Positions 1 through 64,000 of a DNA stretch of 64,000 nt are shown piece by piece; position 1 is the first letter of the stretch; each line of letters begins with the position of its first letter. The DNA comes from Psammoneis japonica. Lineage: Eukaryota. The translations under genes and the position numbers were made by a program. The stretch lies in the NCBI GenBank assembly GCA_008632985.1, contig QPGO01000030.1, positions 248,001-312,000 on the forward strand, in the 5' to 3' direction. The notes below the pieces were generated by a model. That model was not told the DNA's origin and did no database searches. It saw nothing but the letters and a program-made list of their open reading frames with translations.

Positions 1-175
1 ACCGTTTCATTTTTCGCGCAAAAATTGTTTGGCGCCATTTTATTTCCGTCGAGGGACCTTCGACGAGCGACGAGATCGAATACTTCTCTTTTGAAGCTTC
101 GTTGTTGAAAGACTACGACCGCATACAACACTCTTATAAGGCAGCGCCTTATCAACGGCAGCAGCAAACACCACG

Positions 176-3100
176 ATGCTTGACGAGAGCGACTACGAGG
201 AGGACTTCTTCAGCGGCGATGACTCTGACTTCGACGACGAGAACGAGCAGCCCGTCGTTGCGAGCAAAGTCAAGGCAACAACTGCCAAAGCGACGAAGGT
301 CACCGTGGCAAAGAAGTCGAAGGCAAGCAAGTCGACATCTGCTCTTGTGGAGACCACGAACGCCGTCGTTGCGCCCAAGGCCGCAAAGTCGTCCAAGACC
401 GTGGAGCAAATCTACCAGAAGAAGACTCAACGCGAGCACATCTTGATCAGACCCGACACCTACAGTGAGTTTCCACGTCATTGCCCGAGCTACAGTTGCT
501 TTCGATTGCTCTGTTATCGCCACAGCACTAACATCGTCTATGTCTTAATCTGTATCAACAGTCGGTTCGGTCGAGCCCGTCACGCAACCAATGTTTGTGT
601 TGGACGCGGAAACGAAGCGTATCGTTCAGCGGGAGATTACCTTCACCCCAGGGCTCTACAAGATCTTTGACGAGATCGTTGTCAACGCCGCCGATAACAA
701 GCAGCGCGATTCCACTATGGACAAGCTCGACATTGTTGTCGACGCGGAGGACAACCTCATTTCGGTCAAGAACAACGGAAAGGGTATTCCTGTTGTCATG
801 CACAAGGAGCACAACATCTACGTTCCGACCTTGATCTTTGGCCATTTGCTTACTGGATCAAACTTTGACGATAACGAGAAGAAGACTACCGGCGGTAGAA
901 ACGGATACGGCGCCAAGCTCACAAATGTCTTCAGCACGGAGTTCACGGTTGAGTGCGTTGATGCCGAGCAAGGCCTCAAGTTCAAGCAAGTTTTCCGAAA
1001 CAACATGCTTGACGCCGAGAAGCCGATCGTGGAGAAGTGTAAGCCTATGGAAAAGAAGCAAGGCGACTACACCAAGATCACTTTCTCGCCGGACCTCGAA
1101 CGGTTCAAAATGGAGACTCTCGACAACGATACCGTGGCTCTTCTGTCCAAGAGAGCCTATGATATTGCAGGTAGCATGGCGAATCGTGCTGGAAAGCGCC
1201 TCGCCGTCACTTTGAATGGAGAGAAACTTCAGATCAAATCCTTTCGTGACTATCTCAAGCTCTTGGACGGAGTCAATCCCCCGACGCCTTTGAAAAGGTC
1301 GGTGATCGTTGGGAGGTCGGTATTTCTCTATCTGACGGCAGTCCCCAGCAGATCTCCTTTGTCAACGCTATTTGTACTTCCAAGGGCGGTGGCCACGTAA
1401 ATTATATTGCGGATCAGGTTGCGAGTCACCTTGCCAAGACTATCAAGAAGAAGAACAAAGGCGGCGTTCCAGTGAAACCCAACCAAATCAAGAACCAACT
1501 CTGCGTCTTTGTGAACTGCCTCGTCGAGAATCCAGCATTCGATAGCCAGACCAAAGACTTTATGACGACAAGCACAAGTCCTTTGGATCGAAGTGTGAGC
1601 TTTCTGCCAAATTCTTGAAGGCGGTGGACAAGAGCGGTGTTGTGGATGCAATCCTGTCGTTCGCAAAGTTCAAGCAAGGACAGGCCCTGAAGCGGAAGGG
1701 CGGGGTCAAGAAGAGCAAGCTGACCGGGCATTCCAAAGCTTGACGATGCAAATCACGCCGGTACTGCAAGTCGAAAGATTGTACCTTGATCATCACGGAA
1801 GGAGACTCAGCCAAGTCCTTGGCAATGTCGGGTCTCTCGGTTGTCGGCCGTGACTACTATGGCGTGTTTCCGCTGAAAGGAAAACCTTTGAACGTTCGCG
1901 AGGCCAAGCACGCCCAAATCATGAAGAACGATGAGATCAGTAACATTGTCAACATAATGGGGCTAAAGTACCACACGGAGTACGACGAAAACAACATCAA
2001 AACTCTTCGTTACGGACACTTGATGATTATGGCGGATCAAGATCACGATGGCTCGCACATCAAGGGACTTGTCATCAACTTCATTCATCGTAAGTAGCGA
2101 CGATCCTCGAACATCTTATTCATTCCATGTCAACTGTACACTTATCACTTCTACTGTCCTCTATACAGATTATTGGCCGTCTCTTCTAGACATCCCTGGC
2201 TTTCTCCAGCAGTTCATCACTCCGATCGTGAAAGCCACGAAAGGAAAGAAAACGAAAACGTTCTTCACTCTTCCGGAATACGAAGCGTAAGTACAGACGC
2301 GAGAAATTCAAATGCTACCTTGTTGAATCTATGACGCTCAAACGTTCTATCCTTTTGACTTGTAGGTGGCGAGAATCGACCGGTAACGACGCCAAAGGCT
2401 ACACCATCAAGTATTACAAGGGTCTGGGGACATCCACGAGTGCTGAAGCAAAAGAGTATTTTGCTAATCTCGATACACACGAAATACACTTCAGTAAGAT
2501 GTCAACCGACAAGGTCGTAATCCAAGAAGATGTAATTTCGGCTGATGATGAAGATGACGACGATGACATGAATTTTGAAAGTGAAGAGATCGTTCCCGAC
2601 AAGCCTCCTGTATCTGGATCGGAACTCATCGACATGGCTTTTTCTAAAGCACGGGTGGAGGACCGCAAGTACTGGTTGAAGCAATTGAAGAAGGACACTT
2701 TCCTTGACTATAGCGTCGCTCAGAAGGATGGGGTGAAGTATTCCGAGTTCATCAACAAGGAGCTCATTCTCTTTTCTCAAGCAGATAACGAGAGATCCAT
2801 TCCTCACTTGATGGATGGCTTCAAGCCCTCGCAACGCAAAGTGCTATTTGCGTGTTTCAAGCGCAAGCTGAAGGGTGAGATCAAAGTAGCACAGCTAGCG
2901 GGATATGTCGGGGAACATTCCGCCTATCACCACGGCGAGATGTCCCTGACTGGTACGATCGTCAACATGGCTCAGTCGTATGTTGGGTCAAACAATATCA
3001 ACCTATTGACGCCATCCGGACAATTTGGTACTCGACGAATGGGCGGAAAGGACGCAGCCTCTGCTCGTTACATCTTCACAAAGTTGGAGAAGATCACGAG

Positions 3101-5116
3101 AACTATCTTCCACCCCGACGATGACGCGTTGTTGAACTACTTGACCGACGACGGTATGTCGATCGAGCCTGAGTACTACATGCCGGTCATTCCGATGGTG
3201 CTTGTAAATGGCTCCGATGGTATTGGAACCGGTTGGTCGTCGAGTATTCCGAATTACGATCCTCGTCAGATTATCTCGAACCTTCGCCTTCTTATTGCGG
3301 GCAATGAGCCGGAAAAGATGGCACCCCATTATTACGGTTTCACGGGTGATGTAAGTCTTGATAACCATCTGTCCTCTTGAAATTCCTTCCCATCATCTTG
3401 CTAACAAGGAGTGGGTCTCTCGTTGCTTTACTCCCTCAACTCAGATCACGGCAGAGTCTGGCAAGCGAGCAGGCTCCTACGCGGTCAAAGGCAAGATTGA
3501 GCGGCAGGATGATACCACTCTTGTCATTTCTGAGCTGCCCATTAAGAAATGGACTCAAGACTACAAGCAATTTCTCGAGGTGATGCTCAACGGGGACGGT
3601 AAGAAGCTGAACCAGAAATCAAGGACTTCCAAGAGAACCATACAGACACGACTGTCTCCTTTACTATCAAAGCCGATAAGGACAAGATCGACATGTTCGA
3701 GCGAGAGAAAGGTGGTCTTTATGGAAAATTCAAGCTGACGGGTTCGCTCTCGACTTCAAACATGAATCTGTTTGACAAAGAAGGACGAATCGTGAAATAT
3801 GACACGCCAGAGAGGATTTTGTCGATCTTCTACGAGACGAGGCTCGAGTTCTACGTCAAGAGGAAGCAGCTTCTATTGCAAAAGATGCGATGGGAGCAAA
3901 AGATGTTGGCCAACAAGGCTCGATTTGTAGAGGAGGTTTGTGCCGGCGATCTCGTCGTAAGCAACCGTAAACGCTATGATATTCTCGCTGATCTCCAGGA
4001 CCGTGGCTACGACTTGATGACAAAGGAAGAGAAACGCGATGATAGTGAGGACGAAGGCAGCGACACAGAAGAAGATGACAACGCGTCTGACGCCGACCTG
4101 GCAAAGGGGTACGAGTATCTGCTCGGAATGAAGATTTGGTCTCTTACTTTCGAGAAAGCGGAAGCCCTGCGTGCCGAGCTCGCCGCGAAAACTGCTGCCG
4201 TCGCAGAGTTGGAGGCCACAGCCCCAAGCCAAATCTGGCTAAAGGATCTCGACTCGATTGAAGAGGCCCTTGAAGAACGCGAGGAGGAGATGGAGGCTGC
4301 CGCAAACGAAGAAATGAAGGCCCAGAAAAAGAACAAGAAGCGACAAGCCAAGGTCACGAAGAAGAAGGCTGCAGCAACCAAACGTGGCAAGAAAAGAAAG
4401 CTGACGAGTGGGACTCAGACATGGAGGACTCTTCGGAAAGTGAGAAGGATATGGGCTCTGATTCTGATGATAGTTTTGCCGCACCAAAGAAGCCCGCGGC
4501 GAGAAAGAGAGCTCCAGTGCCCAAGGCATCCGTTCCGACCAAAAAAGCTGCCGTTGCGAAGCCGAAGCAGCCTACCAAGACCGATCCAAAACCTGTGGCG
4601 GCTGCCAAGAGGCCTATTGAAGATCTCCAGAAGGATTCGGACGAGGAAGAGGAGCTGACTCTGATGGAGCGTATGCAGAGGCAAATGATGGTATCGCCCG
4701 CGTCGAAGAAGGCGAAGGGTAGTAGCGATCGTGGTTTGAGTAAGAAGCGTCCCTCGCCACGGAATTCCGAAGGTAGCGATGACTCTGACGGAGACTCCCT
4801 CGATGACTTCAACACCGACAAATTTGCGCCAGCATCAGTTACCCCGGCGAGGAAGAAAGCTGCAACGAAGAAGGCGGTTGCCAAGCGCCAGGAAGCTGCA
4901 GCAAAGAAACCTTCAACGGTAAAAGAAGTTGTCAAACCTCGTAAGAAGACGACTGTAGATCTCTCGAGCGATAGCGACGACTTCGCCTTCGACGAGGATT
5001 CGGATCCGCCGTCTGCACCCTCTCCACCAGCCCCTCGTGCAAGGAGTGGCAGAGCGCGGTCGACGGTGAACTATGCCCAGATGGTGGACAGCGATAGTGA
5101 CGACTCAGACTTTTGA
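176..5116 (+). CDS. TOP2: DNA topoisomerase II (multi-exon; several apparent 1-nt frameshifts)
   Basis: Motifs YQKKTQREHILIRPDTY, GLYKIFDEIVVNAADN, TGGRNGYGAKL (GHKL ATPase), LIITEGDSAK, PLKGK, IMADQDHDGSHIKGL (TOPRIM), YYKGLGTS, DGFKPSQRK, SAYHHGE, ASARY (catalytic Tyr), then a Lys/acidic C-terminal tail. GT-AG introns at about 465-561, 2090-2169, 2287-2365, 3351-3444. Start position approximate. Confidence 0.97.
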
Positions 5117-5699
5117 GTTTGAAAGCAGGGATTAGTGCAGTACATGGGGGAGAGCTTGGCGATTAGGAAATGGCATGATCAGTGTCCAAAACCATACTTA
5201 GGCATTGTTGCGTAACAACTGGAGTATTCAGGATCATCGAAGAAGTGACTGTTTCATTGTACACAACTTCTTCTTTCATCTTCTTATTTCGCACGTGTCG
5301 CCGATGCATCGCCCTCTATCTCGAAGCTCTACGGATGAGGATCCAGCTGACGCGTTGAACAAAACGTGGTCCCAAAAGGTCCCTCAGAGTGGCGTCACTC
5401 TTCGAGGCTTTTAGTCTCCTCCACTCTCTTTCTTTAGAGAGTCACCTTGTCTGAATAGAAAGGAGTTCGACAGTCGTGCCGAATCAAAGTTATGACAGTA
5501 ATGTTGACCAGTAGCCAGTGAAGAGTGAAGCTTTGTTCAAACGCAGAGGAAATTATAGAAAGTGCTTTGTTCGCTGCATGCATCTTCTACCAGCTTCTTA
5601 CGAGACACCCAAGCTGTCTCCTTTCAGGTAAACAAGAGAATTCCTCTTTTGAAAAGGGAGGCATATCGTAAGAGGATGGTGATTATCTCTCCCGCGACC

Positions 5700-6365
5700 G
5701 AATCTGCCTCCTCCGCTGCTTCACAAGCCCACATAGAAGGCTACTCACGAGATCCAACCAGGCCATCATTGGCAAAGGACTCCGCCAAGGACTTTGCCGA
5801 TCAAGTCCCAAAATACCCTTCCTTTTAGAGCTCTATCAAACTCGAAAAGAAAAATACCGGAAGATATCTATTTCTCGTGTCCCAATTTCAGGCTGAAAGT
5901 CACAATCATCCTTGAAACCAGTAGATATTGAGTTTCTTTAGCTCATCCATGCAGTCGCTGGGACCCATATCATCACTTAATAGCCCTACTTGGCATTGTC
6001 TAAGTTTTCAACGCAGTTCATGCACTCATTCTCGTACTCTACCACCTGCTGTGTCATCTTCATCTCTGACCGGAAACACGGCTCCTGTTCTACAGCTCCA
6101 ACCTGGGCTAACACTCTGTCTTCTTCTTTTCCGCCCGTTCCAACGCTTCCCTCACCCACAGAGGCAGACACGATCCCTATCCAGTCATCATCGGCAAAGG
6201 ACTCTTCCAATGACTTTGCCCAATCCCTAGGACGCCCCTTCACTTTGAGTTCCACCACTGCTGAACGATATCTATACGTGTCTCAATCTGTCTCAATTTC
6301 ATAATGAAAGACCATCCTTGAGCTCGTAGATCCAGATAGTGAGTTTCTTGTTTCTTGAGCTCATC
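5700..6365. repeat. Degenerate ~400-bp-period intergenic direct duplication
   Basis: catcattggcaaaggactc..gactttgcc (~5764-5798) vs catcatcggcaaaggactc..gactttgcc (~6186-6220); gatatcta..cgtgtc..aatttca (~5864-5890 vs ~6267-6301); catccttga..gtagat..tgagtttct..agctcatc (~5907-5947 vs ~6313-6365). Confidence 0.6.
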
Positions 6366-6597
6366 GTCACTTTTAACTCGTCATCGTATGACTAAGGCTA
6401 CCGGCATCATAGGTACTGGAAGCTCCAGAATACTAGTAGAGAACTAACGCAATCAATCAACTCATTTTAAAAATTGGAGGTCTGTGGGTCGTACGTTCAG
6501 TCCGTCAGTCCATCAGTAGCACCGAGGAACCGCACGAAGCACACTGGACACAACACACACACATCGCGTATCAACGCGAGGCGAGACGGACACCACC

Positions 6598-9500
6598 ATG
6601 GCGGAACGCGATGCGCTCCAAGGGCGCTATTCGTACAATGAAATGTCTAACAAGGTCGAACAGGCCAGCGCCGAAGACCGCGTGATGGAGAACCAACGGG
6701 GGAAGTGGAAACTCTGCGTGGGCGAGAAATCGGGCGGATGGGAGATAAGATTGCCTCGACGGTGAAAGAGTCACGTCCTTCGGAGCTTGCAGCAATGAAG
6801 GAACGAGCCGAGCGTAAGCGTCAAAAACGTGAACACAGTGGAGCATCGCGTCGCGGTGAGAGCGCTCTGGCGGCAAGCGGTGGGCAAACCATTTTGGATA
6901 TTGGTTCGCTGACAGGCTATCAACCATCCACCCCTTCGGCCCGCACCGCTTATGAGTCGCTGCTGGTACGTAGAAATTGTACTGGATACCACGTGAAAGA
7001 TCTCGCGCGCTCATTTTTTTCTTTTTTCCCTCCAACATAGAATATGATTGGGTCGCGCTCGCTGCTGGGAAACCAAGCAACATCTGTGTTGAGAGACGCA
7101 GCGGAAGAAGTGATTGTAATACTCAAGAACCAGAACATGCGTGATCCTGAACGACACGAAGAGATATCACGTCTGCTGACGGGGAAAGCGCCGTCGACTG
7201 CTGGAGGACTCACAACCGAGCGGTACACCAATTTCGTCAAACTCGGCAAGGATTTGGACGATTATGAGGAATACAGTCAGTCTCAGAAAGATCCTAGTGG
7301 TGATACGGACGGCAATGTTGATGACGACATGGGAGTGGCGGTTGTGTTCGACGACGAGTCAGACGAGGATGGAGACGGTGCGAACGAGCTAGGCAGTGAT
7401 GTCGAGGAAGATGAGGTCGTCGAGGTGGCAGATTCGTCTTCAGAAGAGGAGGACGAAGGGTCTGTTCAAAAAGATTTGAGCGATGACGATGACGAGGATA
7501 GGTTGGTTCAGGGGGGCACGGATGCGTCGAAGAAAAAATTCCATCACTCGCATGGCCGCACCTTATCTGTGCATGAGATTGATGCGCACTTTCTTCAGCG
7601 TAAGCTTTCTGATGCCTATGACGATGCAGACGTCTGCGCGAAAATTGCTAATGACGTGTTGGCTGTACTGGACATTCGAAACGAGAGCGATACTCGGGAG
7701 TTAGAGAACAAGCTCTTGGTGCTGTTAGGATTCGACCTATTCGACACCATCAAGCTACTTCTCCGCAACCGAGTCCGTATCTGGGCCTGTGTTTCCATGA
7801 AGCGCGCACAAAACGATGACGAAAGGGCAGATATTGAAAATCTTCTGAGAGAGGAACCAACAGGAGAAGGGAAAGTCGTATGGGACGAGCTGCATTCGAA
7901 GAGTAAAGCAGCGGACTGGACGCGAGAACGCATGAGGGGAATCACCGCTTCGCTCAGAACAAAACCATGGATGGAGACCAAAGCGTATCAAAAGCTCTTG
8001 ATTCCATAGGCATCAAAGGATTGAATGACAATGGCGAAGGAGGAGATGAGATGGACTTGGAGGAAGAGGAAAAGAAGGAAGAAGCGATCGAGCTTGATTT
8101 GGAGTCTCTCGCCTTCCGTGAAGGTGCTCACACGATGAGCAACAAAAAGTGTAATCTTCCCGAAAAATCATGGAGGGCAATGAAGAAGGGCTATGAGGAA
8201 GTGCACGTTCCTGCTGTCCGAAGCGTTATCCCTGAAGATGAGGTATTAGTACCCATATCTGAGCTACCAAAGTGGACACATGCGGCTTTCGAGGGTAAGT
8301 TCGACCCGACTTGAGCTTTTTCGTCCAGGGACAACCCAGTGCCTCATCGTTTGGCCTTCTTCTCTTTACAGGTGTGGAGAAACTAAATCGTGTACAGTCA
8401 AAGATTTGTGATGTAGCTCTACGATCGTCAGAGAATATGCTTCTTTGCGCACCGACCGGGGCTGGAAAGGTAAGACACTATTCTATGTGTTGCGTCTTTC
8501 GCGTAGCTCTACTTTTGACTCATTTAACCCTTTTCGCTGTCTTTTCTTAGACAAACGTTGCAATGCTGACGATGTTGAACATTTTAGGACAATACCGTAG
8601 GACCGGCGGTGGAGAAGAGAGCGGAGACGAAAATGCGACTGATCAAAATGAGGAATCCTTTGACCTAAAGGCGTTTAAGATCGTTTACATCGCACCCATG
8701 AAGGCGTTGGTGCAGGAAGTCGTGAAGAATTTCTCCGGGCGTTTGAAATCATATGGTGTTACTGTCAGAGAGTTGTCCGGTGATTCTAGTCTCACGCGTC
8801 AGCAAATATCTGAAACCAGCTACTAGTTACAACTCCGGAGAAGTGGGATATCGTCACCAGGCAAGGAGAAGGCCGTGCGTACACGCAGTTGGTGAAACTT
8901 GTTATTGCAGACGAAGTACATCTACTGCACAGTGAGCGCGGGCCTGTCTTGGAAAGCATTGTGTCCAGGATCATTCGTCAGGTTGAAACCAATGCCGAAC
9001 CTGTCCGGCTTGTCGGGTTAAGTGCCACGTTGCCGAATTACGCTGACGTCGCCACCTTCTTGCGAGTCAAGAAAGACAAGGGTTTATTCTTCTTCGACCA
9101 CTCCTATCGCCCCGTCCCACTTCAAATGCAGTATGTTGGAATCACGGAAAGAAATGCGTTCAAGAGGTTCCAGCTTCAGAATGAAATTTGCTACGACAAA
9201 GCGCTCATCCAACGCCGTAGCAGCAACCAGGTGCTTATCTTTGTGCACAGTAGGGCAGAACGGGTAAAACCGCAAAGGCGCTTCGCGACCTTGCGATGGA
9301 GCGTGATGAGCTGTCGAACTTTGTTCGTGACGGAGGTGGCTCTCAAGAGCTCCTGCGAGAAGAATCAGCCACTGTGAAGAATGCCGATCTTAAGGAAGTG
9401 CTACAGTATGGGTTTGCGATTCATCACGCGGGGATGGGGCGAGCGGATCGTGAGCTCGTGGAAGACTTGTTTGCCGATCGGCACATCGCAGTTCTCTGCA

Positions 9501-12500
9501 CTACGGCCACTCTTGCTTGGGGCGTGAACTTACCGGTAAGTGCAGCGTCGATGACCTCAAACTCCTGCTCCAACGCAACAGTTTCTCTCATCTCTGGATT
9601 TACCTCCTCTTGCTCTAATATCACCAAATCATAGGCTCACGCTGTGATCATAAAAGGAACCCAAATTTACGACCCATCGAAGGGGCGCTGGGCAGAACTG
9701 AGTCCGCTTGACGTACTCCAAATGCTCGGCCGTGCGGGCAGACCGCAGTATGACTCGGAAGGCGAAGGTATTATCATGACACAGCATAGCGAGCTGCAGT
9801 ATTACCTATCGCTCACAAACATCCAGTTACCTGTGGAAGTCAGTTGATCAAAACTCTCCCAGACCATCTCAATGCAGAAGTGGTGTTGGGAACAGTTCAA
9901 ACAATAGAGGAAGCGGTCGAGTGGCTGAGTTACTCCTTCCTGTACATCCGGATGCTGCAGAATCCTTCGCTGTATGGGATAGCCAACCCAGAAAAAACTG
10001 TGGAAGAAGATCCAACACTGAAAGGTCGTCGTTTGGATCTTGCTCATACTGCCGCATCCGCCCTAGAGAAGAGCCACTTGATACGGTATGATCGCCGTAG
10101 CGGTTCTCTCCAAGCCACCCCTCTCGGTCGCGTTTCAAGCCAGTATTACATTTCGCATTCTTCGATGGCTCTTTACTCTCGGCACATGCGGCCGAACATG
10201 TCGGACATTGAATTGCTACGCCTCTTCTCACTCAGTGGTGAATTTTCTCACATTACTGTTCGAGAGGAAGAAAAACTCGAGCTAGAGAAACTGGCGTCTA
10301 AGGTCCCGATTCCTGTGAAAGAGAGTCCAAGCGAGCCCTCTGCCAAGGTCAATATCTTGTTACAGGCATATATTTCACGATTGAAGCTGGACGGCTTTGC
10401 TCTGGTGTCCGACATGGCGTTTATCCAACAGTCAGCCGCTCGTATTATGCGAGCTTTGTTTGAGATTGCCTTGCGTCGTAACTGGGCCGGTCTCGCAAAG
10501 CTCACCTTAGCATTTGCCAATATGGTCGCACATCGTATCTGGAGAAGTCAGACTCCTCTCCGACAATTTAAAAATGTTCCAGAAGTTGTTGCGCGAAAGC
10601 TGGAGCGGAAAAGTGACATTGAATGGGGCCGTTACGTCGACTTAACGCCTTCGGATCTGGGCGAGCTTGTAGGGGTACCGAAGATGGGTCGTGTCTTACA
10701 CAAGCTTGTGCACCAATTTCCTCGGCTGGATCTCTCTGCGCATATACAGCCAATCACAAGGTCTATGCTGCGGGTGGAGTTAACATTGACCCCTGCGTTT
10801 CAGTTTGACATTAACCTTCACGGGTATGTCCAGCTCTTCCATGTTCTCGTCGAAGACGTGAATGGTGATACAGTCCTGCACCACGAGATGTTTTCGCTCA
10901 AGATGAAGAGCGACGAAGACGAGCACATACTAGTTTTTACCGTCCCTATCATGGAGCCGATGCCGCCTGCGTACTTTATTCGAGTGCTATCTGACAGATG
11001 GTTGCACTCCGAGTCCGTGTTACCGATTTCCTTCAGCAACACCGTTCTACCGGCGAAGTTTCCTCCCCCAACAGAATTACTAGATTTGCAGCCGCTGCCT
11101 CCCACGGCTTTGGGAGAGCCCACCCTCTCAAAGCTTTACCCATTTCGCGAGTTCAATCCCATCCAGACTCAGACTTTTCACGCATTGTTTAAGACAAACA
11201 GGAACTGCCTTGTTTGCGCTCCATCTGGTGCTGGTAAACTCGTCTGCGCGGAGTTTGCAATACTGAGAATGTTGGTGACAGCCCCTGACGGGAAAGCCGT
11301 CTATATTGCCCCAAAGGAAGCGATTGCACAACGAGTGTTCGACGATTGGACCTCAAGGTTTGGGTCCGTCCTTGGTGAAGGTCACGTTGTAAAACTATTA
11401 GGTGAAACCGCACCGGACCTAAGGCTCCTGGCGGATGGAAAGATAGTAGTCTGCACGGTTGAGCAATGGGATGCTCTCAGCAGGCGATGGAGGCAACGAA
11501 AGTCCGTTCAAGCCGTTTCAGTTCTTATCTTTGATGAATTGCACTTTCTTGGAGGAGACGTGGGACCCACGATGGAGGTTGTTATTTCGCGCATGCGATT
11601 CATAAGCAGTCAACAGAAGCAAAGTGGCGGCGAAGAACCGATGCGAATTGTAGGCCTCGGTGCGTCTCTGGCAAATGCACGTGAAGTGGGAGAATGGATG
11701 GGTGTACCGGAGAAGAGTTTGTTCAATTTCTCCCCCAAAGTGAGGCCGACTCCACTCGAGATATATTTTCAGTCTTTCGATCAAAGTAATTATTCAGGAC
11801 GACTCATGGCAATGGCGAAGCCTGTATTCAATGCGGTTGTGAGACACTCGGATAGCAAACCTGTCATCGTGTTTGTTCCAAGCAGACGCCAAGCCCAGCT
11901 AACATCGATCGATCTAATGACCTATCGAGAGACTCTCGACGGCGGAAATTTCCTCGGTGGCAACGTTCAGCTTGAACAAGCGAAAACAATCGCGTCTAAA
12001 CTCCGTGAGCCGGCGCTTCAACAAGTCGTTGCTTCTGGTGTCGGTTTTCTGCACGGGGGCATGACTTTGTCCGACCAAGAACTTGTGTCTAAGATGTACG
12101 CAGATTCGGTTCTTGGTGTGCTCGTTTGTCCAGCTGACATGTGTTGGCAGCTAACGAGCGTTGCCCATTTGGTAGTCATCATGGGTGTTGAAGCTTATGA
12201 CGGGAAAGAAAGGAGGTATGTCGACTACCCCATTGCCGACTTACTGCACATGATGGGAAGAGCAAGTCGCCAAGGCATCGACTCCAACGGAAAATGCGTT
12301 CTGATGACACATGCTCCCAAAAAGGAGCGACTGAAAAAGCTTCTTTATGAGCCGCTCCCAATTGAAAGCCATTTGGATCATTACTTGCACGACCATTTCA
12401 ATTCGGAGATCGTAACAAAGACTATCGGGAACATGCAAGACGCGGTCGACTACATCACCTGGACTTTTCTGTATAGAAGATTGTCCAAAAATCCAAACTA

Positions 12501-13757
12501 TTACGGGCTGCAGGGCACCTCGAACACGCTTCTCAGCGAGCATCTGAGTGAAATGGTAGAGACTGTATTAGGGGACCTTGATGAGAGCAAATGCTGCGAG
12601 ATGACCGATGATGGCGACGTGTCTCCGCTCAATCTTGGTATGATCGCTGCATACTACTACATCCAGTATACAACCATCGAGCTTGTTGCGTCCTCGGTGA
12701 CTGCCAAGACAAAAATCAGGGGGGTCATGGAAATCCTCTCTCACGCGTCGGAATTCTCTTCTCTTCCCATTAGATATGGGGAGGAAAAGAGTCTCCGCAT
12801 ATTGGCGAGGGGACTCACTCACAAACTACCGGAATCAGCACTGTTTCATGAGTCGAGCACAAAAGCGTTGATCCTGCTTCAAAGCCACTTTAGTCGTACG
12901 CCACTGTCAGGTGATTTCGCATAGACCAGAAGAGTGTGATCACGAGCAGCGTGAGGTTGATACAGGCTATTGTCGACGTGATTAGTAGCAATGGCTGGCT
13001 GAAACCCGCACTCGCAGCAATGGAATTGAGTCAAATGGTCGTCCAAGGTTTATGGAATAAGGACAACGTTTTGATGCAGGTAAGTGCTTGTTGCTTTCAT
13101 GATGCATGGCGATTCAACAGTGCAATCATTCCTTACTAACATAGTGATTCTGGCGTTGAACGCTATTCTCAGATTCCCCACTTCAATAAAGAAATAATCC
13201 AAAGATGCGAAGCTTACGAAGGGGAAGAACCAGTTGAGTCTGTTTTTGATATCCTCACTCTTGACGATGATGTTAGGAATGATCTGCTTCGTCTATCCGA
13301 CGAGAAGATGGCCGATGTTGCTGTCTTCTGCAACAACTACCCAAACGTTGAGGTGACTTTCAAAGTTGACGAACCAGATGACGTGACGGCCGGCGATCCC
13401 GTCCGAATCACGGTTGATCTAGAGAGAGAAGTCGATGAAGACGAACTGGACAGTGAGGATATTGCCCAGCTTGGTGTTGTGTCTGCGCCGTACTTTCCGG
13501 CAGAAAAACGCGAAGGCTGGTGGGTGGTCGTCGGCGATACAAAAACAAACTCCTTGCTTTCTTTGAAACGAGTCAGTCTTCTTCAGAAGCAAAAAGTCAT
13601 GCTCGAATTCCTAGCGCCAGAAGAAGCCGGTGACTACAATCTATCTCTCTTCTGTATGAGCGACAGTTATCTAGGCTGCGACCAGGAGTATTCGATTCCG
13701 TTGAGTGTAGGAGTTGCCAGTGATGACGATGGCGACGACGAAAGTGAAAGTGATTAA
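6598..13757 (+). CDS. BRR2: U5 snRNP 200 kDa RNA helicase Brr2 (multi-exon; apparent frameshifts)
   Basis: N-terminal [10 protein letters not shown], then two Ski2-like helicase cassettes ([64 protein letters not shown]) and Sec63 domains ending [14 protein letters not shown]. Confidence 0.97.
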
Positions 13758-13993
13758 TCGAAACATGTATTATCTTTGGTTTAAGAGGAGGTTCAAGACG
13801 TGGAAATAGGATCAGATCATAACGTCCCAAGTTTTTAACTAATCAAGTATCTTCGGCATAGAATATTTTCATTCCTTCTGGACAAAAGCAATGGGATTGT
13901 GTGAGCGGACAAGAACCAATGCAGCGGCCACTGGTTCCAAGCTGATAGTCATGCTTGCTTGAGCAATGTTGCAAACTGCGCCAAGTCCGAGAA

Positions 13994-15665
13994 CTAACGG
14001 AAATATTGAGGAAGGATGGTAGAATCCGTGGCGTCGTGCGACCAGTTTCCGTAGCCCGCAGGGAAAGCCGAAGATTCTGTATCTTCAATTCGAGGCGGCG
14101 GCAGTGGACGAGTCATGATCGGCACGGGTTCAAACTGATGCGTGTACTCATTATCGTGGTACACGGCGGTTCCCTCTGTTTTTGAAAGCAACGGCAACAA
14201 CAGAACAGTGCGTGAGGGGAACTCCCACTTTTTCGAAAAAACGTTGAGCGTCACAAAGACTTACCACCTGATACGTAGTCGCGAGACCTGGAGTGAAATG
14301 TGCGGTGGTCGTTCTCATACTTTCTGGTGTAACCATGATGATATGTGTTGTTCATATCGTATTCCACCGGTTGCTGAGGGTGTGGGTCAATGTTCTCGGT
14401 ATGGATCGTGCTTGGGTAGATCGATGCATGGTATGAATACCCATGATGGGGGTATTCTGCCATTCTTTGCACTGTTTGATGGCTCGTGCGACTAGCAGCG
14501 TCGATTCGAGCTTGCTTCTCCCTCCACTTTGCTGCCATCAAGTTATATTGACGGCGTTCCTTCTTTTCCTGCTCTAAGAAAGGCCTGAGAAGCATGAGAA
14601 GAAACCAGAAACGTGAGGCTCGTGTTTGAAACGCAGCGTGTAGCGAGAGAAGGGGCATTGCATGTTGTTTCGGACCACCACACCTCGGGACTTACGCTTT
14701 TATGGCTGGATGCATGGTTTTCCACTCCTCGCCAAGGATTTTGGAAACATCTGTGTTTTTCAATTCAGGATATTGTTCTTTCATGTCTTTCCTGCGCTTC
14801 TTCGAGAACATGAGGAAGGCGGACATGGGCCTCTTGGGCGCATCTGGATGTTTCTTCGCGCGATGCTTTTTGATAGCCCCAGGCCCTTTGTAAGTGGCCT
14901 TTCTTGGTGGTACCTGTTGTAGATGTGCAACGAGAAGCAGTGACATATGGTACGTAAGCTCATCAATTATCAAGACCGGACAGCAAAGGTTGAAATACAA
15001 TACGACGAGACATAGCTTGCCTTCGCTTATCTTTCCGCTCAGCTTCGTCCCATTCTCCTCGCTCTCGATCAGTCAGTCTCCCCCAATCGTCTTTGAAAGT
15101 CGCCAAGGTACAGTTTGCCTACAACGAAAAGAGAGCGCCGTAGATCAAGTGAGTCTTGTCATCGAAGGAGAAGCGATATGTACGTTTCGACAAACGTTAC
15201 CTTGTCACTTGCAGAGAGTTTCGCTTTTTCAGCTTCCGTGAAGAGTACAAATGCTGTTCTCGGTTTTACTAGACGCTTCACTGGAGGTGACGGCTTAGGT
15301 GGAGATAAGTCAGGCCGCTTTGCATCCTCGCGAGGGACAGATAATTCGTCGTTTCCATAAATGTCACACGAGACATCAATGTTGTCAAAGTTCTGTTGAC
15401 AAAAGAGAAAAGTTAACAATGGGAATGGATGATTGAGTCATCGAATACTTTCGAGTGAGTTCAATCCTGCTCCAACAACAACGATAAGCTTACCGCCTCT
15501 GGGAAAGACATGCTTCACAACCTCTAGTCTCAAGTATTGTGTGACGAAAAGTATGGCGATTGTGATGAGACTGAAAAGCAAACTCAATGTCGAAGTCCGC
15601 CGTTTCTCAACTCTTTTTTGAGGCGTTCTCTCATTTTTCTTTCTTGTCAATACTCGATAGTGCAT
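13994..15665 (-). CDS. HMG-box protein (multi-exon; 5' end uncertain)
   Basis: KKHPDAPKRPMSAFLMFSKKRR..YPELKNTDVSKILGEEWK (ORF 14692-15000), continuing after an intron as PFLEQEKKERRQY. A second box-like start VKPRTAFVLF lies at ~15240-15270. Confidence 0.75.
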
Positions 15666-15941
15666 TTCAGTTAGTCCATACTCTTCTTATTGATCAGGGT
15701 GACTTATTTTTCGACAATGGCTTTCCCGCCAGTTTCTCGCGTGACAGAATTTTGCTTTTGTAGTTGGCTTGACTCGATAGTCCCGCAAATTCAAAAATGT
15801 AAAATATATTCATAAATTTAAATAGTCATTTTAGTAATTTTTTAAATAAATGATTTTTCCAATGAATGCATGAATGAATGTTTGCTCCTTTTGAAAAAGT
15901 GAGGGTCGAGCAAAAAGCAAAAAGCAAGAAGCGACGCCGCG

Positions 15942-17544
15942 ATGACGAAAGAATTTCAAAAAACAATGAATATTGCCGTGACCGTGGGCGGAAATGATAA
16001 CAGAAGCTCAGGCAAATCAACAATGGTACTTGATGCGCCTAAAGCAGAATTGGAATCTCGATCGGACGTAGAACTAAATAATGACGACGTACTTGCCACA
16101 AAGCGAGCGGCTGCGGCATCACTGAGTCCTCGCAATGCGGAAAGCAGAGCTTCCGAAAAGATTGAGGTGGAGATCGTCGTTCATCCATTATGCGCTACGC
16201 CATCCGCTCAACTCCAAAGGGACTGGGAAAAGTTTTTGGAGAGTCGTGATGAGCTACAAAGAAAGAACGGGGAAATCGATATATCTGAAGCACCTTCACA
16301 TCTGAGAGACAGCTGCCTTCGTCTTTCAGTAGAGCGTGAAGGGGAAGATAGTTTCGGAAGGAGCGACGTAGTCAATCTGCAAGGGAGCACAACGACCATT
16401 GCAGTTCATGCCTACGTCTTGAGCGAGGAAGAGCCCTCAACCGAAGAGTTGGAGACGGCGGGTGTTGGCGATGATGAAACGACTGCCGGGTGCGACCACT
16501 TACCGCTTCCTCACGCATCTCTGGATGGGCTGTGGGATAACCTGATTCTACCAGAGGGTGTTAAGCAGCATCTACTGGAGTACGCTCAGTCTTCTCTCCT
16601 TTTCTCTAAAAGAGGTGTCTCGCCACATATCGTGGGATGGAATCGACTTCTACTTCTTCATGGACCTCCAGGTAAGTACAGTAAGGATCGAATCTTCTTT
16701 TCGTCAAGTACCGATAAATCATCTCTTTTCCTTAACCGTTTTCCCTTCAATCCTACTTTCCGTAGGAACGGGAAAGACTTCCCTCTGTCGGGCCTTAGCA
16801 CAGAAGCTGTCGATTCGACTCGGGCATCAGTTTCCTTCCGGCTCTGTCCTTCTGGAGATTCATTCGCACTCTTTGTTTTCCAAGTGGTTCTCGACTAGTG
16901 GTAAACTTGTGAATCGATTGTTTCAGGTCATTCGGGATATGGTTCAAGAAGATCCTACGTCCCTTGTTTGTGTCTTGATGGACGAGGTAGAAAGTCTTGC
17001 TTCAGCTCGATCCTCCTTGGGTGGTGCGGGGGAACCGTCGGATGCGATGCGAGCTGTGAATTCACTCTTGACATCTCTAGATAGGCTTCGTAGCTTTCCA
17101 AACGTGATTGTTTTGGCTACAACAAATCTCACGGGGTCCATTGACCTGGCCTTTGTTGATCGCGCCGACGTGAAGCAATACGTGGGGATGCCTATCCTTG
17201 AAGCACGGTACGAGATTTTGAGGACGTGCCTCCTTGAGCTTGTTCGTGTTGGTATTATTGACGACGCCTCAAGTAGTAAGCAGATTGAGAGCTTTCGAGA
17301 AGTTCAACGTGATTATCCCAGGCAAGACGAGATCCCGCCGTTGGTCGACAAGCTTCTTGAATGTGCCAGAGAAGCGGACGGACTAAGCGGACGAAGTTTG
17401 AGAAGATTGCCATTTCAAACGCATGCACAATTCATCCGTAACAGTGACGCCGTATCAGTGAACGAGTTCTTGGATGGACTGCGTCTCGGAATAGACGCGG
17501 AGCACAGTTCGAGGCACCAGCTGAAAGCCGAACACGAAAAATGA
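15942..17544 (+). CDS. PCH2: Pachytene checkpoint AAA+ ATPase PCH2/TRIP13
   Basis: WNRLLLLHGPPG|TGKTSLCRALAQKLSIR (Walker A split by an intron at ~16672-16765), EIHSHSLFSKWFSTSGKLV, LMDEVESL, DLAFVDRAD, GLSGRSLRRLP. Start may be 16023. Confidence 0.93.
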
Positions 17545-18359
17545 CGCAGCCACCAGCGGCCAGTTTCACACGGGGGAGTTCATCTTCGGTAAGGGTAAAT
17601 AATAATGTTGAGGACAAGCGACATTTTAGAAGGTACACATACCAGTAGTTTTCAGCACTAGTTTGTTGCGAATACCGTTAGTGCTTAAATTTTTGGGCTC
17701 AACTTGTCAAAAGAGAAGAGACAAAGATGCGGTGCGTGTAGAAAAACGAAGAGAAGTTTAACGATGACAACTGCCCGTTTTTCGTCCTGCGTTACTTTCT
17801 ACCGTAATTCACTACTCTACTGACACGCAAATTCGAGAACGCCGACCCTTATTGCTGACGAAATGCTCCCGAGACAGGCAAGACGAAACCAACACAAACT
17901 AGATCCAACCCAACAAGTATATTTGGTGAAACTGTCTCATCATACTACTAGAAACCCTTCCAGTCAACAACATCTGTAGATCGTCGACCGTGTCCGAGAT
18001 ATCCAAACAGCGAATGCAAAAAGCTGCAGCGTTGGAGGATCTTCCACGTGAACACCGCGGTCCTGGAACTTGTCGAGACGGACAAGCAACTTGCAATCTT
18101 TGACGTCCCTATTTTCGAAAATGGAAAGCAAGAAGCAAGTGGAAAAAAGGGTCTTGGAACCCTCCCAAAAGCAGATCGACTTTCATGGAACCTTTCATCG
18201 TAGTCCATTTTGGCAGTCTTTGCCGTGTCCTTTCAAGTGTCGCAGCAACTGGAAACAAGATGCGACTCTAGCAATTATGATTAGATCGATCGATAACATG
18301 GATGGATTGGAGCGAAGATAGTTCAGCTTCCACCGTACTTTCACTAGCTTATTATTTTC

Positions 18360-19295
18360 TTAACGACGAGCCCGTTTGGTGGCTGGTTCCTCTCGGGCAG
18401 TTGATCGTGTTTTAGATCGTGGGTTCAGCATATCGAAAGAGAAACCACTTTTTTCCGGTGCAGCACCGCCAGAATCCCATCCTTGCACTGCCCAACCCGC
18501 AGCACCAAATGCCTTGGAACCATACCCTGCTTTCCACCCATTCCTGCCGTACGAAGCAGCTAATCCGGCAAATTCACCCGTGGACGAGCCGCCCATGCCA
18601 GCGCGTAAACCCATGGTTTTTGGTCCCGCTGCAATATTTCGTTTCTGCTGATCGCCTTTGGGTGTAGCCAGCTTGACTTCCACATTGCGGTCCCCTATTG
18701 GTATCGGTTGTTCTGCAATGGCGTTTTTTGCACCGTTTGTCCCATTATCAAAAGTGACAAATCCAAAGCCTCTAGATCGTCGTTGAACAGGATCCATCAT
18801 GACAATTGCATCGACCACAGCTCCGAACCGTTCAAAGATCCTCTTGAGTTCATCCCGATCAACTTCTGGTGGAAGGCCTCCCACGAAAACCTTGTTTTGT
18901 AGTTGTTCAGGCGTCAGGTTGCGATTGCTACCTCTAGGGGCGCCATCATCACCCTGATTCGCTCGATCACCCTTGTTGTGAATGGAGGGAGGTGCCACGC
19001 CACGGGCTTGAGCTCGCTTCACGTCCACCACTTTGTGGTTAATAACATGTTTTGCTTCATTCATGACAAGATCCACCGTCTCTACATCCTTAAATACCAC
19101 AAAGGCAAAGCCACGAGGATCCCCAGTAACACGATCTCGCATTACCTCCACAGAATTCACAGGCCCAAACATTTCAAAGTGATAGCGCAGCGATTCCTCT
19201 GTCGTTTGCCATGATAAACCGCCCACAAAAATCTTATCAGCGTCAATCGATTGTTGAGGCTTTGAAGTGCCGCCTGATCCATAGTAGTCACCCAT
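18360..19295 (-). CDS. Two-RRM RNA-binding protein (hnRNP A/Musashi/DAZAP1/Hrp1-like)
   Basis: Two RRMs (KIFVGGL..RGFAFVVF and KVFVGGL..RGFGFVTF) and a Gly-rich tail; intact ORF. Confidence 0.9.
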   Translation of the reverse strand: MGDYYGSGGTSKPQQSIDADKIFVGGLSWQTTEESLRYHFEMFGPVNSVEVMRDRVTGDPRGFAFVVFKDVETVDLVMNEAKHVINHKVVDVKRAQARGVAPPSIHNKGDRANQGDDGAPRGSNRNLTPEQLQNKVFVGGLPPEVDRDELKRIFERFGAVVDAIVMMDPVQRRSRGFGFVTFDNGTNGAKNAIAEQPIPIGDRNVEVKLATPKGDQQKRNIAAGPKTMGLRAGMGGSSTGEFAGLAASYGRNGWKAGYGSKAFGAAGWAVQGWDSGGAAPEKSGFSFDMLNPRSKTRSTAREEPATKRARR

Positions 19296-19550
19296 AGTGT
19301 ATTGACAAAAGAAGAAGTACAGTATGTAGCACTACCGTTCAGCGCCGTCTCATCAGTGTTCATGGTGTGTGGTGTGATGATTCGTGCTGAGATTTCCAGA
19401 TTCCAGATTAGGTCGGTGTACCTTTTATCGGTCGGATTAGTCGAACCGCTTGGCCGTCTCCCGGCATGGCACACCCCCACCGCAACCCGCAACCGCAACG
19501 CACAAAAAAGCACACGAAGACTTGACGCAGAAGTGTGTGGGTGCGAGGCA

Positions 19551-20309
19551 ATGGCGTTCATACAGGCGTCACTTGGGCGCCTTGCTGCCAGAACGGCTGC
19601 GCTATCACGCCAAACAGTGATATTTGATACCGTCTCTCGAAAAGTGATACACAACACGGTGAATTCGCGCTCCTTTTCTTCCCGAGGCAGTAGGACTCTC
19701 CGATCACACGCTGTTTCTCTCTACCACGGAGATTATTCGGACGGCCGCGGTGCTGCGTCTGATGCAAAGGAGGAGGAAGAAGAGGCTTTTGGATATAACG
19801 AAAATGAAGAGATGGATGAATTAGCGGATTGGGCGAGAAAGGAGCAGGAAGAATACGACAAGCGCAAGGCGAAATGGATTGAAAACGCAAAGCCAAAAGT
19901 AAGAGTGCCTCACATTGATGAACGAGGGAGGTCTTATGGTCGTGGAGGCCGCAAAACAGCATCGGCACGTGTTTGGATCCAACCTGGCTTTGGTCATGTG
20001 GTTGTGAATCGCAAAGATTTTGTGGACTACTTTGATAGGGCGGCGGATCGGGAAGCAATCTTAGCGCCCTTTGTAGCTACCGAACCTGTGGTGCCTTTGA
20101 TGTGCAGTGCATGGTGCAGGGAGGAGGTTTGTCGGGACAAGCAGGGGCAATTCGACATGGATTGGCTAGAGCACTAACAATTGGGATCCAAGGAATACAG
20201 ACCGCCTCTTAAACGGTTGGGATTATTAACCCGAGATCCGAGAAAGGTCGAGCGTAAGAAGGTCGGAAAGAAGAAGGCTCGAAAGTCGCCTCAATGGGCT
20301 CGTCGTTAG
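19551..20309 (+). CDS. MRPS9: Mitochondrial ribosomal protein uS9 (apparent frameshifts near 20085 and 20180)
   Basis: Presequence-like N-terminus, [15 protein letters not shown], and shifted frames giving [21 protein letters not shown] and [27 protein letters not shown]. Confidence 0.9.
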
Positions 20310-20372
20310 TTCAAGCGCCGTACTGTTTCTCTTACTTTTTGAGATTGCATGATAGCACGAAGTAATTAAATG

Positions 20373-21318
20373 TTATGATTTCACACTCTCTGCGTCTTCC
20401 TTATTGGGCGATCTGGAAGCATGTCTGTATGCCCCGATCCAATTCACGTCTGTATCGTCAGGATCAATCTTCCATTTCCAGTTCCCAAGAAGTGGTGGTT
20501 GAGTAATTGCCATTCCGGCTACACTGACTCGCTCCAGCCCAACTGTTTCCATCAGCTGCGAGACTTGGTCCGGGGATCGAAACTGATTCCAATCATGTGT
20601 TCCAACTGTGAGGTAGCCCATTACATGTTCCGCACCAACTACAGCCAAGGCATAACTCTTGGCGTTTTGTTGATCGTTGATACAAACAGGAGGCCACCGT
20701 CGTTTTTCTCATCAGGCGGTTTCAATAGAGACGACGCTGCTTCCAATAAGCTTTCGACATTGTCAGCATGTTCCAATACTTCAAGTATACAAATCAAATC
20801 AAATTTTTCTTCTGACGATCTTTGCTCCACTAAATCTTCGACAGACATGCCACCACGAAAATCAATGGAAATGGTGCGAGGATCGAGCTGAGCGTGCTGT
20901 TTCGCCATGTCTACCAGCGGTATTGACGGATCAACCGCCGTCACGTCCGCGCCCAGTCGAGCCAAACTTTCCGATAAAGTCCGCCACCACAACCAATATC
21001 AAGGGCTTTGTATCCATCAAGAGGAAGGTCGCGAGAATATTCTAGCCTTTTGTTTCTTCCTTTCATTTGATCCACAATGTACCCGACGCGCACAGGATTC
21101 ATCGAAATCAAGGGATTCTGACGAGCATCCCACCACATTTCATTCATTTCAGAGAATTTAGAAACCTCGCTCGACGAAACAGATTTTTTAGTCGAAAATG
21201 ACAAAGAGGATCTATGTACTAAGCCAGTGCGAAAGAGACTTTGTGGAGTGACATCATGGAATGGCGAAAGTGTGCGTCGGAGGCGCAACAACAACGCACA
21301 TGATGTGCATTGCCTCAT
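20373..21318 (-). CDS. COQ3: Ubiquinone biosynthesis O-methyltransferase (apparent frameshifts)
   Basis: EVSKFSEM..WWD, MNPVRVGYI, ALDIGCGGG, SESLARLGADVTAVD, FDLICILEVLEH, LFVSTINKT, GTHDWNQF. Confidence 0.92.
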
Positions 21319-21784
21319 TTTGTTGAAATATTTCCGGAATGAACAACCTGTCGAAACAACGAAAAAAACGTCACTGCCAGCTTTCACAACTTTTTTGTCT
21401 CGGCCACAACGTCGACGATGTGGATACGGTGTCGGAACTTTGCCACTTCTATGGCTTGCTCTTTCTATCTCTCTTCGCGCTATATCTACCGTATCGATGT
21501 TGAATGTTGCGTTGTTGTGCGTGAGAGAGAGGCGCATGTGCTGTCTGCACTTAAAAATCGATTAGCTCGATTGAAAAGTCATTATTTGTGTATTCATCTC
21601 TGTATATATAATAAAGTTTAATATGCTAAGGTTTATATAAAATGAGCGTTATTTATGGAGAATCAACATATCTGTAATCGAATACATTTTCAAAATGGAC
21701 GGTTTGCTATGATGATTCAACGGCATGCGTGCATCTGTAGCCTTTTTTCCGCATGATGCCAGAAAAAGAAGTGAGTGATCCACC

Positions 21785-23038
21785 ATGAACGAACCTCTGC
21801 CAGAGCTACCACCGGTAAGAAGCATTACCGACGATGACGATAGTCATGACGAGCCGTCAGGGAGATACTCTGTACCAAACGAGAGCCACGATGTCGATCC
21901 CAGGGCTCTGGCGTACTTGCTTCGCTTCGAGACAATGATGCGGCACCAAGAAGTCGAAGAGATGGCCACGTTGGATCACATTCGACCGCTCCTGGAAAGA
22001 ATTCAAAGTCTTGGAAGTGAATCGAGCGACGATTCGACATATTCAAGTGATGAATCCAGAATGATGGACCACGATATCTCATACGCGGTTCTGAGGCGCG
22101 CTCTGGGACAGTTGGAAGGCTCCTCTGAAGTAATGACGACAGACAAACAACTCATGATGGTGCTTCGAACGATTTCAGGAGGTGCACAAGAAGGCGACGA
22201 GACCATCACGCTTGCAGAGTTCGTTCAATGCTACAAGACAGTCGTAACGGGAATGCAAACACTTCAGCACTTACCAGGAGAATCTGTCGTCAGATCACGT
22301 GCTCGTGACCGTACCCTCTCCATCATATCGCTTTTTTCACCGGCTTCGACAAAGCTATTGAATGAAGATGGGCTTGCTATAAAAGAGGATGAGAGTATCA
22401 TCGTGAAACCAGCTCGTAGCTTGGAAAATACTCAGAGTAAGAAAAAGACGGGAGGATTTGCCACGGTCCTTTTGGTTGCTACTCTGCTACTACTCTCGGC
22501 AATCGCCGGCATGACACTGGCACCACCGTCACTATTGAATTCTGTCTCAGAGTACGCTGGAGTATCATCGCAGAATGAAGCAGCGTCATCACCAAAACCT
22601 TTTGTGACAAGGGGATCGAATTTGAATGACAAGCAAACGTTTCCAAGCACAATCGGTCATATATCGCACCATATGAAATCTGTGCCAACAACCCGGTCGC
22701 TCAAGACAACGAGAGTCGACCAACAAGACTTGCGTTTGCTTGCGAAGGACAATCCTTCTCTTGGAAAGGCAGTAAGGATTAGAATGGTTGCATCTGCCGC
22801 GGCTGGCGGAGCAGCAGGAGCACTGCTTGCTCCAGCCATTTGGAGCGCGGTTCGGGCCTTGGTGCCAAAAACTGTGTTATCAGGGCTTGCCTCAGCGGCA
22901 CCGGGTCTCAATCCTCTTGTCGCTTTAAGCGCTCTTGTTGCTGGCTCCGTTGCTGTTTTTCACGGAGGCTTTCACAACAATCGTCGGAGCCGTCGCGGCC
23001 AATCGACGCAAGATGGCATCAAACAGAACGCAGAATGA
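21785..23038 (+). CDS. Hypothetical membrane protein with an EF-hand-like motif
   Basis: Intact 417-aa ORF with GDETITLAEFVQ (EF-hand-like) and hydrophobic segments FATVLLVATLLLLSAIAGM and LVALSALVAGSVAVF. Confidence 0.65.
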   Translation: MNEPLPELPPVRSITDDDDSHDEPSGRYSVPNESHDVDPRALAYLLRFETMMRHQEVEEMATLDHIRPLLERIQSLGSESSDDSTYSSDESRMMDHDISYAVLRRALGQLEGSSEVMTTDKQLMMVLRTISGGAQEGDETITLAEFVQCYKTVVTGMQTLQHLPGESVVRSRARDRTLSIISLFSPASTKLLNEDGLAIKEDESIIVKPARSLENTQSKKKTGGFATVLLVATLLLLSAIAGMTLAPPSLLNSVSEYAGVSSQNEAASSPKPFVTRGSNLNDKQTFPSTIGHISHHMKSVPTTRSLKTTRVDQQDLRLLAKDNPSLGKAVRIRMVASAAAGGAAGALLAPAIWSAVRALVPKTVLSGLASAAPGLNPLVALSALVAGSVAVFHGGFHNNRRSRRGQSTQDGIKQNAE

Positions 23039-24846
23039 AACAAGGTTGCGATTAGACATCGGGAACCGTTGTAAAGCTCCTTCTCAGCCGTTATCACTAA
23101 ATCGCTTGCAAAAAGCAACGCACGTGCTCTCTAGCAATAAAAAAGTCTAAAATAATACTCTAGTAGAGCACGGAATCGCTACCAGACACGGGAATGATTA
23201 CCTACGGATGGTGTGTTGTGAGGTCACTTCTTGTCGAGTTTCTTAAGACGATTTCGACCGCCGCAGAAGGATGTGCATTGAGATTCTCAAGCATGCCGTG
23301 AAGGCCGCGTTGTCTATACCCGATACTGGAAAGGCTCACCTCTGCATGTGGTGCAGAGCTTTGAACAAATGATCCTTTTGCTCTGTTGCTCCACTGGACA
23401 GCTTTACTTTGTGTGGGTGCCGAGGTGCTTTCCTCTGGGTTCGGTTGTGTATTTTTTGTCTGCGTTCCAGCGAACAGCAGTGTTTGCAACCTGTTATTAA
23501 TGTTGCGGTCTTTGGGTCTTTGGTCTTGCCAAAATGAGTGTGGTCGATCAACTCCATAATTTGTTGCTTGGTAGAACAAGAGATGGAAAGGAAACGAACC
23601 AAGATGCTACAACTAGAGCATTGACTGAAGAGCCAGCCTTTATCAGCAACTGCTACCTCCTTCGCCTCTCCTCTACTAGCTCTACTACTACGAATAGAGT
23701 ACTGTAGAGAGAGTAGAGGTTAGGCAGGAGCGTTACATTTTTTGCTACTGGATGATTCATCGGGTAGAGGGTGTCCACCCCAATGCCGAATCAATGGCTC
23801 AATCGCATGCACGGTTCCCTTTCAAGATTCGAGAACATTGTGTTTGTCGGGCCCGCCCATGTTCAAGGTCAAGATTGACTCGCACGGTGACCGATTTTCG
23901 GCGGTGGAGAAGTATCTTATTGCGTACAATTACTACACGAAATGAGTACAGAGATTGCACGACCAACTTATGAAAATGCTACCTAGTGCTTGCGCGGCAT
24001 TGCCTTGGTTTGAATCAGGTTGTAATGAGGCTAGAGAGACAGAAACCGAATTGGATCCGAGATTTAGTTCCAACAGCGGTAAATATTTGTCTCGTTTCTG
24101 CTTTTGTATAACGCGTTGGGGCTGCTCTCTACCGGTAGGCCTAGCAGTATTCAATGTAGATGGATGTCTCGTACCGTGGCCTATGATAAGTCGGCCTAAA
24201 TCGGATTGCTCACAATTATGGTAGATACCTTTTCAAGCTACAAGTCAACTAATGATGCGCACCAAATACACAAGGCAGTACGGCCCTACCTGTTAACCAA
24301 TGTTGGTGATTACTTTACGTATAAAAGGGCAAGAAAGGAAGATGAAGAAGATGGATCTTTCAAAAACGAGTTGAGCCAAACATTCCCGGTACACAGTGCG
24401 AAGTCAGCTCAAGCAAGAGGAGTCTTAGCAAAAGAAAGAATATTGATTTTGATGTTGAGTAGGATTGCTCTATATTATATTTCCCTTTTTTGCTCTAAAT
24501 TGCTGGATAGAGTAGAATTCTTCCCTTGATTACCAGTACTTCCCAACAACGATACAAATCGCATATTGAACTCTATGATCCGATGATTTGGTCACAACCG
24601 ACTGATTTTTTTCGGTTGCTTCACCAAAATGGATCACGGTATCAGAGATGCCTCTTCTTAAGAAGTAGAATTCTTCCGCAGATTCGTCACGTTGCTACGA
24701 GTCGGTATACCAGAAACTCAGAAACTCCATTCAATCCCATTGTAAGTTGCAATCCTTCCCTCGAGAACCCCTCTTGAAAACGTAGTGATGCCATAACACA
24801 AATAGACTCTGCCGCAGGATGAATATTGACTGACCCCTGTTTGTCC

Positions 24847-25450
24847 TTAGGCGGCTTTTTTACGATTAGCCCAGACCCTTTCCTTGCGCTTGGCGGCTTG
24901 CACCTCTTGACGCATGCGGTGTAGAAGCGGAACATCTTCGTCCGGTCGACGTCGGCGGAGGCGGAGCTTCTTCTGAGCAGCGGGCTTTTCGCTTGTGCCA
25001 AAGCGACGTTCGTTGATGATTTTTTGACGTGCCAATGCTTGTATCTTTCGACGGTCGAAGGGTGATTCACGTTTCTTGTCCTTCGAACGTTTTTTAGTCT
25101 TGCGGACTTTACGGATGGTGCGTTTGTAAGTGGTCATGGCGGTTTTGGGCACTTTCGTTTCACGAGAAGAGTCGTCAAGATCGTCAGAATAGCTGGCAGT
25201 GCTCGATCGCTTCCTCTTTTTATTGTTCGACCGCTCGGCATGAATCTGGATAGGAATCGTCTTGGATGGCTTGGTCTCAGGGACTTGGAAAGTCGCGACG
25301 CACGTCTTGTCGACGTTCGAAAGTTGAACGGCTTGCTTCAACGCGATGAAGACGGCAAAGGCAAAGAGCGCATGTTCGATGGGAATGGAATAGCGCCGCC
25401 GAAGATGGTAGAGAGCGTCATGGTGAAGAGAAGAAGAGAGGTCTGCATGA
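24847..25450 (-). CDS. Hypothetical Lys/Arg-rich protein (start uncertain, possible frameshift near 25340)
   Basis: Coding-like GC/CpG-rich sequence; the 164-aa ORF has NLS-like basic clusters; no recognisable family. Confidence 0.4.
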
Positions 25451-26539
25451 TGATGTAGACTAGTAAGACGTAAGTCGATGCTTGATCAGTGGTCAACTTC
25501 GGAATTGTGAGAGGTTCAGCGTGATTGCGGTTTCGACGGCTTGCTCGGATGGATTGCTTCGACATACTAGACTTTACGTACATTCTACGGACGAACAAAT
25601 GTATCGTCAAAACCATCCGTCTATCACGAATGAAAAGCGGGCGGGCAGGTTTTGTACACAAAATATTATAGTAAAACAATCATACCATGTTCAACGCTGC
25701 TTGACGCGTGCAACAAACAAAATGTTTCTTACAAGGTACGATAAATATTCAACATTGCATAAGAATATAAAAATGAATTTCATGGGAATTGGGCGGAGGA
25801 ACTTTTTCATGGAACGCAAGCTCGCGCTCGCTCGCTCGCGATCGCGTTGTTTTCACAGGCTCGCTCCATCTTCAACCGTGCGAGGTAGAATGACTTTGTC
25901 GTGTCAGCTGCAGATGAAGGCCAGTGTACAACGGTCCCATTGCACATGAACATTGCGGGGATTGCTTCCGATGATTTGAATTGTGAAGCATGGATCTGGG
26001 CAAGGAGAAAACCAAGGAGTCCAAGAGACTGGCAGCAACAAAATAGCGGGAAAAAAAGAAGCAAAAGAACGCAGGGAACATCAGAAGAAGGAATCATCAC
26101 AAGACCAACGTGCAGCGAGACTGCAATGCAAGGCAGCACAGAAAGTGGATTGGCAGGGCAAGGAGTCAGAGAACCAACACAAGGTGAGGCTGCAATGATG
26201 CAAGGTGGCACCACAGAAAGTGGGTCGGCGGAGCAAGGAGTCGTCGGAGAACCAATGTGAAGAGAGGCTGCAATGCAAGGCAGTGCAGAAAGCAGATTGG
26301 CGTGGCCAGGCCTGCAGGGAGCATTGACCACTTGTCTTTCTTTGCAGGTGTGGGTGTGCGCCATTGTGTGCTGCGTTGCCTGTGTGTGCGCAGAGCCCCT
26401 GCCGGGGATGGCATTGCAGCGGCAGGGTGGCAGGGCCGCCACACTGGTGATGTGGATGACCATTGTGTTTGATGGCTCATGCCATTTTGGGGGCTGCAGC
26501 AAGGTGCACGGACACTCTTTTTTGTCCAATTTGCTGCCA

Positions 26540-26990
26540 AAAAAGCATGTCACACAAACTCACTTGTTGTTTGATGTGTTTTTTTTCCAATGTGACTGTT
26601 TCATGTGCAGCTCACAACAAATTCTCTTCATCCAGCAAAGCTCAATGCATTTTTCAACTTGCCATGCCAGCAATCCTGATTCTGCAGCACTTTCAAGCTC
26701 TTCTGAAAAAAGAGTTCCACGCACCCATTGCAGGGAATTTGATGATTTTTTAAGAAGTCCCCCCACAAACTCCAATGTCCTCAATGATCATTCTGTGAAT
26801 CCAAACAATGCATTTGTGCAAACAACACATGCTGTTCCAAAATCTGAGGGACACACTTTCCAATTCGGGCCGACTGCCCAAGGGACACAAAAAGTCTGCA
26901 ATCACCAACCACTGAGTGGTCAATGAAAAAATTTGCTCTCACAGTGCACTGGGCTCTTGACAAAACTTGTTTTTTGAACTCAGCCACAGC
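26540..26990 (-). pseudogene. Relic reading frame of an unknown protein
   Basis: Frame FIDHSVVGDCRLFVSLGQSARIGK..SQNDH*GHWSLWGDFLKNHQIP..FFRRA*KCCRIRIAGMAS*KMH*ALLDEENLL*AAHE is interrupted only by TGA codons that revert to CGA (Arg). Confidence 0.45.
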
Positions 26991-27539
26991 ACAACAGTTG
27001 TGAATTTTGGAGTGTCATTTGTTGGCTGAGTTGTCGAAATCAGCAAAAATCACAATGAATGAAACATGTGGCCAATTTTTGTGCACACACACCAAGTCAA
27101 TCCAGTTGTTGTTGTGTGTGGGTTTGAGCATGCTGACAATTTGAGCCATCCATTTGTCAGTTGGTGTGCATTTGTTTTTTGGTTTCCAGCGATGTTTGCT
27201 TTGTGCTGTGGCAATGTTCGATGTTTGGCACATGCTCTTGGCTCCTGCTCTTGTTCCAGTCTGTCTTTCTGCTGCCTTTGAACTCTCTGTTCTTCAAGCC
27301 ACTGCCCTGCTGTCTGTCTCATTGTCTCTTGCAGTCTGTCCAACATCTCACTGTTCTTGGCTGTGCTGGCATTGCGCTGTGCTCCAATCTTTGTGTTTCA
27401 AAGAGAGTCAGTTTTTGTGGCAGCTTTTGATGGTGAGACATGAAAGCAAAATCTCTGGCAAAAGACAGCAGAGAAGTTGTCAACTTCTTGGCATGTTTTC
27501 TTTGGCAAGTGTTGCACAATGCTGCTGCTTGCTTCTGCT

Positions 27540-28318
27540 CATGCATGTTGTGCTCTGTTTTGGCTGTGGCAGTGGATTTCTGCTGGCAAACACCAAATCA
27601 TGTCTGCTGTCTGTGCAGCTCTTCCTTGTTGCTCTGTGAACATGTCAGTTTTGCCTCTTGCAGGAGATTGCAGGGGGGTGTTCAGATGCCATGCTTGCAC
27701 AAGTGCTGGCATCAATGGCTTGCTTGTTGGAGAGAAGGAGGAGCATTTCTTGCACACCCAACTCCACAGCCCAGACTGTGTGAGTGGCAGTTGTGAGCAA
27801 GGCTTTGGTGAAAGAAACTCATTCAACATGGAGACTTTGTGCAAAGGTCAGCAGCACACAAACAATTGATGCTGCACTGCAACAATTGCATTGTCAACAA
27901 GATTGGCACTGGAAAGGCTCAATCTTTTGACAACATCTCATGACAGGAAAGCTGAACAAGGCTGCAAGCCTCCAAAAATTGTGCCGTTTGCAGTCAATGA
28001 AGTTCAGCTGCACATCATTTCTGGCTTGCATCTCAGCCAACCCTCCTGTGAGATCTGTTTGTGCTTGAACTTAAGACCAAAATGAAACAGAAGAAGGCTT
28101 GCCCATTCATCACAGCTTGTCATTGCTTCCAACAAAGAGAATCTTGTTTGAAGAATGCCGCCGCAAATTTCTCCATTCTCCTCCTCAAGCCTTTTTGCCA
28201 CTGCCAAACAACTCTGCATTTCTGGCTTCTTGCCCCATGCATTGCTTTTTAAAGTTTTGTTCGCCAGCCAACACTCAGGAATCAAAACTTTGAAAGGGCA
28301 GTTCTGGAGATTGGAAAT
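27540..28318 (-). repeat. Left arm of a ~770-bp inverted duplication (partner ~30034-30800)
   Basis: e.g. ttgtcaacaagattggcactggaaaggctcaatcttttgacaa (27891) is the reverse complement of ~30406-30448; similarity is continuous over the whole arm. Confidence 0.93.
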
Positions 28319-29109
28319 TGTCTGACCTTCAATGAGTGAAAAAGCACAAAAAATGGCACCAGTTTTTTTTTTGTTTGCCACAAGCTGCTTGCTCCCATGC
28401 CACACCTCTGACCTGTTGCCTTTGCCACAGCATTTCTTTGTTGGTGGGTGCAGAGTCCTGTGTGTCATTGGCGCCTTTCTGCAATGTTTTCATTGGTTGT
28501 TTGTGCACTGCTTGGATGCATCCTGTGTTTTTGTGTTGTGTGACAGTGACATGCCTTTGTGCCACATGGAGCCAAGCCAGTTGGCCTGGTGGCAACCATC
28601 GTCTGTGCCATTTTGCAAGCCATTTTCTACAAAAAGACTTTGTTGTGTGTGTGTGCATTTTTGAAGTTTGAGTCAACTTTTAACAAGTCATTTTGTTGGT
28701 CTTCATTGCCTGCGCACCTCACTTGTGAGTTGTCATTTGTTCAGCAGCTGGATGTTCAACATTGTTTGCATCAGATGCAGTGTGTCTGTTTGCAAAGAAG
28801 ATTTGTGTCTCAGTTTTTGTGATTTTGGTCAGCTCTTCTGTTGAGAATGAAACTTTGACATTTGTGCTGGTCTGCACAGTTTGTTTGTGTTTGTGCAGGG
28901 TTGCTGTTGCAGCTGGTCTTTGCAACCGCAGCTGATCCACACATGCACAACAACAACAACCCACCCCCATGGTGCTGGATGTGTGCCTGCAAAGAGCCAG
29001 AGCAGCATCGCCCAGCAGAGACATGAGGGCATTGCAGCTGCAGCACCTCCTCCTCCCCTGCAAGCAGCTGCCCACGCCATTGTGGTTTTGTCCCCAGCAG
29101 GTCAGTGGA

Positions 29110-30050
29110 GACTTGAACTTCCCAACTTCAGAGCAAAGTGACCTCATGGACTGATGGCACCAACCAAGAACCCAACAAGCAACAGTCAGCAGGCTGAGCA
29201 CTGGCAGTGTCTGGCAGACCTCAGGCAACACTCTGAGAACTGTGTGGTCAAGCATTGAGCAGAGTGAAAGGCCAGTGATGTGCACTTGTGGGGCCCTTTT
29301 ACATCCTCCTGCTGGCTAGAAGTGCACTTCAAACTCCCAAATCCAGAGAGAAAGGACCCCATGAAAGTGCCAGCCAACCTCACAACTGCCAGCAGATGGC
29401 ATTGGTGGTCTTTGGTGGGCCCCAAGTGAGACTTCAAGAGCTGTGGTTGGGCGCTGCAAGGTTGATCTCATGGCATTGTGGCCCCATGTCATGTTGTGCC
29501 CAACAGCAGGAGCAAACTTGAACTTCCAAGCTCCAGAGTCCAAGGACCCCATGACAGTGCCAGCCAACCTGAGAACTGCCAGCAGAGGGCATTGGTGGTT
29601 TTTGGTGAGCCCCAGGCAAGACTTTGCCAACTGTGTGGCCAGACATTGCAAGGTTTGTCTTGAAGTGCTGTGGCCCCAAACAATGTCACATTGTGCCCAA
29701 CAGTGGCAGACTTGAACTTCCAAACTCCAAAGTCTGAGGACCCCATGATGCTGGTGCCAACCAACCTGACAGCTGACAGCAGAGGGCATCAGTGGTCTTT
29801 GGTGGGTCCACTTGCAACTTTGAGAACTGTGACTGGGCATTGCAAGGTTGATCTTGCAGTGTTGTGACCCCATGTCACCTTGTTGGCCTTTCCAGCAGAA
29901 GCAGACTTGAGCTTCCAAACTTCAGAGTGCAGGGAAGCCAAGATGGCATCAGCCAACCTGACAACTTCCAGCACAGGGCATTGGCAGCCTTTGGTGCACC
30001 CCAGGGGTTGTCTCCAACAGAAGCCGACTTGAGTTTCCAAACTCCAGAGC
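29110..30050 (+). repeat. About five degenerate ~190-215-bp tandem units (relic of a ~64-aa protein repeat)
   Basis: Units begin acttgaacttcc-like at ~29111, 29326, 29516, 29709, 29905 and 30027 (partial) and share gaccccatg, gccaacct, cagcagagggcat and tgcaaggttgatct. Confidence 0.85.
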
Positions 30051-30800
30051 TGCCCTTTCAAAGTTTGATTGCTGGGTGTTGGCCAGAGAGCAAAACTTTA
30101 AAAAGCAATGCCTTGGGCATGCCAGAAATGCAGAGTTGTTTGGCAGTGGAAAAACAGCTTGAGGAGGAGAAGTGAGAGTGGCACTCTTCAAACAAGTTTC
30201 TCTTTGTTGGAAGCAATGACAAACTGTGATGAATGGGCAAGCCTTCTTCTGTTTCATTCTGATCTTAAGTTCAAGCAAGAATGGATCTTACAGGAGGGTT
30301 GGCTGAAATGCAAGTCAGAAATGATGTGCAGCTGAACTTCACCAATTGCACACCACCCAAGTTTGGAGGCTTGCAGCCTTGTTCAGCTTTCCTGTCATGA
30401 GACATTGTCAAAAGATTGAGCCTTTCCAGTGCCAATCTTGTTGACAATGCATTTGATGCAATGTGGCATCAATTGCCTGTGCTGCTGACCTTTGCACAAA
30501 GTCTCAATGTCAAAGGAGTTTCTGTTGCCAAAGCCTTCGTTGCAACTGTGCCACCCACGCAGTCTTGGCATGGAGTTGGGTGTGCAAAGAATGCTCTCCC
30601 TTCTCTCCAACAAGCAAACCATTGTTGCCAGCACTTGGACAAGCATGGCATCTGAACAACCCTCTGCAATCTCCTGCAAGAGGCAAAACTGGTGCATTCT
30701 TCACAGAGCAACAAGGAAGAGCCACACAGACAGCAGACATGATTTGGTGTTTGCCAGCAAATGTCCACAGCCACAGCCAAAACAGAGTGCAATGTGCAAG
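30034..30800 (+). repeat. Right arm of the inverted duplication
   Basis: Reverse-complement match to 27540-28318; in frame with the last tandem unit (DLSFQTPELPFQSLIAGCWPESKTLKSNA). Confidence 0.93.
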
Positions 30801-31430
30801 CATGGGCTGAAACAAAAACACAAAATCAAATTGCAACCATGTTGGCCAAGATGACTTGGCACCCCAAAACATGTTTGCAGCAGTTTGTTGTCAACCAACA
30901 GCTGCAAAGTGATGCTGAATGAAGCACAAATTGTGGCCCAGGCTGCAATCTGGGCTGACATTGGAGTTTGTCAAATTTTTGATGTGATGATGAGATCAAA
31001 CTAGTTGATGAGCATTCATGGCAACAGGAAGCATGAGTGGTGGCAGGGATTGAATGATGACACATGGCAGCTGTGGGGGCTGCTCAACATTGTAAATCAA
31101 CTGGGCTCTGGAGTGCAAATTGACATTGGATGGAAGGAAAGGACTCATGTCTGCAGTGGTTTTGTGTCTGCCAAAAGGGTTGGGGGGGGGGGGGTCAACG
31201 AGAAGTTCATTTTGAAAAGAGAGTCCTCTTTTCATTGTTGTCAGTCATGTGACAAGGACATGATGGAGTGTGACAGGGGTCCACTGTTGTCACACAAACA
31301 GTGGATCAGCAGCTGAGTTGTGTGGTGCTCAATGCAACAAAGAGCAGACAAATGCAGCAGAAACACATGAAATGCATGCAACAGGCAATTGAGCCAAAGC
31401 TCTTCTAAACAAATGACTCAGCTGTGAACA

Positions 31431-33383
31431 TGTTGGAACATTGGGTCAGAGGCAGTTTTTGTTGTGTGGACAGACAGAGCTGCAGTGTAAGATGCACTGA
31501 CAATGGTGGACAACATGGCAAGTTTGCACTCACAACTTGGATTGAGTTGCAGGTCTTGCACTTGCTTTTCAGCTTCTGCACCCAGTTGACATTGCAATGG
31601 CAGCTGGTGACATCAGTTGATGTGTTTGCAAACTGCACAATGAGTCAGGAGCAAGACTGAACATGCACCAGTCAGCAGGCTGCAAAACTCCAACACACAA
31701 GCCAAAAAGTCATGCGCAACACTCAAAGGAGTGTTGTTGCTGTTCAAGGACTGGGAAGTTGAGAAGAATCCACAATGTGAGTGCTGGGAAGTCAAGAGGA
31801 ATCCACAGACAAATGGGCCACCCAGGAGCGGTCAATGAGAATCCAAATGAAAGAGCCACAAGGTTGACAGGAGTCCAAAGGTGCACCTTGTGTCAGCAGA
31901 TTGCAGCAAACAAGCTGGCTGGAGGAGGGCAAAGAAACAATCTTTGGATGGCCTCCCTGTCAAAGAAGCTGTCAAGGGTTAATGAAAGAGGGCATGGCAA
32001 GGTTGCATTGGGGTTGGCAAGACAGAGTGTGCATCTGTTGGCAAGCTGTAAAACTCCAACGCAAGTCCCAGAAAAGATGGGCAAAGATGCAGCTGAGTGC
32101 GGAAGCACAAAAGAGTTGAAAGAGTGGGTGCACGATGCCATGACGAGTTAGGAAGAGCAGATGGATGCACAGAAACTGTGAAAAAGATTGGTGAGTGTGT
32201 TGGAAGAGTGTTTGGGCTGGACATGCAGGTGTTGGTGTCTCTGGCCTGAGGCAGCACAACATGCCAGGAGAGCTGGTTTGTTCATTGCTGGGAGACACCC
32301 CACATCAGAGAAGGATGAGGTGATCTGGGGCAAGAAGCACAACCACCATGTGGAGCAGAGTTCAATGTGCAAGACACAGAAGGCAAAGGTGTTCAATGCA
32401 ATTGTGTGGGGCAATTTGCAAAGGCCATTCATCACAAGCTTGAAGAAGGAGTGGCAGAGTTTGCAAGAATTGCACAGGAGTGAGACATGATGACAACACT
32501 GCTGAGTGTTCTCAAGTCAATGTTGTTTGACACAAATGAGAAGACAAACTTGCATGTCCAGGTGGTCAAGGCTTGGAAGCAATTGGTGCTCATTTGTCAA
32601 GACAAAGGAGAAGTGCTTCAAGAATGTCACAATTGTTTCATGAGCATGGTTGAAATGGTGGAAACACATCCTGTGTGGCAGGTCATTCCAGAAGAGGTTG
32701 CCAAGAAAGAAAACGGGTTCAGCAAGGGTGCTGATGACACCCAGAGTGAAGAGAAAACAAGTCATTGGCAGTGATGCCAATGGAAGGTGCCAACAATTGT
32801 TGGCATGTTTTGAAAGACCTGGATCAGCAGCTCACATTGGGGGTTGACTCATGCCCCAATTCAGACAAGGAGGCGCTGCAGGTGTTGGACACTTGTGGGA
32901 CCAACAAGAAACCTGAGGGCATGAGCTTTGTGCAGAATGACAAGAAGAAGGTTCCATGCTGGAATTGCAACAAAGTCAGAGATGTGAGGAAAGATTGTCC
33001 TGACACCAGTGATCATTCATTGGTTGAGCCAGATGATGTGGGCCATGGGAGTCAACAAAAAAAGGCCATGCAGTGTTGGGTGGGGTGGTTTCTCTTGTGC
33101 TTGATGTGCATGAGGTCAATCAATTGACAACTTGTGGGAAGGAGTGTGTTGGAACATCAGGGTTGGAGGTGGTTTTCATCACATGGATGGAAAGAGTTGC
33201 AGTGTGAGATGCATTGATGATTGTGGACAATGTGGCAAGTTTGCGCTCATCATTTGGATTGAGCTGCACAGGTCTTGTGCTCACTTTTGGCTTCTGCACC
33301 CAGTTGACACTGCAGCAGTTGATGTGTTTGCAGACCACATGGTGAGTCAGGAGATGGCAAGACTGGGTGCACACCGGTTGGCA
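31431..33383 (+). mobile_element. Decayed gag-only (non-autonomous) LTR retroelement
   Basis: Direct repeats 31431-31677 and 33147-33383 (both TGTTGGAACAT...GCA). Purine tract gggaaggag before the right repeat. Internal Gag relic QDKGEVLQECHNCFMSMVEMVE, LGVDSCP..ALQVLDTC and knuckle CWNCNKVRDVRKDCP. No pol and no recognisable TSD. Confidence 0.8.
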
Positions 33384-34399
33384 AGCCATGAATCCTCAAC
33401 AGAGCACCTTCAAAATTTCTGCCAATGCCTGTGCTCAGAACTCACAAAAAAAACATTAGACAGTGGTGCAAATGCCACATTCATTGAATGCAGTGGAGGC
33501 AGTCTGGTGCCCAAATCTCTTTACAACAAGATTGTCTTGGTGCCATGGTTGACAAGCATGCAAAGAGACTCGTGCACTGGGCCAATCTTTTCAGAGGAAC
33601 AATGGCGTGTCTGTTGTTGTTGCACTTTTTGCACACAGTGAGCACAAGACATGCATGGGTGAATGTGTCGTGGAACTTTGAAAAAGTGGGTGCATGAATT
33701 TTCTGCCCACCCACCCAAAATCAACTGCTGTCTGAGTGTGCAGCATGCCTTCTGCTGGCTGGCACTTTTCCAATGACAAGTGCACAAACTCAAAAACCAT
33801 CAACAGCAAAAATGGCACTCATCTGTGCAATGCTCATTTCAAAGACAATCATTTCACCACCGCTGACAGCCCCCATCCAAAATTGTGGCATTTTGGCAAG
33901 AAAGCTGAGTGTGTTGTGAGTTGCAGTTGTGTGTCTCATGGTGCAGCGGCATGTTTTTGGTGGTTTTGGTGTTGTTGCCTCTCCCTCTTGTCTTGCTCAC
34001 AGTCATCTGTCTCATCATGTTCTGGAGCAAGGTGGCAACATTCTACAATTCGAGATGTTGGTGCTTCACAAGTGAGTTGGATTGCTTCATGGACTGTGGG
34101 GGCACACTCAGTGACCAGCACTGCCAGTCATGATTTGGCTGGGGAGGATGCAGAGGAACTGCTTCATGTCAATTGTGCATGACAGCCAGTGTTGGAACAT
34201 CAAGTTGAGAACCCAGATGCTTGGAGAGCTGTGCCATTGTCAATGTCCCCAAGATTTGTTTTGTGTTTTGTTCTCACTCTTTTGAGTGAATCATCTGATT
34301 TGCATGAATTGCATCATGGTGTCAGCAGGCACCCATTTCACATTGCAAGTTTGAAGTTTTGTTGAGAATTTCTGGCAAAACTGCAGCTGCCTGAGCAAC

Positions 34400-35290
34400 C
34401 AGGGCAAGTGCAACAAGCAGCAGAGGAAGCCTTGGGATTCTCTTTTGGCAACATTGGCTTGCTGGCTCAACAGCTGGACTTGGAACTCTTCAACAAAACA
34501 ATCTGGGTTGGCCCACATGTGACAACTTGGACACTGACATTGTGCATCTGATTCATTTGTTTGTGCACCCTCACAGTTGAGTGTTGACCAACCTTGCACT
34601 CATGAGCACCCTCATTGTTGGGTGTGTTGGAGCCACATTCATGTCATTTGTGTGCAACGGCTGGACTTGGAAATTGACAAAAACACCTGGATTGGCTTTT
34701 GTGCAACAATTTTGAGCCCTTGTTGTGTGTTGAATTATGTGGTCACATGTCCATGTGGTTGAGTGTGATCAATCTTGCACTCATCTGTGCTGTTGGGTTT
34801 GCTGGGTGCACCCCTGCATTGTTTGTGCACAACGGCCACCAGACTTGGAAATTGACAAAAACACCTTCATTGGCTTTCATGCGCTGATTTTGGGCCATGG
34901 TCATTTGCACAATTTGTTTGGTCACCATGCATCCTCAGAGTTGAGTGTTGTGGTCAATCTTGCATGCCCATGTTGTTGGGCATGATGTTGGATTCACCAT
35001 TGATGGCCTCTGCTCAGAGCCAACAAAACCTGGCTTGGCTTTTTGTGCAGCATTTTGGACTTGCCGCTGTGTTTGGTGGTTTGATTCATTGGGCTGTGTG
35101 TCCTTGCAATTGAGTGTGATCAATCTCACCCTCACCCTCATTGGTGGGCTGGCCAGAACCGCTTTTGTGTCAATTTTGCATGACGGCTCTGCTTGGAACT
35201 CAACAATGAAGCCTGGAGTGGCTCTTGTGCAACAATTTTGGACTGCAATTTGTGTGTTTGGTTCATTTGGTCATGCATCCTTGCAGTTGA
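34400..35290 (-). repeat. About five degenerate ~170-185-bp tandem units (relic of a ~58-60-aa protein repeat)
   Basis: Plus-strand unit marker (g/a)ttgagtgt at ~34576, 34758, 34940 and 35110, with gttgag at ~35285; shared gacttggaaattgacaaaaacacct. The minus frame reads LNCKDA*PNEPN..PGFIVEFQ..RVRLITLNCKDTQPNESN. Confidence 0.8.
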
Positions 35291-36399
35291 GCAAGACTTC
35301 AAGAGATTGGTTCAGTGTGCACTTTTGCTCCATTGCTCCACTGGACAACTTTAATTTGTGGCAGTGCCAAAGTGCTGTGTTTGCCACAGTGTTTGCAGCT
35401 TGTTGTCAATCTTGCTGTCTTTTTGGGAGTTTTTGTAATCGGCAAGGTTTGGATGAGCAGCAACACTCAAAAGAGTCTTTGTGGCACCTGCAGTTTGAAT
35501 GTGTTGTTGTGCACAACACAAACCTGCACTCAGATGGCTGGCGCTGTTCAGCTTGTTGAGATGTGGAAAAAGAATTTGAAGTTGACATTGTTGTTGGCAC
35601 AATTCATGGAATCCACATCCTCAATGCTGGCCAAAGGTGCAAATGAACTGCTGCGTCCATGAATGGCAAGCCAGGTGGTGAGCAGCAACACTCCATCCAG
35701 GACATTGTGGTGTCAGTGGCTCAGAACATGTGCACAACCAACATGCACCCACTTTCAAATGTTGCAGATTGGCGTGGAAAACTTGAAATGTCAGAATCAA
35801 GTGACGAGACCTGGAGCTGCAAAGCAATCATGAGCCATGTGCAGTGGGCAGGAATGCAAGGAGAGCAGTGCAGACAGACAAGGGGCTCAAGTTCATGCAT
35901 CACATTCAGCCTTGCACTCCATGGCCTGGCTGTCAAAAGGGCCAAGAAGAAGATTGCAATCTGAGTTTCTTGTCACGCAACAAACCAAATGTGTGGTGCA
36001 CACCCTGCACATCTTGGGAACTGCCAGCTGCAGCCAAAAGGGTGTGCTGGCATCTCAAGTCATTTCAAATGAGGAAATGCTCAAACCAAACACCTGACAA
36101 CAAAAGCCAGCATGCCTGTGCATGCCATGCATGTGATCCCAGTGCCTTGTCACAGCATGTGCACCTGGTTGGCAAGGATTGTGTCTGGGGCCATTCTCAG
36201 GGGTGCAAACCATGCTCCTCTTGGTGATTTCACAAGGCAATCTCTTGACAAACAAACACAGAGGTGCCTCTGCCAGCTTTGGCAAAATGGCTCACCTTTG
36301 CTCAAATGCCTTTCATGTCAGGATCACCAACAAGAAATGCCACAACAGCTTTGGGGCGACCCCAGGGTGGTGGTGTGCGAATGACCTTTTTGAGGTGTT

Positions 36400-37215
36400 T
36401 CTCAAGAGATCCAAAGCACCAACATCACACCATTGGCCCGTTGGCAGTGACAAAATTGCAAGCTGGGTGGGTGTTTGAGGCACTGTGGCCATGACCCAGA
36501 GAAGAGGAAAATGGGAACGGCGGCTTCTCTCCCCTCTGTTGTTTTCATGAACTCTTGCCTTTTGAGCTCAACCGCCATGAAAGAAACCAGTTGACACAAA
36601 ACTGCAGCAGACTCTCTCCACAGTGGCAGCATGAGCTGCTTTGCAAAAAGAGGAGCTCCACTCAGCAAAGTGGACCTGAGTTCAATGTTGATCATGGGAT
36701 CCTGTCTGTGCCACATGCGACGGCTTGGGGCCAAAGCTTGAAATGAGACAGCTTCTTGTTTGAAAACCAAGAAAGAGTTGCGCCAGAATGGCAGCACCTC
36801 TTTGAAAAGAAGATTCAACCAGCTGTCTCTTCTTGACCTGGCATGGATTCTTGACCCACATCAAAATGCTTGCAGTTTTTTGAGCTGAGTTTTCTCCACA
36901 TGGAGGAGCAGGCACACACTCGTTTGCATGGGAGGAGAGCTGCTCACAAATCACAGCACTGGCAGAGCCTTGCTTTGGAAATGGAGGTGCTGCGCAGCAC
37001 CTGTCAAGAAGGTGAGAGTGCCCTCACATTGTAAAACTGTGCACTCATTTTTGTGGTGCAGATCTCTCAAACTTAACTTCTTTGGACAAGCCAGCACCAA
37101 GCAACTCTCTGGCAGCAGTCGTTGGGCATTTCCACCTGCACTTTGGGCGGGGTCAGTCATTTCAAGTGTCACTCCAAACCTCTGTGCTCATGGGGTCACT
37201 GCACTGGGTGCATCA
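36400..37215 (-). pseudogene. Relic gene of unknown function at the right edge of the hypermutated domain
   Basis: Protein-like ORF fragments 36951-37172 and 36402-36818, downstream of a CT-rich leader and a CpG-intact promoter-like segment (37320-37456). Confidence 0.4.
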
Positions 37216-37461
37216 TCTGGAACGCGACCAGCTGAAGATCTCAGAACAGAAAGATCTTGCCTTTCGTTCATTTCACTCTCTAACTCTACTTTCTTCACGC
37301 CACGAACACAGGCAGCAGGCTAAACTAAAGGATTTCAGATTGTTCGCCAAGTGAGTCTAATGATCTGAAATGACGATGCTGTGACGTGTTCGTGACGTCG
37401 ACCGACCTTCAACTCGCACGCGCACGCGACACGCGACGCACTCACCGCATCCACCAAGTAG

Positions 37462-37715
37462 TGTGAGCTAACAGTTTAATTAGAACTAAGTCGACAACTA
37501 GCCTTGTGATGAACACAGATAAACTGGTTGTGATTGCTTTGAATTTTGAAAAGGTGAGAAGACGAACGTCTCAACAAGTGTTTTCCAATAAGTGTTTGAG
37601 ATGTCTTCAACAATTTGGGGGCCGTACGTGTGAACAATTTGGGGCCATAGAAATCGAACATTGACAATCGAATGTCGTAGATGTCGCGAGGCATAAATAG
37701 ACGTCAACAGTCACA
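37462..37715 (-). repeat. 3' LTR
   Basis: 245/254 identical to 43383-43636 by manual alignment; contains an internal repeat aacaatttgggg(g)cc twice. Confidence 0.97.
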
Positions 37716-37726
37716 CTCCCTCATTC
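37716..37726 (-). other. Polypurine tract
   Basis: Minus strand GAATGAGGGAG immediately precedes the TG of the 3' LTR. Confidence 0.8.
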
Positions 37727-37737
37727 GATGAGATGGG

Positions 37738-40700
37738 TCACCAGCCGAAAAGCAAACGACGGAGCTTATAGAAAACCGCCTTAGGTAGCTGTTTCGTGAA
37801 GATGTCGGCTTGTTGATCGGCAGCACGAATGGGTTGAACTTTGATGCGGCCGTTGGCGACTTCGTCGCGAAAGTGGTGAAGTATGACGTTGAAGTGTCGA
37901 GTGCGTGGGCGCATTTTGGGTACGCGAGCGATCTCCAGTGCGGCGGAGTTATCCTCGAACATCGTGCAATGCATGACAGGTGTCGTTTTCACATTAATGT
38001 TTCTCTCCTTGAGTTCTTCCAACAGGCACATGATAGATTTCACATGTCTGGCAGCTGTAGAGAGAGCAATGTATTCAGATTCTGCACTGCTGAGAGCAAA
38101 CATTGTTTGCAGCTTGGAAGCCCAATATAGGGGCACGTTTGCAAATTTGATAGCAAAACCAGAGCGAGAGCGAGCTGTATCAGGATGGTTTGCTGCGATG
38201 GCCTTGTCCCAGTTGCCACAAAAATCAGCATCAACATAGCAATCAAGGCCATATATGTCGTCTGGTTTGATGATGTACCCTTCATTTCGGGTGGCCAGTA
38301 GATATCTTCCAATGTGTTTGATGGCAGCGCCGTGAGAAGCTTTGGGATTCGACGTGAAGCGGGCGCATTGGTGAGCAGCACATGCAATGTCACCTCTTGT
38401 TGATTTTTCTAAGAAGTTCAGTTTGCCAACAACAGAGCGGTAGTTCCATGATTCCTGAAAAGGTGCACCATCCGGATCGGGTCCGACAAGTTTTGTAGTG
38501 CTTGCTGGGAGCTCGTGTGTTTTGGTGTTGTTTGAATTCGAGTTGTTGCGAGTGCCAATAAGACCAAGGTCTTGGAGAATACTGTCAATAAGTTGTGGTT
38601 GGTATAGTTTGAAAGAGCCGTCCGGCAACGTTTCGATTTTGACGCCGAGGTAGTCACCAATGTCGCCTTCATCTGATATACGTGTACGTGTACCGAGGTC
38701 CTTGATACATTGATCAATCTTAGCATCCGAAGGATCGAACATAAGACCGTCGTCGGTATAAACTAGGAATGTGGTTGTTCCACGGTAGAAAACACATTCG
38801 TCGAATGAAGACTGTGTAAAGCCAATGTCGAGTAGTACGTTTCGTAAGAATATAAACCACGTTCGTCCAGCGTCTTTTCCTCCATATATATTTTTCAATA
38901 CTTCCAAACAATGCTTGTTACGATCCAGATTAGGAAAGTTGATGCCTCTTGGTAGTTCCATAAAGGTGGGCCTTGGAATGTCAGCGTGTGGATATGCCAA
39001 TACAAAGTCAACTTGTCTTGATTTCCATTTGAAGAGGATGGAGAGAATAAGGAATAGACGGATGATAGTCCAAGAAAGTGTTGGAGCATAGGTTTCCTCG
39101 TAATGTTTTCCTTTCTTCATTTTGTGTCCTCCAAGTTGAGTCGACTTTTCCACTTGTATACTTTGCGTGTGCCGATACGTCGCTTGCGCTTCATAGACCA
39201 TATTGCAGGAAGAATAGTCTCACCCTGTGGTACATCAGCCTTTTCAATAACTCGCCAATGTTTCCTATCGGTATGGTCTTGGACTTCTTTAACCATAGCT
39301 TTCTTGAATTCGTGAGCGTCTGGTTCGCGAAGAGCCTCGTGCATGTAGAGAGTGTCCGGGTCATTGGAAGCTTTCATGCTGTACAAAATGGGGTCTTCTA
39401 GTTGATTTCGGTCGTTGTCGATGAGATACATGTCCTGGGCAATAGCTTCATAAGTGGTTGCAGCGTATGAGACAATATTTTGTTCACGTTGAAGTTGTGA
39501 CTCAATGGCCCTTTGGGTCATTTGGACTTTACGACCAGAGCGAGTTGTGACCGTTGGTGTTGGCGATCCTGAGTCGGCTGCAGAAGTTTCAGAAGTCTCG
39601 TTTGTTGTTGATGGACCTCCCTCATTTGTTGGAGTAGCGGTTTCTGTTTGATCCGAGTGGCTTAGAGATGATCCTGTATCATTTGTATTGTCCATATCAG
39701 TTGGTGGTAAGTCCGATACATCTGGAGCAGGAGCTGTAGTTTGGCTTTTGTCTTGACTCATCAGTTGTTTTTGGGAGAAAATCTGACGCGTGCTTGTTTC
39801 TTGTAATGACACTTTTCTTGCCATACACTTCGAGGGATGACGGATGAGCCTTTGACAGTCTCAAATAGGTCGTCAAATTTGACATGGTATTGTGGAGAGG
39901 CAAGTCCTGTTTCAAGGTTAAGGATAAGTGCCACAGATCTGGCGTGTCTGGGTGAAGGTCCGAGATAAATGCCCACTCGTGCTCTTGTTTCCCACTTTGG
40001 TAGATGAGAGCCTGACTGTAACTTGTTCTTTAATACATATACAGGACATCCAAAAGAGTGGAAGTGTCGTAGTTTTGGTTTGACTTGCACGTTTGCGAAG
40101 AGCTCTATTGGAGATTCGTTTCTAGGAGATCTGGCGGTATGATTGTGCACGTTGTTGGCATAGCGTATAGCATATGGCCATAAGTGGTGATCAATAGCGT
40201 TTGGCCAGCGATGGTGAGCGTGTATAAGTTGTGTTCTCGCTTGCTCTTGTAGGTCTCTAATGCGTTTTTCTGCTCTGCCGTTTTGAAAGTGTGCATTGAC
40301 TCCGCAATAGGTTATATGCTGCCCTTGTTGACGTACCGATTTGATGAATGCGTTGTCAGCGAATCGTCCATTGTCGGCGTGATAGTGTTGGATACGGACT
40401 CCGAGGGAGCGGGCAAATGCTTCATAAGCAACTTTGGCGTGTAGCGTTTCTTCTGAGGTGATCGATTTTTGTAGGTATACGAATGACAGGTCGCTATAGT
40501 GGTCGACGAAGACCGTGACGTAGCGATATCGTTGACGTGTTGGTATGCCCTTGAGTTGAGCTATTAGTCCAGGCGTGGTGGCGTCGAGTTGGTCGACAGA
40601 TACTACTTGTCCGGCTGCAGTGGCTTTGAAAATTTTGGTTTGTTGTGTGCCCTTGGTTCGCCATGGTACCTTGGTGGCTTTACCATAGCGGCATGCAGCG

Positions 40701-41920
40701 CAGACGGGTACGCGGCAATCAGCGAGGCGCTTGGGTAGGTCTCCTGAGTTAACCATATGTTTAATGCGTGAGAATGGCAAGTGTCCGAGTCGGTAGTGCC
40801 AAAGTAGTAGTTCGTTGGTAGGAGTCAGGTCGTCTGGGAATGTTTGGTCCTCGACGACTGGAACGCCAAAGTTCATATCCGAGAAGTCCACCGTGTTGGG
40901 TGTCGTGGCTTCTGGTGTAGCCGTAGTTGAGTTTGTAGGCGTTGTAGCAGCTGTTGAGTTGCTGTTATCGATGGCCTCGTTGAACGTGTGACGTGCAGTT
41001 GGTGCAGTGGTCTGTTCTTCAGGTAAGTCTTCAGGTTCGGGTTCGATGATGTGTACATTTTGAAATACTTTAGGTTCTCGTGCTTGCGAGTTGTACTCAC
41101 GCTCAAATTCGTTGTGCTTGTCATAGGATGGAGCGGAGCGGAAGACTGGTACGTTTGCCTTGGAGAGCGGCATAGTGCGAGAGTATTTCTCGTCTTGCCA
41201 TCGAAGTATCGTTCGATCGTGAAGTGTCTTTTCATAAGTACCATCCGGATTGTTGGAAATTGGTGCGAGTACTTGTGCCAAGTGTTGTGGCGAGAGAAGA
41301 CGAATTGGAAGCGTAGGTACGTAGTACGTGTTCGGTATGATAAATTCATGAAGTAAGCCATCGTCGTCTTCAACCTTCCATTTAACTTTGCCCTTGAAGG
41401 TCGATTTGGCGTTACCACTGGCAGCTTCCACGACAACGTTGACCTTTGTTGGTGGTTCAATGAAGTCGTCTTTGTTATTCGTCATGCAGTAGGAGGCATG
41501 GTTATCAACTCCGATGTTGAACGAGTCTGTGTCGAAGTTGTGATCGCGGTGACCGTCGCAGTTACAGCCATGGGAGCAGGATGCGGTATGGCATGAGGCG
41601 TGCTGCGACTTGAGACCCATTAGTCGGTAAGTGGCTTTGTTGCACATAATGAAGTGTCGGCGTTTTCGTCGGATATAACGCATGTTGGTCTTGAGATAGT
41701 TTGGTTTCCTTGGTGGTCTACGACTTCTCAGGAGATATTCCGTCATTCGTCGTAACCAGGAACGCAGGAGTGGAAAGGAGTAGAGCCAGTTCAGCAGTTC
41801 CACCATAGCGCAGTAGATCATGTTGAGTGCGCAGAAGAATGGTAGGAAGACTGAGCATACACCGCAGAACAGCCACAACCGTAAGTACAACTTGACTCGT
41901 AATGCAGTGTTGGCGAACAC
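37738..41920 (-). CDS. pol: Copia Pol (protease, integrase, RT, RNase H), split by frameshifts near 39790 and 39125
   Basis: IGVDNHASYCM (PR); LWHYRLGH..C..C, VSVDQL, HADNGRF, QNGRAEKRIR (IN); ETYAP, RQVDFVLAY, NIYGGKDAGRTW, LVYTDD (RT); YVDADF, SSAESEY, FEDN, ADIFTK (RNase H). Confidence 0.95.
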
Positions 41921-43264
41921 TCATTCTTGATCTGATACGTCTTGTACGCCAACATTTGCCATGGAGGCAGTTAGGTCTGATTCGGCCTTGTCCTTGACGG
42001 TGGAGCAGTCCTTGGTAAGGTGAGCGGACCAATACTCGTGGTTCTTGCACCATTTGAATGTTTTACCCTCAACCGTCTTGGTGTGCGGTTGTCCGTCTTT
42101 AGGAGCTGCGTTGCGCCAGGCATGTTTTCCGTAGAAGAGGCATTTCTTGCATCCGTTGGATAGGATCTTGAACCTCTGGCGCCTGTTGTTATTGTTGGAA
42201 CCCGATTCTTTCGTTTTGTTGCCCTTGGTGGAGCTCTGAGTGGTTTTGTTGCTGTTGCCAGTAGAGCGTGGAGCGTTGCGAGCTTTGGTGTCACGAAGGG
42301 TCTTGACTTCGGCTTGTAGCGCTACGATGGTCTCTTGCTCTTTGGTTGGTGCCATCCACTTTTCAGATTCGATAAGGATCTTGTACTTGTTTTCAGCCTT
42401 GAGCATGAGAGCATGTACATCGAGATCTGATCCATCTTCATAGTCGCTCTTGTACTTCTTGATGGACTCGATGAATTCTGAGTCGGTGCACGTGAGGTAA
42501 GCCTTGAACACGTTGTTCAGCAGATCGGAACTAGTGTGGCCGCGAGCAGCAAGTTTCTTTTCCAAAGATTTGACGTGGTTGTTGAAAGTCTTGATGTTTT
42601 GACCGTCAATTGTAGCCATGTAAGCGTCTAGATTGCCCATTTGGTCACGGATTACCGAGACAGTAGCCCTTGTGTCGACTTGAGCCTTTGATAGAAGTGC
42701 CTTGAGGTAGGCTACACCGCATTCTTCGTCTCCAACAGTGTACTCAGCCTTTTCTTCCGTTGCCATGATGGTCTTGGAGGGCTCGTCTAGGGTGCTCTGG
42801 AGACATACGAGGAGTTGGTAGTTATTCTGCGCGTTGCGTTGCGCCAGATTGAGGTATGTAGCGGATACCGTGCGAATCTGCTCAGCTGAGATTTGTCCAT
42901 ACTCGGTGAGCATGTCCTTGTTCTCGGCTGGCAAAGCAGGAACTGCGCCATGGTTGATGTTGATCGTGAGAATGTCGTTCCAACCATTGGTTTTAGAACG
43001 GACCGCGAGTTCTTCTAGGAAGACTGGGATGTTGGGCGATTCAAGACTGAACTGGGTGTCCAACGGCTTGGTCGCGTCTGCGAAAACGAGCGCGTCACCT
43101 TTCTTGGTGTAGTCCAAAACGTCTGCACGGGCCAGCGCTGGTGACTTGGCGAAAGGTCCTGGAGCAGCTGCTGCTGGTGGTGCAGGCATGTTGTTCACAA
43201 TCGGCTGGACAGCCGCCTGGACAGCTTGTGCGATGGCGTTAGCGAGCGCGTCAGCGTCCGCCAT
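41921..43264 (-). CDS. gag: Copia Gag
   Basis: Intact 447-aa ORF inside the 5' LTR, with a C-terminal WCKNHEYWSAHLTKDC Cys/His motif and a TGA stop in frame with pol. Confidence 0.9.
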   Translation of the reverse strand: MADADALANAIAQAVQAAVQPIVNNMPAPPAAAAPGPFAKSPALARADVLDYTKKGDALVFADATKPLDTQFSLESPNIPVFLEELAVRSKTNGWNDILTININHGAVPALPAENKDMLTEYGQISAEQIRTVSATYLNLAQRNAQNNYQLLVCLQSTLDEPSKTIMATEEKAEYTVGDEECGVAYLKALLSKAQVDTRATVSVIRDQMGNLDAYMATIDGQNIKTFNNHVKSLEKKLAARGHTSSDLLNNVFKAYLTCTDSEFIESIKKYKSDYEDGSDLDVHALMLKAENKYKILIESEKWMAPTKEQETIVALQAEVKTLRDTKARNAPRSTGNSNKTTQSSTKGNKTKESGSNNNNRRQRFKILSNGCKKCLFYGKHAWRNAAPKDGQPHTKTVEGKTFKWCKNHEYWSAHLTKDCSTVKDKAESDLTASMANVGVQDVSDQE

Positions 43265-43369
43265 AATGAGGTCTTGAAGTTCCTGAGCACGTCTTTGTGC
43301 TCCTCTTGTTAAACGGCGTATCTTGTTGGTTCGGAGAGAACGTTGCTGGTTCGATTAAGAACACTTTAT

Positions 43370-43382
43370 CGCAGAGGAAGCG
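43370..43382 (-). other. Putative non-canonical primer-binding site
   Basis: Abuts the 5' LTR and lacks TGG; the plus strand CGCAGAGGAAGCG(TG) resembles the D-arm of eukaryotic initiator tRNA-Met. Confidence 0.55.
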
Positions 43383-43636
43383 TGTGAGCTAATAGTTTAA
43401 TTAGAACTAAGTCGACAACTAGCCTTGTGATGAACACAGATAAACTAATTGTGATTACTTTGAATTTTGAAAAGGTGAGAAGACGAACGTCTCAATAAGT
43501 GTTTTCCAATAAGTGTTTGAGATGTCTTCAACAATTTGGGGGCCGTACGTGTAAACAATTTGGGGCCATAGAAATCGAATATTGATAATCGAATGTCGTA
43601 GATGTCGCGAGGCATAAATAGACGTCAATAGTCACA
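43383..43636 (-). repeat. 5' LTR
   Basis: TG...CA termini, followed by the AGTAG TSD. Confidence 0.97.
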
Positions 43637-43738
43637 AGTAGTTATTAGAAATTCGGTGAAAGCCAGCCATGACGGCCGGCAGAAAGCTGTTGTAAAATTA
43701 GGCACGTTGCGTACGACAATCCGTAACCAGGCGTCACA

Positions 43739-44869
43739 ATGTTGTGTTTAAATATTCACCATTGTGGTAGAAGGGCTTTACTTACGGCTAGAAACAGACG
43801 TTTATCGACTGTAACAGTGACAAAGACCAAGGCGTCCTCACGACTGCAGGAACTTCGAGACAAACTGGACGCAGAGGATGCGAGCTTACACGAGTTTGCG
43901 GGAGATAAATCGGTCGTAAAGAGAAGAAAGGCAGCCCCCAGATCGGCCAAGATTTTGCCCAAGCCCAAATGGTTAAAGGCTCAACCTGCTGTGTCAGAGC
44001 AATACAAAGAACTACGGTCCACAGTGCGAGAACTGGGACTTGCCACGGTTTGCGAGGAAGCCAAATGTCCCAACATTGGAGAGTGTTGGAGTGGAAACCA
44101 AGATGGAGAAGGTGCGACAGCTACAATTATGATCATGGGAGACACCTGTACACGTGGATGTTCCTTTTGCGCTGTAAAGACGAGTCGAGCTCCACCTCCG
44201 CTCGACCCCGAGGAGCCTGAAAAGGTGGCTTCTGCCATTGCAAAATGGGGCTTGGATTACGTTGTATTGACCAGTGTTGATCGAGATGATTTGCCTGATC
44301 AGGGATCTTTGCATTTTCGAAGCGTTGTGCAGAAGTTAAAAGAAAAGAATCCCAAGCTGTTGGTAGAAGCTCTCACACCAGACTTCCGGGGCGATCTAGA
44401 TCTCGTAAAGGCTGTAGCCACGTCGGGATTAGACGTCTATGCACACAATATCGAAACCGTTGAGCGCCTCCAAAGGCGTGTCCGTGATCGACGAGCAGGA
44501 TACCAACAATCGCTAAAGGTGTTGGAAGGTGTCAAAACCTTTAACGATACAGCTCTTACAAAAACGTCCATCATGTTGGGACTGGGCGAAAACGATCAAG
44601 ACATTCGAGACACGTTGGCAGATTTACGTGGTGTGGACGTAGACGTGGTGACCTTTGGTCAGTATCTTCAGCCGTCTCGTAGACACTTGCCAGTAAAGGA
44701 GTACGTGACTCCAGAGAAGTATGCCGAGTGGCAATCCGAGGCGGAAGGGATGGGATTCCGGTATGTTGCTAGTGGGCCACTGGTGAGAAGCAGTTACAAG
44801 GCAGGCGAATTCTTCCTGACGAATCTGTTACGAGAACGAGAACAGGAGCAGGTGGCGGATGCAGTTTGA
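43739..44869 (+). CDS. LIAS: Lipoyl synthase (mitochondrial, radical SAM)
   Basis: [47 protein letters not shown]. Confidence 0.97.
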
Positions 44870-45430
44870 TTGCGGTCGATTTGTGTAGGTCGGACTAACA
44901 CAGAGATTTTGGAAAAGACTAGAGACTGCCAACTTCTATATTGGCTCGATGAGTATGTAGAAATCACTAAAGCTCGCCGTTATTTCCACAGCCAACATAA
45001 CACACTGCTTCCTACTAAGGGCCCTCCACTCTAGCTAGTAGTAGAGAGTGGTAGCTTCTCTCTACTACTCCAGTACTCTCTATCATACTTATTAGAGAGT
45101 AGGGCCTAGAGTAGAGATTCCGTTTTATGTACAGTGAACTCGCGCGATGATGACGGACTGACCACTGACGGAGAACTGAGATTGAAGATAGATCATAGAT
45201 CACTCACTTTTCACTTCGCAAGTCGCAAGAAAGCAGAGCACAACACGCAACACGTCAACAAGCACCTAGCTAGAGAGAATAGTCCCTCCGACAAGCGACA
45301 ACTGCACTGTAGCCCTTTCGTCACTCTCGAAGAACCCAACCTGGTATCTTTCTGTTCGATAGCACTCTAAGATACCGGTAGAGCTGTTCGCACCGCTCGC
45401 CGCCAAAGATCCAAATTTCAGAGAAACGCA

Positions 45431-46550
45431 ATGAGGTTGTTTGTCGTCCTTTTAGCTTTATTTAATCCTGTGGTATCTGGGTTTCTTGTGCCTTCCAGTG
45501 ATTCTGTCTCTGGAAGCTTGTCTCCTCGGCGCGCGTCTTTGACGACTCTCGCAGCCTCGCCACAGAGTAGTGTTCGAGTCTGCATTGCACAGCAGCTAAT
45601 TCGAAGTCTGGTCGAGGACAAACAGTGCTACACATCTGAGGCGGGAGCTCAAGCATTCGGTGACGCGTGCTCGCCAAACGTAGTCTATGAAGACTGTTTC
45701 GAGCCTCAACCGGTCGTTGGAAAAACGGTAAGATTTGACATTCAACTTTCGAAGTTCCTCATGTATTAGCTTTGTCTTCCCCAACAAATGAGTCTAAAAT
45801 ATTCATATGTAGGCGGTCACTAACCACATGTTGGAAAAAGTCGCTGCACGAAAGAATCGCGGAGGATTTCGCTTGGACAAAATAAGTGACGGAGTGAAGG
45901 CCTGTGGTTTCGCCTGGACTTGGACGAGCGGATCGGAAGAAGGACTGCGCGGCACAACCTTTGTTGAGCTGAACGATCAAGGTGAAATTCAATACGTCCG
46001 TGAGATTCCAGAACCCATATTCAAACCAGGTGATCTGACGCTAGAACTATTGAAGGCCGTCACAGCCGGGGCCGAGGAAAAACCGACCCCAGAGTACGAT
46101 CAAAAGACTCCCACAGTTGCCAACGAACTCGTTAGATACCTCTTTGAAGAAGTGCAAGGTTCTAGCACCGATGAAGCGATGCGATTCTTTGATAGTGAAA
46201 TCATTTATCGTGACTTTAATTATGAAGATGCTCTGCGAGGAACGGGCGAGGTGCGTAAATTTATTGAAGATTTCAGTTTCCCTGGGATTGAGTTTCGCCC
46301 ACAGCGATTCGATGACGGAGTTGATAGCACATGCTTCACCTGGGAAGTAGTGTTGGCTGATGCTCCAGATACGGTCAAAGGCATTAGTTTTTATGAGTTG
46401 GACTCTGAATCGAGAAAGATTATATACGTTCGCGATGTTCCCGAATCTGCCATCAAGCCTCCAATACTCGGAAAGCTTGCTCGACAGTATCGACCAGGTC
46501 TCGGAGTTTTTTCCGGCGTCAAACTAGGAAGTCGTCCCGGCGGTTTGTAA
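45431..46550 (+). CDS. Plastid-targeted protein with tandem SnoaL/NTF2-like domains
   Basis: Signal peptide ending VSG-F (ASAFAP-type); intron ~45728-45811; two related halves (VVYED..LRGTTFVEL..IQYVREIPE and IIYRD..VKGISFYEL..IIYVRDVPE). Confidence 0.75.
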
Positions 46551-46613
46551 GATGCAAATGAACAGAACGGTATGTGGCACTGCTCTCTCTCTAGCCCCAC
46601 TCGGGCAAAATGT

Positions 46614-47251
46614 CGAACCACTCAGTGGTTCGCAACTTGCGCAACGTGAAACTCGCGACTGACACGATAAAGTAGTACCTACACATATATAACCTTTTAA
46701 TAGAGTCAAAAAGCCATCGTTACCAATGCATTATGTTGTCAGCAACCACTCGTGTATGAAGCACGGTCGCCGTCAAATCACCGTCATGGTCGTTGGCGGT
46801 GATTTTATCACCCCGTAGAAACCACCGTAGAACAGTACCAGAAGATATTATCGAACCACTCAATGGTTCGCTGCGTAGATAAGTACCAAGAACCCCGTAG
46901 AATTATCGAACCATGATGTGGTTCGGGAGGACGTGCGTAGAAATCTACGTGTAATTTGTACCAGCGGGTCAAATGCCAAAATTCACCAGAAAAATGTGGT
47001 TCGACGATGAACAAGACGGCAGTAGTACGGAGACTTTTAAGAACGTAGTAAACCACTAAAATAAAGCATACATATTGTCAAATAGACTTTGCTGTATCGA
47101 CTGATGCAAAGTTATTATAGATGTCTCTTTACCTTCTACCTTTTTAACCATTGTGTATCGGGTCGTTTTGGCGTGCAGCGAACCACGTGATGGTTCGGGG
47201 CAACAGTCGCGCGCATCCGTGATTTCGCGCGGCGAACCACTGCATGGTTCG
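46614..47251. promoter_or_regulatory. Cluster of five CGAACCA-N5-TGGTTCG palindromes
   Basis: Copies at 46614-46632, 46852-46870, 46907-46925, 47179-47197 and 47233-47251; half-site at 46997-47003. Regulatory function is inferred. Confidence 0.6.
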
Positions 47252-47534
47252 CGCTGGGAGTGGGGCTAGGTGTGACAAGTAGCGATGTTTGCCTTCATCT
47301 CCCCCCCCCCCTTTGGTCCTCGATGCGTTGCTCCCCTTCTCGCGCGAATTCGAAATTGAAGAATATCATCGCGGTCAGGTCATTGTTGTCGGTCATCCAT
47401 ATTCTCATACACGACTACGAAGTAATATTATCTTCATTATGACAGAAAGACAGTTTCTTTTGTCGAAATGACCAGGACATCATGTGACTTGACCTCGACC
47501 TCACGAAAAACACGGAGTCCGAAGAGCGAAGCGC

Positions 47535-47626
47535 AACAAACAACAAACAACAAGCAACGGCGTGCCTTGTGGATGGAAGCAAAACAAACAACAAACAACA
47601 AGCAACGGCGTGCGTTGTGGATGGAA
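47535..47626 (+). repeat. 48-bp-period tandem duplication in a 5' leader
   Basis: aacaaacaacaaacaacaagcaacggcgtgc(c/g)ttgtggatggaa occurs twice (47535, 47583). Confidence 0.9.
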
Positions 47627-47645
47627 AATAGAGAACAAGTCATCA

Positions 47646-50600
47646 ATGAGTGAGCTTTATTTATTCTATCGTCAGCTAGCTAATGCAACTAGCAACACGA
47701 CGGAGGATGACGGAGGTGGCGAAGAATCTTCGAACGGACACTCTTTCTTCTGGGGAAGCAGAACACACGGCACGTCGTCGGGCACACATGATGTGAGCGT
47801 TGCTACAGTCGAGACGGCTTTGGTTGTCAACATTATCATCTTTGTCATTTTGATCTTGAGCTATGAGTTATTTAGCCGCTTGTTCCCAACAGTCTACAGG
47901 AGCAGATCGAACCAACCAAGACCAGAAGGGCAGTCGACCAGACAGCCAATGAGCATACCAGCCAGCACCATGCCTCATTCATGGCTTCGTGCGGTTTTGA
48001 GGGTTTCTTGGAGTGACTTGCTCATGAGTGGAGGCTTAGATGCTTACATGTTCCTCCGATACATTCGCATGTGTTTTCAAATCACAATCGTCAGTGGTCT
48101 GTGGGGAGCCATCATTTTGTGGCCTGTCTATGCTACCGGGGGGAACCACGCCGAAGGATGGTATCACCTGAGGTAAGAAGCTTGATTTCAGTGAAGGCAT
48201 CCTTCGATGTTTCTTGGACAACTTTTAATTTCTCTCACACTCTACTTCGCTTGACGAGCAGCATGGCCAACATTTCACAAGGCGATTGGCGATTGTGGAT
48301 TCCTACCATTTTTATGTGGATGCAGTCATTTTATGTGATGTTCGTTATGAACGAAGAGTACAAACACTACGCGGCGTGCAGATCAGAGTTTCTGGCAAAA
48401 GGAGATGTTGAAGTTCATCCGCAGCAACGACACTCTCTCATGGTTGAAGAATTGCCGAATGAACTTCGAAGTGACAAAGGGCTGAAAGATTATTTCGAAA
48501 ATCTCTTTCCAGGTAAGGATCGAAGTAAATCCTCGGTGTTTGTTCTCTTTGGCTGTGCCTAACATATTTCCTATTGCAACCTCTTTTAGGGAGAGTGCAC
48601 TCCGCTTGCGTTATACTGAATGTTCCGGACCTGGAGGAACTCTCTGCTAAACGAAAACGAGTACTACGCCGACTTGAAAAGAGTGAAGCAATACAGAAAG
48701 CGACAGGGAAGGCGCCTTCCCACATTGTCGGAAGACCAAGGATTCGTTGCTGTGGTATGGACGACTCACAGTACTACCCGTGGGAGGTAAGCTGTATCGT
48801 GAGGTCATAGGTATCTATTGCTGTGCTATTTGTATTGGAGGGCGGTGTGACTTACAGTTACTAAACGACAATCTTTACTCGTAGGCGGAAGATTGACTTG
48901 TGCGATGACAATGGCCGCCTACCTCAACGCGGCGAGCGAGTAGATTCCATTAACTACTACACGAGATATTTGGCGATTCTGAATGAAAAGGTTGCCAAAT
49001 TGCGGCAAGAAAAGATTGCAATTGCCATAGCGGAGACCAGTCTATGAGTGCCAGCCAACGCATTTCACACGTCATTGGATTAGCCTCTGATGCAGCTGCA
49101 GCCACGTTGGTAAGTGCATCGTCTACGAGACCCCAATGATCAGTCCACACCAATCTGATTCAACCTACGTGTTCTTTTCAAACCAGATGGTAAGGTCACC
49201 TAGTAATCAGCGAGACGACAATGAAGTCATTCTAGACTTCAGCGAGACAAACAAGAGCTTTTCATGGTGGTCGTACTTTCGCAAGCTTGGTTTTGACTTC
49301 ATCGCTGGAGGATTTTCATCGATGTATCGTCACATCGACGTGGTAGTGGATAGTGTGGCTGGAGCAACCATGTCGTCAACTGCGTTTGTCACTTTCAAAG
49401 ATTTGGCGTCAACTAGCTGCGCGGTTCGGGCTCCTCTCAGTAACCAGGCAGGAGTGTTCAACGTCCAAATGACTCCCGAGCCAAGAGATATTATTTGGAG
49501 AAACGCTGGAGTTCATCAGTCATGGAGTAGAGGACGAGAATGGACAGCCAATATATTTTTAGGCTTTGGAGCGATTTTGTGGTCTATTCCAGTGGCAACT
49601 CTTCAGGCCTTCTCTAATCTGGAATCTTTGTGTGAGTTCTTAGTTTCGGATTGTGTTTGTGTCACCAATTGTGCCCCGCCTTATCCATTTGGATCTTTTG
49701 ACACGTTCAAATACCAAAAGCGACTATTCCCGGGTTGAACTGGCTTTCTAGTCTCCAGGGAGGAAAGTTTGCCGCGTTGTTGAATGGCTACCTCCCGGTC
49801 GTGACTCTTCTTTGCCTCATTATGGTGTTACCGATCATCTTTGAAATGATTGCATTGAAATACGAGCTTCGTAAGACCGAGTCTGATGTGCAAAAGTCTA
49901 TCCTTGGGAGATTTTTCTACTACCAGGTACAGTGCAATGTCAATGAGAAGAAGTGTCTGCATCGCGTAGAAGAAGATACTAACGTTTGCGTTTCTGAAAC
50001 ATTTACCAGCTGGCCAATATTTACGTGACAGTGACAGCGGGGTCAATATTTGATGGGTTGGCTGAAATCATTGATCACCCATCAAATGCATTTGCCATTC
50101 TTGGTACCTCGCTTCCTACTGTCGTGGGCTATTTTGTTATGCTGTTGCTGACAAAGTTCTTTGCAGGGCTTCCAATGGTGCTGCTACGCCCTGGTTCTCT
50201 GTTAAGAATGCTTTTCCTCAAAATGTGCTGCAGAGAGAAATTTCTTACCCAACAGGAACTTGATGACATGCACAGTACAAAGACGCTCTTCTATGGATGG
50301 GAGGTAAGTGAGACGACTTTGTGATCGATCGAGGGCGATGAATCTCACAATATCCCTTCTCGATTTCCTTCTCTATTGCTTTTGTCATTAGTATCCAACA
50401 CAACTACTTGTGATTGTAATTTGCTTCACTTATGCTGTGATTTCCCCCGTAATTCTTCCTGTCGGGGCCTTGTACTTTGTAGGGGCTTTGGTGGTGTATA
50501 AGAAACAAGTTTTGGTGGTGTATTCTCCCACGTACGAGAGTGGTGGAGCCATGTTTCCCGCTGTCTGTCGCCGAACCCTTATTGGTCTCGCTTGTGGTCA

Positions 50601-51171
50601 GGTAGCATTGTCTAGCTGCATGTTTAGTTTGCTTTTATTTTTGTTCTGACTTTTACTCTTGCGACTATTTGCTTCCCAGATAACTTTGATTGGTTACTCG
50701 GTGTTGAAACTAGGTATCGTCCAGGTACGTTCAGCCTTTTGGATTCAAGACGCGCTTTCAAAACGCACCGAACTTATGTAACTGATCGTCCGATATCTCT
50801 ATATCTATGTGCAGTCCATCATTCTACTTCCGCTGCCTTTGTACACATGGGGCATGATTGGAGTATTCCAACGGCTGTATGCCAATCCAGGAAGATACCT
50901 GTCTCTGGAACGAGCAGTCGATCTCGATAGACAGTCAAACAGCGCCGCTGAATTCGAGGAGTCGGGCGATGACATTTACAGGCAACCGGTCCTTGCCGAG
51001 ACGGACGCGATTCCACAGCCTTACCGACGAGTTCGCACAATTGAAGAGACGCCGCAGCAAGACGACTTTGGTTCAGATTCGGAATCATCTTCTCCATTTA
51101 ACGCTGCGTCGAAAACAGATTGGGAGGCGGGTTTGAGTTCCGAAGCCCATGGTTCAGAAGAGATAATCTGA
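47646..51171 (+). CDS. OSCA/CSC1/TMEM63 family mechanosensitive channel (multi-exon)
   Basis: GLDAYMFLRYIR, ILWPVYATG, SLMVEELP, TAFVTF, PEPRDIIWRN, YKKQVLVVYSPTYESGGAMFP; multiple TM segments. Confidence 0.92.
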
Positions 51172-51389
51172 GTGTCACTTAGTTGAAAGATGAGGGATTG
51201 TGACGATTCCTATCTAGAGATCGTAGAACTCCTAGTTAGAGAATTACTACATTATTGATCCTTGAACTTCAAAGTTTAGTTACGACGCGTGCCGCCGATG
51301 GCAAAGAAAAGTCTGAAAATATCGTCGATATGCTTCTCGCTGAACAAGCATCCCCGATTGGTAAAAGATTGACCACGCGCAACAAACCC

Positions 51390-52777
51390 TTAGAAAGCAG
51401 GGCGAGTACCAAGCGAGACAACGCTTGGTGTAGGAACCTTTTGTACAACACGTTGCTGCAACAATTGGGTGTCCCTCACGTCGCGTTGGACGACTTTGGT
51501 GACAGCATCGATTCCGTCTCTTTGATTCTTCAAGTCCTGTAGTAGACGAGACTTGTCGGGAAGTGTCACGTCTGGTGCAACCGAAATGTGTTGCTGCGAG
51601 CGCGCCTGATTCTGAATTTCACCAAGAACTCCAGACACCCTGTCCATTGGCGTAAAGTTCTGAGAGCCGTTGTGTTGCTTGGACTTCTTCGTGTTGCAGA
51701 GGTTGATTCATACACCTCACAACTTCGACCTTACGCATCACGTCGAGCAGCGCTGCCTCAGGGCCGCATGAGTTCTTGTCATATTTGAATGTAGGCTCGA
51801 GAACGCTGGGCCCTCGTTTGAAGTGATTCGTGTGAACCCTTGATAATTTCCAACGTTCTTCCCAATGAGGTGGCCTTGTCTTGCTGATTTACTACTCGCT
51901 GTCTCAACGCTGCAGCTCCGACGACCGCAACCGGCATGTACAACTCAGGATCTGGGTTGCGCACCACGGCGGAGATCCAATCCTTTTCGGATACTTGATC
52001 TGGTTTGGGCGGAGCAATCAGTGTCTTTCCATGAGTTCCTACTCGATGCATCCACTGGCGTTGTAGCTGCTCAGGCGAAATCGGATCGTAAAGGATGGAA
52101 ACAAAGGGGGCCGTCTCGTTGCTGTCTCGAGGTCCTACACTAGCGTATGCCCCGTGCAGTTGTTCCATTTTCGCTTTCAAGCGTGCTTCCTCCTGACGAG
52201 CAGAGGCATCCATATGTGCTTGCATCGCAGCCTGCGCCGGAATTTGTTGCTGTTGCGTCGGTGGTGCTCCAAAAGCTGATGGAGCTGGCGCCCCAAAGGC
52301 TGACGACGTGGAAGATGTTCCAAAGCCAAAAGCCGATGGCGCTGGGGCTCCAAACGCTGTTGGTGCTGGAGCTCCAAAGCTCCTGTAGCTGGAGCGGGCG
52401 TAGTACCAAATAAAGGAGCAGGGGCAGGAGCAGCAAAACCTCCTGTCACTGGTGCAGGTGTAGTACCAAACAATCCGGGTGCCGGAGCCGGAGTGGTGGA
52501 TCCAAACAGTCCGCCAGCCGGAGCTGGAGCGGGCGTACCCCCACCAAAGAGACTTCCGGTTGTAGTGGGAGCAGGAGCTGCAGCAGATAGACCGCTAAAT
52601 GGTGGCGGAGCTGGAGCCGGCGAAGATCCCAAGGTAGGAGTACTGAACGCTCCCCTGCAGCGGTGCCGGTGTTGGAGTACTTGCCCCGAAAAGAGGCGCT
52701 GGCGCTGCCGTTGATCCAGTGGCAGGAGTGTTTGACGATGAAAAGAATCGCGTATCGTTCTGCCCCCAAGTAACCAT
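51390..52777 (-). CDS. NUP54: FG nucleoporin Nup54 (apparent frameshifts)
   Basis: LFG/PAPA repeats at the N-terminus, PPKPDQVSEKDWISAVVRNPDPELYMPVAVVG..LRQRV (Nup54/57 core), then a coiled coil. Confidence 0.85.
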
Positions 52778-53096
52778 TGTACTTTCTCTTATTCTTCTCT
52801 TTGCCGTCGATGTTTTGCTGTCAATCGGTGGATGTTCATTGCCGCTGCAAATAATAAGAAATTGACAGAATTCAGAGCAGAAGGCTAAAATTCATGAAAG
52901 TTGAAAAAGCTCTAATTTCTGTCTGATTCACAAGAATTCCACATAATTCATTGAAAATTGAAGATATTGTACAAAACACCCATTCGAACTCACGGACAAA
53001 GGCACAAGGGCGATCGCGCGCTATTCTCGCGCCCTCGCACGCGGCAACTTGTTTCCCGCCACTTTTTCCTTTTTCGCCATTTCAGAGACCTTGAAG

Positions 53097-54172
53097 ATGA
53101 TGCGTTTGCGAACAAGCAGTGCTCGTCTTGTAAACACCGCTGTTCTTCTTAACTGCGTTCTTCAACAATCAATTCACTCTTCTGCAATGACTACACAAAA
53201 AGTTATTGATTCTCATCTTCACGTGTGGGCAAATGCCAAGGAGGCTGCGTCGGAGTTTCCGTATGCTGCTGGGCAAGAACCGCCAGAGGCACTACGTGAT
53301 CAAGCATCCATGTCGGCTCTACTGCAGAAAATGGACGAGAGCGGAGGTAAGATGAAGCACTCAGTACTTGGAAGACTGGAAACAAACTACGTCTCATCCA
53401 ATCTTTGTCTCGATCGCTTTCACAGTTCACGGCGCATTGATTGTTCAACCAATCAACCACAAGTTTGATCATTCATATGTGTTGAACGCAATCAAAACAC
53501 ACCCAGATGATTCAAAGGTATGTTGTTGCACGATCCGTCCCTGTCTGAAGAAGAAGCAGTCTCGCGACTCGAGGATTTGACTCTTCAGGGGTTTGTTGGT
53601 GTACGCTTCAATCCATATCTTTGGCCGAAAACAAACAACAATGGTTGGGTTCCCATGTCGTCGACTCCTGCCGGCTTGGCAGTATATAAGAGATGCGCAG
53701 AATTGAAAATGCCAGTGGGGGTAATGTGTTTCCAAGGACTGCAGTTGCATTATCAAGACATTTGACGTTATTGAAAGAATCGCCTGAAACGCAATGCGTT
53801 TTGGACCACTTTGGCTTTACCTCGCTCACACAAGACGGTGACGAGGCGTTTGCACAATTGCTCAAACTCGCAGACTATCCGCAAGTTTCCGTCAAAATTT
53901 CCGCCCTCTTTCGACAGGGAGATGCGCCTCCGTACGAACGAGTGTATCGAGAACGATTCCTAAAGCTATTGGACGCGTTTGGCGCAGACCGCCTGATGTT
54001 TGGAACGGACTTTCCGTTTGTCTTGGAGCAGCCCGAGTCATACAGTGGTACTGTCGACCTTGTGAAATCTTGGCTGGATGACAAGAGTAAGGAACAATCT
54101 AATGCGATTATGGGTGGTACTGCAGAAAGACTCTTTGGTCCTTGGGGTATCAGCAGCTACAACGAAAGCTAA
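53097..54172 (+). CDS. Amidohydrolase 2 family protein
   Basis: VIDSHLHVW, GALIVQP, FVGVRFNPY, VLDHFG, VSVKISA, FGADRLMFGTDFP; intron ~53347-53424. Confidence 0.88.
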
Positions 54173-54586
54173 TGACAAAAGACTGCAACAAATTATAATT
54201 GCAACACAATAATCAAAATCTTAATTTAGATTGTAGCGTTGCTAGCCATCGTTTAGAAGTGGCTTTCTACTTTCCCACAAAACATAAACACAAAAGGACA
54301 GCGGCCGTGCTGCCATCCCTTCACTCTTTTACATATTTTTTTCTTTTTGTTCTTGATAATCACGACTCTTTCTTTGTCCAACAATAAACCAAGTCACACA
54401 CTGACTGGTAGATACTGTAGTCACTGAGAGCAATCAAGAGCTTCTCAGACTTGGTTAGACCTGACGCAAATCTAAACGTCAAGGATATGTGGCTTCCAAA
54501 GGATGCGTCGACAAAATTCAACATTCATGTATTTTTTCTGGTTTCTTTTTTTGAAATGTGTTGTTGTTCCCCACTTTTGCAATAGC

Positions 54587-55383
54587 TTACGCTGGCACCA
54601 CGCCGGCTGCAAGGAGCTTTAAACGAGCCCGCTCCTCCGGCGTCTTGTGCTCTCGCAGCGCCTGACTCGCCTTCTTTCGAGCAACAATATTGGGGACAAT
54701 GTACCACTTTCCAACCTTGGGGTCCTTCTTGAGAAAGCGGCCGCCATAGCTGTGGACGTAATCCACCACGTTCTGTGACAGATCCGTCTTGTCTTCCTTG
54801 AGACTGCTCTTGTACCAGGCCTGCATGTTACCAACCTCCTCACGGTAGCGCTTGTTGCCTAGCCAATGATTGCTCTTGCCCCCACGACCCAACAACACGT
54901 CGGTATTCGTGAGCTCTTCGACATACTCCTTGACCTGAGGTTCGCGAGAGATCTTGCGTCGCTTCGCTTCTTTGTCGGAGGCGCACTCTTCACTACAATG
55001 TCTTCGGTAAGAGCGGGAGTCTCGGCAAGAGGCACAGCAATATCCGTTGGAGGCGCAGACGCGGGACTCGGAGTGATGGGTACGCTTGAAAAGGTCTTGT
55101 TGAACTCGGCGAGGTAATCACTGTTGCTGGTGCTAACAGTGTTTGTAGGACTCGTCGCCAATGGGTCGGCTTCAAAGACATTCGCAAAGGCCAAGTCAAC
55201 GTCGAGATCCTGGCTCTCATACATTGGCATCCAGTCCTTGCTGGTGACTTGAGCAGCGGAAGACATCGAAGACGATCGGCTCGCGCCTTTTGCTTCAAGA
55301 GCAGTGCGTGCTTGCTTCAGCGAAGCAAGCACCGTGTCTGCTAGACTTGGCTTGTTGGTTGTGTTCCCGTCGGGCCACGACAT
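54587..55383 (-). CDS. DUF6824-domain protein (diatom-expanded family)
   Basis: DVLLGRGGKSNHWLGNKRYR..GGRFLK..WY..ARKKASQALRE; frameshift near 54940. Confidence 0.88.
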
Positions 55384-55916
55384 GGTGGATGGGAGTTCTA
55401 ATGCTTGTATTACACAAGTTGATGGGTCTTGATTGTGGGGAATAATAACAATGCAACACGCGTTGGCATTTGGCATGTTGAATGTGCTCACCGAAACACG
55501 TCTCGAAAAGAATTCCCGCGAACAATCGTCCCGTCCAAAGAACAGCTAGCTGACGCAGGCCATCCAGCGCCGGCAAGAATTTCGCGGGACTTAGCTTCAC
55601 GCGTAGGCTTCGTATTATGTTCTACATGCACATTTGGACTATGAAAAAGCACATACGTTGATGATAGTACATATCAACGAAGGAACTCTACCCAACTTCA
55701 AGTTAGTAACAAGTATAAAGTATAACGCTAATTTAATTTAACGCTTCATGCGTGGGTCGAGGATCAAGGATCGATCAAGAACTCGATTTTCGAGCTCGCC
55801 AAAACTCGCTGTGTGCCAACTTCATAATCCAAGACCAATTGAACTTGACGTCGACACAAAAAGGGTGAAGTGAGAGTGCAACAACTTAGCTAGCTTACCA
55901 GCGAACTTCTTTTATC

Positions 55917-58900
55917 ATGATGAATCAAACGACTGCAGATGTGTTGTTGACGGAGATCAATGATTCCCTGATGACAATGTCACGGCTTCTCAGAAATGGA
56001 TCGATTTGGCTTTGGAATCAGACCGTCGACGATGAGTTTACAAATCTCAAGCCGGCTTCCGATGTTTCTGTGAACGCTGTCATGTCGACGGTCTTTTTCA
56101 ACACAATCGTCCTGATCTTCCTCATGATTTGTTACGAAATACTTCGAAGAATCTTGCCGAGCGTCTATTCTGCACGAAAGGTTGTGTCTCATTACAGAGC
56201 ACCCGAACCTTCGCCCACTCGAGGTCAGCTCGCCCGAGATCAATCCGTGGCATCCATACCTTCGGATTCCTTCATGCCCATGGATTGGGTGGCTCCTGTC
56301 TTGGAGTTCCTTGGGAACGAGTCCGTGAGGTCGCAGGCTTGGACGGTTATTTTTTCCTGAGGTATCTTCGAATGTGCTTGAGAATCACACTTGTATCTTC
56401 CTTTTGGGCGTTTATTATTCTTGTACCCGTCTTTGCCACTGGGCATCACCAAGCCACGGGGTGGTACCACATTAGCATTGTCAATATATCGAGCAACACG
56501 TGGAGAATGTGGATCCCGACTGTTTTCATTTATTTCTTTTCATTCTTTGTCTTTTTCGTGATGAAGCAAGAGTACCGGCACTTTCTTCAGCTTCGTATGG
56601 ATTTTTTGGGAAGAGGTGAAAAACACGTTGATCCACAGCATCATTATTCTCTCATGGTGGAGAACATCCCGCTCGAGTTACGAAGTGACACTGCATTGTA
56701 TGACTACTTTGACAATCTGTTTCCTGGGAAGGTTCATTCCGCTCAGGTTATGCTGAAGCTGCACGACCTGCAGGATTTATCGATGCGGCGTTTACGAGTC
56801 GTGCGGCGATTGGAGAAGTCGATTGCCTACGTAATTTCTTCGGGAGGAGAAAGACCAAAACATGTCATTGGACGCACGCGGATCAGCTGTCTTGGTATTG
56901 ACCTGTTCCCAGTCCGCTATTTCTGCCTGGAGTGTCGTGACGGAACGGTGTACGAAGTGGATGAGGACAGCCCGCTCCCTCCAAAGGGCACCATGGTTGA
57001 TTCCATTTCGTACTACACGCGTGATTTGGCCAAATGCAATCGGGATTTGTATCTATTGCAACGTAGCAAGAGAGAAGTCGCCGAGACAGGAAATACGTCG
57101 ATCCAGGCGGACAACTGGCTCGAGAGTGCAATAAGTGCGGCCTCTGGCGCGTTCACTGACGTTGCGAATGACATCTTGGAAGATTCACTTGAAGACAATG
57201 CTTTGAAATCGCAAAATATGGATACTGAAGAAATCGTGTTCCCTAAAGCTGAAAGAATGACATCGACCACTGGATGGTATGGCTCTTTAGACGTTACTCC
57301 ACTTCAAACTGGGAGGAAGACTTTTGACAATGCACAAAGCGAAGGAAATGGACAGAGGGATATCGCTAGGACCCCAGATCGAAAGGCTCGATTAATTGAC
57401 GAAGATCATCTTGTGAGTAACGTAATCGTTTTCTGTCGCTGCGGTTTCGTAGCCTTGATGCTAACCTTCGTTGACCGATTCAAATCACCTTCTTGCTCCC
57501 AGAGAGACTTTGATAGCTTGGTTTCACCTGTTTTTGAGGCACCGGGAAGGCGAGAGAAAGAGGGGAACATTCTTAGGCGTTTAGGAGGACGACTGGGACT
57601 AGACTTTTTCGTTGCTGGGGTCAAGTTTGTCAAGAAAAACTTGGGTATGTAGCGATATTACCGATTCGTTTGAGTTAAACCTACATATGCCTCAACACTC
57701 GATTTTGTTTGCCTCTAAAGGGGTTGTGGTCGAAGGAGTGGTGGGACAGTCAATGTCATCGACGGGCTTTGTGACGTTTCTAGACTTGACTTCTGTCACA
57801 TGTGCGGCTGGAGCACCGTTAACGCTGAAGCCTGGGGTTCTCAAGGTGTCTGTCGCTCCAGAGCCGCGTGACATTCGTTGGAACGATGCACATATCGACG
57901 CAAAACTTTGCAACGCAAGAGAAACCGTGGCTAATGTGTTACTTGGTATCGGCGTCATTTTTTGGAGTATCCCTCTCACAGCCATTCAAGCTTTTGCCAC
58001 CGCCGAACAAGTGGGTGAGTTACTTCAGCTTGTGTACGACTTTGTTGCACTCGACCGTTGATGAGCACATCTCATTGTGCAAATGTGTTTTGAATTGAAT
58101 ACAGCTCGAATTCCTGGAATGGAATGGGTGCTTACGTTCGATGGAGGATCAATCTCAGCGTTCATAAATGGCTATCTTCCTGTAATGGCATTGCTTGGGC
58201 TCATCCTTCTGCTTCCCGTGCTTTTTGAATGGATTGCGGTAAGCTACGAGCGTCGTAAGACCTTTTCAGATGTTCAGCGTTCCATGGTTGGGCGATACTT
58301 CTATTATCAGGTACGGTAGCTCCTCGACAAAATTTCCCTGGTGCTTGTCTCAAACTGTCGAGAAAAAAGAGTTCATAATCGCTTTTATTCATCTCTCTCG
58401 TAACAGCTTGCCAACATTTACATCACGGTGACTGCCGGATCTCTTTGGAACTCATTGGCGGATATTTTGGACCACCCTTCAAATGTACTTGAGATTCTAG
58501 GGAGATCACTCCCAACAGTTGTTGGATATTTTGTAAGTTTGCTTATTACGAAAATCATGGCTGGTTTGCCTATGGTAATTCTTCGGATGGGCGCGCTGGG
58601 ACGTATGATTTTTCTGAGAGCGGTGTTCAGTAGGGATAAGCTTACGCAAAGAGAGCTGGACGAAGTCTATAGACCTAGTCCTGTCATGTATGGTTGGGAG
58701 GTAGGCCCGTTTCCAAATTCTTCATTATTTCTGGTGCGGTTGCTATCGACTCGTTTTCTAACTGTCGCTCTTTCTCTTTGTATTAAAAGTACCCCACCCA
58801 ACTCCTTGTGATTGTAATCTGCTTTACGTATGCTTGCATCAGCCCAGTAATTCTTCCGTTTGGTGCAAGTGAGTTTTGCGTTGACTTCGAGCTCTCTACT

Positions 58901-59624
58901 GCTTTTCATTTACAAAATCGCAGCTCATCGTTTCTTGTTTTGTTGTGTTTTGTGTCGTTTCAGTGTACTTTCTTGGTGCATTGATGGTATACAAGAAGCA
59001 GATTCTGTACGTGTACACACCGACCTACGAGAGCGGTGCTTCATTCTTCCCCCTGGCTTGTGATCGAACGTTGTTTGGTCTCGTTTGTGGACAGCTTACT
59101 TTTATTGGCTATACGGTCATTCGAGAATGCTACCATCAGGTAAGAAATGTTGAGGCTTCACCGTCACTCTCGCTTCTCTTTGTGTGTCGCTCAACAGTTT
59201 CCTTCTCGCATTCGTGTCGAATCGTTAGCCCGTCGTGCTTTTCCCTCTCCCGTTTATCACTCTGTGGGTCATGAGATACTTTGACGAGCATTACGCGAAC
59301 CCGAGCAATCGATTGAGCCTTGAACGCGCTATTGAGTGTGATCGGATAACCGATTTGCAGGCGTCAATGACCGAGGACCTCGAAGAAACATCTCGTCCAG
59401 GAATCGCTTCGCGAAGCCGGCGGTTCAATAAGAATGCGTATAGACAGCCTGTTTTGACAGAAGGTGCAATGGTGCCGACACCGTACAGGCGAGGCACAGA
59501 AGACCCACTCACAACCGAAGCCATCGACCGGCTCAACCGCTTTAATTGTCGGCACGAGTCTCTGTACCGTATGTGGAGCGGATGCGAGGACGAAGAAAGC
59601 ACAAGCCCGGGCAATGTGGTATGA
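55917..59624 (+). CDS. Second OSCA/CSC1/TMEM63 family channel (multi-exon)
   Basis: GLDGYFFLRYLR, YSLMVENIP, TGFVTF, APEPRDIRW, YKKQILYVYTPTYESG; clear paralog of 47646-51171. Confidence 0.92.
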
Positions 59625-60077
59625 AGAATTCGAAGGGAGCAATGATAAACTAGATGCCTCACTATCGTGTTTTGGAATGTTAAATAAATCCTGTAAGGCA
59701 TTGAAACAATGCATGTCTCGATGACACAAGGCGTCTGTACGCGAACGAATCCGTTCGCTCAGTTCCTCAAATATAGCTCTCTCTATTCATACAGTCTGCA
59801 GGGACTGTTTCGGTAAGTATTTTCAATAAGGTGCTACATGGATATCTAGCCACAGCGGACTGCATATGCACCAATTGAATCACCATGGGCAAGATTTCAC
59901 ATCTCAAGAAACCAAGTATTTATTCATACAGCCAGTAAGTTAAAAGGAAAGATGATAAGGGAGACTATTTGCAGTTTAAATCCTACACAATTGTGCGGCT
60001 TTCGAGTCTAGCAAAACCCATTCCTCGAAGAACAACGACGACGTTTCAAAACGAAAACACAAATCACCAGGATACTG

Positions 60078-60335
60078 TCACGAGATCACGCAGCAGCCTC
60101 CATCCCCCGATGACGACGGGGCAGCTGAATGGAACTCGTTCACTTCCGATGTGACGCCGGTACCTTCCTTGGCAACCAAGAATCCATCTTTTGATTCATT
60201 GCTTTCGATAGCTGAAAAAATCTGAGAGCATACTGGACCCGTATTTTCCGCCTTCTTTACACCGTCCAGGACTCTTTTCTGTTGCGCGACATCTGCCTCA
60301 AGAAGTTGCAACTCTGTAACACCGCTCACTTCCAT
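60078..60335 (-). CDS. Probable heterotrimeric G-protein gamma subunit
   Basis: 85 aa; N-terminal coiled-coil-like helix, DGFL (DPLL-like), NEF (NPF/W-like), C-terminal CCVIS CaaX box. Confidence 0.65.
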   Translation of the reverse strand: MEVSGVTELQLLEADVAQQKRVLDGVKKAENTGPVCSQIFSAIESNESKDGFLVAKEGTGVTSEVNEFHSAAPSSSGDGGCCVIS

Positions 60336-60842
60336 GGTTGAAATCAGCCTTCACTTTTTCCTCCTTTTTCCTTCGCAATTCCGACGCTCGTATCAGCGAC
60401 CTTCTAGTTCTCTCCTTCTTATGCGAACAATGCTACTAACACCGCCTCTCTATCTTCAATGATTTTTGCAACGTGACAAGAGGAGAACAGCCACCTTTAT
60501 TCCACAACCAGCGCAACAAACAGCTGTCGCAAAGAATACACTACAGTATCTCCTTCGCTTATTTTTGCGACAGCGACAGCGACGGCAACCCCAAACCTGG
60601 AACCAACAATGCGACAAGCGAACGGAGAGCCACGCGAGGTCGCGCTCCGATTTAGCGCTCCTTGTAGGGTTCTGTGTCGTAGGATTCTACATACTTATAT
60701 CGTAGTATCAAAATGACGTAGATTGCCTCATCTCAATTTCCCTCAAATTATTTTCAAATTTGATTTTCACAAATTTGACCTCATTTCAATCTTGCCAACA
60801 ACAGCCAAGCCTTTTACCGTGTATCATTTGCCGACAGCAACA

Positions 60843-62138
60843 ATGGGAAACATGGCCGGAAACACAAATTATCATTCTGGTAGCGCATCACCAAAGGTAT
60901 CACACAGTCTGAATTTGTCTTCACGAAAAGGTTCCTTTTCAGAGCAACAGAGAAGAAGTAGTTTGCCACCGTCATGGCTTCGACGACGCGGCGTAGCCGA
61001 TTGGCTTCGCATGGCATTTGGCGTTCTGGCAATATATCTGTTGCATTGGAGAATTACTTGGGCCTTAACTCCTGCGGATCGATTTGAATTTGTGGAACCG
61101 AAACTTACACCAAACAAATCCCTGGCTTCTCCAAGAATACCCCGCATTATTCATCAATCGTACAAAACAGCCGAACTTCCTCCCGTTTGGGCAGACACAC
61201 CAGAAAAGTGGAAAAGGACAAACCCCGACCTTACGTACATGTTTTGGTCTGACGAAGACAATCGTAATCTCATCAAAACTGATTACCCTTGGTTTCTCGA
61301 GACGTACGATTCGTATCAATATCCTATTCAGAGGGCAGACAGCGCTCGCTACTTTGCAGTGTTGAAGCACGGGGGTATTTATGCTGATCTCGATATCATG
61401 CCGGTAAAGGATATTTCTCCGTTACTAGACTGGCTATCATCAAAGGAACACGGAGACAAAGAAATGCTGGTCGCTCAGACATACAACCTCGGACTGACGA
61501 ATGCTCTCTTTGCGGCTGTGCCGAATTCAAAAGTGCTGAACGAGTTTGTTCACACGCTCCCTGATCACAGATATCCCTTTCATGGCTTTGAATTTCTAGT
61601 ACCACATTTTGGTGTCATGCTGTCTACAGGACCAACAAGGTTCTGGATCTTTTTGAATACTTGTCGAGAGAAAATTGCCACCCTACATCCGTCAGGATGG
61701 GGTCAGTGCCATCAATGCAGACGAGAAGCCGGCGGAGGTCAACCGGGAGAGTGCAGCGTTCAAGAATCCTCCTACTTTGAAACTGCAAAGGGAGGAAGTT
61801 GGCATAAGTGGGACACAATGATTTTCAATTTTATTCTCTGCTCTCCTCAGTTCTTCACATGGATGTGCTGTGGCGCCGCGTTGGTTGTCGGGCGGTGGAT
61901 TTTTCTTGCCAATTGTTCAAAACGTGACAATGTGGATACGCTACCACTGGTCAAGGACCAAAGCTTAAAGTCAAAAATTGAAAAAAAGAAGGAACGATGG
62001 AACAGCAAAGATATTGGAACACGACTCTCCACTAGCATGGCGAGGTTCAAGGATATTCCAACACTGACGCATAGCATGATGCAGCGGAAAGATATTATTC
62101 TGTACTTTGCGATCTTAGTTGCGCTGCGGGTAATTTAA
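60843..62138 (+). CDS. Glycosyltransferase family 32 (Sur1/Och1-like, DXD)
   Basis: RIPRIIHQSYK, YMFWSDED, YPIQRADSARY, GGIYADLD, STGP; N- and C-terminal TM segments. Confidence 0.9.
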   Translation: MGNMAGNTNYHSGSASPKVSHSLNLSSRKGSFSEQQRRSSLPPSWLRRRGVADWLRMAFGVLAIYLLHWRITWALTPADRFEFVEPKLTPNKSLASPRIPRIIHQSYKTAELPPVWADTPEKWKRTNPDLTYMFWSDEDNRNLIKTDYPWFLETYDSYQYPIQRADSARYFAVLKHGGIYADLDIMPVKDISPLLDWLSSKEHGDKEMLVAQTYNLGLTNALFAAVPNSKVLNEFVHTLPDHRYPFHGFEFLVPHFGVMLSTGPTRFWIFLNTCREKIATLHPSGWGQCHQCRREAGGGQPGECSVQESSYFETAKGGSWHKWDTMIFNFILCSPQFFTWMCCGAALVVGRWIFLANCSKRDNVDTLPLVKDQSLKSKIEKKKERWNSKDIGTRLSTSMARFKDIPTLTHSMMQRKDIILYFAILVALRVI

Positions 62139-62556
62139 AAAGCAGATAAGGCCGCTACAGTAATTAGTCTACCGTATGACGCACTTTCTGCTGCATACTC
62201 TCAACTCTAGTTTTACCTAAGATAGAGAGCCCTACATAGTAGGAACCTAGGGCTACTGCATGATCTATGATCGACGATTTTGACATCAGTCGAAAATAAC
62301 AAATAACACGGTGTTTTCTTACAAGTGAAGCAATGATGCATGGACAGACGCCCGTCCGTCCCATGATCCGCGCGCGTCCGTCCATGATCCATGAGATAGC
62401 AACGCAACGCACCGAACAAACAGCAACAGCAAGAGATCGTCAAGAAGAGTACCCTGTCATACTCGTATGCGATAGCTCTTGAATCGATACTTTGTGTTTG
62501 CAAAGGACGATTCAAAGTTGTACAGCAAATCAGAAGGGGAATACTGACTGTGCAAA

Positions 62557-63704
62557 ATGAGTCATCGGAAAATGACGCCCAAGGGCCAAATGTCAAGTAG
62601 CGGTTCAGGCCCGGCGATTATGATGATGCCTCCGCACGTGCGTGCCACCTTTATGCCAAACCCGCCATTGAAACAGCTACCACCTATCAAAAATAAACGG
62701 AAAAATGCTTGGACTGGATTGGCGCAGTTCATGGTTCAGTTCGAACGCACTCCACCCCCTGAGAAGGCGGAAGGTTTGACACCTCAAGCCATCAAGAAGC
62801 TCAAGAGAGAGCAGAAAAAGAAGCGGCACGAGGAAGAAATGAAACCAAAGTTAGATAGCTTTCGTCAGAAACAACAAGAAGATGGAGGAGAGTATCAGGG
62901 AATGAATTGCTACAACACGCTTTTTGTGGGACGCCTTGCGTATGAAGTGACGGAGCGAAAGCTACTGCGCGAGTTTGAAGCGTTTGGTCCGGTCAAAGAC
63001 CTCAAACTCATCAAGGATAACGATCAGAAGTCTCGAGGTTATGCCTTTGTAGAGTTTGAGCAAGAGGAGGATATGAAACGTGCCTATCGTGCGGCAGACG
63101 CCATGAAGATTGAAGGAAGAGAGGTCGTTGTAGACGTCGAGCGTGGACACACAGTTCCGAATTGGCTTCCCCGAAGGTTGGGCGGTGGCCTCGGTGGGAC
63201 TCGGTACGTACCTATTGGACTCTTCATAATTTAATGCTTTGTGAAGTTACTGACAATGGTCGCTTTCTCTGTTCAACACCACACAGCCTTGGAGGGAAAG
63301 ACAAGAACTATATCTATCCAGGTAGATTTGATCCATCCAGACCGGAAGCCGCCATGGGACGTCCTGGTCCTGGTGTTGGTCCCGGACCTGGACCTGGTCC
63401 CGGCGGTCCCATGGGTCGTGGTAGAGGGGGGCCGCCACCTTATGGATACAACGATAGACGTGGCCCCGGAGGCTACGGAGGTGGGCCTCCGCCGTATGGA
63501 AGAGGTGGCGGAGGAATGGATGATCGCGATCGCCGCTATGGATATGACGGACGAAGAGGGGGTGGTTATGGTGATCGTGATGGAGGGGATCGCGGACGAT
63601 ACGGTGGTCGACATGACTACAACGATCGGAGTGATCGCAAACGGTATAGGTCTCGCAGTCGAAGTCCCGATCGACGACACTCTCACTCACGCAGACGGTA
63701 TTAG
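62557..63704 (+). CDS. SNRNP70: U1 snRNP 70 kDa protein
   Basis: YNTLFVGRLAYEVTERKL, SRGYAFVEF, VDVERGHTVPNWLPRRLGGGLGGTR; intron 63204-63286; RG/RD/RS tail. The start may be a downstream ATG. Confidence 0.96.
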
Positions 63705-64000
63705 AATGGTGAAAAGGTTGATCAGCTCTAGAAGATGCAGCATTGAACAAAAGAAGAAGCATTCCAATGATCGCAATTATGTATGATCGTTAGAGGAATG
63801 GAGGACAGTATCGAGATAAAAGCAGATAACCAGTTTTACAGTCAATTGTTTCGCATGTGCATGTGTAGACTACCGTGGTTTCAATGAAATCTGCTTCTGC
63901 CAGGGAGACTTCATTGTTACTCTTCTTATGACTCATCTTCTGCTTCATCTGTCATTTGTTGAATCCCATTTTCGACACAAGACCAGACTCGATCTGCATC

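Follow-up and report, generated by a model that had tools for sequence, protein, structure and literature searches.

The window, a 64-kb stretch of DNA analysed here over its whole length of 64,000 nucleotides, holds genes with very long uninterrupted exons. Two of these, divergently transcribed housekeeping genes, border a gap filled by an 11-kb domain of aberrant dinucleotide composition, which ends ~300-500 bp short of each gene. The domain is subdivided as follows:

25930..37280, no strand: TA-free domain, where the flank rate predicts ~455 TA and 26 are present over 11.25 kb
~26510..36350, no strand: CG-poor core, delimited from CG positions and 100-bp bins
25930..26510, no strand: left shoulder, where TA is gone and CG partly lost (~20 CG)
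26,104-26,280, no strand: 75-bp tandem repeat inside the left shoulder
36350..37280, no strand: right shoulder, where 2 TA remain and CG is partly retained

Dinucleotide counting over the whole interval 25,900-37,300 returned 29 TA (observed/expected ratio, O/E, 0.04) and 87 CG (O/E 0.13), with 1271 CA (O/E 1.95) and 1394 TG (O/E 1.81). Both flanks are normal, with O/E values for TA, CG, CA and TG of 0.57, 1.06, 1.07 and 1.08 on the left and 0.62, 1.01, 1.15 and 1.14 on the right. These counts bear out the near-total loss of TA and CG with TG/CA dominance that an earlier note had described from the sequence; the depletion is real in the assembled sequence of this one locus and confined to the domain. 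G+C content is the same inside and outside (0.48). In 300-bp windows, CA and TG make up a mean share of 0.963 of the four pyrimidine-purine dinucleotides within the domain (minimum 0.862), against 0.582 +/- 0.066 in the rest of the 64 kb (maximum 0.763), where no window approaches the domain's share.

The edges of TA loss, at ~25,930 and ~37,280, are sharp to ~100 bp, while those of CG loss are softer. TA loss extends 0.6-0.9 kb past the CG-poor core, forming the two shoulders of ~0.6 and ~0.9 kb.

The total of pyrimidine-purine dinucleotides is kept (243.9 per kb in the domain versus 238.2 in the flanks), which fits conversion and not deletion or a foreign composition. In-silico conversion of TA and CG to TG/CA in the flanks yielded 231 CA+TG per kb, compared with 234 observed in the domain, and conversion of CG only yielded 192. 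The flank-based model misfits at GC (74 per kb observed versus 57 simulated) and at GA/TC (111 versus 138). These figures also bear on error-prone repair of the Pol-eta type acting in silent chromatin, which the earlier note had listed among its candidate mechanisms. Pol eta makes A-to-G changes at WA motifs; WA includes AA, yet AA/TT is undepleted and indeed higher in the domain (170 per kb) than in the flanks (154) or the simulation (163), and conversion is strictly at TA and almost complete. This mechanism fits worst of those proposed, and we regard it as highly improbable.

The domain contains the following repeats:

27542..28297, + strand: left arm of an inverted repeat, 88.9% of 740 aligned bases identical to the right arm
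30053..30798, - strand: right arm of the inverted repeat, partner of 27542..28297
29099..30075, no strand: tandem array of five to six units of ~190 bp, between the inverted-repeat arms
34607..35262, no strand: tandem array with units of ~175 bp
35322..35376, + strand: short segment sharing homology with 23,375-23,429, an unconverted fragment that lies outside the domain

Once the alignment is extended, the outside fragment reads TTAT, TTAA and CCGA at positions where its counterpart in the domain reads TTGT, TCAA and CCAA. Units of the ~190-bp array vary by CA/TG swaps, some keeping CG where others show CA, and CG-versus-CA and CG-versus-TG pairs occur between repeat copies within the domain. 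The inverted-repeat arms differ at 11 CA-versus-TG sites, 5 in one direction and 6 in the other.

A Pfam scan of 61 open frames of at least 90 aa gave no hit above the cut-off, and by that scan most of the 11-kb domain falls in no sequence class. The earlier description of the content as relics of transposable elements, inverted repeats and tandem repeats stands for the repeats, all of which were confirmed, and for transposable elements it comes down to one gag-bearing element:

31431..31708, + strand: 5' LTR of an LTR retroelement relic carrying gag only, paired with the 3' LTR
32089..33061, + strand: gag pseudogene whose CCHC zinc knuckle has decayed, split among three frames by frameshifts, interrupted by TGA stops and with 0 Tyr codons left
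33147..33416, + strand: 3' LTR of the same element, 76.5% identical to the 5' LTR

The LTRs of this element are separated by 51 transitions and 10 transversions, and the differences include 17 CA-versus-TG sites (10 one way, 7 the other), 2 CA-versus-CG and 1 TA-versus-TG. As LTRs are identical at insertion and these are now CA/TG-discordant, the changes arose in place and on either strand. TA and CG were present ancestrally and were lost through transitions that followed insertion or duplication and struck both strands.

Comparison with intact relatives revealed what this cost the gag protein. Against its closest intact relative, P0003, 138 of 309 aligned residues are identical, but none of the 16 aligned tyrosines is kept: 7 are now TGY (Cys) and 4 are CAY (His), in agreement with the predicted destruction of Tyr codons. 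Conversion of CG shows as well, in that 4 of the 17 aligned arginines, CGN in origin, now read CAT, TGT or CAG. Among the conserved columns of 15 family members, the relic keeps 84 of 152, yet it retains 0 of the 13 conserved Tyr columns (6 are now Cys and 3 His), an outcome whose chance, by simple arithmetic, is 0.45^13, or ~3e-5. Tyr makes up 2.6-6.2% of all 15 relative proteins.

The earlier note had also recognised that intact family members might be equally TA-poor, in which case its proposal would fall. Six intact relatives instead have DNA of ordinary TA content (O/E 0.47-0.71), and simulated TA and CG conversion of their coding parts gives 232 CA+TG per kb, against 230.5 in the relic, without the GC and GA/TC misfit of the flank-based model.

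These comparisons speak to two accounts that place the unusual composition before integration. One dispenses with a mutator: the DNA, being foreign or selected, would have lacked most TA and CG from the outset, in the manner of the RNA and small DNA viruses that are known to suppress CpG and UpA jointly (PMC5659819). The relatives of the gag relic are nevertheless normal in TA and Tyr, the frameshifts and stops of the pseudogene mean that it is not under selection, and changes that followed duplication are seen directly in the LTRs and inverted-repeat arms. We give this account next to no weight. Slightly less remote, though still very hard to sustain, is editing before integration, in which ADAR- or APOBEC-like activity would have hyper-edited retroelement RNA or cDNA that was then inserted. 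The one identified relic is indeed a retroelement, and edited retroelements have become fixed in vertebrate genomes (PMC4866542). The 17 CA-versus-TG sites, in both directions, between LTRs that were identical at insertion contradict it. The domain also lacks strand asymmetry, and over its 11 kb the tandem arrays and inverted-repeat arms have changed no less and no more than the unclassified DNA.

A sequencing or assembly artefact would arise if heavily modified CG and TA in silent chromatin had been miscalled by a long-read basecaller and short-read polishing had failed because the region differs by ~10% from the reads. Both dinucleotides are self-complementary, like sites of maintenance-type modification, and the assembly may be recent (0 of 10 exact look-ups of window proteins, and no domain frame, found a match in a 15-billion-protein collection). 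Against miscalling, CA and TG alternate randomly along the domain, without runs of read length (runs z = +1.19), and the inverted-repeat arms show neither complete agreement nor disagreement at half of the sites: 11 are discordant, with ~24 expected under independence. The relics bear frameshifts, stops, transversions and indels, as old DNA does. To our knowledge, heavily CpG-methylated plant and animal genomes keep their CpGs in long-read assemblies. Furthermore, Illumina reads yielded the same mutational signature in a different alga, the chlorarachniophyte Bigelowiella natans, according to a preprint on integrated viruses hypermutated at TpA only (Mettrop et al. 2026, bioRxiv 10.64898/2026.01.13.699255, version 14 April 2026). 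An artefact therefore appears very unlikely.

Beyond the right edge of the domain lies a young Copia element bracketed by a 5-bp target-site duplication, AGTAG:

37462..37715, - strand: 3' LTR, facing the domain, with 12 TA (20 in the far LTR) and 11 CG
37716..43381, - strand: internal part encoding gag, protease-integrase and RT-RNase H, with normal TA and CG, one in-frame stop and two frame changes
43383..43636, - strand: 5' LTR, far from the domain, with 20 TA and 11 CG

The two Copia LTRs differ at 9 positions, which cover 8 TA sites and 0 CG sites; 8 of the 9 differences lie inside TA dinucleotides and the ninth is a base adjoining one. All the TA differences run one way (12 in the near LTR, 20 in the far LTR) with all 11 CG intact in both, a direction that is unpolarised by an outgroup, and a gain of TA in the far LTR by RIP-like change of CpA to TpA would give the identical pattern. 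Six TA persist in the 200 bp that separate the near LTR from the domain, and 9 of the 13 conserved Tyr survive in the Copia RT frame, so these data do not demonstrate a simple, continuous outward spread.

Local sequence context at the surviving sites is uneven. Among the 26 surviving TA, 9 are in TTAA, compared with 4% in the flanks (p = 2e-7), and none is in ATAT, GTAC or ATAC. Surviving CG sites are biased to GCGC and CCGC, TCGA is rare (3 of 81 versus 11%), and ACGT is likewise depleted. Product 4-mers show an excess of ACAA/TTGT of 11 per kb versus 3 per kb for ATGA/TCAT.

Since the shoulders lack TA but still bear some CG, and the Copia LTRs differ at TA and never at CG, we read the losses of TA and CG as likely separate processes. 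One dual-specificity, ADAT2-type deaminase able to attack A as well as C in DNA would account for the almost identical domain occupied by the two losses, and both are consistent with a preference for a 5' T (the ACAA/TTGT excess and the TCGA depletion). Amphioxus and trypanosome ADAT2 edit both A and C in DNA, as cited by Mettrop et al. However, the shoulders and the Copia LTR are changed at TA and unchanged at CG, the depletion of ACGT and the protection of CG by GC-rich flanks match the usual pattern of spontaneous 5-methylcytosine (5mC) deamination, and the B. natans regions show only A/T-to-G/C changes in that preprint. A single enzyme is thus unlikely.

We favour, with a probability of roughly 0.72, a repeat graveyard in which two context-specific transition processes acted in place. 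Retroelement relics and repeats would have arrived between the two housekeeping genes, after which both processes would have run near completion where the DNA lay. The first would convert TpA to TpG or CpA on either strand, site by site. Following the hypothesis of the B. natans preprint, adenine after thymine in nuclear DNA would be deaminated to inosine and read as G, by an enzyme aimed at silenced foreign DNA. The second would convert CpG to TpG or CpA by ordinary deamination of 5-methylcytosine, which we infer for methylated repeats. The first process would be quicker than the second or farther-reaching.

The Tyr codons, the normal relatives, the CA-versus-TG discordance of LTRs and inverted-repeat arms and the random interleaving of products all support the earlier suggestion of a local mutator that changes TpA to TpG on either strand beside CpG decay. 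Targeting could follow a mark, set in chromatin or by small RNA, whose spread from a core is halted at promoters, a proposal on which we see the odds as even.

We tentatively propose, at a little under even odds, that an ADAT2/TadA-like enzyme carries out the TA step by deaminating adenine. Within the 64-kb window no deaminase, methyltransferase or glycosylase gene was found. A thymine route would have the same outcome, TpA to CpA with TpG on the other strand, if a TET/JBP-like enzyme oxidised the thymine of TpA and the resulting 5-hydroxymethyl- or 5-formyluracil paired wrongly with G, changing T to C; sequence cannot separate the two. In the telomere repeats of trypanosomes, base J occupies the thymine position of TpA, and 5-hydroxymethyluracil favours TpA in dinoflagellates, though we know of no TET/JBP-like TpA enzyme or base in this group. 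With adenine deamination as the only published proposal, put forward in the preprint, we consider the thymine route improbable.

Among established systems, fungal repeat-induced point mutation (RIP) of ascomycetes resembles the domain in its local, near-saturating transitions of repeated or foreign DNA, its sharp edges and the loss of coding capacity. RIP is triggered by sequence duplication, needs a RID-type enzyme and is premeiotic. It changes C to T mainly at CpA and so makes TpA, whereas here TpA is removed and CpA/TpG made; in place of the raised TpA and lowered G+C that mark RIP, the domain has doubled CpA/TpG and unchanged G+C. Diatom DNMT4 is related to RID (PMC9998398).

Decay driven by 5mC turns CG into TG/CA, as seen in the domain, is limited to silent repeats and is checked by GC-rich flanks (GCGC, CCGC). 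It accounts for the CG half only, since it leaves TA alone, and it would lower G+C; here, the change of TA to TG/CA offsets the loss of CG and leaves G+C unchanged. Such decay is known in methylated transposons of vertebrates and plants, and TCG-type hypermutation occurs in basidiomycetes. APOBEC3 and ADAR, which edit cDNA and double-stranded RNA in animals, also disable retroelements by clustered transitions, and ADAR favours U before the edited A (Mettrop et al. 2026). They act before integration and on one strand, in contrast to the post-insertion changes seen here on both strands, which extend to repeats other than retroelements.

The closest precedent is B. natans, where two viral regions acquired 231 de novo mutations, 230 of them A>G or T>C changes and each of those 230 at TpA (Mettrop et al. 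2026). The preprint further reports 124 genomic clusters depleted in TpA and enriched in CpA+TpG, names an ADAT2-like candidate and interprets the hypermutation as genome defence. As this TpA hypermutation was demonstrated experimentally, the kind of process is already known and is not new.

The two cases share the TpA target, a TpG or CpA product by strand, and confinement to separate tracts of foreign DNA within an otherwise normal genome, represented here by a gag-only LTR relic and repeats. The long-term footprint is also similar, as the B. natans clusters combine lowered TpA and raised CpA+TpG with enrichment for reverse transcriptase, DDE and zinc-finger domains. Hypermutation of the B. 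natans type also implies a de novo rate that exceeds background by orders of magnitude and is episodic among lines, of which the 8 differences at TA sites, with 1 elsewhere, between the two young Copia LTRs would be the one indirect hint.

The two cases also differ. The footprint is saturated here (TA O/E 0.04 versus 0.45 in the B. natans NCLDV region), and CpG is nearly gone (O/E 0.13), whereas the main text of the preprint does not mention CpG and describes hypermutable regions without C-to-T excess and with almost no G:C-to-A:T change. The sparing of TTAA has no counterpart in that main text, which contains no flanking-base effects. The target identified in the window comprises the relic of an LTR retroelement together with inverted and tandem repeats, whereas in B. 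natans it is a giant virus or virophage. Exons are long and uninterrupted here, whereas B. natans is intron-rich. Collectively, the locus would represent a saturated case of TpA hypermutation plus CpG decay, in retrotransposon and repeat relics and probably in a lineage other than that of B. natans.

Within the nominal range 25,900-37,300 of the window, TA occurs only 29 times (observed/expected, O/E, 0.04) and CG 87 times (O/E 0.13), while CA (1,271; O/E 1.95) and TG (1,394; O/E 1.81) are in excess, which bears out the joint loss of TA and CG with TG/CA gain that the earlier note had described by eye. Both flanks of this domain are ordinary in comparison (TA O/E 0.57 and 0.62; CG 1.06 and 1.01; CA/TG 1.07-1.15), and the G+C content of the domain is unchanged at 0.48. 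Measured in 300-bp windows, the CA+TG fraction among the four pyrimidine-purine dinucleotides averages 0.963 in the domain (minimum 0.862) versus 0.582 +/- 0.066 outside it (maximum 0.763). Resolved in 100-bp bins, TA disappears at a left edge of ~25,930 and returns at a right edge of ~37,280. CG recovers before TA on both sides, leaving a CG-poor core at ~26,510-36,350 between shoulders of ~0.6 kb and ~0.9 kb that are without TA and in which CG is lowered but non-zero.

The genes on either side are ordinary eukaryotic ones, encoding topoisomerase II, Brr2/SNRNP200, a TRIP13-like ATPase, RRM proteins, lipoyl synthase, Nup54 and U1-70K. The nearest gene on each side, together with the Copia insertion on the right, is positioned as follows:

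24,847-25,485, minus strand, left neighbour gene
37,462-43,636, minus strand, Copia element
43,739-44,869, plus strand, lipoyl synthase (start at 43,739)

With the Copia insertion subtracted, the right edge of the domain falls ~310 bp from the lipoyl synthase start codon, and the island corresponds to a divergent intergenic gap, ending ~300-500 bp before each gene. We infer that promoters act as barriers to the island. Homology searches of the domain gave little: Pfam returned five weak matches (E 0.017-0.077), all under the cut-offs, among 61 domain frames of at least 90 aa; a 221-aa frame at 26,261-26,926 had no match in a word-indexed protein search; ten ATG-started frames (eight in the flanks, two in the domain) had no exact match in the protein collection; and Rfam and tRNA scans found no match in the window. 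Comparison of the domain with the rest of the window (blastn and tblastx) yielded a single short match, 35,322-35,376 to 23,375-23,429. It belongs to a repeat shared between 35,280-35,480 inside the domain and 23,340-23,540 outside it; the outside fragment has ordinary TA and CG, and the pair offers a few direct TA-to-TG/CA and CG-to-CA comparisons.

The summed density of TA, CG, CA and TG is nearly the same in the domain (243.9 per kb) as outside (238.2 per kb). When TA and CG of the flanks were randomly turned to TG or CA in a simulation, 231 CA+TG per kb resulted, close to the 234 observed in the domain, whereas conversion of CG only gave 192. The flank simulation fitted less well for GC (74 observed versus 57 simulated) and GA/TC (111 versus 138); since the flanks are mostly coding DNA of another kind, a better model was built from relatives of a gag pseudogene inside the domain.

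The frame at 32,750-33,127, used as query in a profile-free HMMER search against 1.84 billion representative proteins, gave nine matches at E <= 0.001, led by P0003 (E = 4e-15), a gag protein of 343 aa that carries a CCHC knuckle. Searching the window with P0003 by tblastn delineated a gag relic at 32,089-33,061 (plus strand). It switches among three frames, contains frameshifts and TGA stops, and shares 138 identical residues with P0003 among 309 aligned. None of the 16 aligned Tyr residues of P0003 is kept; they now read Cys (TGY, 7), His (CAY, 4), Phe (2), Asn, Val and Leu (1 each), bearing out the prediction of the earlier note that Tyr codons would be destroyed. Four of the 17 aligned Arg have become CAT, TGT or CAG. 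A second comparison, against an alignment of 15 gag family members, led to the same picture: of 152 conserved columns, 84 persist in the relic, but of the 13 conserved for Tyr none does, six being now Cys and three His. By our arithmetic, losing all 13 at the overall loss rate of 0.45 has a chance of ~3e-5. All 15 relatives contain 2.6-6.2% Tyr.

Six DNA loci that encode relatives were located on metagenome contigs by a locus scan with a five-sequence gag alignment. They contradict the prospect, raised by the earlier note as one that would refute it, of intact family members being equally TA-poor: the six loci have TA O/E of 0.47-0.71 and CG O/E of 0.21-0.83, versus 0.02 and 0.10 in the relic. 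One of them, L001, which encodes an intact gag relative, combines a CG O/E of 0.21 with a normal TA O/E of 0.66, so that CpG loss occurs without TA loss within the gag family. Simulated conversion of the coding parts of the six relatives yielded a CA+TG density of 232 per kb (relic: 230.5), and the remaining dinucleotides of the relic fall inside the range of the relatives. TA and CG in the domain were thus converted, not missing from the outset. Selection or a foreign composition that was always TA-poor is rejected as an explanation, given gag relatives with ordinary TA and Tyr.

Direct repeats at 31,431-31,708 and 33,147-33,416 flank the gag relic, and we take them for the two LTRs of a small retroelement, ~2 kb long (31,431-33,416), that carries gag only. 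Intact gag relatives are found on environmental contigs of 1.1-1.8 kb, and also on contigs as long as 4.6 kb, and their predicted proteins are of gag length (323-386 aa); together they look like a family of gag-only, non-autonomous elements.

The two LTRs of such an element are identical at the time of insertion. Here they share 76.5% identity over 260 aligned bases, with 51 transitions and 10 transversions, and differ at 17 CA-versus-TG sites (10 in one direction, 7 in the other), two CA-versus-CG sites and one TA-versus-TG site. A CA/TG pair between copies reflects two independent hits on a single ancestral CG or TA. The arms of an inverted repeat (27,542-28,297 and 30,053-30,798; 88.9% identity over 740 bases) show 11 such pairs (5 + 6) versus ~24 expected if all conversion had followed duplication (p = 1.7e-4), indicating that conversion took place partly before and partly after the inverted-repeat duplication. 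A 190-bp array shows the same CA/TG swaps, with single copies retaining CG where others carry CA. Along the domain as a whole, the order of CA and TG is random (1,347 runs versus 1,316 expected, z = +1.19). Editing of RNA or cDNA before integration would act on one strand, and an artefact could follow the read strand; the random interleaving counts against both, and pre-integration editing is rejected on this ground together with the two-way CA/TG discordance of LTRs that were identical at insertion. The conversions arose in place, after insertion and on either strand. Tyr codon fates, LTR pairs and random CA/TG order therefore support the proposal of the earlier note that a local mutator, working alongside CpG decay, changes TpA to TpG on either strand.

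The inverted repeat encloses the 190-bp tandem array (window 27,542-30,798, with arms of some 750 bp) and, if transcribed, would form a long hairpin RNA. Such a hairpin could be a putative source of small RNAs and hence a targeting signal for silencing or editing.

A mutator of this kind has already been described, in Bigelowiella natans in 2026. According to the main text of that preprint (Mettrop et al., bioRxiv 10.64898/2026.01.13.699255), which used Illumina sequencing of 15 mutation-accumulation lines, integrated giant-virus and virophage regions accounted for 231 of the 302 nuclear point mutations; there the rate reached ~6e-7 per site per generation, roughly 1000-fold over background. 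All but one of these (230/231) were A>G or T>C, each on TpA, and the hypermutation was limited to some lines; the authors propose that an ADAT2-like protein deaminates DNA adenine as a defence. A term search of the preprint main text found no mention of CpG, diatoms or flanking bases. For TpA loss in diatoms or other groups, our literature search found only this preprint, and a term search in the text of two papers on diatom transposons and chromatin (Maumus et al. 2009, PMC2806351; Veluchamy et al. 2015, PMC4504042) yielded no text that describes a signature of this kind. Diatom DNMT4 is described in the text of PMC9998398 as RID-related and of function not known.

The Copia element next to the domain has TG...CA termini, a 5-bp target duplication (AGTAG) and, over its whole length, normal TA (O/E 0.66) and CG (O/E 1.03). 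Its 255-bp LTRs, the near one facing the domain (37,462-37,715) and the far one at 43,383-43,636, show nine mismatches that between them cover eight TA sites. At all eight the near LTR carries CA or TG and the far LTR TA, so that TA counts are 12 and 20, respectively, and the 11 CG sites are identical; the chance of all eight changes falling in one LTR is ~0.008 by our arithmetic. A RIP-like gain of TA in the far LTR would leave an identical pattern, and the window contains no third LTR copy that would polarise the differences. TA loss in the near LTR nevertheless appears about three times as likely, since the adjoining domain has demonstrably lost TA and such loss has been measured in B. natans. 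Under TA loss, the near LTR may show the mutator at an early stage, with the process ongoing there. The 200-bp spacer between domain and near LTR keeps six TA, and in the Copia reverse transcriptase frame 9 of the 13 conserved Tyr persist and one has become Cys; both advise caution against a smooth spread outward from the domain.

The losses of TA and of CG appear to be two processes that can be told apart in space and time, judging from the TA-free shoulders that retain CG and from Copia LTRs that differ at TA without CG change. Within 37,738-43,354, the Copia element carries one in-frame stop separating gag from pol and two changes of frame in pol, which makes it probably a dead copy. The closest relatives of the element in the protein collection are only 66% identical to it, and the sole named reverse transcriptase relative among the 120 matches listed comes from the diatom Fragilaria crotonensis (48% identity), a hint at the lineage and no more than that; protein-atlas look-ups returned generic eukaryotic clusters only.

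Survival of TA and CG depends on flanking bases, and the conversion products point the same way. TTAA makes up 9 of the 26 surviving TA versus 4% of flank TA (p = 2e-7) and GTAA/TTAC another 8, with ATAT, GTAC and ATAC absent among the 26. Surviving CG favours GCGC (13/81 versus 5%) and also CCGC. The excess of product 4-mers amounts to 11 per kb for ACAA/TTGT and only 3 per kb for ATGA/TCAT, and five of the eight Copia LTR sites changed from ATAN to ACAN. Read as adenine deamination, this would mean that A before T is favoured and A before A spared, a lead and not a result, as CG conversions confound the 4-mer counts. Pol-eta-type mutagenesis at WA, one of the sources put forward in the earlier note, is rejected, AA/TT being undepleted in the domain. 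A planted conversion, or a random one performed in silico, is likewise rejected as the origin of the pattern, because repeat copies agree at most sites and survival depends on flanking bases.

Collectively, the locus is best filed as a further probable case of TpA hypermutation of the B. natans type. The genes of the window have very long exons without interruption, for example a Brr2 frame of 1,044 codons, which counts against B. natans, an intron-rich species, as the source. The locus differs from the B. natans type in several respects: TA loss is saturated, the targets are retroelement and repeat relics instead of integrated viruses, CpG decay is added and appears separable in space and time, flanking-base rules apply, and the process is possibly ongoing in a neighbouring LTR. 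A broader joint reading, to which we assign a probability of roughly one in three, is that the TpA editor would be a widespread eukaryotic DNA-editing defence, with the present locus as its instance in a second lineage that is distant from the first and probably stramenopile, for example a diatom. It would act on whatever foreign DNA bears a chromatin mark, retroelements and repeats among it, spread from a core to the promoters, outpace CpG decay and be at work to this day, with 8 of the 20 TA sites of the near Copia LTR already converted; the flanking-base rule (A then T favoured, TTAA spared) would serve as a fingerprint able to identify the enzyme.

The first report of a TpA mutator acting on foreign DNA dates from 2026 and concerns a single alga. 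The present locus suggests that the process can reach completion, that retroelements and repeats are targets besides viruses, and that it is probably present outside chlorarachniophytes. Beyond the main text of the preprint, it adds site-by-site proof (Tyr codons, LTR pairs) and flanking-base preferences as handles, along with the separation from CpG decay and a young neighbouring element possibly caught mid-process. Should the process be confirmed across the genome and in culture, the hunt for a naturally occurring DNA adenine editor would become directly testable, and the dinucleotide signature could help the annotation of protist genomes to recognise dead foreign DNA.

Follow-up and report, generated by a model that had tools for sequence, protein, structure and literature searches.

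Differences at TpA between the two LTRs of a Ty1/copia element beside a TA- and CG-poor domain suggest local post-integration hypermutation in a probable diatom

The change from CpA to TpA is the classic signature of fungal RIP, which can disable an element soon after its insertion. APOBEC and ADAR edits, known from their footprints in animal retroelements, are made before integration on RNA or single-stranded cDNA, affect a single strand and, through copying, end up in both LTRs. The closest known case to the locus described here, as far as the available part of a 2026 preprint describes it, comes from Bigelowiella natans, in which integrated viruses undergo A:T-to-G:C hypermutation at TpA only (Mettrop et al., bioRxiv 10.64898/2026.01.13.699255). 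According to that part, 230 of 231 mutations in two integrated viral regions of B. natans mutation-accumulation lines were A>G or T>C, the GC-biased mutations were all on TpA, and the genome contains 124 clusters, mostly unannotated, that are poor in TpA and rich in CpA+TpG (10.64898/2026.01.13.699255).

The window (the whole stretch of 64,000 nucleotides that was analysed) contains a Ty1/copia element on the minus strand at 37462-43636, delimited by a repeat finder and by alignment, with LTRs of 254 bp each. The left LTR (37462..37715, minus strand) is the element's 3' LTR and lies proximal to a TA- and CG-poor domain; the right LTR (43383..43636, minus strand) is its 5' LTR. As in Ty1/copia LTR retrotransposons, the LTRs have TG..CA ends with 5-bp inverted termini (TGTGA..TCACA), and an intact 5-bp target-site duplication, AGTAG, lies on either side of the element (37457..37461, directly 5' of the LTR start TGTGAG, and 43637..43641, abutting the right LTR). 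A purine-rich run adjoins the 3' LTR. The reading frames, all on the minus strand, also follow the Ty1/copia order, with integrase upstream of the RVT_2 reverse transcriptase: a gag-like frame (41921..43264) terminating at an in-frame TGA that is also present in the family's high-depth contig, a protease/integrase frame (39761..41920; gag_pre-integrs, SH3_retrovirus and Pol_BBD) that overlaps the next frames out of frame, and an RT/RNase H frame (37738..39201; RVT_2, E 7.9e-24).

Diatom Ty1/copia elements carry the name 'CoDi', and the window element resembles them in its TG..CA LTRs, 5-bp duplication, gag, and protease plus integrase before RVT_2. The best relatives of its RT/RNase H frame are 63-66% identical, the named ones being from diatoms, and the nearest named relatives of the element come from Nitzschia inconspicua and Fragilaria crotonensis. 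It differs in that the searched collections contain no protein more than 66% identical to its own, and in that the window copy is frameshifted relative to other copies of the family, which show single-base indels against the window at 39130, 39744 and 39773. In read set X1, the element is covered at a depth of 300-1000 against a single-copy depth of ~55, corresponding to a family of several to ~15 copies. One X1 contig (record 5), spanning 41752-43079, shows 0 differences from the window.

Alignment of the two LTRs detected exactly nine differences and 0 indels. All were transitions, with G or C always in the left copy and A or T always in the right copy: C/T at 37472/43393, 37575/43496, 37659/43580, 37665/43586 and 37708/43629, and G/A at 37526/43447, 37527/43448, 37536/43457 and 37632/43553 (left/right). 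The presence of five C/T and four G/A sites on the plus strand indicates that both strands are involved, as the first-pass annotation of this DNA had proposed. Eight of the nine sites are CA (five) or TG (three) in the left LTR and TA in the right LTR; the ninth, off TpA, is the middle base of TGG (left) versus TAA (right). The right LTR, with TA at every variable TA site, contains 20 TA, 33 CA+TG and 11 CG, the left one 12 TA, 41 CA+TG and 11 CG, and 11 of 11 CpGs are identical between the two. If the A:T-to-G:C direction holds, ~40% of the TA steps of the left LTR are gone. The alignment confirmed what had been listed before, namely nine differences with their motifs, eight at TA, identical CpGs and an intact target-site duplication. 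Given the minus-strand orientation of the element, the copy formerly labelled the 5' LTR is the right one, and 'domain-proximal' refers to the left one.

The probability that at least eight of nine differences fall on the 40 TA positions of 254 is 3e-6, or 3.6e-6 when the left LTR is taken as the ancestor (41 C-of-CA or G-of-TG positions), and the probability that all nine are polarised to one LTR is 0.004. An LTR divergence of 3.5% is common among old elements, but these spectrum statistics (nine of nine transitions of one polarity, eight at TA, with CpGs unchanged and indels absent) refute plain neutral divergence of two old LTRs. The right half of the element also differs very little from the majority of the family, and we find this explanation hardly credible. 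Since one template gives rise to both LTRs, differences between them cannot stem from edited RNA. The locus shares with APOBEC/ADAR footprints the deaminase-type, context-dependent clustering of transitions in an LTR element, but here the LTRs differ from each other and both strands are changed. In both LTRs, the second unit of a short internal repeat, AA(C/T)AAGTGTTT, contains TA, as does a diverged LTR relative in read set X2 (loose end at 43509) at the same site. In an uncertain alignment, a diverged LTR variant carries G, the left-LTR state, in the column of 37527, and this counts against the A:T-to-G:C reading.

The LTR pair alone gives no direction of change, leaving room for a RIP-like reverse reading, in which CA/TG is ancestral and retained in the left LTR, and C>T at CpA (G>A at TpG) altered the right one. 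The first-pass annotation had suggested aligning other copies of the family, and such a comparison was made at internal sites, with read-set contigs placed on whichever LTR fits best and differences taken from those listed. Where the window has CA or TG, other X1 copies have TA at 37824 (348.7 of 348.7 in depth), 37831 and 37846 (both 292.7 of 348.7), 38200 (238.3 of 238.3), 38356 (57.1 of 57.1) and 38740 (225.7 of 264.4), and X2 has TA at 38487 and 38527. Among 60 distant copia proteins, the residue at 37824 (Ala in the window, Thr in other copies) is Thr in 50, Ser in 8 and Ala in 0; that at 38740 (Met in the window, Ile in other copies) is Leu, Phe, Ile or Val, with Met in 0; and that at 38487 (Val in the window, Ile in X2) is Leu in 41, Ile in 15 and Val in 1. 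At 38430, the window has Val where 92% of 50 full-length proteins have Ile. These outgroup proteins indicate that the TA allele is ancestral at the four polarised coding sites near the left LTR (37824, 38740, 38487 and 38430). The nine LTR sites presumably changed in the same A:T-to-G:C direction.

Based on the other copies, the outgroup proteins and the composition, we infer a single hypermutated, derived tract of 37462..38750, consisting of the left LTR and ~1 kb of the RT/RNase H region. The direction of change that had been claimed for the left LTR is thus polarised at internal sites and carried over to the LTR sites. The tract includes at least 17 TA>CA/TG sites, eight in the LTR and the others at 37824, 37831, 37846, 38200, 38356, 38430, 38487, 38527 and 38740, in agreement with a deficit of ~16 TAs. 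Its Rho_TA is 0.53 versus 0.70-0.71 in the remaining element and its Rho_CA+TG 1.30 versus 1.15-1.17, while its Rho_CG is unchanged at 1.03; together with the 11 CpGs kept in the LTR, this supports the earlier proposal that TpA mutation precedes CpG decay. The right half of the element shows one difference in 2334 nt from three X1 contigs of high depth (244-308), and one left tract therefore explains both the LTR and the internal sites. The contrast between 9/254 in the left LTR and 1/2334 in the right half also bears out the description of the process as fast.

Alternatively, the left 1.3-2.3 kb could derive from another, already hypermutated family member by gene conversion, chimeric repeat assembly or mis-polishing with reads of other copies. 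In favour of this, the family has several to ~15 copies and is rich in TA versus CA/TG polymorphism (361 transition places versus 82 transversion places in X1). None of the X1 contigs carries the window's letter at 37824, 38200, 38821, 39749 or 39759, leaving these letters unconfirmed by reads, with the caveat that contigs drop rare variants; however, a contig of single-copy depth (~56) in X1 carries the window's G at 37831 and 37846. The intact target-site duplication excludes a simple crossover, and the differences listed between the window and the majority at 37716-38930 are strongly one-sided, with ~11 A:T>G:C versus 2-3 in reverse and 2 transversions. Even with a donor, a TpA-specific process would still be required to make it. 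We regard a donor copy as unlikely.

The RIP-like reverse reading gains some ground from sites of opposite direction. At 37648 (220.6 of 312.6 in depth), 38833 (362.2 of 506.8) and 43442 (551.6 of 800.8), CA/TG in the majority of other copies faces TA in the window, a pattern that fits both the action of the same process in other copies and the reverse direction in this lineage. At 39664, a TG>TA change replaces a 100% conserved Pro by Leu. The four coding sites beside the left LTR are, however, polarised the opposite way, and the near identity of the right half to the family contigs means that a mutated tract would have to end exactly at the right LTR. RIP strikes both duplicate copies, whereas the LTR differences are 9 to 0. 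The element is without TA enrichment (Rho_TA 0.53-0.71), the adjoining domain represents the reverse process at saturation, and the host is a probable diatom rather than a fungus. With fungal RIP the locus shares dinucleotide-specific transitions on both strands, aimed at mobile DNA and leaving a compositional footprint. RIP, however, makes TpA from CpA and leaves both copies TpA- and A+T-rich; here TA is depleted by polarised TA>CA changes, G+C is unchanged rather than falling, and one LTR only is affected. We consider the reverse reading distinctly unlikely.

The domain on the left of the element (25928..37280, ~11 kb) is nearly free of TA and CG, with 26 TAs left (TA o/e 0.03, CG o/e 0.11). 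CA and TG are doubled (o/e 1.97 and 1.82) with unchanged G+C, and the estimated loss of ~413 TA and ~569 CG compares with an excess of ~1076 CA+TG by arithmetic on counts. The arms of an inverted repeat within the domain show 11 CA|TG double differences, at which one and the same dinucleotide has become CA or TG, depending on the arm. A Pfam search of every frame of the domain gave no match. In our reading, the domain is where the same loss of TA has run its course and CpG has decayed as well, the latter probably through cytosine methylation. Between the domain and the LTR lies a normal, CpG-rich flank (37281..37461; 6 TA, Rho_TA 0.59, Rho_CG 1.52), and X1 differs from the window across 37000-37462 only at 37032 and 37075, both within the domain, so that the flank is without difference. 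Because this 180-bp flank is normal, spread of the mutation from the domain is not supported: the tract is polar within the element, but the dependence on position relative to the domain that was suggested earlier lacks support.

Composition of the domain also bears on the possibility that the direction is right but the mechanism another, either polymerase-eta-like WA patch repair after a deaminated methyl-cytosine or ADAR-like editing. Polymerase eta prefers WA, and ADAR prefers U over A on the 5' side. The ADAR preference is also quoted in the B. natans preprint (10.64898/2026.01.13.699255). The LTR's TAA>TGG double change and the ApA sites with A>G in the copia tract (38375, 38821 and 38928) could be explained by such mechanisms. 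In the saturated domain, however, AA is undepleted (o/e 1.27 versus 1.12 in the flanks) with TA at 0.03, indicating that TA is very strongly favoured over AA; polymerase eta would be expected to cause A>G at either dinucleotide, and AA>AG changes in the copia tract are few. The clustered WA-type mutator invoked in the first-pass annotation is not supported by this result. RNA editing cannot make the two LTRs differ, and the changes are interleaved across both strands. We regard these mechanisms as very unlikely.

For the locus as a whole, it is fairly probable that a young Ty1/copia insertion in a probable diatom underwent local, DNA-level TpA>CpA/TpG mutation after integration, and that the same process at saturation, with CpG decay, made the neighbouring domain. 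In the integrated copy, A:T-to-G:C changes would have struck TpA on either strand and spared CpG and almost all other sequence. They would extend over the 3' LTR and ~1 kb beyond it (37462 to ~38750) and leave the 5' LTR and the right half of the element intact. In the adjacent 11 kb, saturation by this process, together with the normal decay of methylated CpG, would have removed TA and CG. Against this account stand the undepleted flank between domain and LTR and the one change of nine off TpA. Such changes would be the work of an enzyme whose substrate is the palindromic TpA step of foreign or mobile DNA that has been silenced, and adenine deamination, as proposed for B. natans, is the leading candidate mechanism. 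It is possible, and we propose it tentatively, that diatoms and chlorarachniophytes share TpA editing of double-stranded foreign and mobile DNA, that it acts on young insertions and with CpG methylation yields TA- and CG-free 'fossil' domains, and that the enzyme is a TpA-specific DNA adenine editor sparing TTAA.

The locus looks like a TA-targeted DNA-editing defence, reported so far, to judge from the accessible part of the preprint, in one unrelated alga only. If true, it would add a second lineage and the first retrotransposon target to a TpA-directed hypermutation known from that single source, pointing to a wider eukaryotic genome defence with a direction opposite to that of fungal RIP. 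The LTR pair would serve as a built-in before-and-after control, documenting a process that follows integration, uses both strands and outpaces CpG decay. In genomes of this kind, dating by LTR divergence could not be relied on. TA- and CG-free domains would offer a simple mark of old foreign DNA without recognisable genes, and the responsible enzyme would be of interest to base-editing research.

As far as the accessible text of the preprint goes, the changes of both systems fall on TpA and yield TpG or CpA according to strand (here at eight of nine LTR sites and nine internal sites). Both are restricted to foreign or mobile DNA, where the rate differs from that of neighbouring sequence by orders of magnitude, and both leave a long-term footprint of TpA-poor, CpA+TpG-rich clusters. 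The almost exclusive A>G and T>C spectrum of B. natans would apply here too if the LTR sites share the direction of the internal ones: all nine LTR differences are transitions between A/T and G/C, with the direction established at the neighbouring internal sites only. In contrast to the chlorarachniophyte host, viral targets and mutation-accumulation experiment of that source, the present case concerns a probable diatom (Stramenopila), an LTR retrotransposon affected at one end only, and comparative evidence, with one of nine changes off TpA. The window domain is also CpG-poor, a term with 0 occurrences in the accessible text, and its Rho_TpA is 0.03 versus 0.45 for the B. natans viral region. 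TTAA is enriched among its surviving TAs (9 of 26 versus a background of 3.7%), a context absent from that text. Eleven consecutive 1-kb windows (26001-37000) pass the cluster thresholds given there. Between-sample polymorphism at remaining TAs is likewise common to both: the domain's two rightmost TAs, at 37032 and 37075, read CA and TG in X1, a hint of recent mutation.

A Ty1/copia LTR retrotransposon was identified on the minus strand at 37462-43636 by its LTR pair, target duplication and protein domains. It is enclosed by two minus-strand LTRs of 254 bp (TGTGA..TCACA), the left at 37462-37715 (the element's 3' LTR) and the right at 43383-43636, and the 5-bp duplication AGTAG is intact at both ends. 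Alignment of the two LTRs gave exactly nine differences and no indels. All nine are transitions, the left copy always carrying C or G and the right always T or A; eight are CA or TG in the left LTR versus TA in the right, and the ninth falls on the middle base of TGG versus TAA. The motif list of the first-pass annotation was correct, its 5' LTR being the right copy. Eight of the 20 TAs in the right LTR are CA/TG in the left, and the CpGs of the pair are identical at 11/11 sites. The probability that at least eight of nine differences fall on TA positions is about 3e-6, and the probability that all nine are polarised to one copy is 0.004. On the plus strand, five sites are C/T and four are G/A, indicating the involvement of both strands, and the strand symmetry claimed earlier was largely right.

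Since the LTR pair by itself has no polarity, the direction of change had to be determined from outside sources. In X1, a public read set examined as contigs, the flanks have a depth of about 55 and the copia element a depth of 300-1000, and the family therefore comprises several to about 15 copies. Three X1 contigs (depth 244-308) covering 40446-43079 differ from the window at a single position in 2334 nt, indicating that the right half of the window copy represents the family majority sequence; the claim of fast mutation is largely borne out by this near-identity. In the site-by-site comparison with X1 and with X2, a second read set, 40 of 465 differing places were listed. Among these, the window has CA/TG where other X1 copies have TA at 37824 (348.7/348.7 of the depth), 37831 and 37846 (292.7/348.7 each), 38200 (238.3/238.3), 38356 (57.1/57.1) and 38740 (225.7/264.4), and X2 has TA against CA/TG of the window at 38487 and 38527. 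Also among the listed places, the window has G for A after A at 38821 (against 807.3/807.3) and 38928 (against 560.2/772.9). The X2 contigs derive from another copy, because they carry TA alleles.

Distant copia proteins were used only as outgroups, because the protein search gave no close paralogue and a best match of just 66%. The residue at 37824 is Ala in the window and Thr in other copies (outgroups: Thr in 50/60, Ala in none); that at 38740 is Met in the window and Ile in other copies, and Met never occurs in the outgroups; that at 38487 is Val in the window and Ile in X2 (outgroups: Leu 41, Ile 15, Val 1); and that at 38430 is Val in the window and Ile in 92% of 50 outgroups. Polarised in this way, all four sites are TA>CA on the plus strand. 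In the integrase half (39825-41920), deviations at columns conserved among the outgroup proteins were mainly transversions, with none of the TA type. This comparison excluded the gag segment, which could not be aligned to the outgroups, and ignored residues near two frameshifts. Composition pointed the same way: Rho_TA, an observed/expected ratio, is 0.53 and Rho_CA+TG 1.30 at 37462-38750, against 0.70-0.71 and 1.15-1.17 in the remaining element, and CpG is unchanged between the two. Because other copies, outgroup proteins and composition agree, a single derived tract from the left LTR to about 38750 would explain the LTR and internal sites together, and the direction A:T to G:C in the left LTR appears largely right on these three lines. 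The claim that TpA change preceded CpG decay likewise appears largely sound, given the intact CpGs of the LTR pair and the unchanged CpG of the tract.

The opposite direction, in which the right LTR was mutated from CA/TG to TA, is improbable, as it needs a mutated tract stopping exactly at the right LTR and a separate account for the left part of the element. Some evidence nevertheless weighs against the derived tract. None of the nine LTR sites is among the 40 listed places, the window letter has no X1 contig at 37824, 38200, 38821, 39749 and 39759, and the window has TA where the majority of copies have CA/TG at 37648, 38833 and 43442, all among the listed places; at 37831 and 37846, the window letter is present in X1 at about single-copy depth. 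An invariant proline (39664) is affected by a change from TG to TA, and a diverged LTR variant has G at the column of 37527, where the alignment is unsure. Over the whole element, the window has A/T against G/C of the X1 copies at 224 places and G/C against A/T at 137, besides 82 transversion places, indicating that the other copies also vary strongly along the A/T-G/C axis.

To the left of the element lies a domain (about 25928-37280) in which the observed/expected ratio is 0.03 for TA, with 26 TAs remaining, 0.11 for CG, 1.97 for CA and 1.82 for TG, with G+C unchanged. By the dinucleotide counts, estimated losses of about 413 TA and about 569 CG are balanced by a gain of about 1076 CA+TG. 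Two inverted-repeat arms of about 780 bp (about 27520-28340 and 30010-30820) show CA versus TG at the same dinucleotide 11 times (six one way, five the other), besides 31 other transitions and 29 transversions in the arm alignment; these pairs indicate that the state of the domain was acquired in situ and on both strands, subsequent to the duplication of the arms. The repeat itself spans 27542-28319 and 30032-30798. Over-represented among the surviving TAs are TTAA (9/26, versus 3.7% in the remaining window) and GTAA/TTAC (8/26), and TAT-type sites are nearly absent. The LTR changes follow the same trend, five of eight being ATA>ACA, a sample too small for a test of context. The domain also contains tandem arrays (29179-30005, 34468-35298 and 26061-26302) with periods of about 67 and 190-200 nt.

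At the last two TAs, 37032 and 37075 near the right end of the domain, X1 has CA and TG, the only X1-window differences in 463 nt, indicating that TA loss varies between samples or haplotypes. Nanopore reads may be subject to a miscall bias of TAG>TGG and TAC>TGC, of which no published account was found; a contig of accurate reads backs the right end of the domain. A Pfam search found no family in the domain, neither among 34 of the 61 frames of at least 90 aa (E <= 0.1; four sub-threshold matches only) nor in six read-through frames (E <= 0.01), and comparison in a purine/pyrimidine alphabet detected internal repeats only and no relatives elsewhere in the window. The borders at 25000-25927 and 37281-37461 are CpG-rich (Rho_CG 1.53 and 1.52), with sharp edges. 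At the left edge, TA depletion begins about 400 nt ahead of CpG depletion, the last normal TA being at 25927 and CpGs continuing to about 26440.

Within the element, TA loss is polar: 8/20 in the LTR, about 9/46 in the next kilobase and essentially none beyond. If a continuous hypermutable state extended from the domain into the LTR, the older flank between them should exceed the LTR in depletion. This 180-bp flank (37281-37461) keeps six TAs (Rho_TA 0.59, Rho_CG 1.52) and shows no X1-window difference, and spread from the domain into the LTR is unsupported.

As for mechanism, both LTRs of a retrotransposon are copied from one template, and an edited RNA or reverse-transcription template is therefore ruled out as the source of the LTR differences, which are interleaved on both strands. 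Loss of AA is predicted both by a WA-type mutator, suggested in the first-pass annotation, and by an ADAR-like preference, yet AA is not depleted in the saturated domain (1.27 vs 1.12 in the flanks), leaving the WA mutator unsupported. With these candidates disfavoured, the most likely cause would be an agent that recognises TpA as a palindromic step in DNA that is double-stranded and probably silenced. Diatoms methylate transposons, and the CpG loss in the domain would most simply be decay of methylated CpG.

The literature searches turned up no account from diatoms of a hypermutation that destroys TpA. A close precedent, reported in a 2026 preprint, comes from Bigelowiella natans: in 15 mutation-accumulation lines, two regions of integrated viral DNA showed a mutation rate about 1000-fold that of the remaining genome, 230/231 mutations being A>G or T>C and all of these, according to the text, on TpA; 124 genomic clusters were TpA-poor and CpA+TpG-rich, and an ADAT2-like deaminase was proposed (10.64898/2026.01.13.699255). 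The text of that paper makes no mention of CpG, diatoms or LTR elements. By its thresholds, 11 consecutive 1-kb windows of our domain qualify, and for this reason we would file the present finding with the B. natans process. It differs in the diatom host, in the retrotransposon rather than viral target, in the partial tract caught early, and in the co-depletion of CpG and the resistance of TTAA in the domain.

The window carries eukaryotic genes for topoisomerase II, Brr2, an RRM protein and lipoyl synthase. Named proteins most similar to the lipoyl synthase come almost entirely from diatoms, Asterionellopsis first (79%), followed by Trieres, Amphora, Ditylum, Seminavis, Chaetoceros, Pseudo-nitzschia, Nitzschia and Fragilariopsis; the sole exception is a fish protein with a query coverage of just 64%, and no protein in the search was near-identical. 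Named relatives of the copia proteins are likewise diatom. The complete lipoyl synthase frame (43739-44869) begins roughly 100 nt away from the right LTR, and the element has thus inserted upstream of a housekeeping gene. One X1 contig (depth 57) joins 37462 to 43642, skipping 6179 nt with three extra letters at the junction, and may represent an allele lacking the insertion; with 30 letters on the shorter side, below the limit of 31, it was not counted. No second copy was found within the 64-kb window, and the LTR motifs gave no matches in metagenome contigs.

The minus-strand internal frames encode gag_pre-integrs, SH3_retrovirus and Pol_BBD (39761-41920), upstream of RVT_2 (37738-39201), and are broken by an in-frame TGA (41921-41923) and two frame changes. 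This single TGA divides gag (41921-43264) from pol (to 41920). Since the high-depth contig of the family has it too (no differences over 41752-43079), it may be a stop codon that the family normally reads through, not damage. Other copies of the family have one base extra behind 39130 and one base missing at 39744 and 39773, the places where the reading frames of the window copy shift. The X2 contigs omit four stretches of 65-87 nt (38369-38435, 39955-40043, 40212-40289 and 42017-42101), which start with GT and end with AG on the plus strand; labelled 'DNA?' yet RNA-like in behaviour, they resemble the products of splicing of RNA transcribed antisense to the copia frames.

What the first reader, a model, noticed from the sequence alone, without database searches (positions are those of the whole stretch)
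37738..38400. Conserved RT/RNase H residues near the 3' LTR are altered by TA->TG
Seen: DIACAAHQCARF with TGT at 38380-38382 where copia RTs have DIAYAV (TAT), and IRAADQQADIFTK with CGT GCT (base 37824) where the motif is typically I.T..Q.ADIFTK (CGT ACT). IMCLL and PVMHCTMFEDN are also compatible. Gag and integrase motifs at the far end look intact. Inference: the mutator spreads into the element from the adjacent domain and damages Pol, which fixes the polarity.
Basis: partly seen in the sequence, partly recalled or inferred. Interest (0 to 1): 0.75.

Follow-up and report, generated by a model that had tools for sequence, protein, structure and literature searches.

The report
Retrotransposon end hit by TA-to-CA/TG mutation
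A young copia-type jumping gene in a diatom-like genome sits beside an 11-kb stretch stripped of TA and CG steps, and only the end of the element facing that stretch shows the same TA-to-CA/TG changes, which suggests an unknown local mutation process that is still active.

Summary
Codon TGT (38380-38382) gives Cys where 35 of 50 relatives have Tyr and 10 Phe. Codon GCT (37822-37824) gives Ala where 43 of 50 have Thr and 7 Ser.

The element is a 6.2-kb Ty1/copia retrotransposon on the minus strand (37462-43636). It has 254-bp LTRs and a perfect 5-bp target duplication.

Four lines support TA->CA/TG changes in its domain-facing ~1.3 kb:
- The two LTRs differ at 9 sites. At all 9 the near LTR has G/C and the far one A/T, and 8 lie in a TpA. 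No CpG differs.
- At 37824, every laid contig from the public runs reads T (Thr), so the window's C is derived.
- All 7 TA-loss-type replacements found among 92 deviations from relatives lie at 37824-38772 (p about 0.0004).
- Two rare Tyr->Cys changes occur here; none of 50 relatives has more than one.

Caveats:
- The TA-free domain ends at 37280, 180 bp before the LTR.
- Catalytic residues are intact, so damage to Pol is unproven.
- Only one internal site could be compared with other genomic copies.
- An assembly artefact is not excluded.

No known mutational system makes A:T->G:C changes at TpA in DNA. The closest analogue is fungal RIP leakage, which works in the opposite direction.

The parts
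37462..37715 (-). 3' LTR of the copia element, 254 bp, TG..CA ends. This is the LTR nearest the TA-free domain. It carries G/C at all 9 sites where the sister LTR has A/T: 37472, 37526, 37527, 37536, 37575, 37632, 37659, 37665, 37708.
   Evidence: TpA count is 12 against 20, CpG 11 against 11, CA+TG 41 against 33. 8 of the 9 differences lie in a TpA of the sister LTR (chance P=2.9e-6).
43383..43636 (-). 5' LTR, on the side far from the domain. It serves as the internal reference for the 3' LTR.
37457..37461 (.). Target-site duplication AGTAG. The second copy is at 43637-43641. Its TpA is intact on both sides.
   Evidence: Read.
37738..39219 (-). Reverse transcriptase and RNase H reading frame (493 codons; the first ~28 are out of frame). 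Pfam RVT_2.
   Evidence: RVT_2, E=7.6e-24; relatives up to 66% identical.
37822..37824 (-). Ala466 codon GCT. Relatives have Thr or Ser here. The other genomic copies read T at 37824 on the + strand, which gives ACT (Thr).
   Evidence: X1 348.7 of 348.7 depth in 2 contigs; X2 16.2 of 16.2.
38380..38382 (-). Cys280 codon TGT in DIACAA. Relatives: Y 35, F 10, C 1 of 50.
   Evidence: Whether the other genomic copies share the Cys could not be seen.
37822..38772 (-). Cluster of 7 amino-acid replacements that a single TpA->TpG/CpA change explains: T466A, Y398C, S324G, K313E, Y280C, I264V, I150T.
39761..41920 (-). Protease-integrase frame. No TA-type replacement was found here.
   Evidence: contig at 40863-41452 with 0 differences.
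41921..43354 (-). Gag frame (477 codons, no Pfam match).
   Evidence: contig at 41752-43079 with 0 differences at depth 256, against about 55 for single-copy DNA.
37281..37461 (.). Spacer between the purged domain and the LTR. It holds 6 TpA and 20 CpG. Before the insertion it was contiguous with the region upstream of the lipoyl synthase gene.
25930..37280 (.). Domain almost free of TpA and CpG. There are 28 TpA in 11.3 kb, TpA o/e is 0.01-0.06, and CA/TG o/e is about 1.9. The core is high-copy repeat; the last ~2 kb is near single-copy depth.

Best explanation
A recently inserted Ty1/copia retrotransposon lies 180 bp from the edge of an 11-kb island in which nearly every TpA and CpG has been turned into CpA/TpG. 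About five near-identical copies of the element exist in the genome.

After integration, the same TpA-directed A:T->G:C transition process acted at partial strength on the end of the element that faces the island. The strength was roughly 25-40% of TpA steps. The affected stretch is the 3' LTR plus about 1.05 kb of RNase H/RT coding sequence, about 1.3 kb in all.

Shown:
- the one-sided, TpA-specific divergence between the LTRs;
- the derived state of the window at 37824;
- the clustering of TA-loss-type replacements;
- the absence of any CpG loss in the element.

Inferred:
- The process acts on DNA in place. The two LTRs of one insertion start identical, so RNA editing before integration cannot make them differ.
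- It is tied to the chromatin state of the neighbouring island and has spread over the new insertion.
- Its chemistry is deamination of adenine in 5'-TA-3' on either strand (A->I, read as G). The slower CpG->TpG/CpA decay trails behind it.

The replaced residues are conserved but not catalytic, so they record the direction of mutation. They do not prove that the enzyme is inactivated.
For: 1. LTR pair. There are 9 differences in 254 positions, and all 9 have G/C in the domain-side LTR (sign test 0.004). 8 of 9 lie inside a TpA of the far LTR (P=2.9e-6). 5 are T->C and 4 are A->G on the + strand, so both strands are hit. No other kind of difference exists, so the insertion is young.

2.. At 37824 the window has C, while every laid contig of X1 (depth 348.7 of 348.7) and X2 (16.2 of 16.2) has T. 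That is TA in the other copies and CA here.

3.. Of 92 deviations from the plurality residue of 50 relatives, 7 fit TpA->TpG/CpA, and all 7 lie at 37824-38772. This is 7 of 32 near against 0 of 60 far, Fisher p=0.0004. The rank test gives p 0.0002-0.03 in six settings. The reverse type occurs twice, both at 41056-41173.

4.. The query has 2 rare Tyr->Cys/His replacements; no relative has more than 1 (0 in 46 of 50, 1 in 4 of 50).

5.. The synonymous CTA/TTA/GTA to CTG/TTG/GTG ratio is 7:11 near against 55:25 far (p=0.03).

6. Context:
- In the island, TpA loss reaches 600-900 bp further out than CpG loss at both edges. This matches TA-only changes in the element.
- The island's last ~2 kb has near single-copy depth (59-110 against about 55) yet is fully TA-free. 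Purging therefore already extends beyond the repeats.
- The arms of a 750-bp inverted repeat inside the island differ by CA-against-TG at 13 of 25 adjacent double mismatches. This is the footprint of independent resolution of TA or CG steps.
Against: - The fully purged zone ends at 37280. The 180-bp spacer before the LTR still has 6 TpA and 20 CpG, so there is no continuous gradient.
- Only one internal site (37824) is shown to be specific to this copy. 38381 and the other five candidate sites were not among the 40 of 1739 differences that read laying printed, so they may be family-wide.
- No contig in X1 or X2 carries the window's allele at 37824. An error in the assembled window would look the same.
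- The second site where all contigs disagree with the window (38821, A->G on the + strand) is not in a TpA. Nor is one of the 9 LTR differences (37527).
- One of 50 relatives has Cys at column 280. Four of the seven columns are only 42-66% conserved.
- Reference-free tests are weak. NNT|A against NNC|A codon junctions show no difference (19:49 against 64:179, p=0.88). Tyr against Cys+His gives p=0.84. TpA counts per 250 bp in the near kilobase (7-8) are matched by some far bins (3-9).
- This is one locus with no replicate. X1-X3 are one sample and one study, possibly the source of the assembly.
Confidence: 0.55

Rival explanations
1. Consensus or base-calling artefact. The TpA->CpA/TpG differences in the near LTR and at 37824 are errors of the assembled window, for example systematic miscalls at modified bases in long reads. 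They are not mutations in the DNA.
For: -: no laid contig of X1 or X2 holds the window's C at 37824 or its G at 38821.
- The window differs from the contigs by about 1% in the single-copy island flank (10 letters and 3 gaps in 1015 at 36451-37462).
- It differs from the contigs by 1-base indels in short G/C runs at 39130, 39744 and 39773. This is typical of long-read consensus errors.
Against: - Random errors would not be 9 of 9 one-directional, 8 of 9 in TpA, and confined to one LTR.
- Strand-specific miscalls at a palindromic TA should also yield some CG calls. None is seen, and CpG is 11 and 11.
- Contigs drop rare variants by construction (note), so absence of the allele is weak evidence.
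- The island's own TA-free state is held by the contigs with few differences: 3 in 811 at 33625-34434.
Confidence: 0.15
2. The coding replacements are old, family-wide or lineage-specific substitutions. Only the LTR differences and 37824 are private to this copy. The clustering in RNase H reflects the history of the family's founder or relaxed constraint there, not spill-over at this locus.
For: - None of the six other candidate sites appears among the printed differences from the other copies.
- Column 280 tolerates F, V, Q and C in 15 of 50 relatives.
- Four of the seven columns are below 70% conserved.
Against: - 37824, the one site that could be tested, is private to this copy.
- The clustering is specific to the TA-loss type: 7 of 32 against 0 of 60. 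It survives use of only the 15 closest or only the 35 most distant relatives.
- The same one-sidedness is seen independently in the LTRs.
Confidence: 0.13
3. Ectopic gene conversion. The 3' ~1.3 kb of this copy was overwritten from a paralogous copy that sits inside a purged island elsewhere and had been partly mutated there.
For: - The family has about 5 copies: depth 255-308 against about 55 for single-copy DNA.
- The affected stretch looks like a block of about 1.3 kb with a sharp end, not a decay.
Against: - No contig with the window's allele at 37824 was laid. A donor copy would double that allele's depth.
- This explanation does not account for why the converted end is the one that faces the island.
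- It still needs the same TpA-directed process to act at the donor.
Confidence: 0.09
4. RIP-like C->T at CpA acted on the far (5') LTR. The near LTR keeps the original sequence, and the coding deviations are chance.
For: Every LTR difference can also be read as CpA/TpG->TpA, the classical RIP context (RIP context from the abstract of PMC2621366 in the listing). Diatoms encode DNMT4 enzymes related to fungal RID, of unknown function (PMC9998398, passages).
Against: - At 37824 the TpA state is ancestral by two criteria.
- RIP mutates both repeat copies, but here only one LTR differs in one direction.
- The neighbouring island shows loss, not gain, of TpA.
- The far part of the element is identical to the other copies.
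Confidence: 0.05

Closest known systems
Fungal repeat-induced point mutation (RIP) and its leakage into adjacent DNA
   Same: Both are context-specific transition hypermutation of DNA confined to a domain, in which repeats are degraded. In both, the mutations can run over into neighbouring sequence. [quoted passage not shown]
   Different: - The chemistry and direction are opposite. RIP turns CpA into TpA (C:G->T:A) and raises TpA. Here TpA is turned into CpA/TpG (A:T->G:C) and TpA vanishes.
- RIP hits both copies of a repeat. Here only the LTR facing the island is changed.
- The host is not a fungus. The nearest named relatives of the element are from diatoms.
A-to-I editing by adenosine deaminases: ADAR hyper-editing of retroelement RNA, and ADAT2/3-type editing with U at position -1
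   Same: The base change is A->G and the 5' neighbour is T/U. [quoted passage not shown]
   Different: Those systems act on RNA. Here the two LTRs of one insertion differ, which needs a change after integration. Both strands are hit: 5 T->C and 4 A->G on the + strand. No such enzyme is known to act on chromosomal DNA; that statement is recalled, not from a call.
CoDi-type Ty1/copia retrotransposons of diatoms
   Same: The element itself is an ordinary member of this kind. It has gag, protease, integrase, RT and RNase H in that order, short LTRs and a 5-bp target duplication. Its closest named relatives are from Nitzschia inconspicua and Fragilaria crotonensis. CoDi elements are described in PMC2806351 (listing, term search).
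   Different: In PMC2806351, a term search found no occurrence of 'RIP', 'hypermut' or 'dinucleotide'. I did not test which CoDi group this element belongs to.
CpG decay of methylated transposons
   Same: It accounts for the CpG->TpG/CpA half of the island's signature.
   Different: It does not touch TpA. It is also absent from the element: CpG is 11 and 11 in the LTRs.

Membership tests
Ty1/copia LTR retrotransposon | Two direct LTRs ending TG..CA, flanked by a short target-site duplication | tested here: met
   254-bp LTRs at 37462-37715 and 43383-43636, 96% identical, TGTGAG...GTCACA, with AGTAG on both sides.
Ty1/copia LTR retrotransposon | Integrase lies upstream of reverse transcriptase, and the RT is of the RVT_2 type | tested here: met
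   Pfam Pol_BBD, gag_pre-integrs and SH3_retrovirus in the 41920-39761 frame; RVT_2 in the 39219-37738 frame. 166 of 178 and 160 of 182 conserved columns are shared with full-length relatives.
Ty1/copia LTR retrotransposon | One uninterrupted pol reading frame (autonomous copy) | tested here: not met
   Three frames with shifts near 39773/39744 and 39130. Other copies differ by 1-base indels there. These may be errors of the assembly.
Fungal RIP | C:G->T:A transitions, mainly CpA->TpA, which raise TpA | tested here: not met
   The direction at 37824 is TpA->CpA. TpA is lost in the near LTR (12 against 20) and in the island (o/e 0.01-0.06).
Fungal RIP | Both members of a duplicated sequence are mutated | tested here: not met
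   All 9 LTR differences go one way.
Fungal RIP | Dependence on a RID-type DNMT and on the sexual cycle | not testable with these tools
   No genome is held. Diatom DNMT4 enzymes are related to RID, with function unknown (PMC9998398 passages).
RNA-level A-to-I hyper-editing fixed by retrotransposition | Changes arise before integration, so both LTRs carry them and only the sense strand shows A->G | tested here: not met
   The LTRs differ from each other, and the + strand shows both T->C (5) and A->G (4).
APOBEC-type G->A hypermutation of retroelements | G->A on the plus strand of the element (C->U on minus-strand cDNA) | tested here: not met
   All private changes are A:T->G:C.
Methylated-CpG decay | Loss of CpG to TpG/CpA | tested here: not met
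   For the element: CpG is 11 and 11 in the LTRs. It is met in the island core.

The most novel reading that the evidence does not exclude
This diatom-like alga has a genome-defence or heterochromatin-linked mutator that deaminates adenine in 5'-TA-3' of chromosomal DNA, working alongside 5mCpG decay. It strips both self-complementary pyrimidine-purine steps from silenced repeats. The mutator is active today. It spread over a newly inserted copia element within the time in which not a single ordinary substitution accumulated in the LTRs. This would be a functional mirror image of fungal RIP, with adenine rather than cytosine as the target.
Probability: 0.3. Interest if true: 0.92.

Novelty: categorically new. 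Interest (0 to 1): 0.78.

Why it matters
The neighbouring island shows an end state: no TpA and no CpG. An end state alone cannot tell the direction or the timing of the process, or whether it acts on DNA.

The copia insertion supplies all three. Its two LTRs were identical at integration, its protein has deep relatives, and sister copies exist in the same genome. Read together, these say three things. TpA is the substrate and CpA/TpG the product. The change happened in the chromosome after integration. Its rate at TpA exceeds the background by a wide margin: 8 of 20 TpA changed, against 1 change at any other position of the LTR, and that one directly adjoins a changed TpA.

If this is confirmed, it points to an unknown TpA-directed A:T->G:C mutagenesis of DNA in a eukaryote. 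It also gives a ready assay locus for finding the enzyme.

Tried and rejected
- Whole-genome search for other copies: no genome is held.
- Other copies inside the window: none. Self-BLAST found only the element and its LTRs.
- Same-species copies in the protein collections: none. The best identity was 64% ('longer'), 66% ('near') and 60% (representatives). DNA-level polarisation against close relatives was therefore impossible.
- Metagenome scan with a 20-base word of the RNase H region: one locus, L001, with no BLAST similarity to the window. It is a chance match.
- Read laying: only 40 of 1739 substitutions were printed, so the state of the other copies at 38381, 38430 and the 9 LTR sites is unknown.
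- No RNA holder was listed.
- X3 laid nothing.
- Earlier notes of this scan: none for this genome or this sequence.
- Identity of the island: the 59 ORFs of 90 aa or more gave no Pfam match at or below E=0.01; ten of them, also scanned up to E=1, gave only sub-threshold hits, the best at E=0.017. tblastn with 6 copia polyproteins gave 18 hits, all inside the element and none in the island.
- Reference-free composition tests gave little. Codon-junction NNT|A against NNC|A gave p=0.88, and Tyr against Cys+His gave p=0.84. TpA counts per bin overlap between the near and far parts.
- Paper searches for a TpA->CpA/TpG purge or for hypermutation of diatom retrotransposons found nothing relevant. These were full-text term searches of the held library only.
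- Considered and rejected, for the reasons in the membership table: RNA editing before integration, APOBEC-type hypermutation, CpG decay, classical RIP.
Full report
**What is there**

The finding lies in the last reading frame of a 6.2-kb Ty1/copia LTR retrotransposon on the minus strand.
- The LTRs are 254 bp long (37462-37715 and 43383-43636) and end TG..CA. A perfect 5-bp duplication, AGTAG, flanks them.
- The frames read gag (43354-41921), protease-integrase (41920-39761), a bridging frame (39860-39117) and RT-RNase H (39219-37738).
- Pfam finds Pol_BBD, gag_pre-integrs and SH3_retrovirus, and then RVT_2.
- Relatives in the large protein collections reach only 64-66% identity. The named ones are from the diatoms Nitzschia inconspicua and Fragilaria crotonensis.
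- The window is otherwise gene-rich, ordinary eukaryotic DNA. It holds genes for topoisomerase II, a Brr2-type helicase, TRIP13, Nup54 and U1-70K. The element sits about 100 bp upstream of a lipoyl synthase gene.

**The observation**

- Among 50 full-length relatives (alignment A2), the Cys280 column holds Y 35, F 10, V 3, Q 1 and C 1.
- The Ala466 column holds T 43 and S 7.
- Val264 (I in 47 of 50) and Ala282 (V 42, T 8) are further deviations nearby.
- The motifs IMCLL and PVMHCTMFEDN are weak. Their columns are variable.
- The invariant acidic columns that I take, from recalled knowledge of copia Pol, to be the RT YxDD motif and the RNase H D-E-D-D residues are all kept: D156, D157, D330, E380, D423 and D472.

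**The neighbour**

- From about 25930 to 37280 the window is almost free of TpA (28 in 11.3 kb) and of CpG. CA/TG stands at about 1.9 times expectation, and the G+C content is unchanged.
- Contigs of a public run hold this state with few differences, for example 3 in 811 at 33625-34434. They also show that most of the island is a high-copy repeat family (summed depth up to thousands, against about 55 for single-copy DNA). Its last ~2 kb is near single-copy depth. The runs are one sample and one study, perhaps the source of the assembly, so this is not independent replication.
- Inside the island, the arms of a 750-bp inverted repeat differ by CA against TG at 13 of 25 adjacent double mismatches. 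This fits independent resolution of TA or CG steps.
- TpA loss reaches 600-900 bp further out than CpG loss at both edges.
- TpA density is normal again from 37281, which is 180 bp before the LTR.

**Does the process reach the element? Evidence for**

1. The LTRs, identical at integration, differ at 9 of 254 positions.
   - At all 9 the island-side LTR has G/C and the far LTR has A/T.
   - 8 of the 9 lie in a TpA of the far LTR (P=2.9e-6; sign test 0.004).
   - 5 are T->C and 4 are A->G on the + strand.
   - TpA is 12 against 20, while CpG is 11 and 11.
2. At 37824 the window has C. Every laid contig of X1 (348.7 of 348.7 depth) and of X2 (16.2 of 16.2) has T. The other copies therefore encode the conserved Thr, and the window's state is derived: TpA->CpA.
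3. Over the protease-integrase-RT-RNase H alignment I listed the 92 places where the element departs from the plurality residue of the relatives.
   - Seven of them can be explained by one TpA->TpG/CpA change. All seven lie at 37824-38772.
   - This is 7 of 32 near against 0 of 60 far, Fisher p=0.0004.
   - A rank test without any chosen cut gives p 0.0002-0.03 in six settings of thresholds and relative sets.
   - The reverse type occurs twice, both far away.
4. The element has two rare Tyr->Cys/His replacements in this frame. 46 of 50 relatives have none and 4 have one.
5. Synonymous CTA/TTA/GTA against CTG/TTG/GTG codons stand at 7:11 near and 55:25 far (p=0.03).

**Evidence against**

- Other reference-free tests are flat: codon junctions give p=0.88 and Tyr against Cys+His gives p=0.84. 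TpA counts per bin overlap between the near and far parts.
- Only 37824 and 38821 could be compared with the other copies, because 40 of 1739 differences were printed. 38821 is an A->G outside TpA.
- No contig carries the window's alleles at these two sites.
- The window also differs from the contigs by 1-base indels in short G/C runs at 39130, 39744 and 39773. An assembly artefact is therefore a live rival.
- Deviations at conserved columns are no more frequent in RT-RNase H (8 of 168) than in protease-integrase (7 of 173). 'Damage to Pol' is not shown.

**Mechanism**

- The LTR asymmetry requires a change in chromosomal DNA after integration. That excludes RNA editing fixed by retrotransposition.
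- The direction excludes RIP-type and APOBEC-type cytosine deamination.
- The untouched CpGs exclude methyl-CpG decay.
- What remains is a TpA-directed A:T->G:C process acting on both strands. It is complete in the island and partial, about 25-40% of TpA, over the adjoining 1.3 kb of a very young insertion.
- My mechanistic guess is deamination of adenine in 5'-TA-3'. It is inferred only from the context preference of ADAT/TadA-type deaminases (PMC11156358, abstract) and is untested.
- The behavioural analogue is RIP overrunning into neighbouring DNA (PMC3105345, passage). Diatoms have DNMT4 enzymes related to fungal RID, of unknown function (PMC9998398, passages).
- Full-text searches found no description of such a TpA purge. 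The CoDi paper does not use the terms RIP, hypermut or dinucleotide.

**Verdict**

Polarity and one-sidedness are supported. A continuous spread from 37462 and damage to Pol are not.
- The decisive test is comparison with all the other genomic copies and with anchored raw reads. It could not be run here.

Noticed in passing
window 25930-37280: An 11.3-kb island with 28 TpA in all, and CpG nearly absent in its core (26510-36350). CA/TG is about 1.9 times expectation and G+C is unchanged. It is set among ordinary housekeeping genes. Most of it is a high-copy repeat family in the public run.
   Followed up: partly
window 27542-28297 and 30053-30798; 29099-30049: Inside the island there is a 750-bp inverted repeat, about 88% alike, around an array of 190-195-bp repeats. 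13 of the 25 adjacent double mismatches between the arms are CA against TG.
   Followed up: partly
window 25770-26510 and 36357-37280: At both island edges TpA is already gone while CpG is still present at reduced density. The TpA-free zone is 600-900 bp wider than the CpG-free core on each side.
   Followed up: partly
window 35124-37115: The last ~2 kb of the island has summed contig depth of 59-110, against about 55 for single-copy DNA, yet it is fully TpA-free. Purging is therefore not limited to repeated DNA.
   Followed up: no
window 39130, 39744, 39773: This copy differs from most or half of the laid contig depth by 1-base indels in short G/C runs. These coincide with its three reading-frame changes. 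They may be real or may be assembly errors.
   Followed up: partly
window 38370-38434 and 42018-42100: Contigs of run X2 skip 65 and 83 bases of the element while being continuous themselves. In X2 the element has about single-copy depth (17-26), unlike X1, where it is about 5 times single-copy depth. This is unexplained.
   Followed up: no
window 43637-43740: The element is inserted about 100 bp upstream of the start of a lipoyl synthase gene (LIAS_N and Radical_SAM domains). It separates that gene from the CpG-rich 180-bp spacer at 37281-37461, which was once its upstream region.
   Followed up: no
window 26001-35500: CA and TG counts alternate in blocks, for example 32:12 at 26001-26250 and 22:42 at 27501-27750. 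This hints that the conversion of TpA/CpG is strand-biased within each repeat unit.
   Followed up: no
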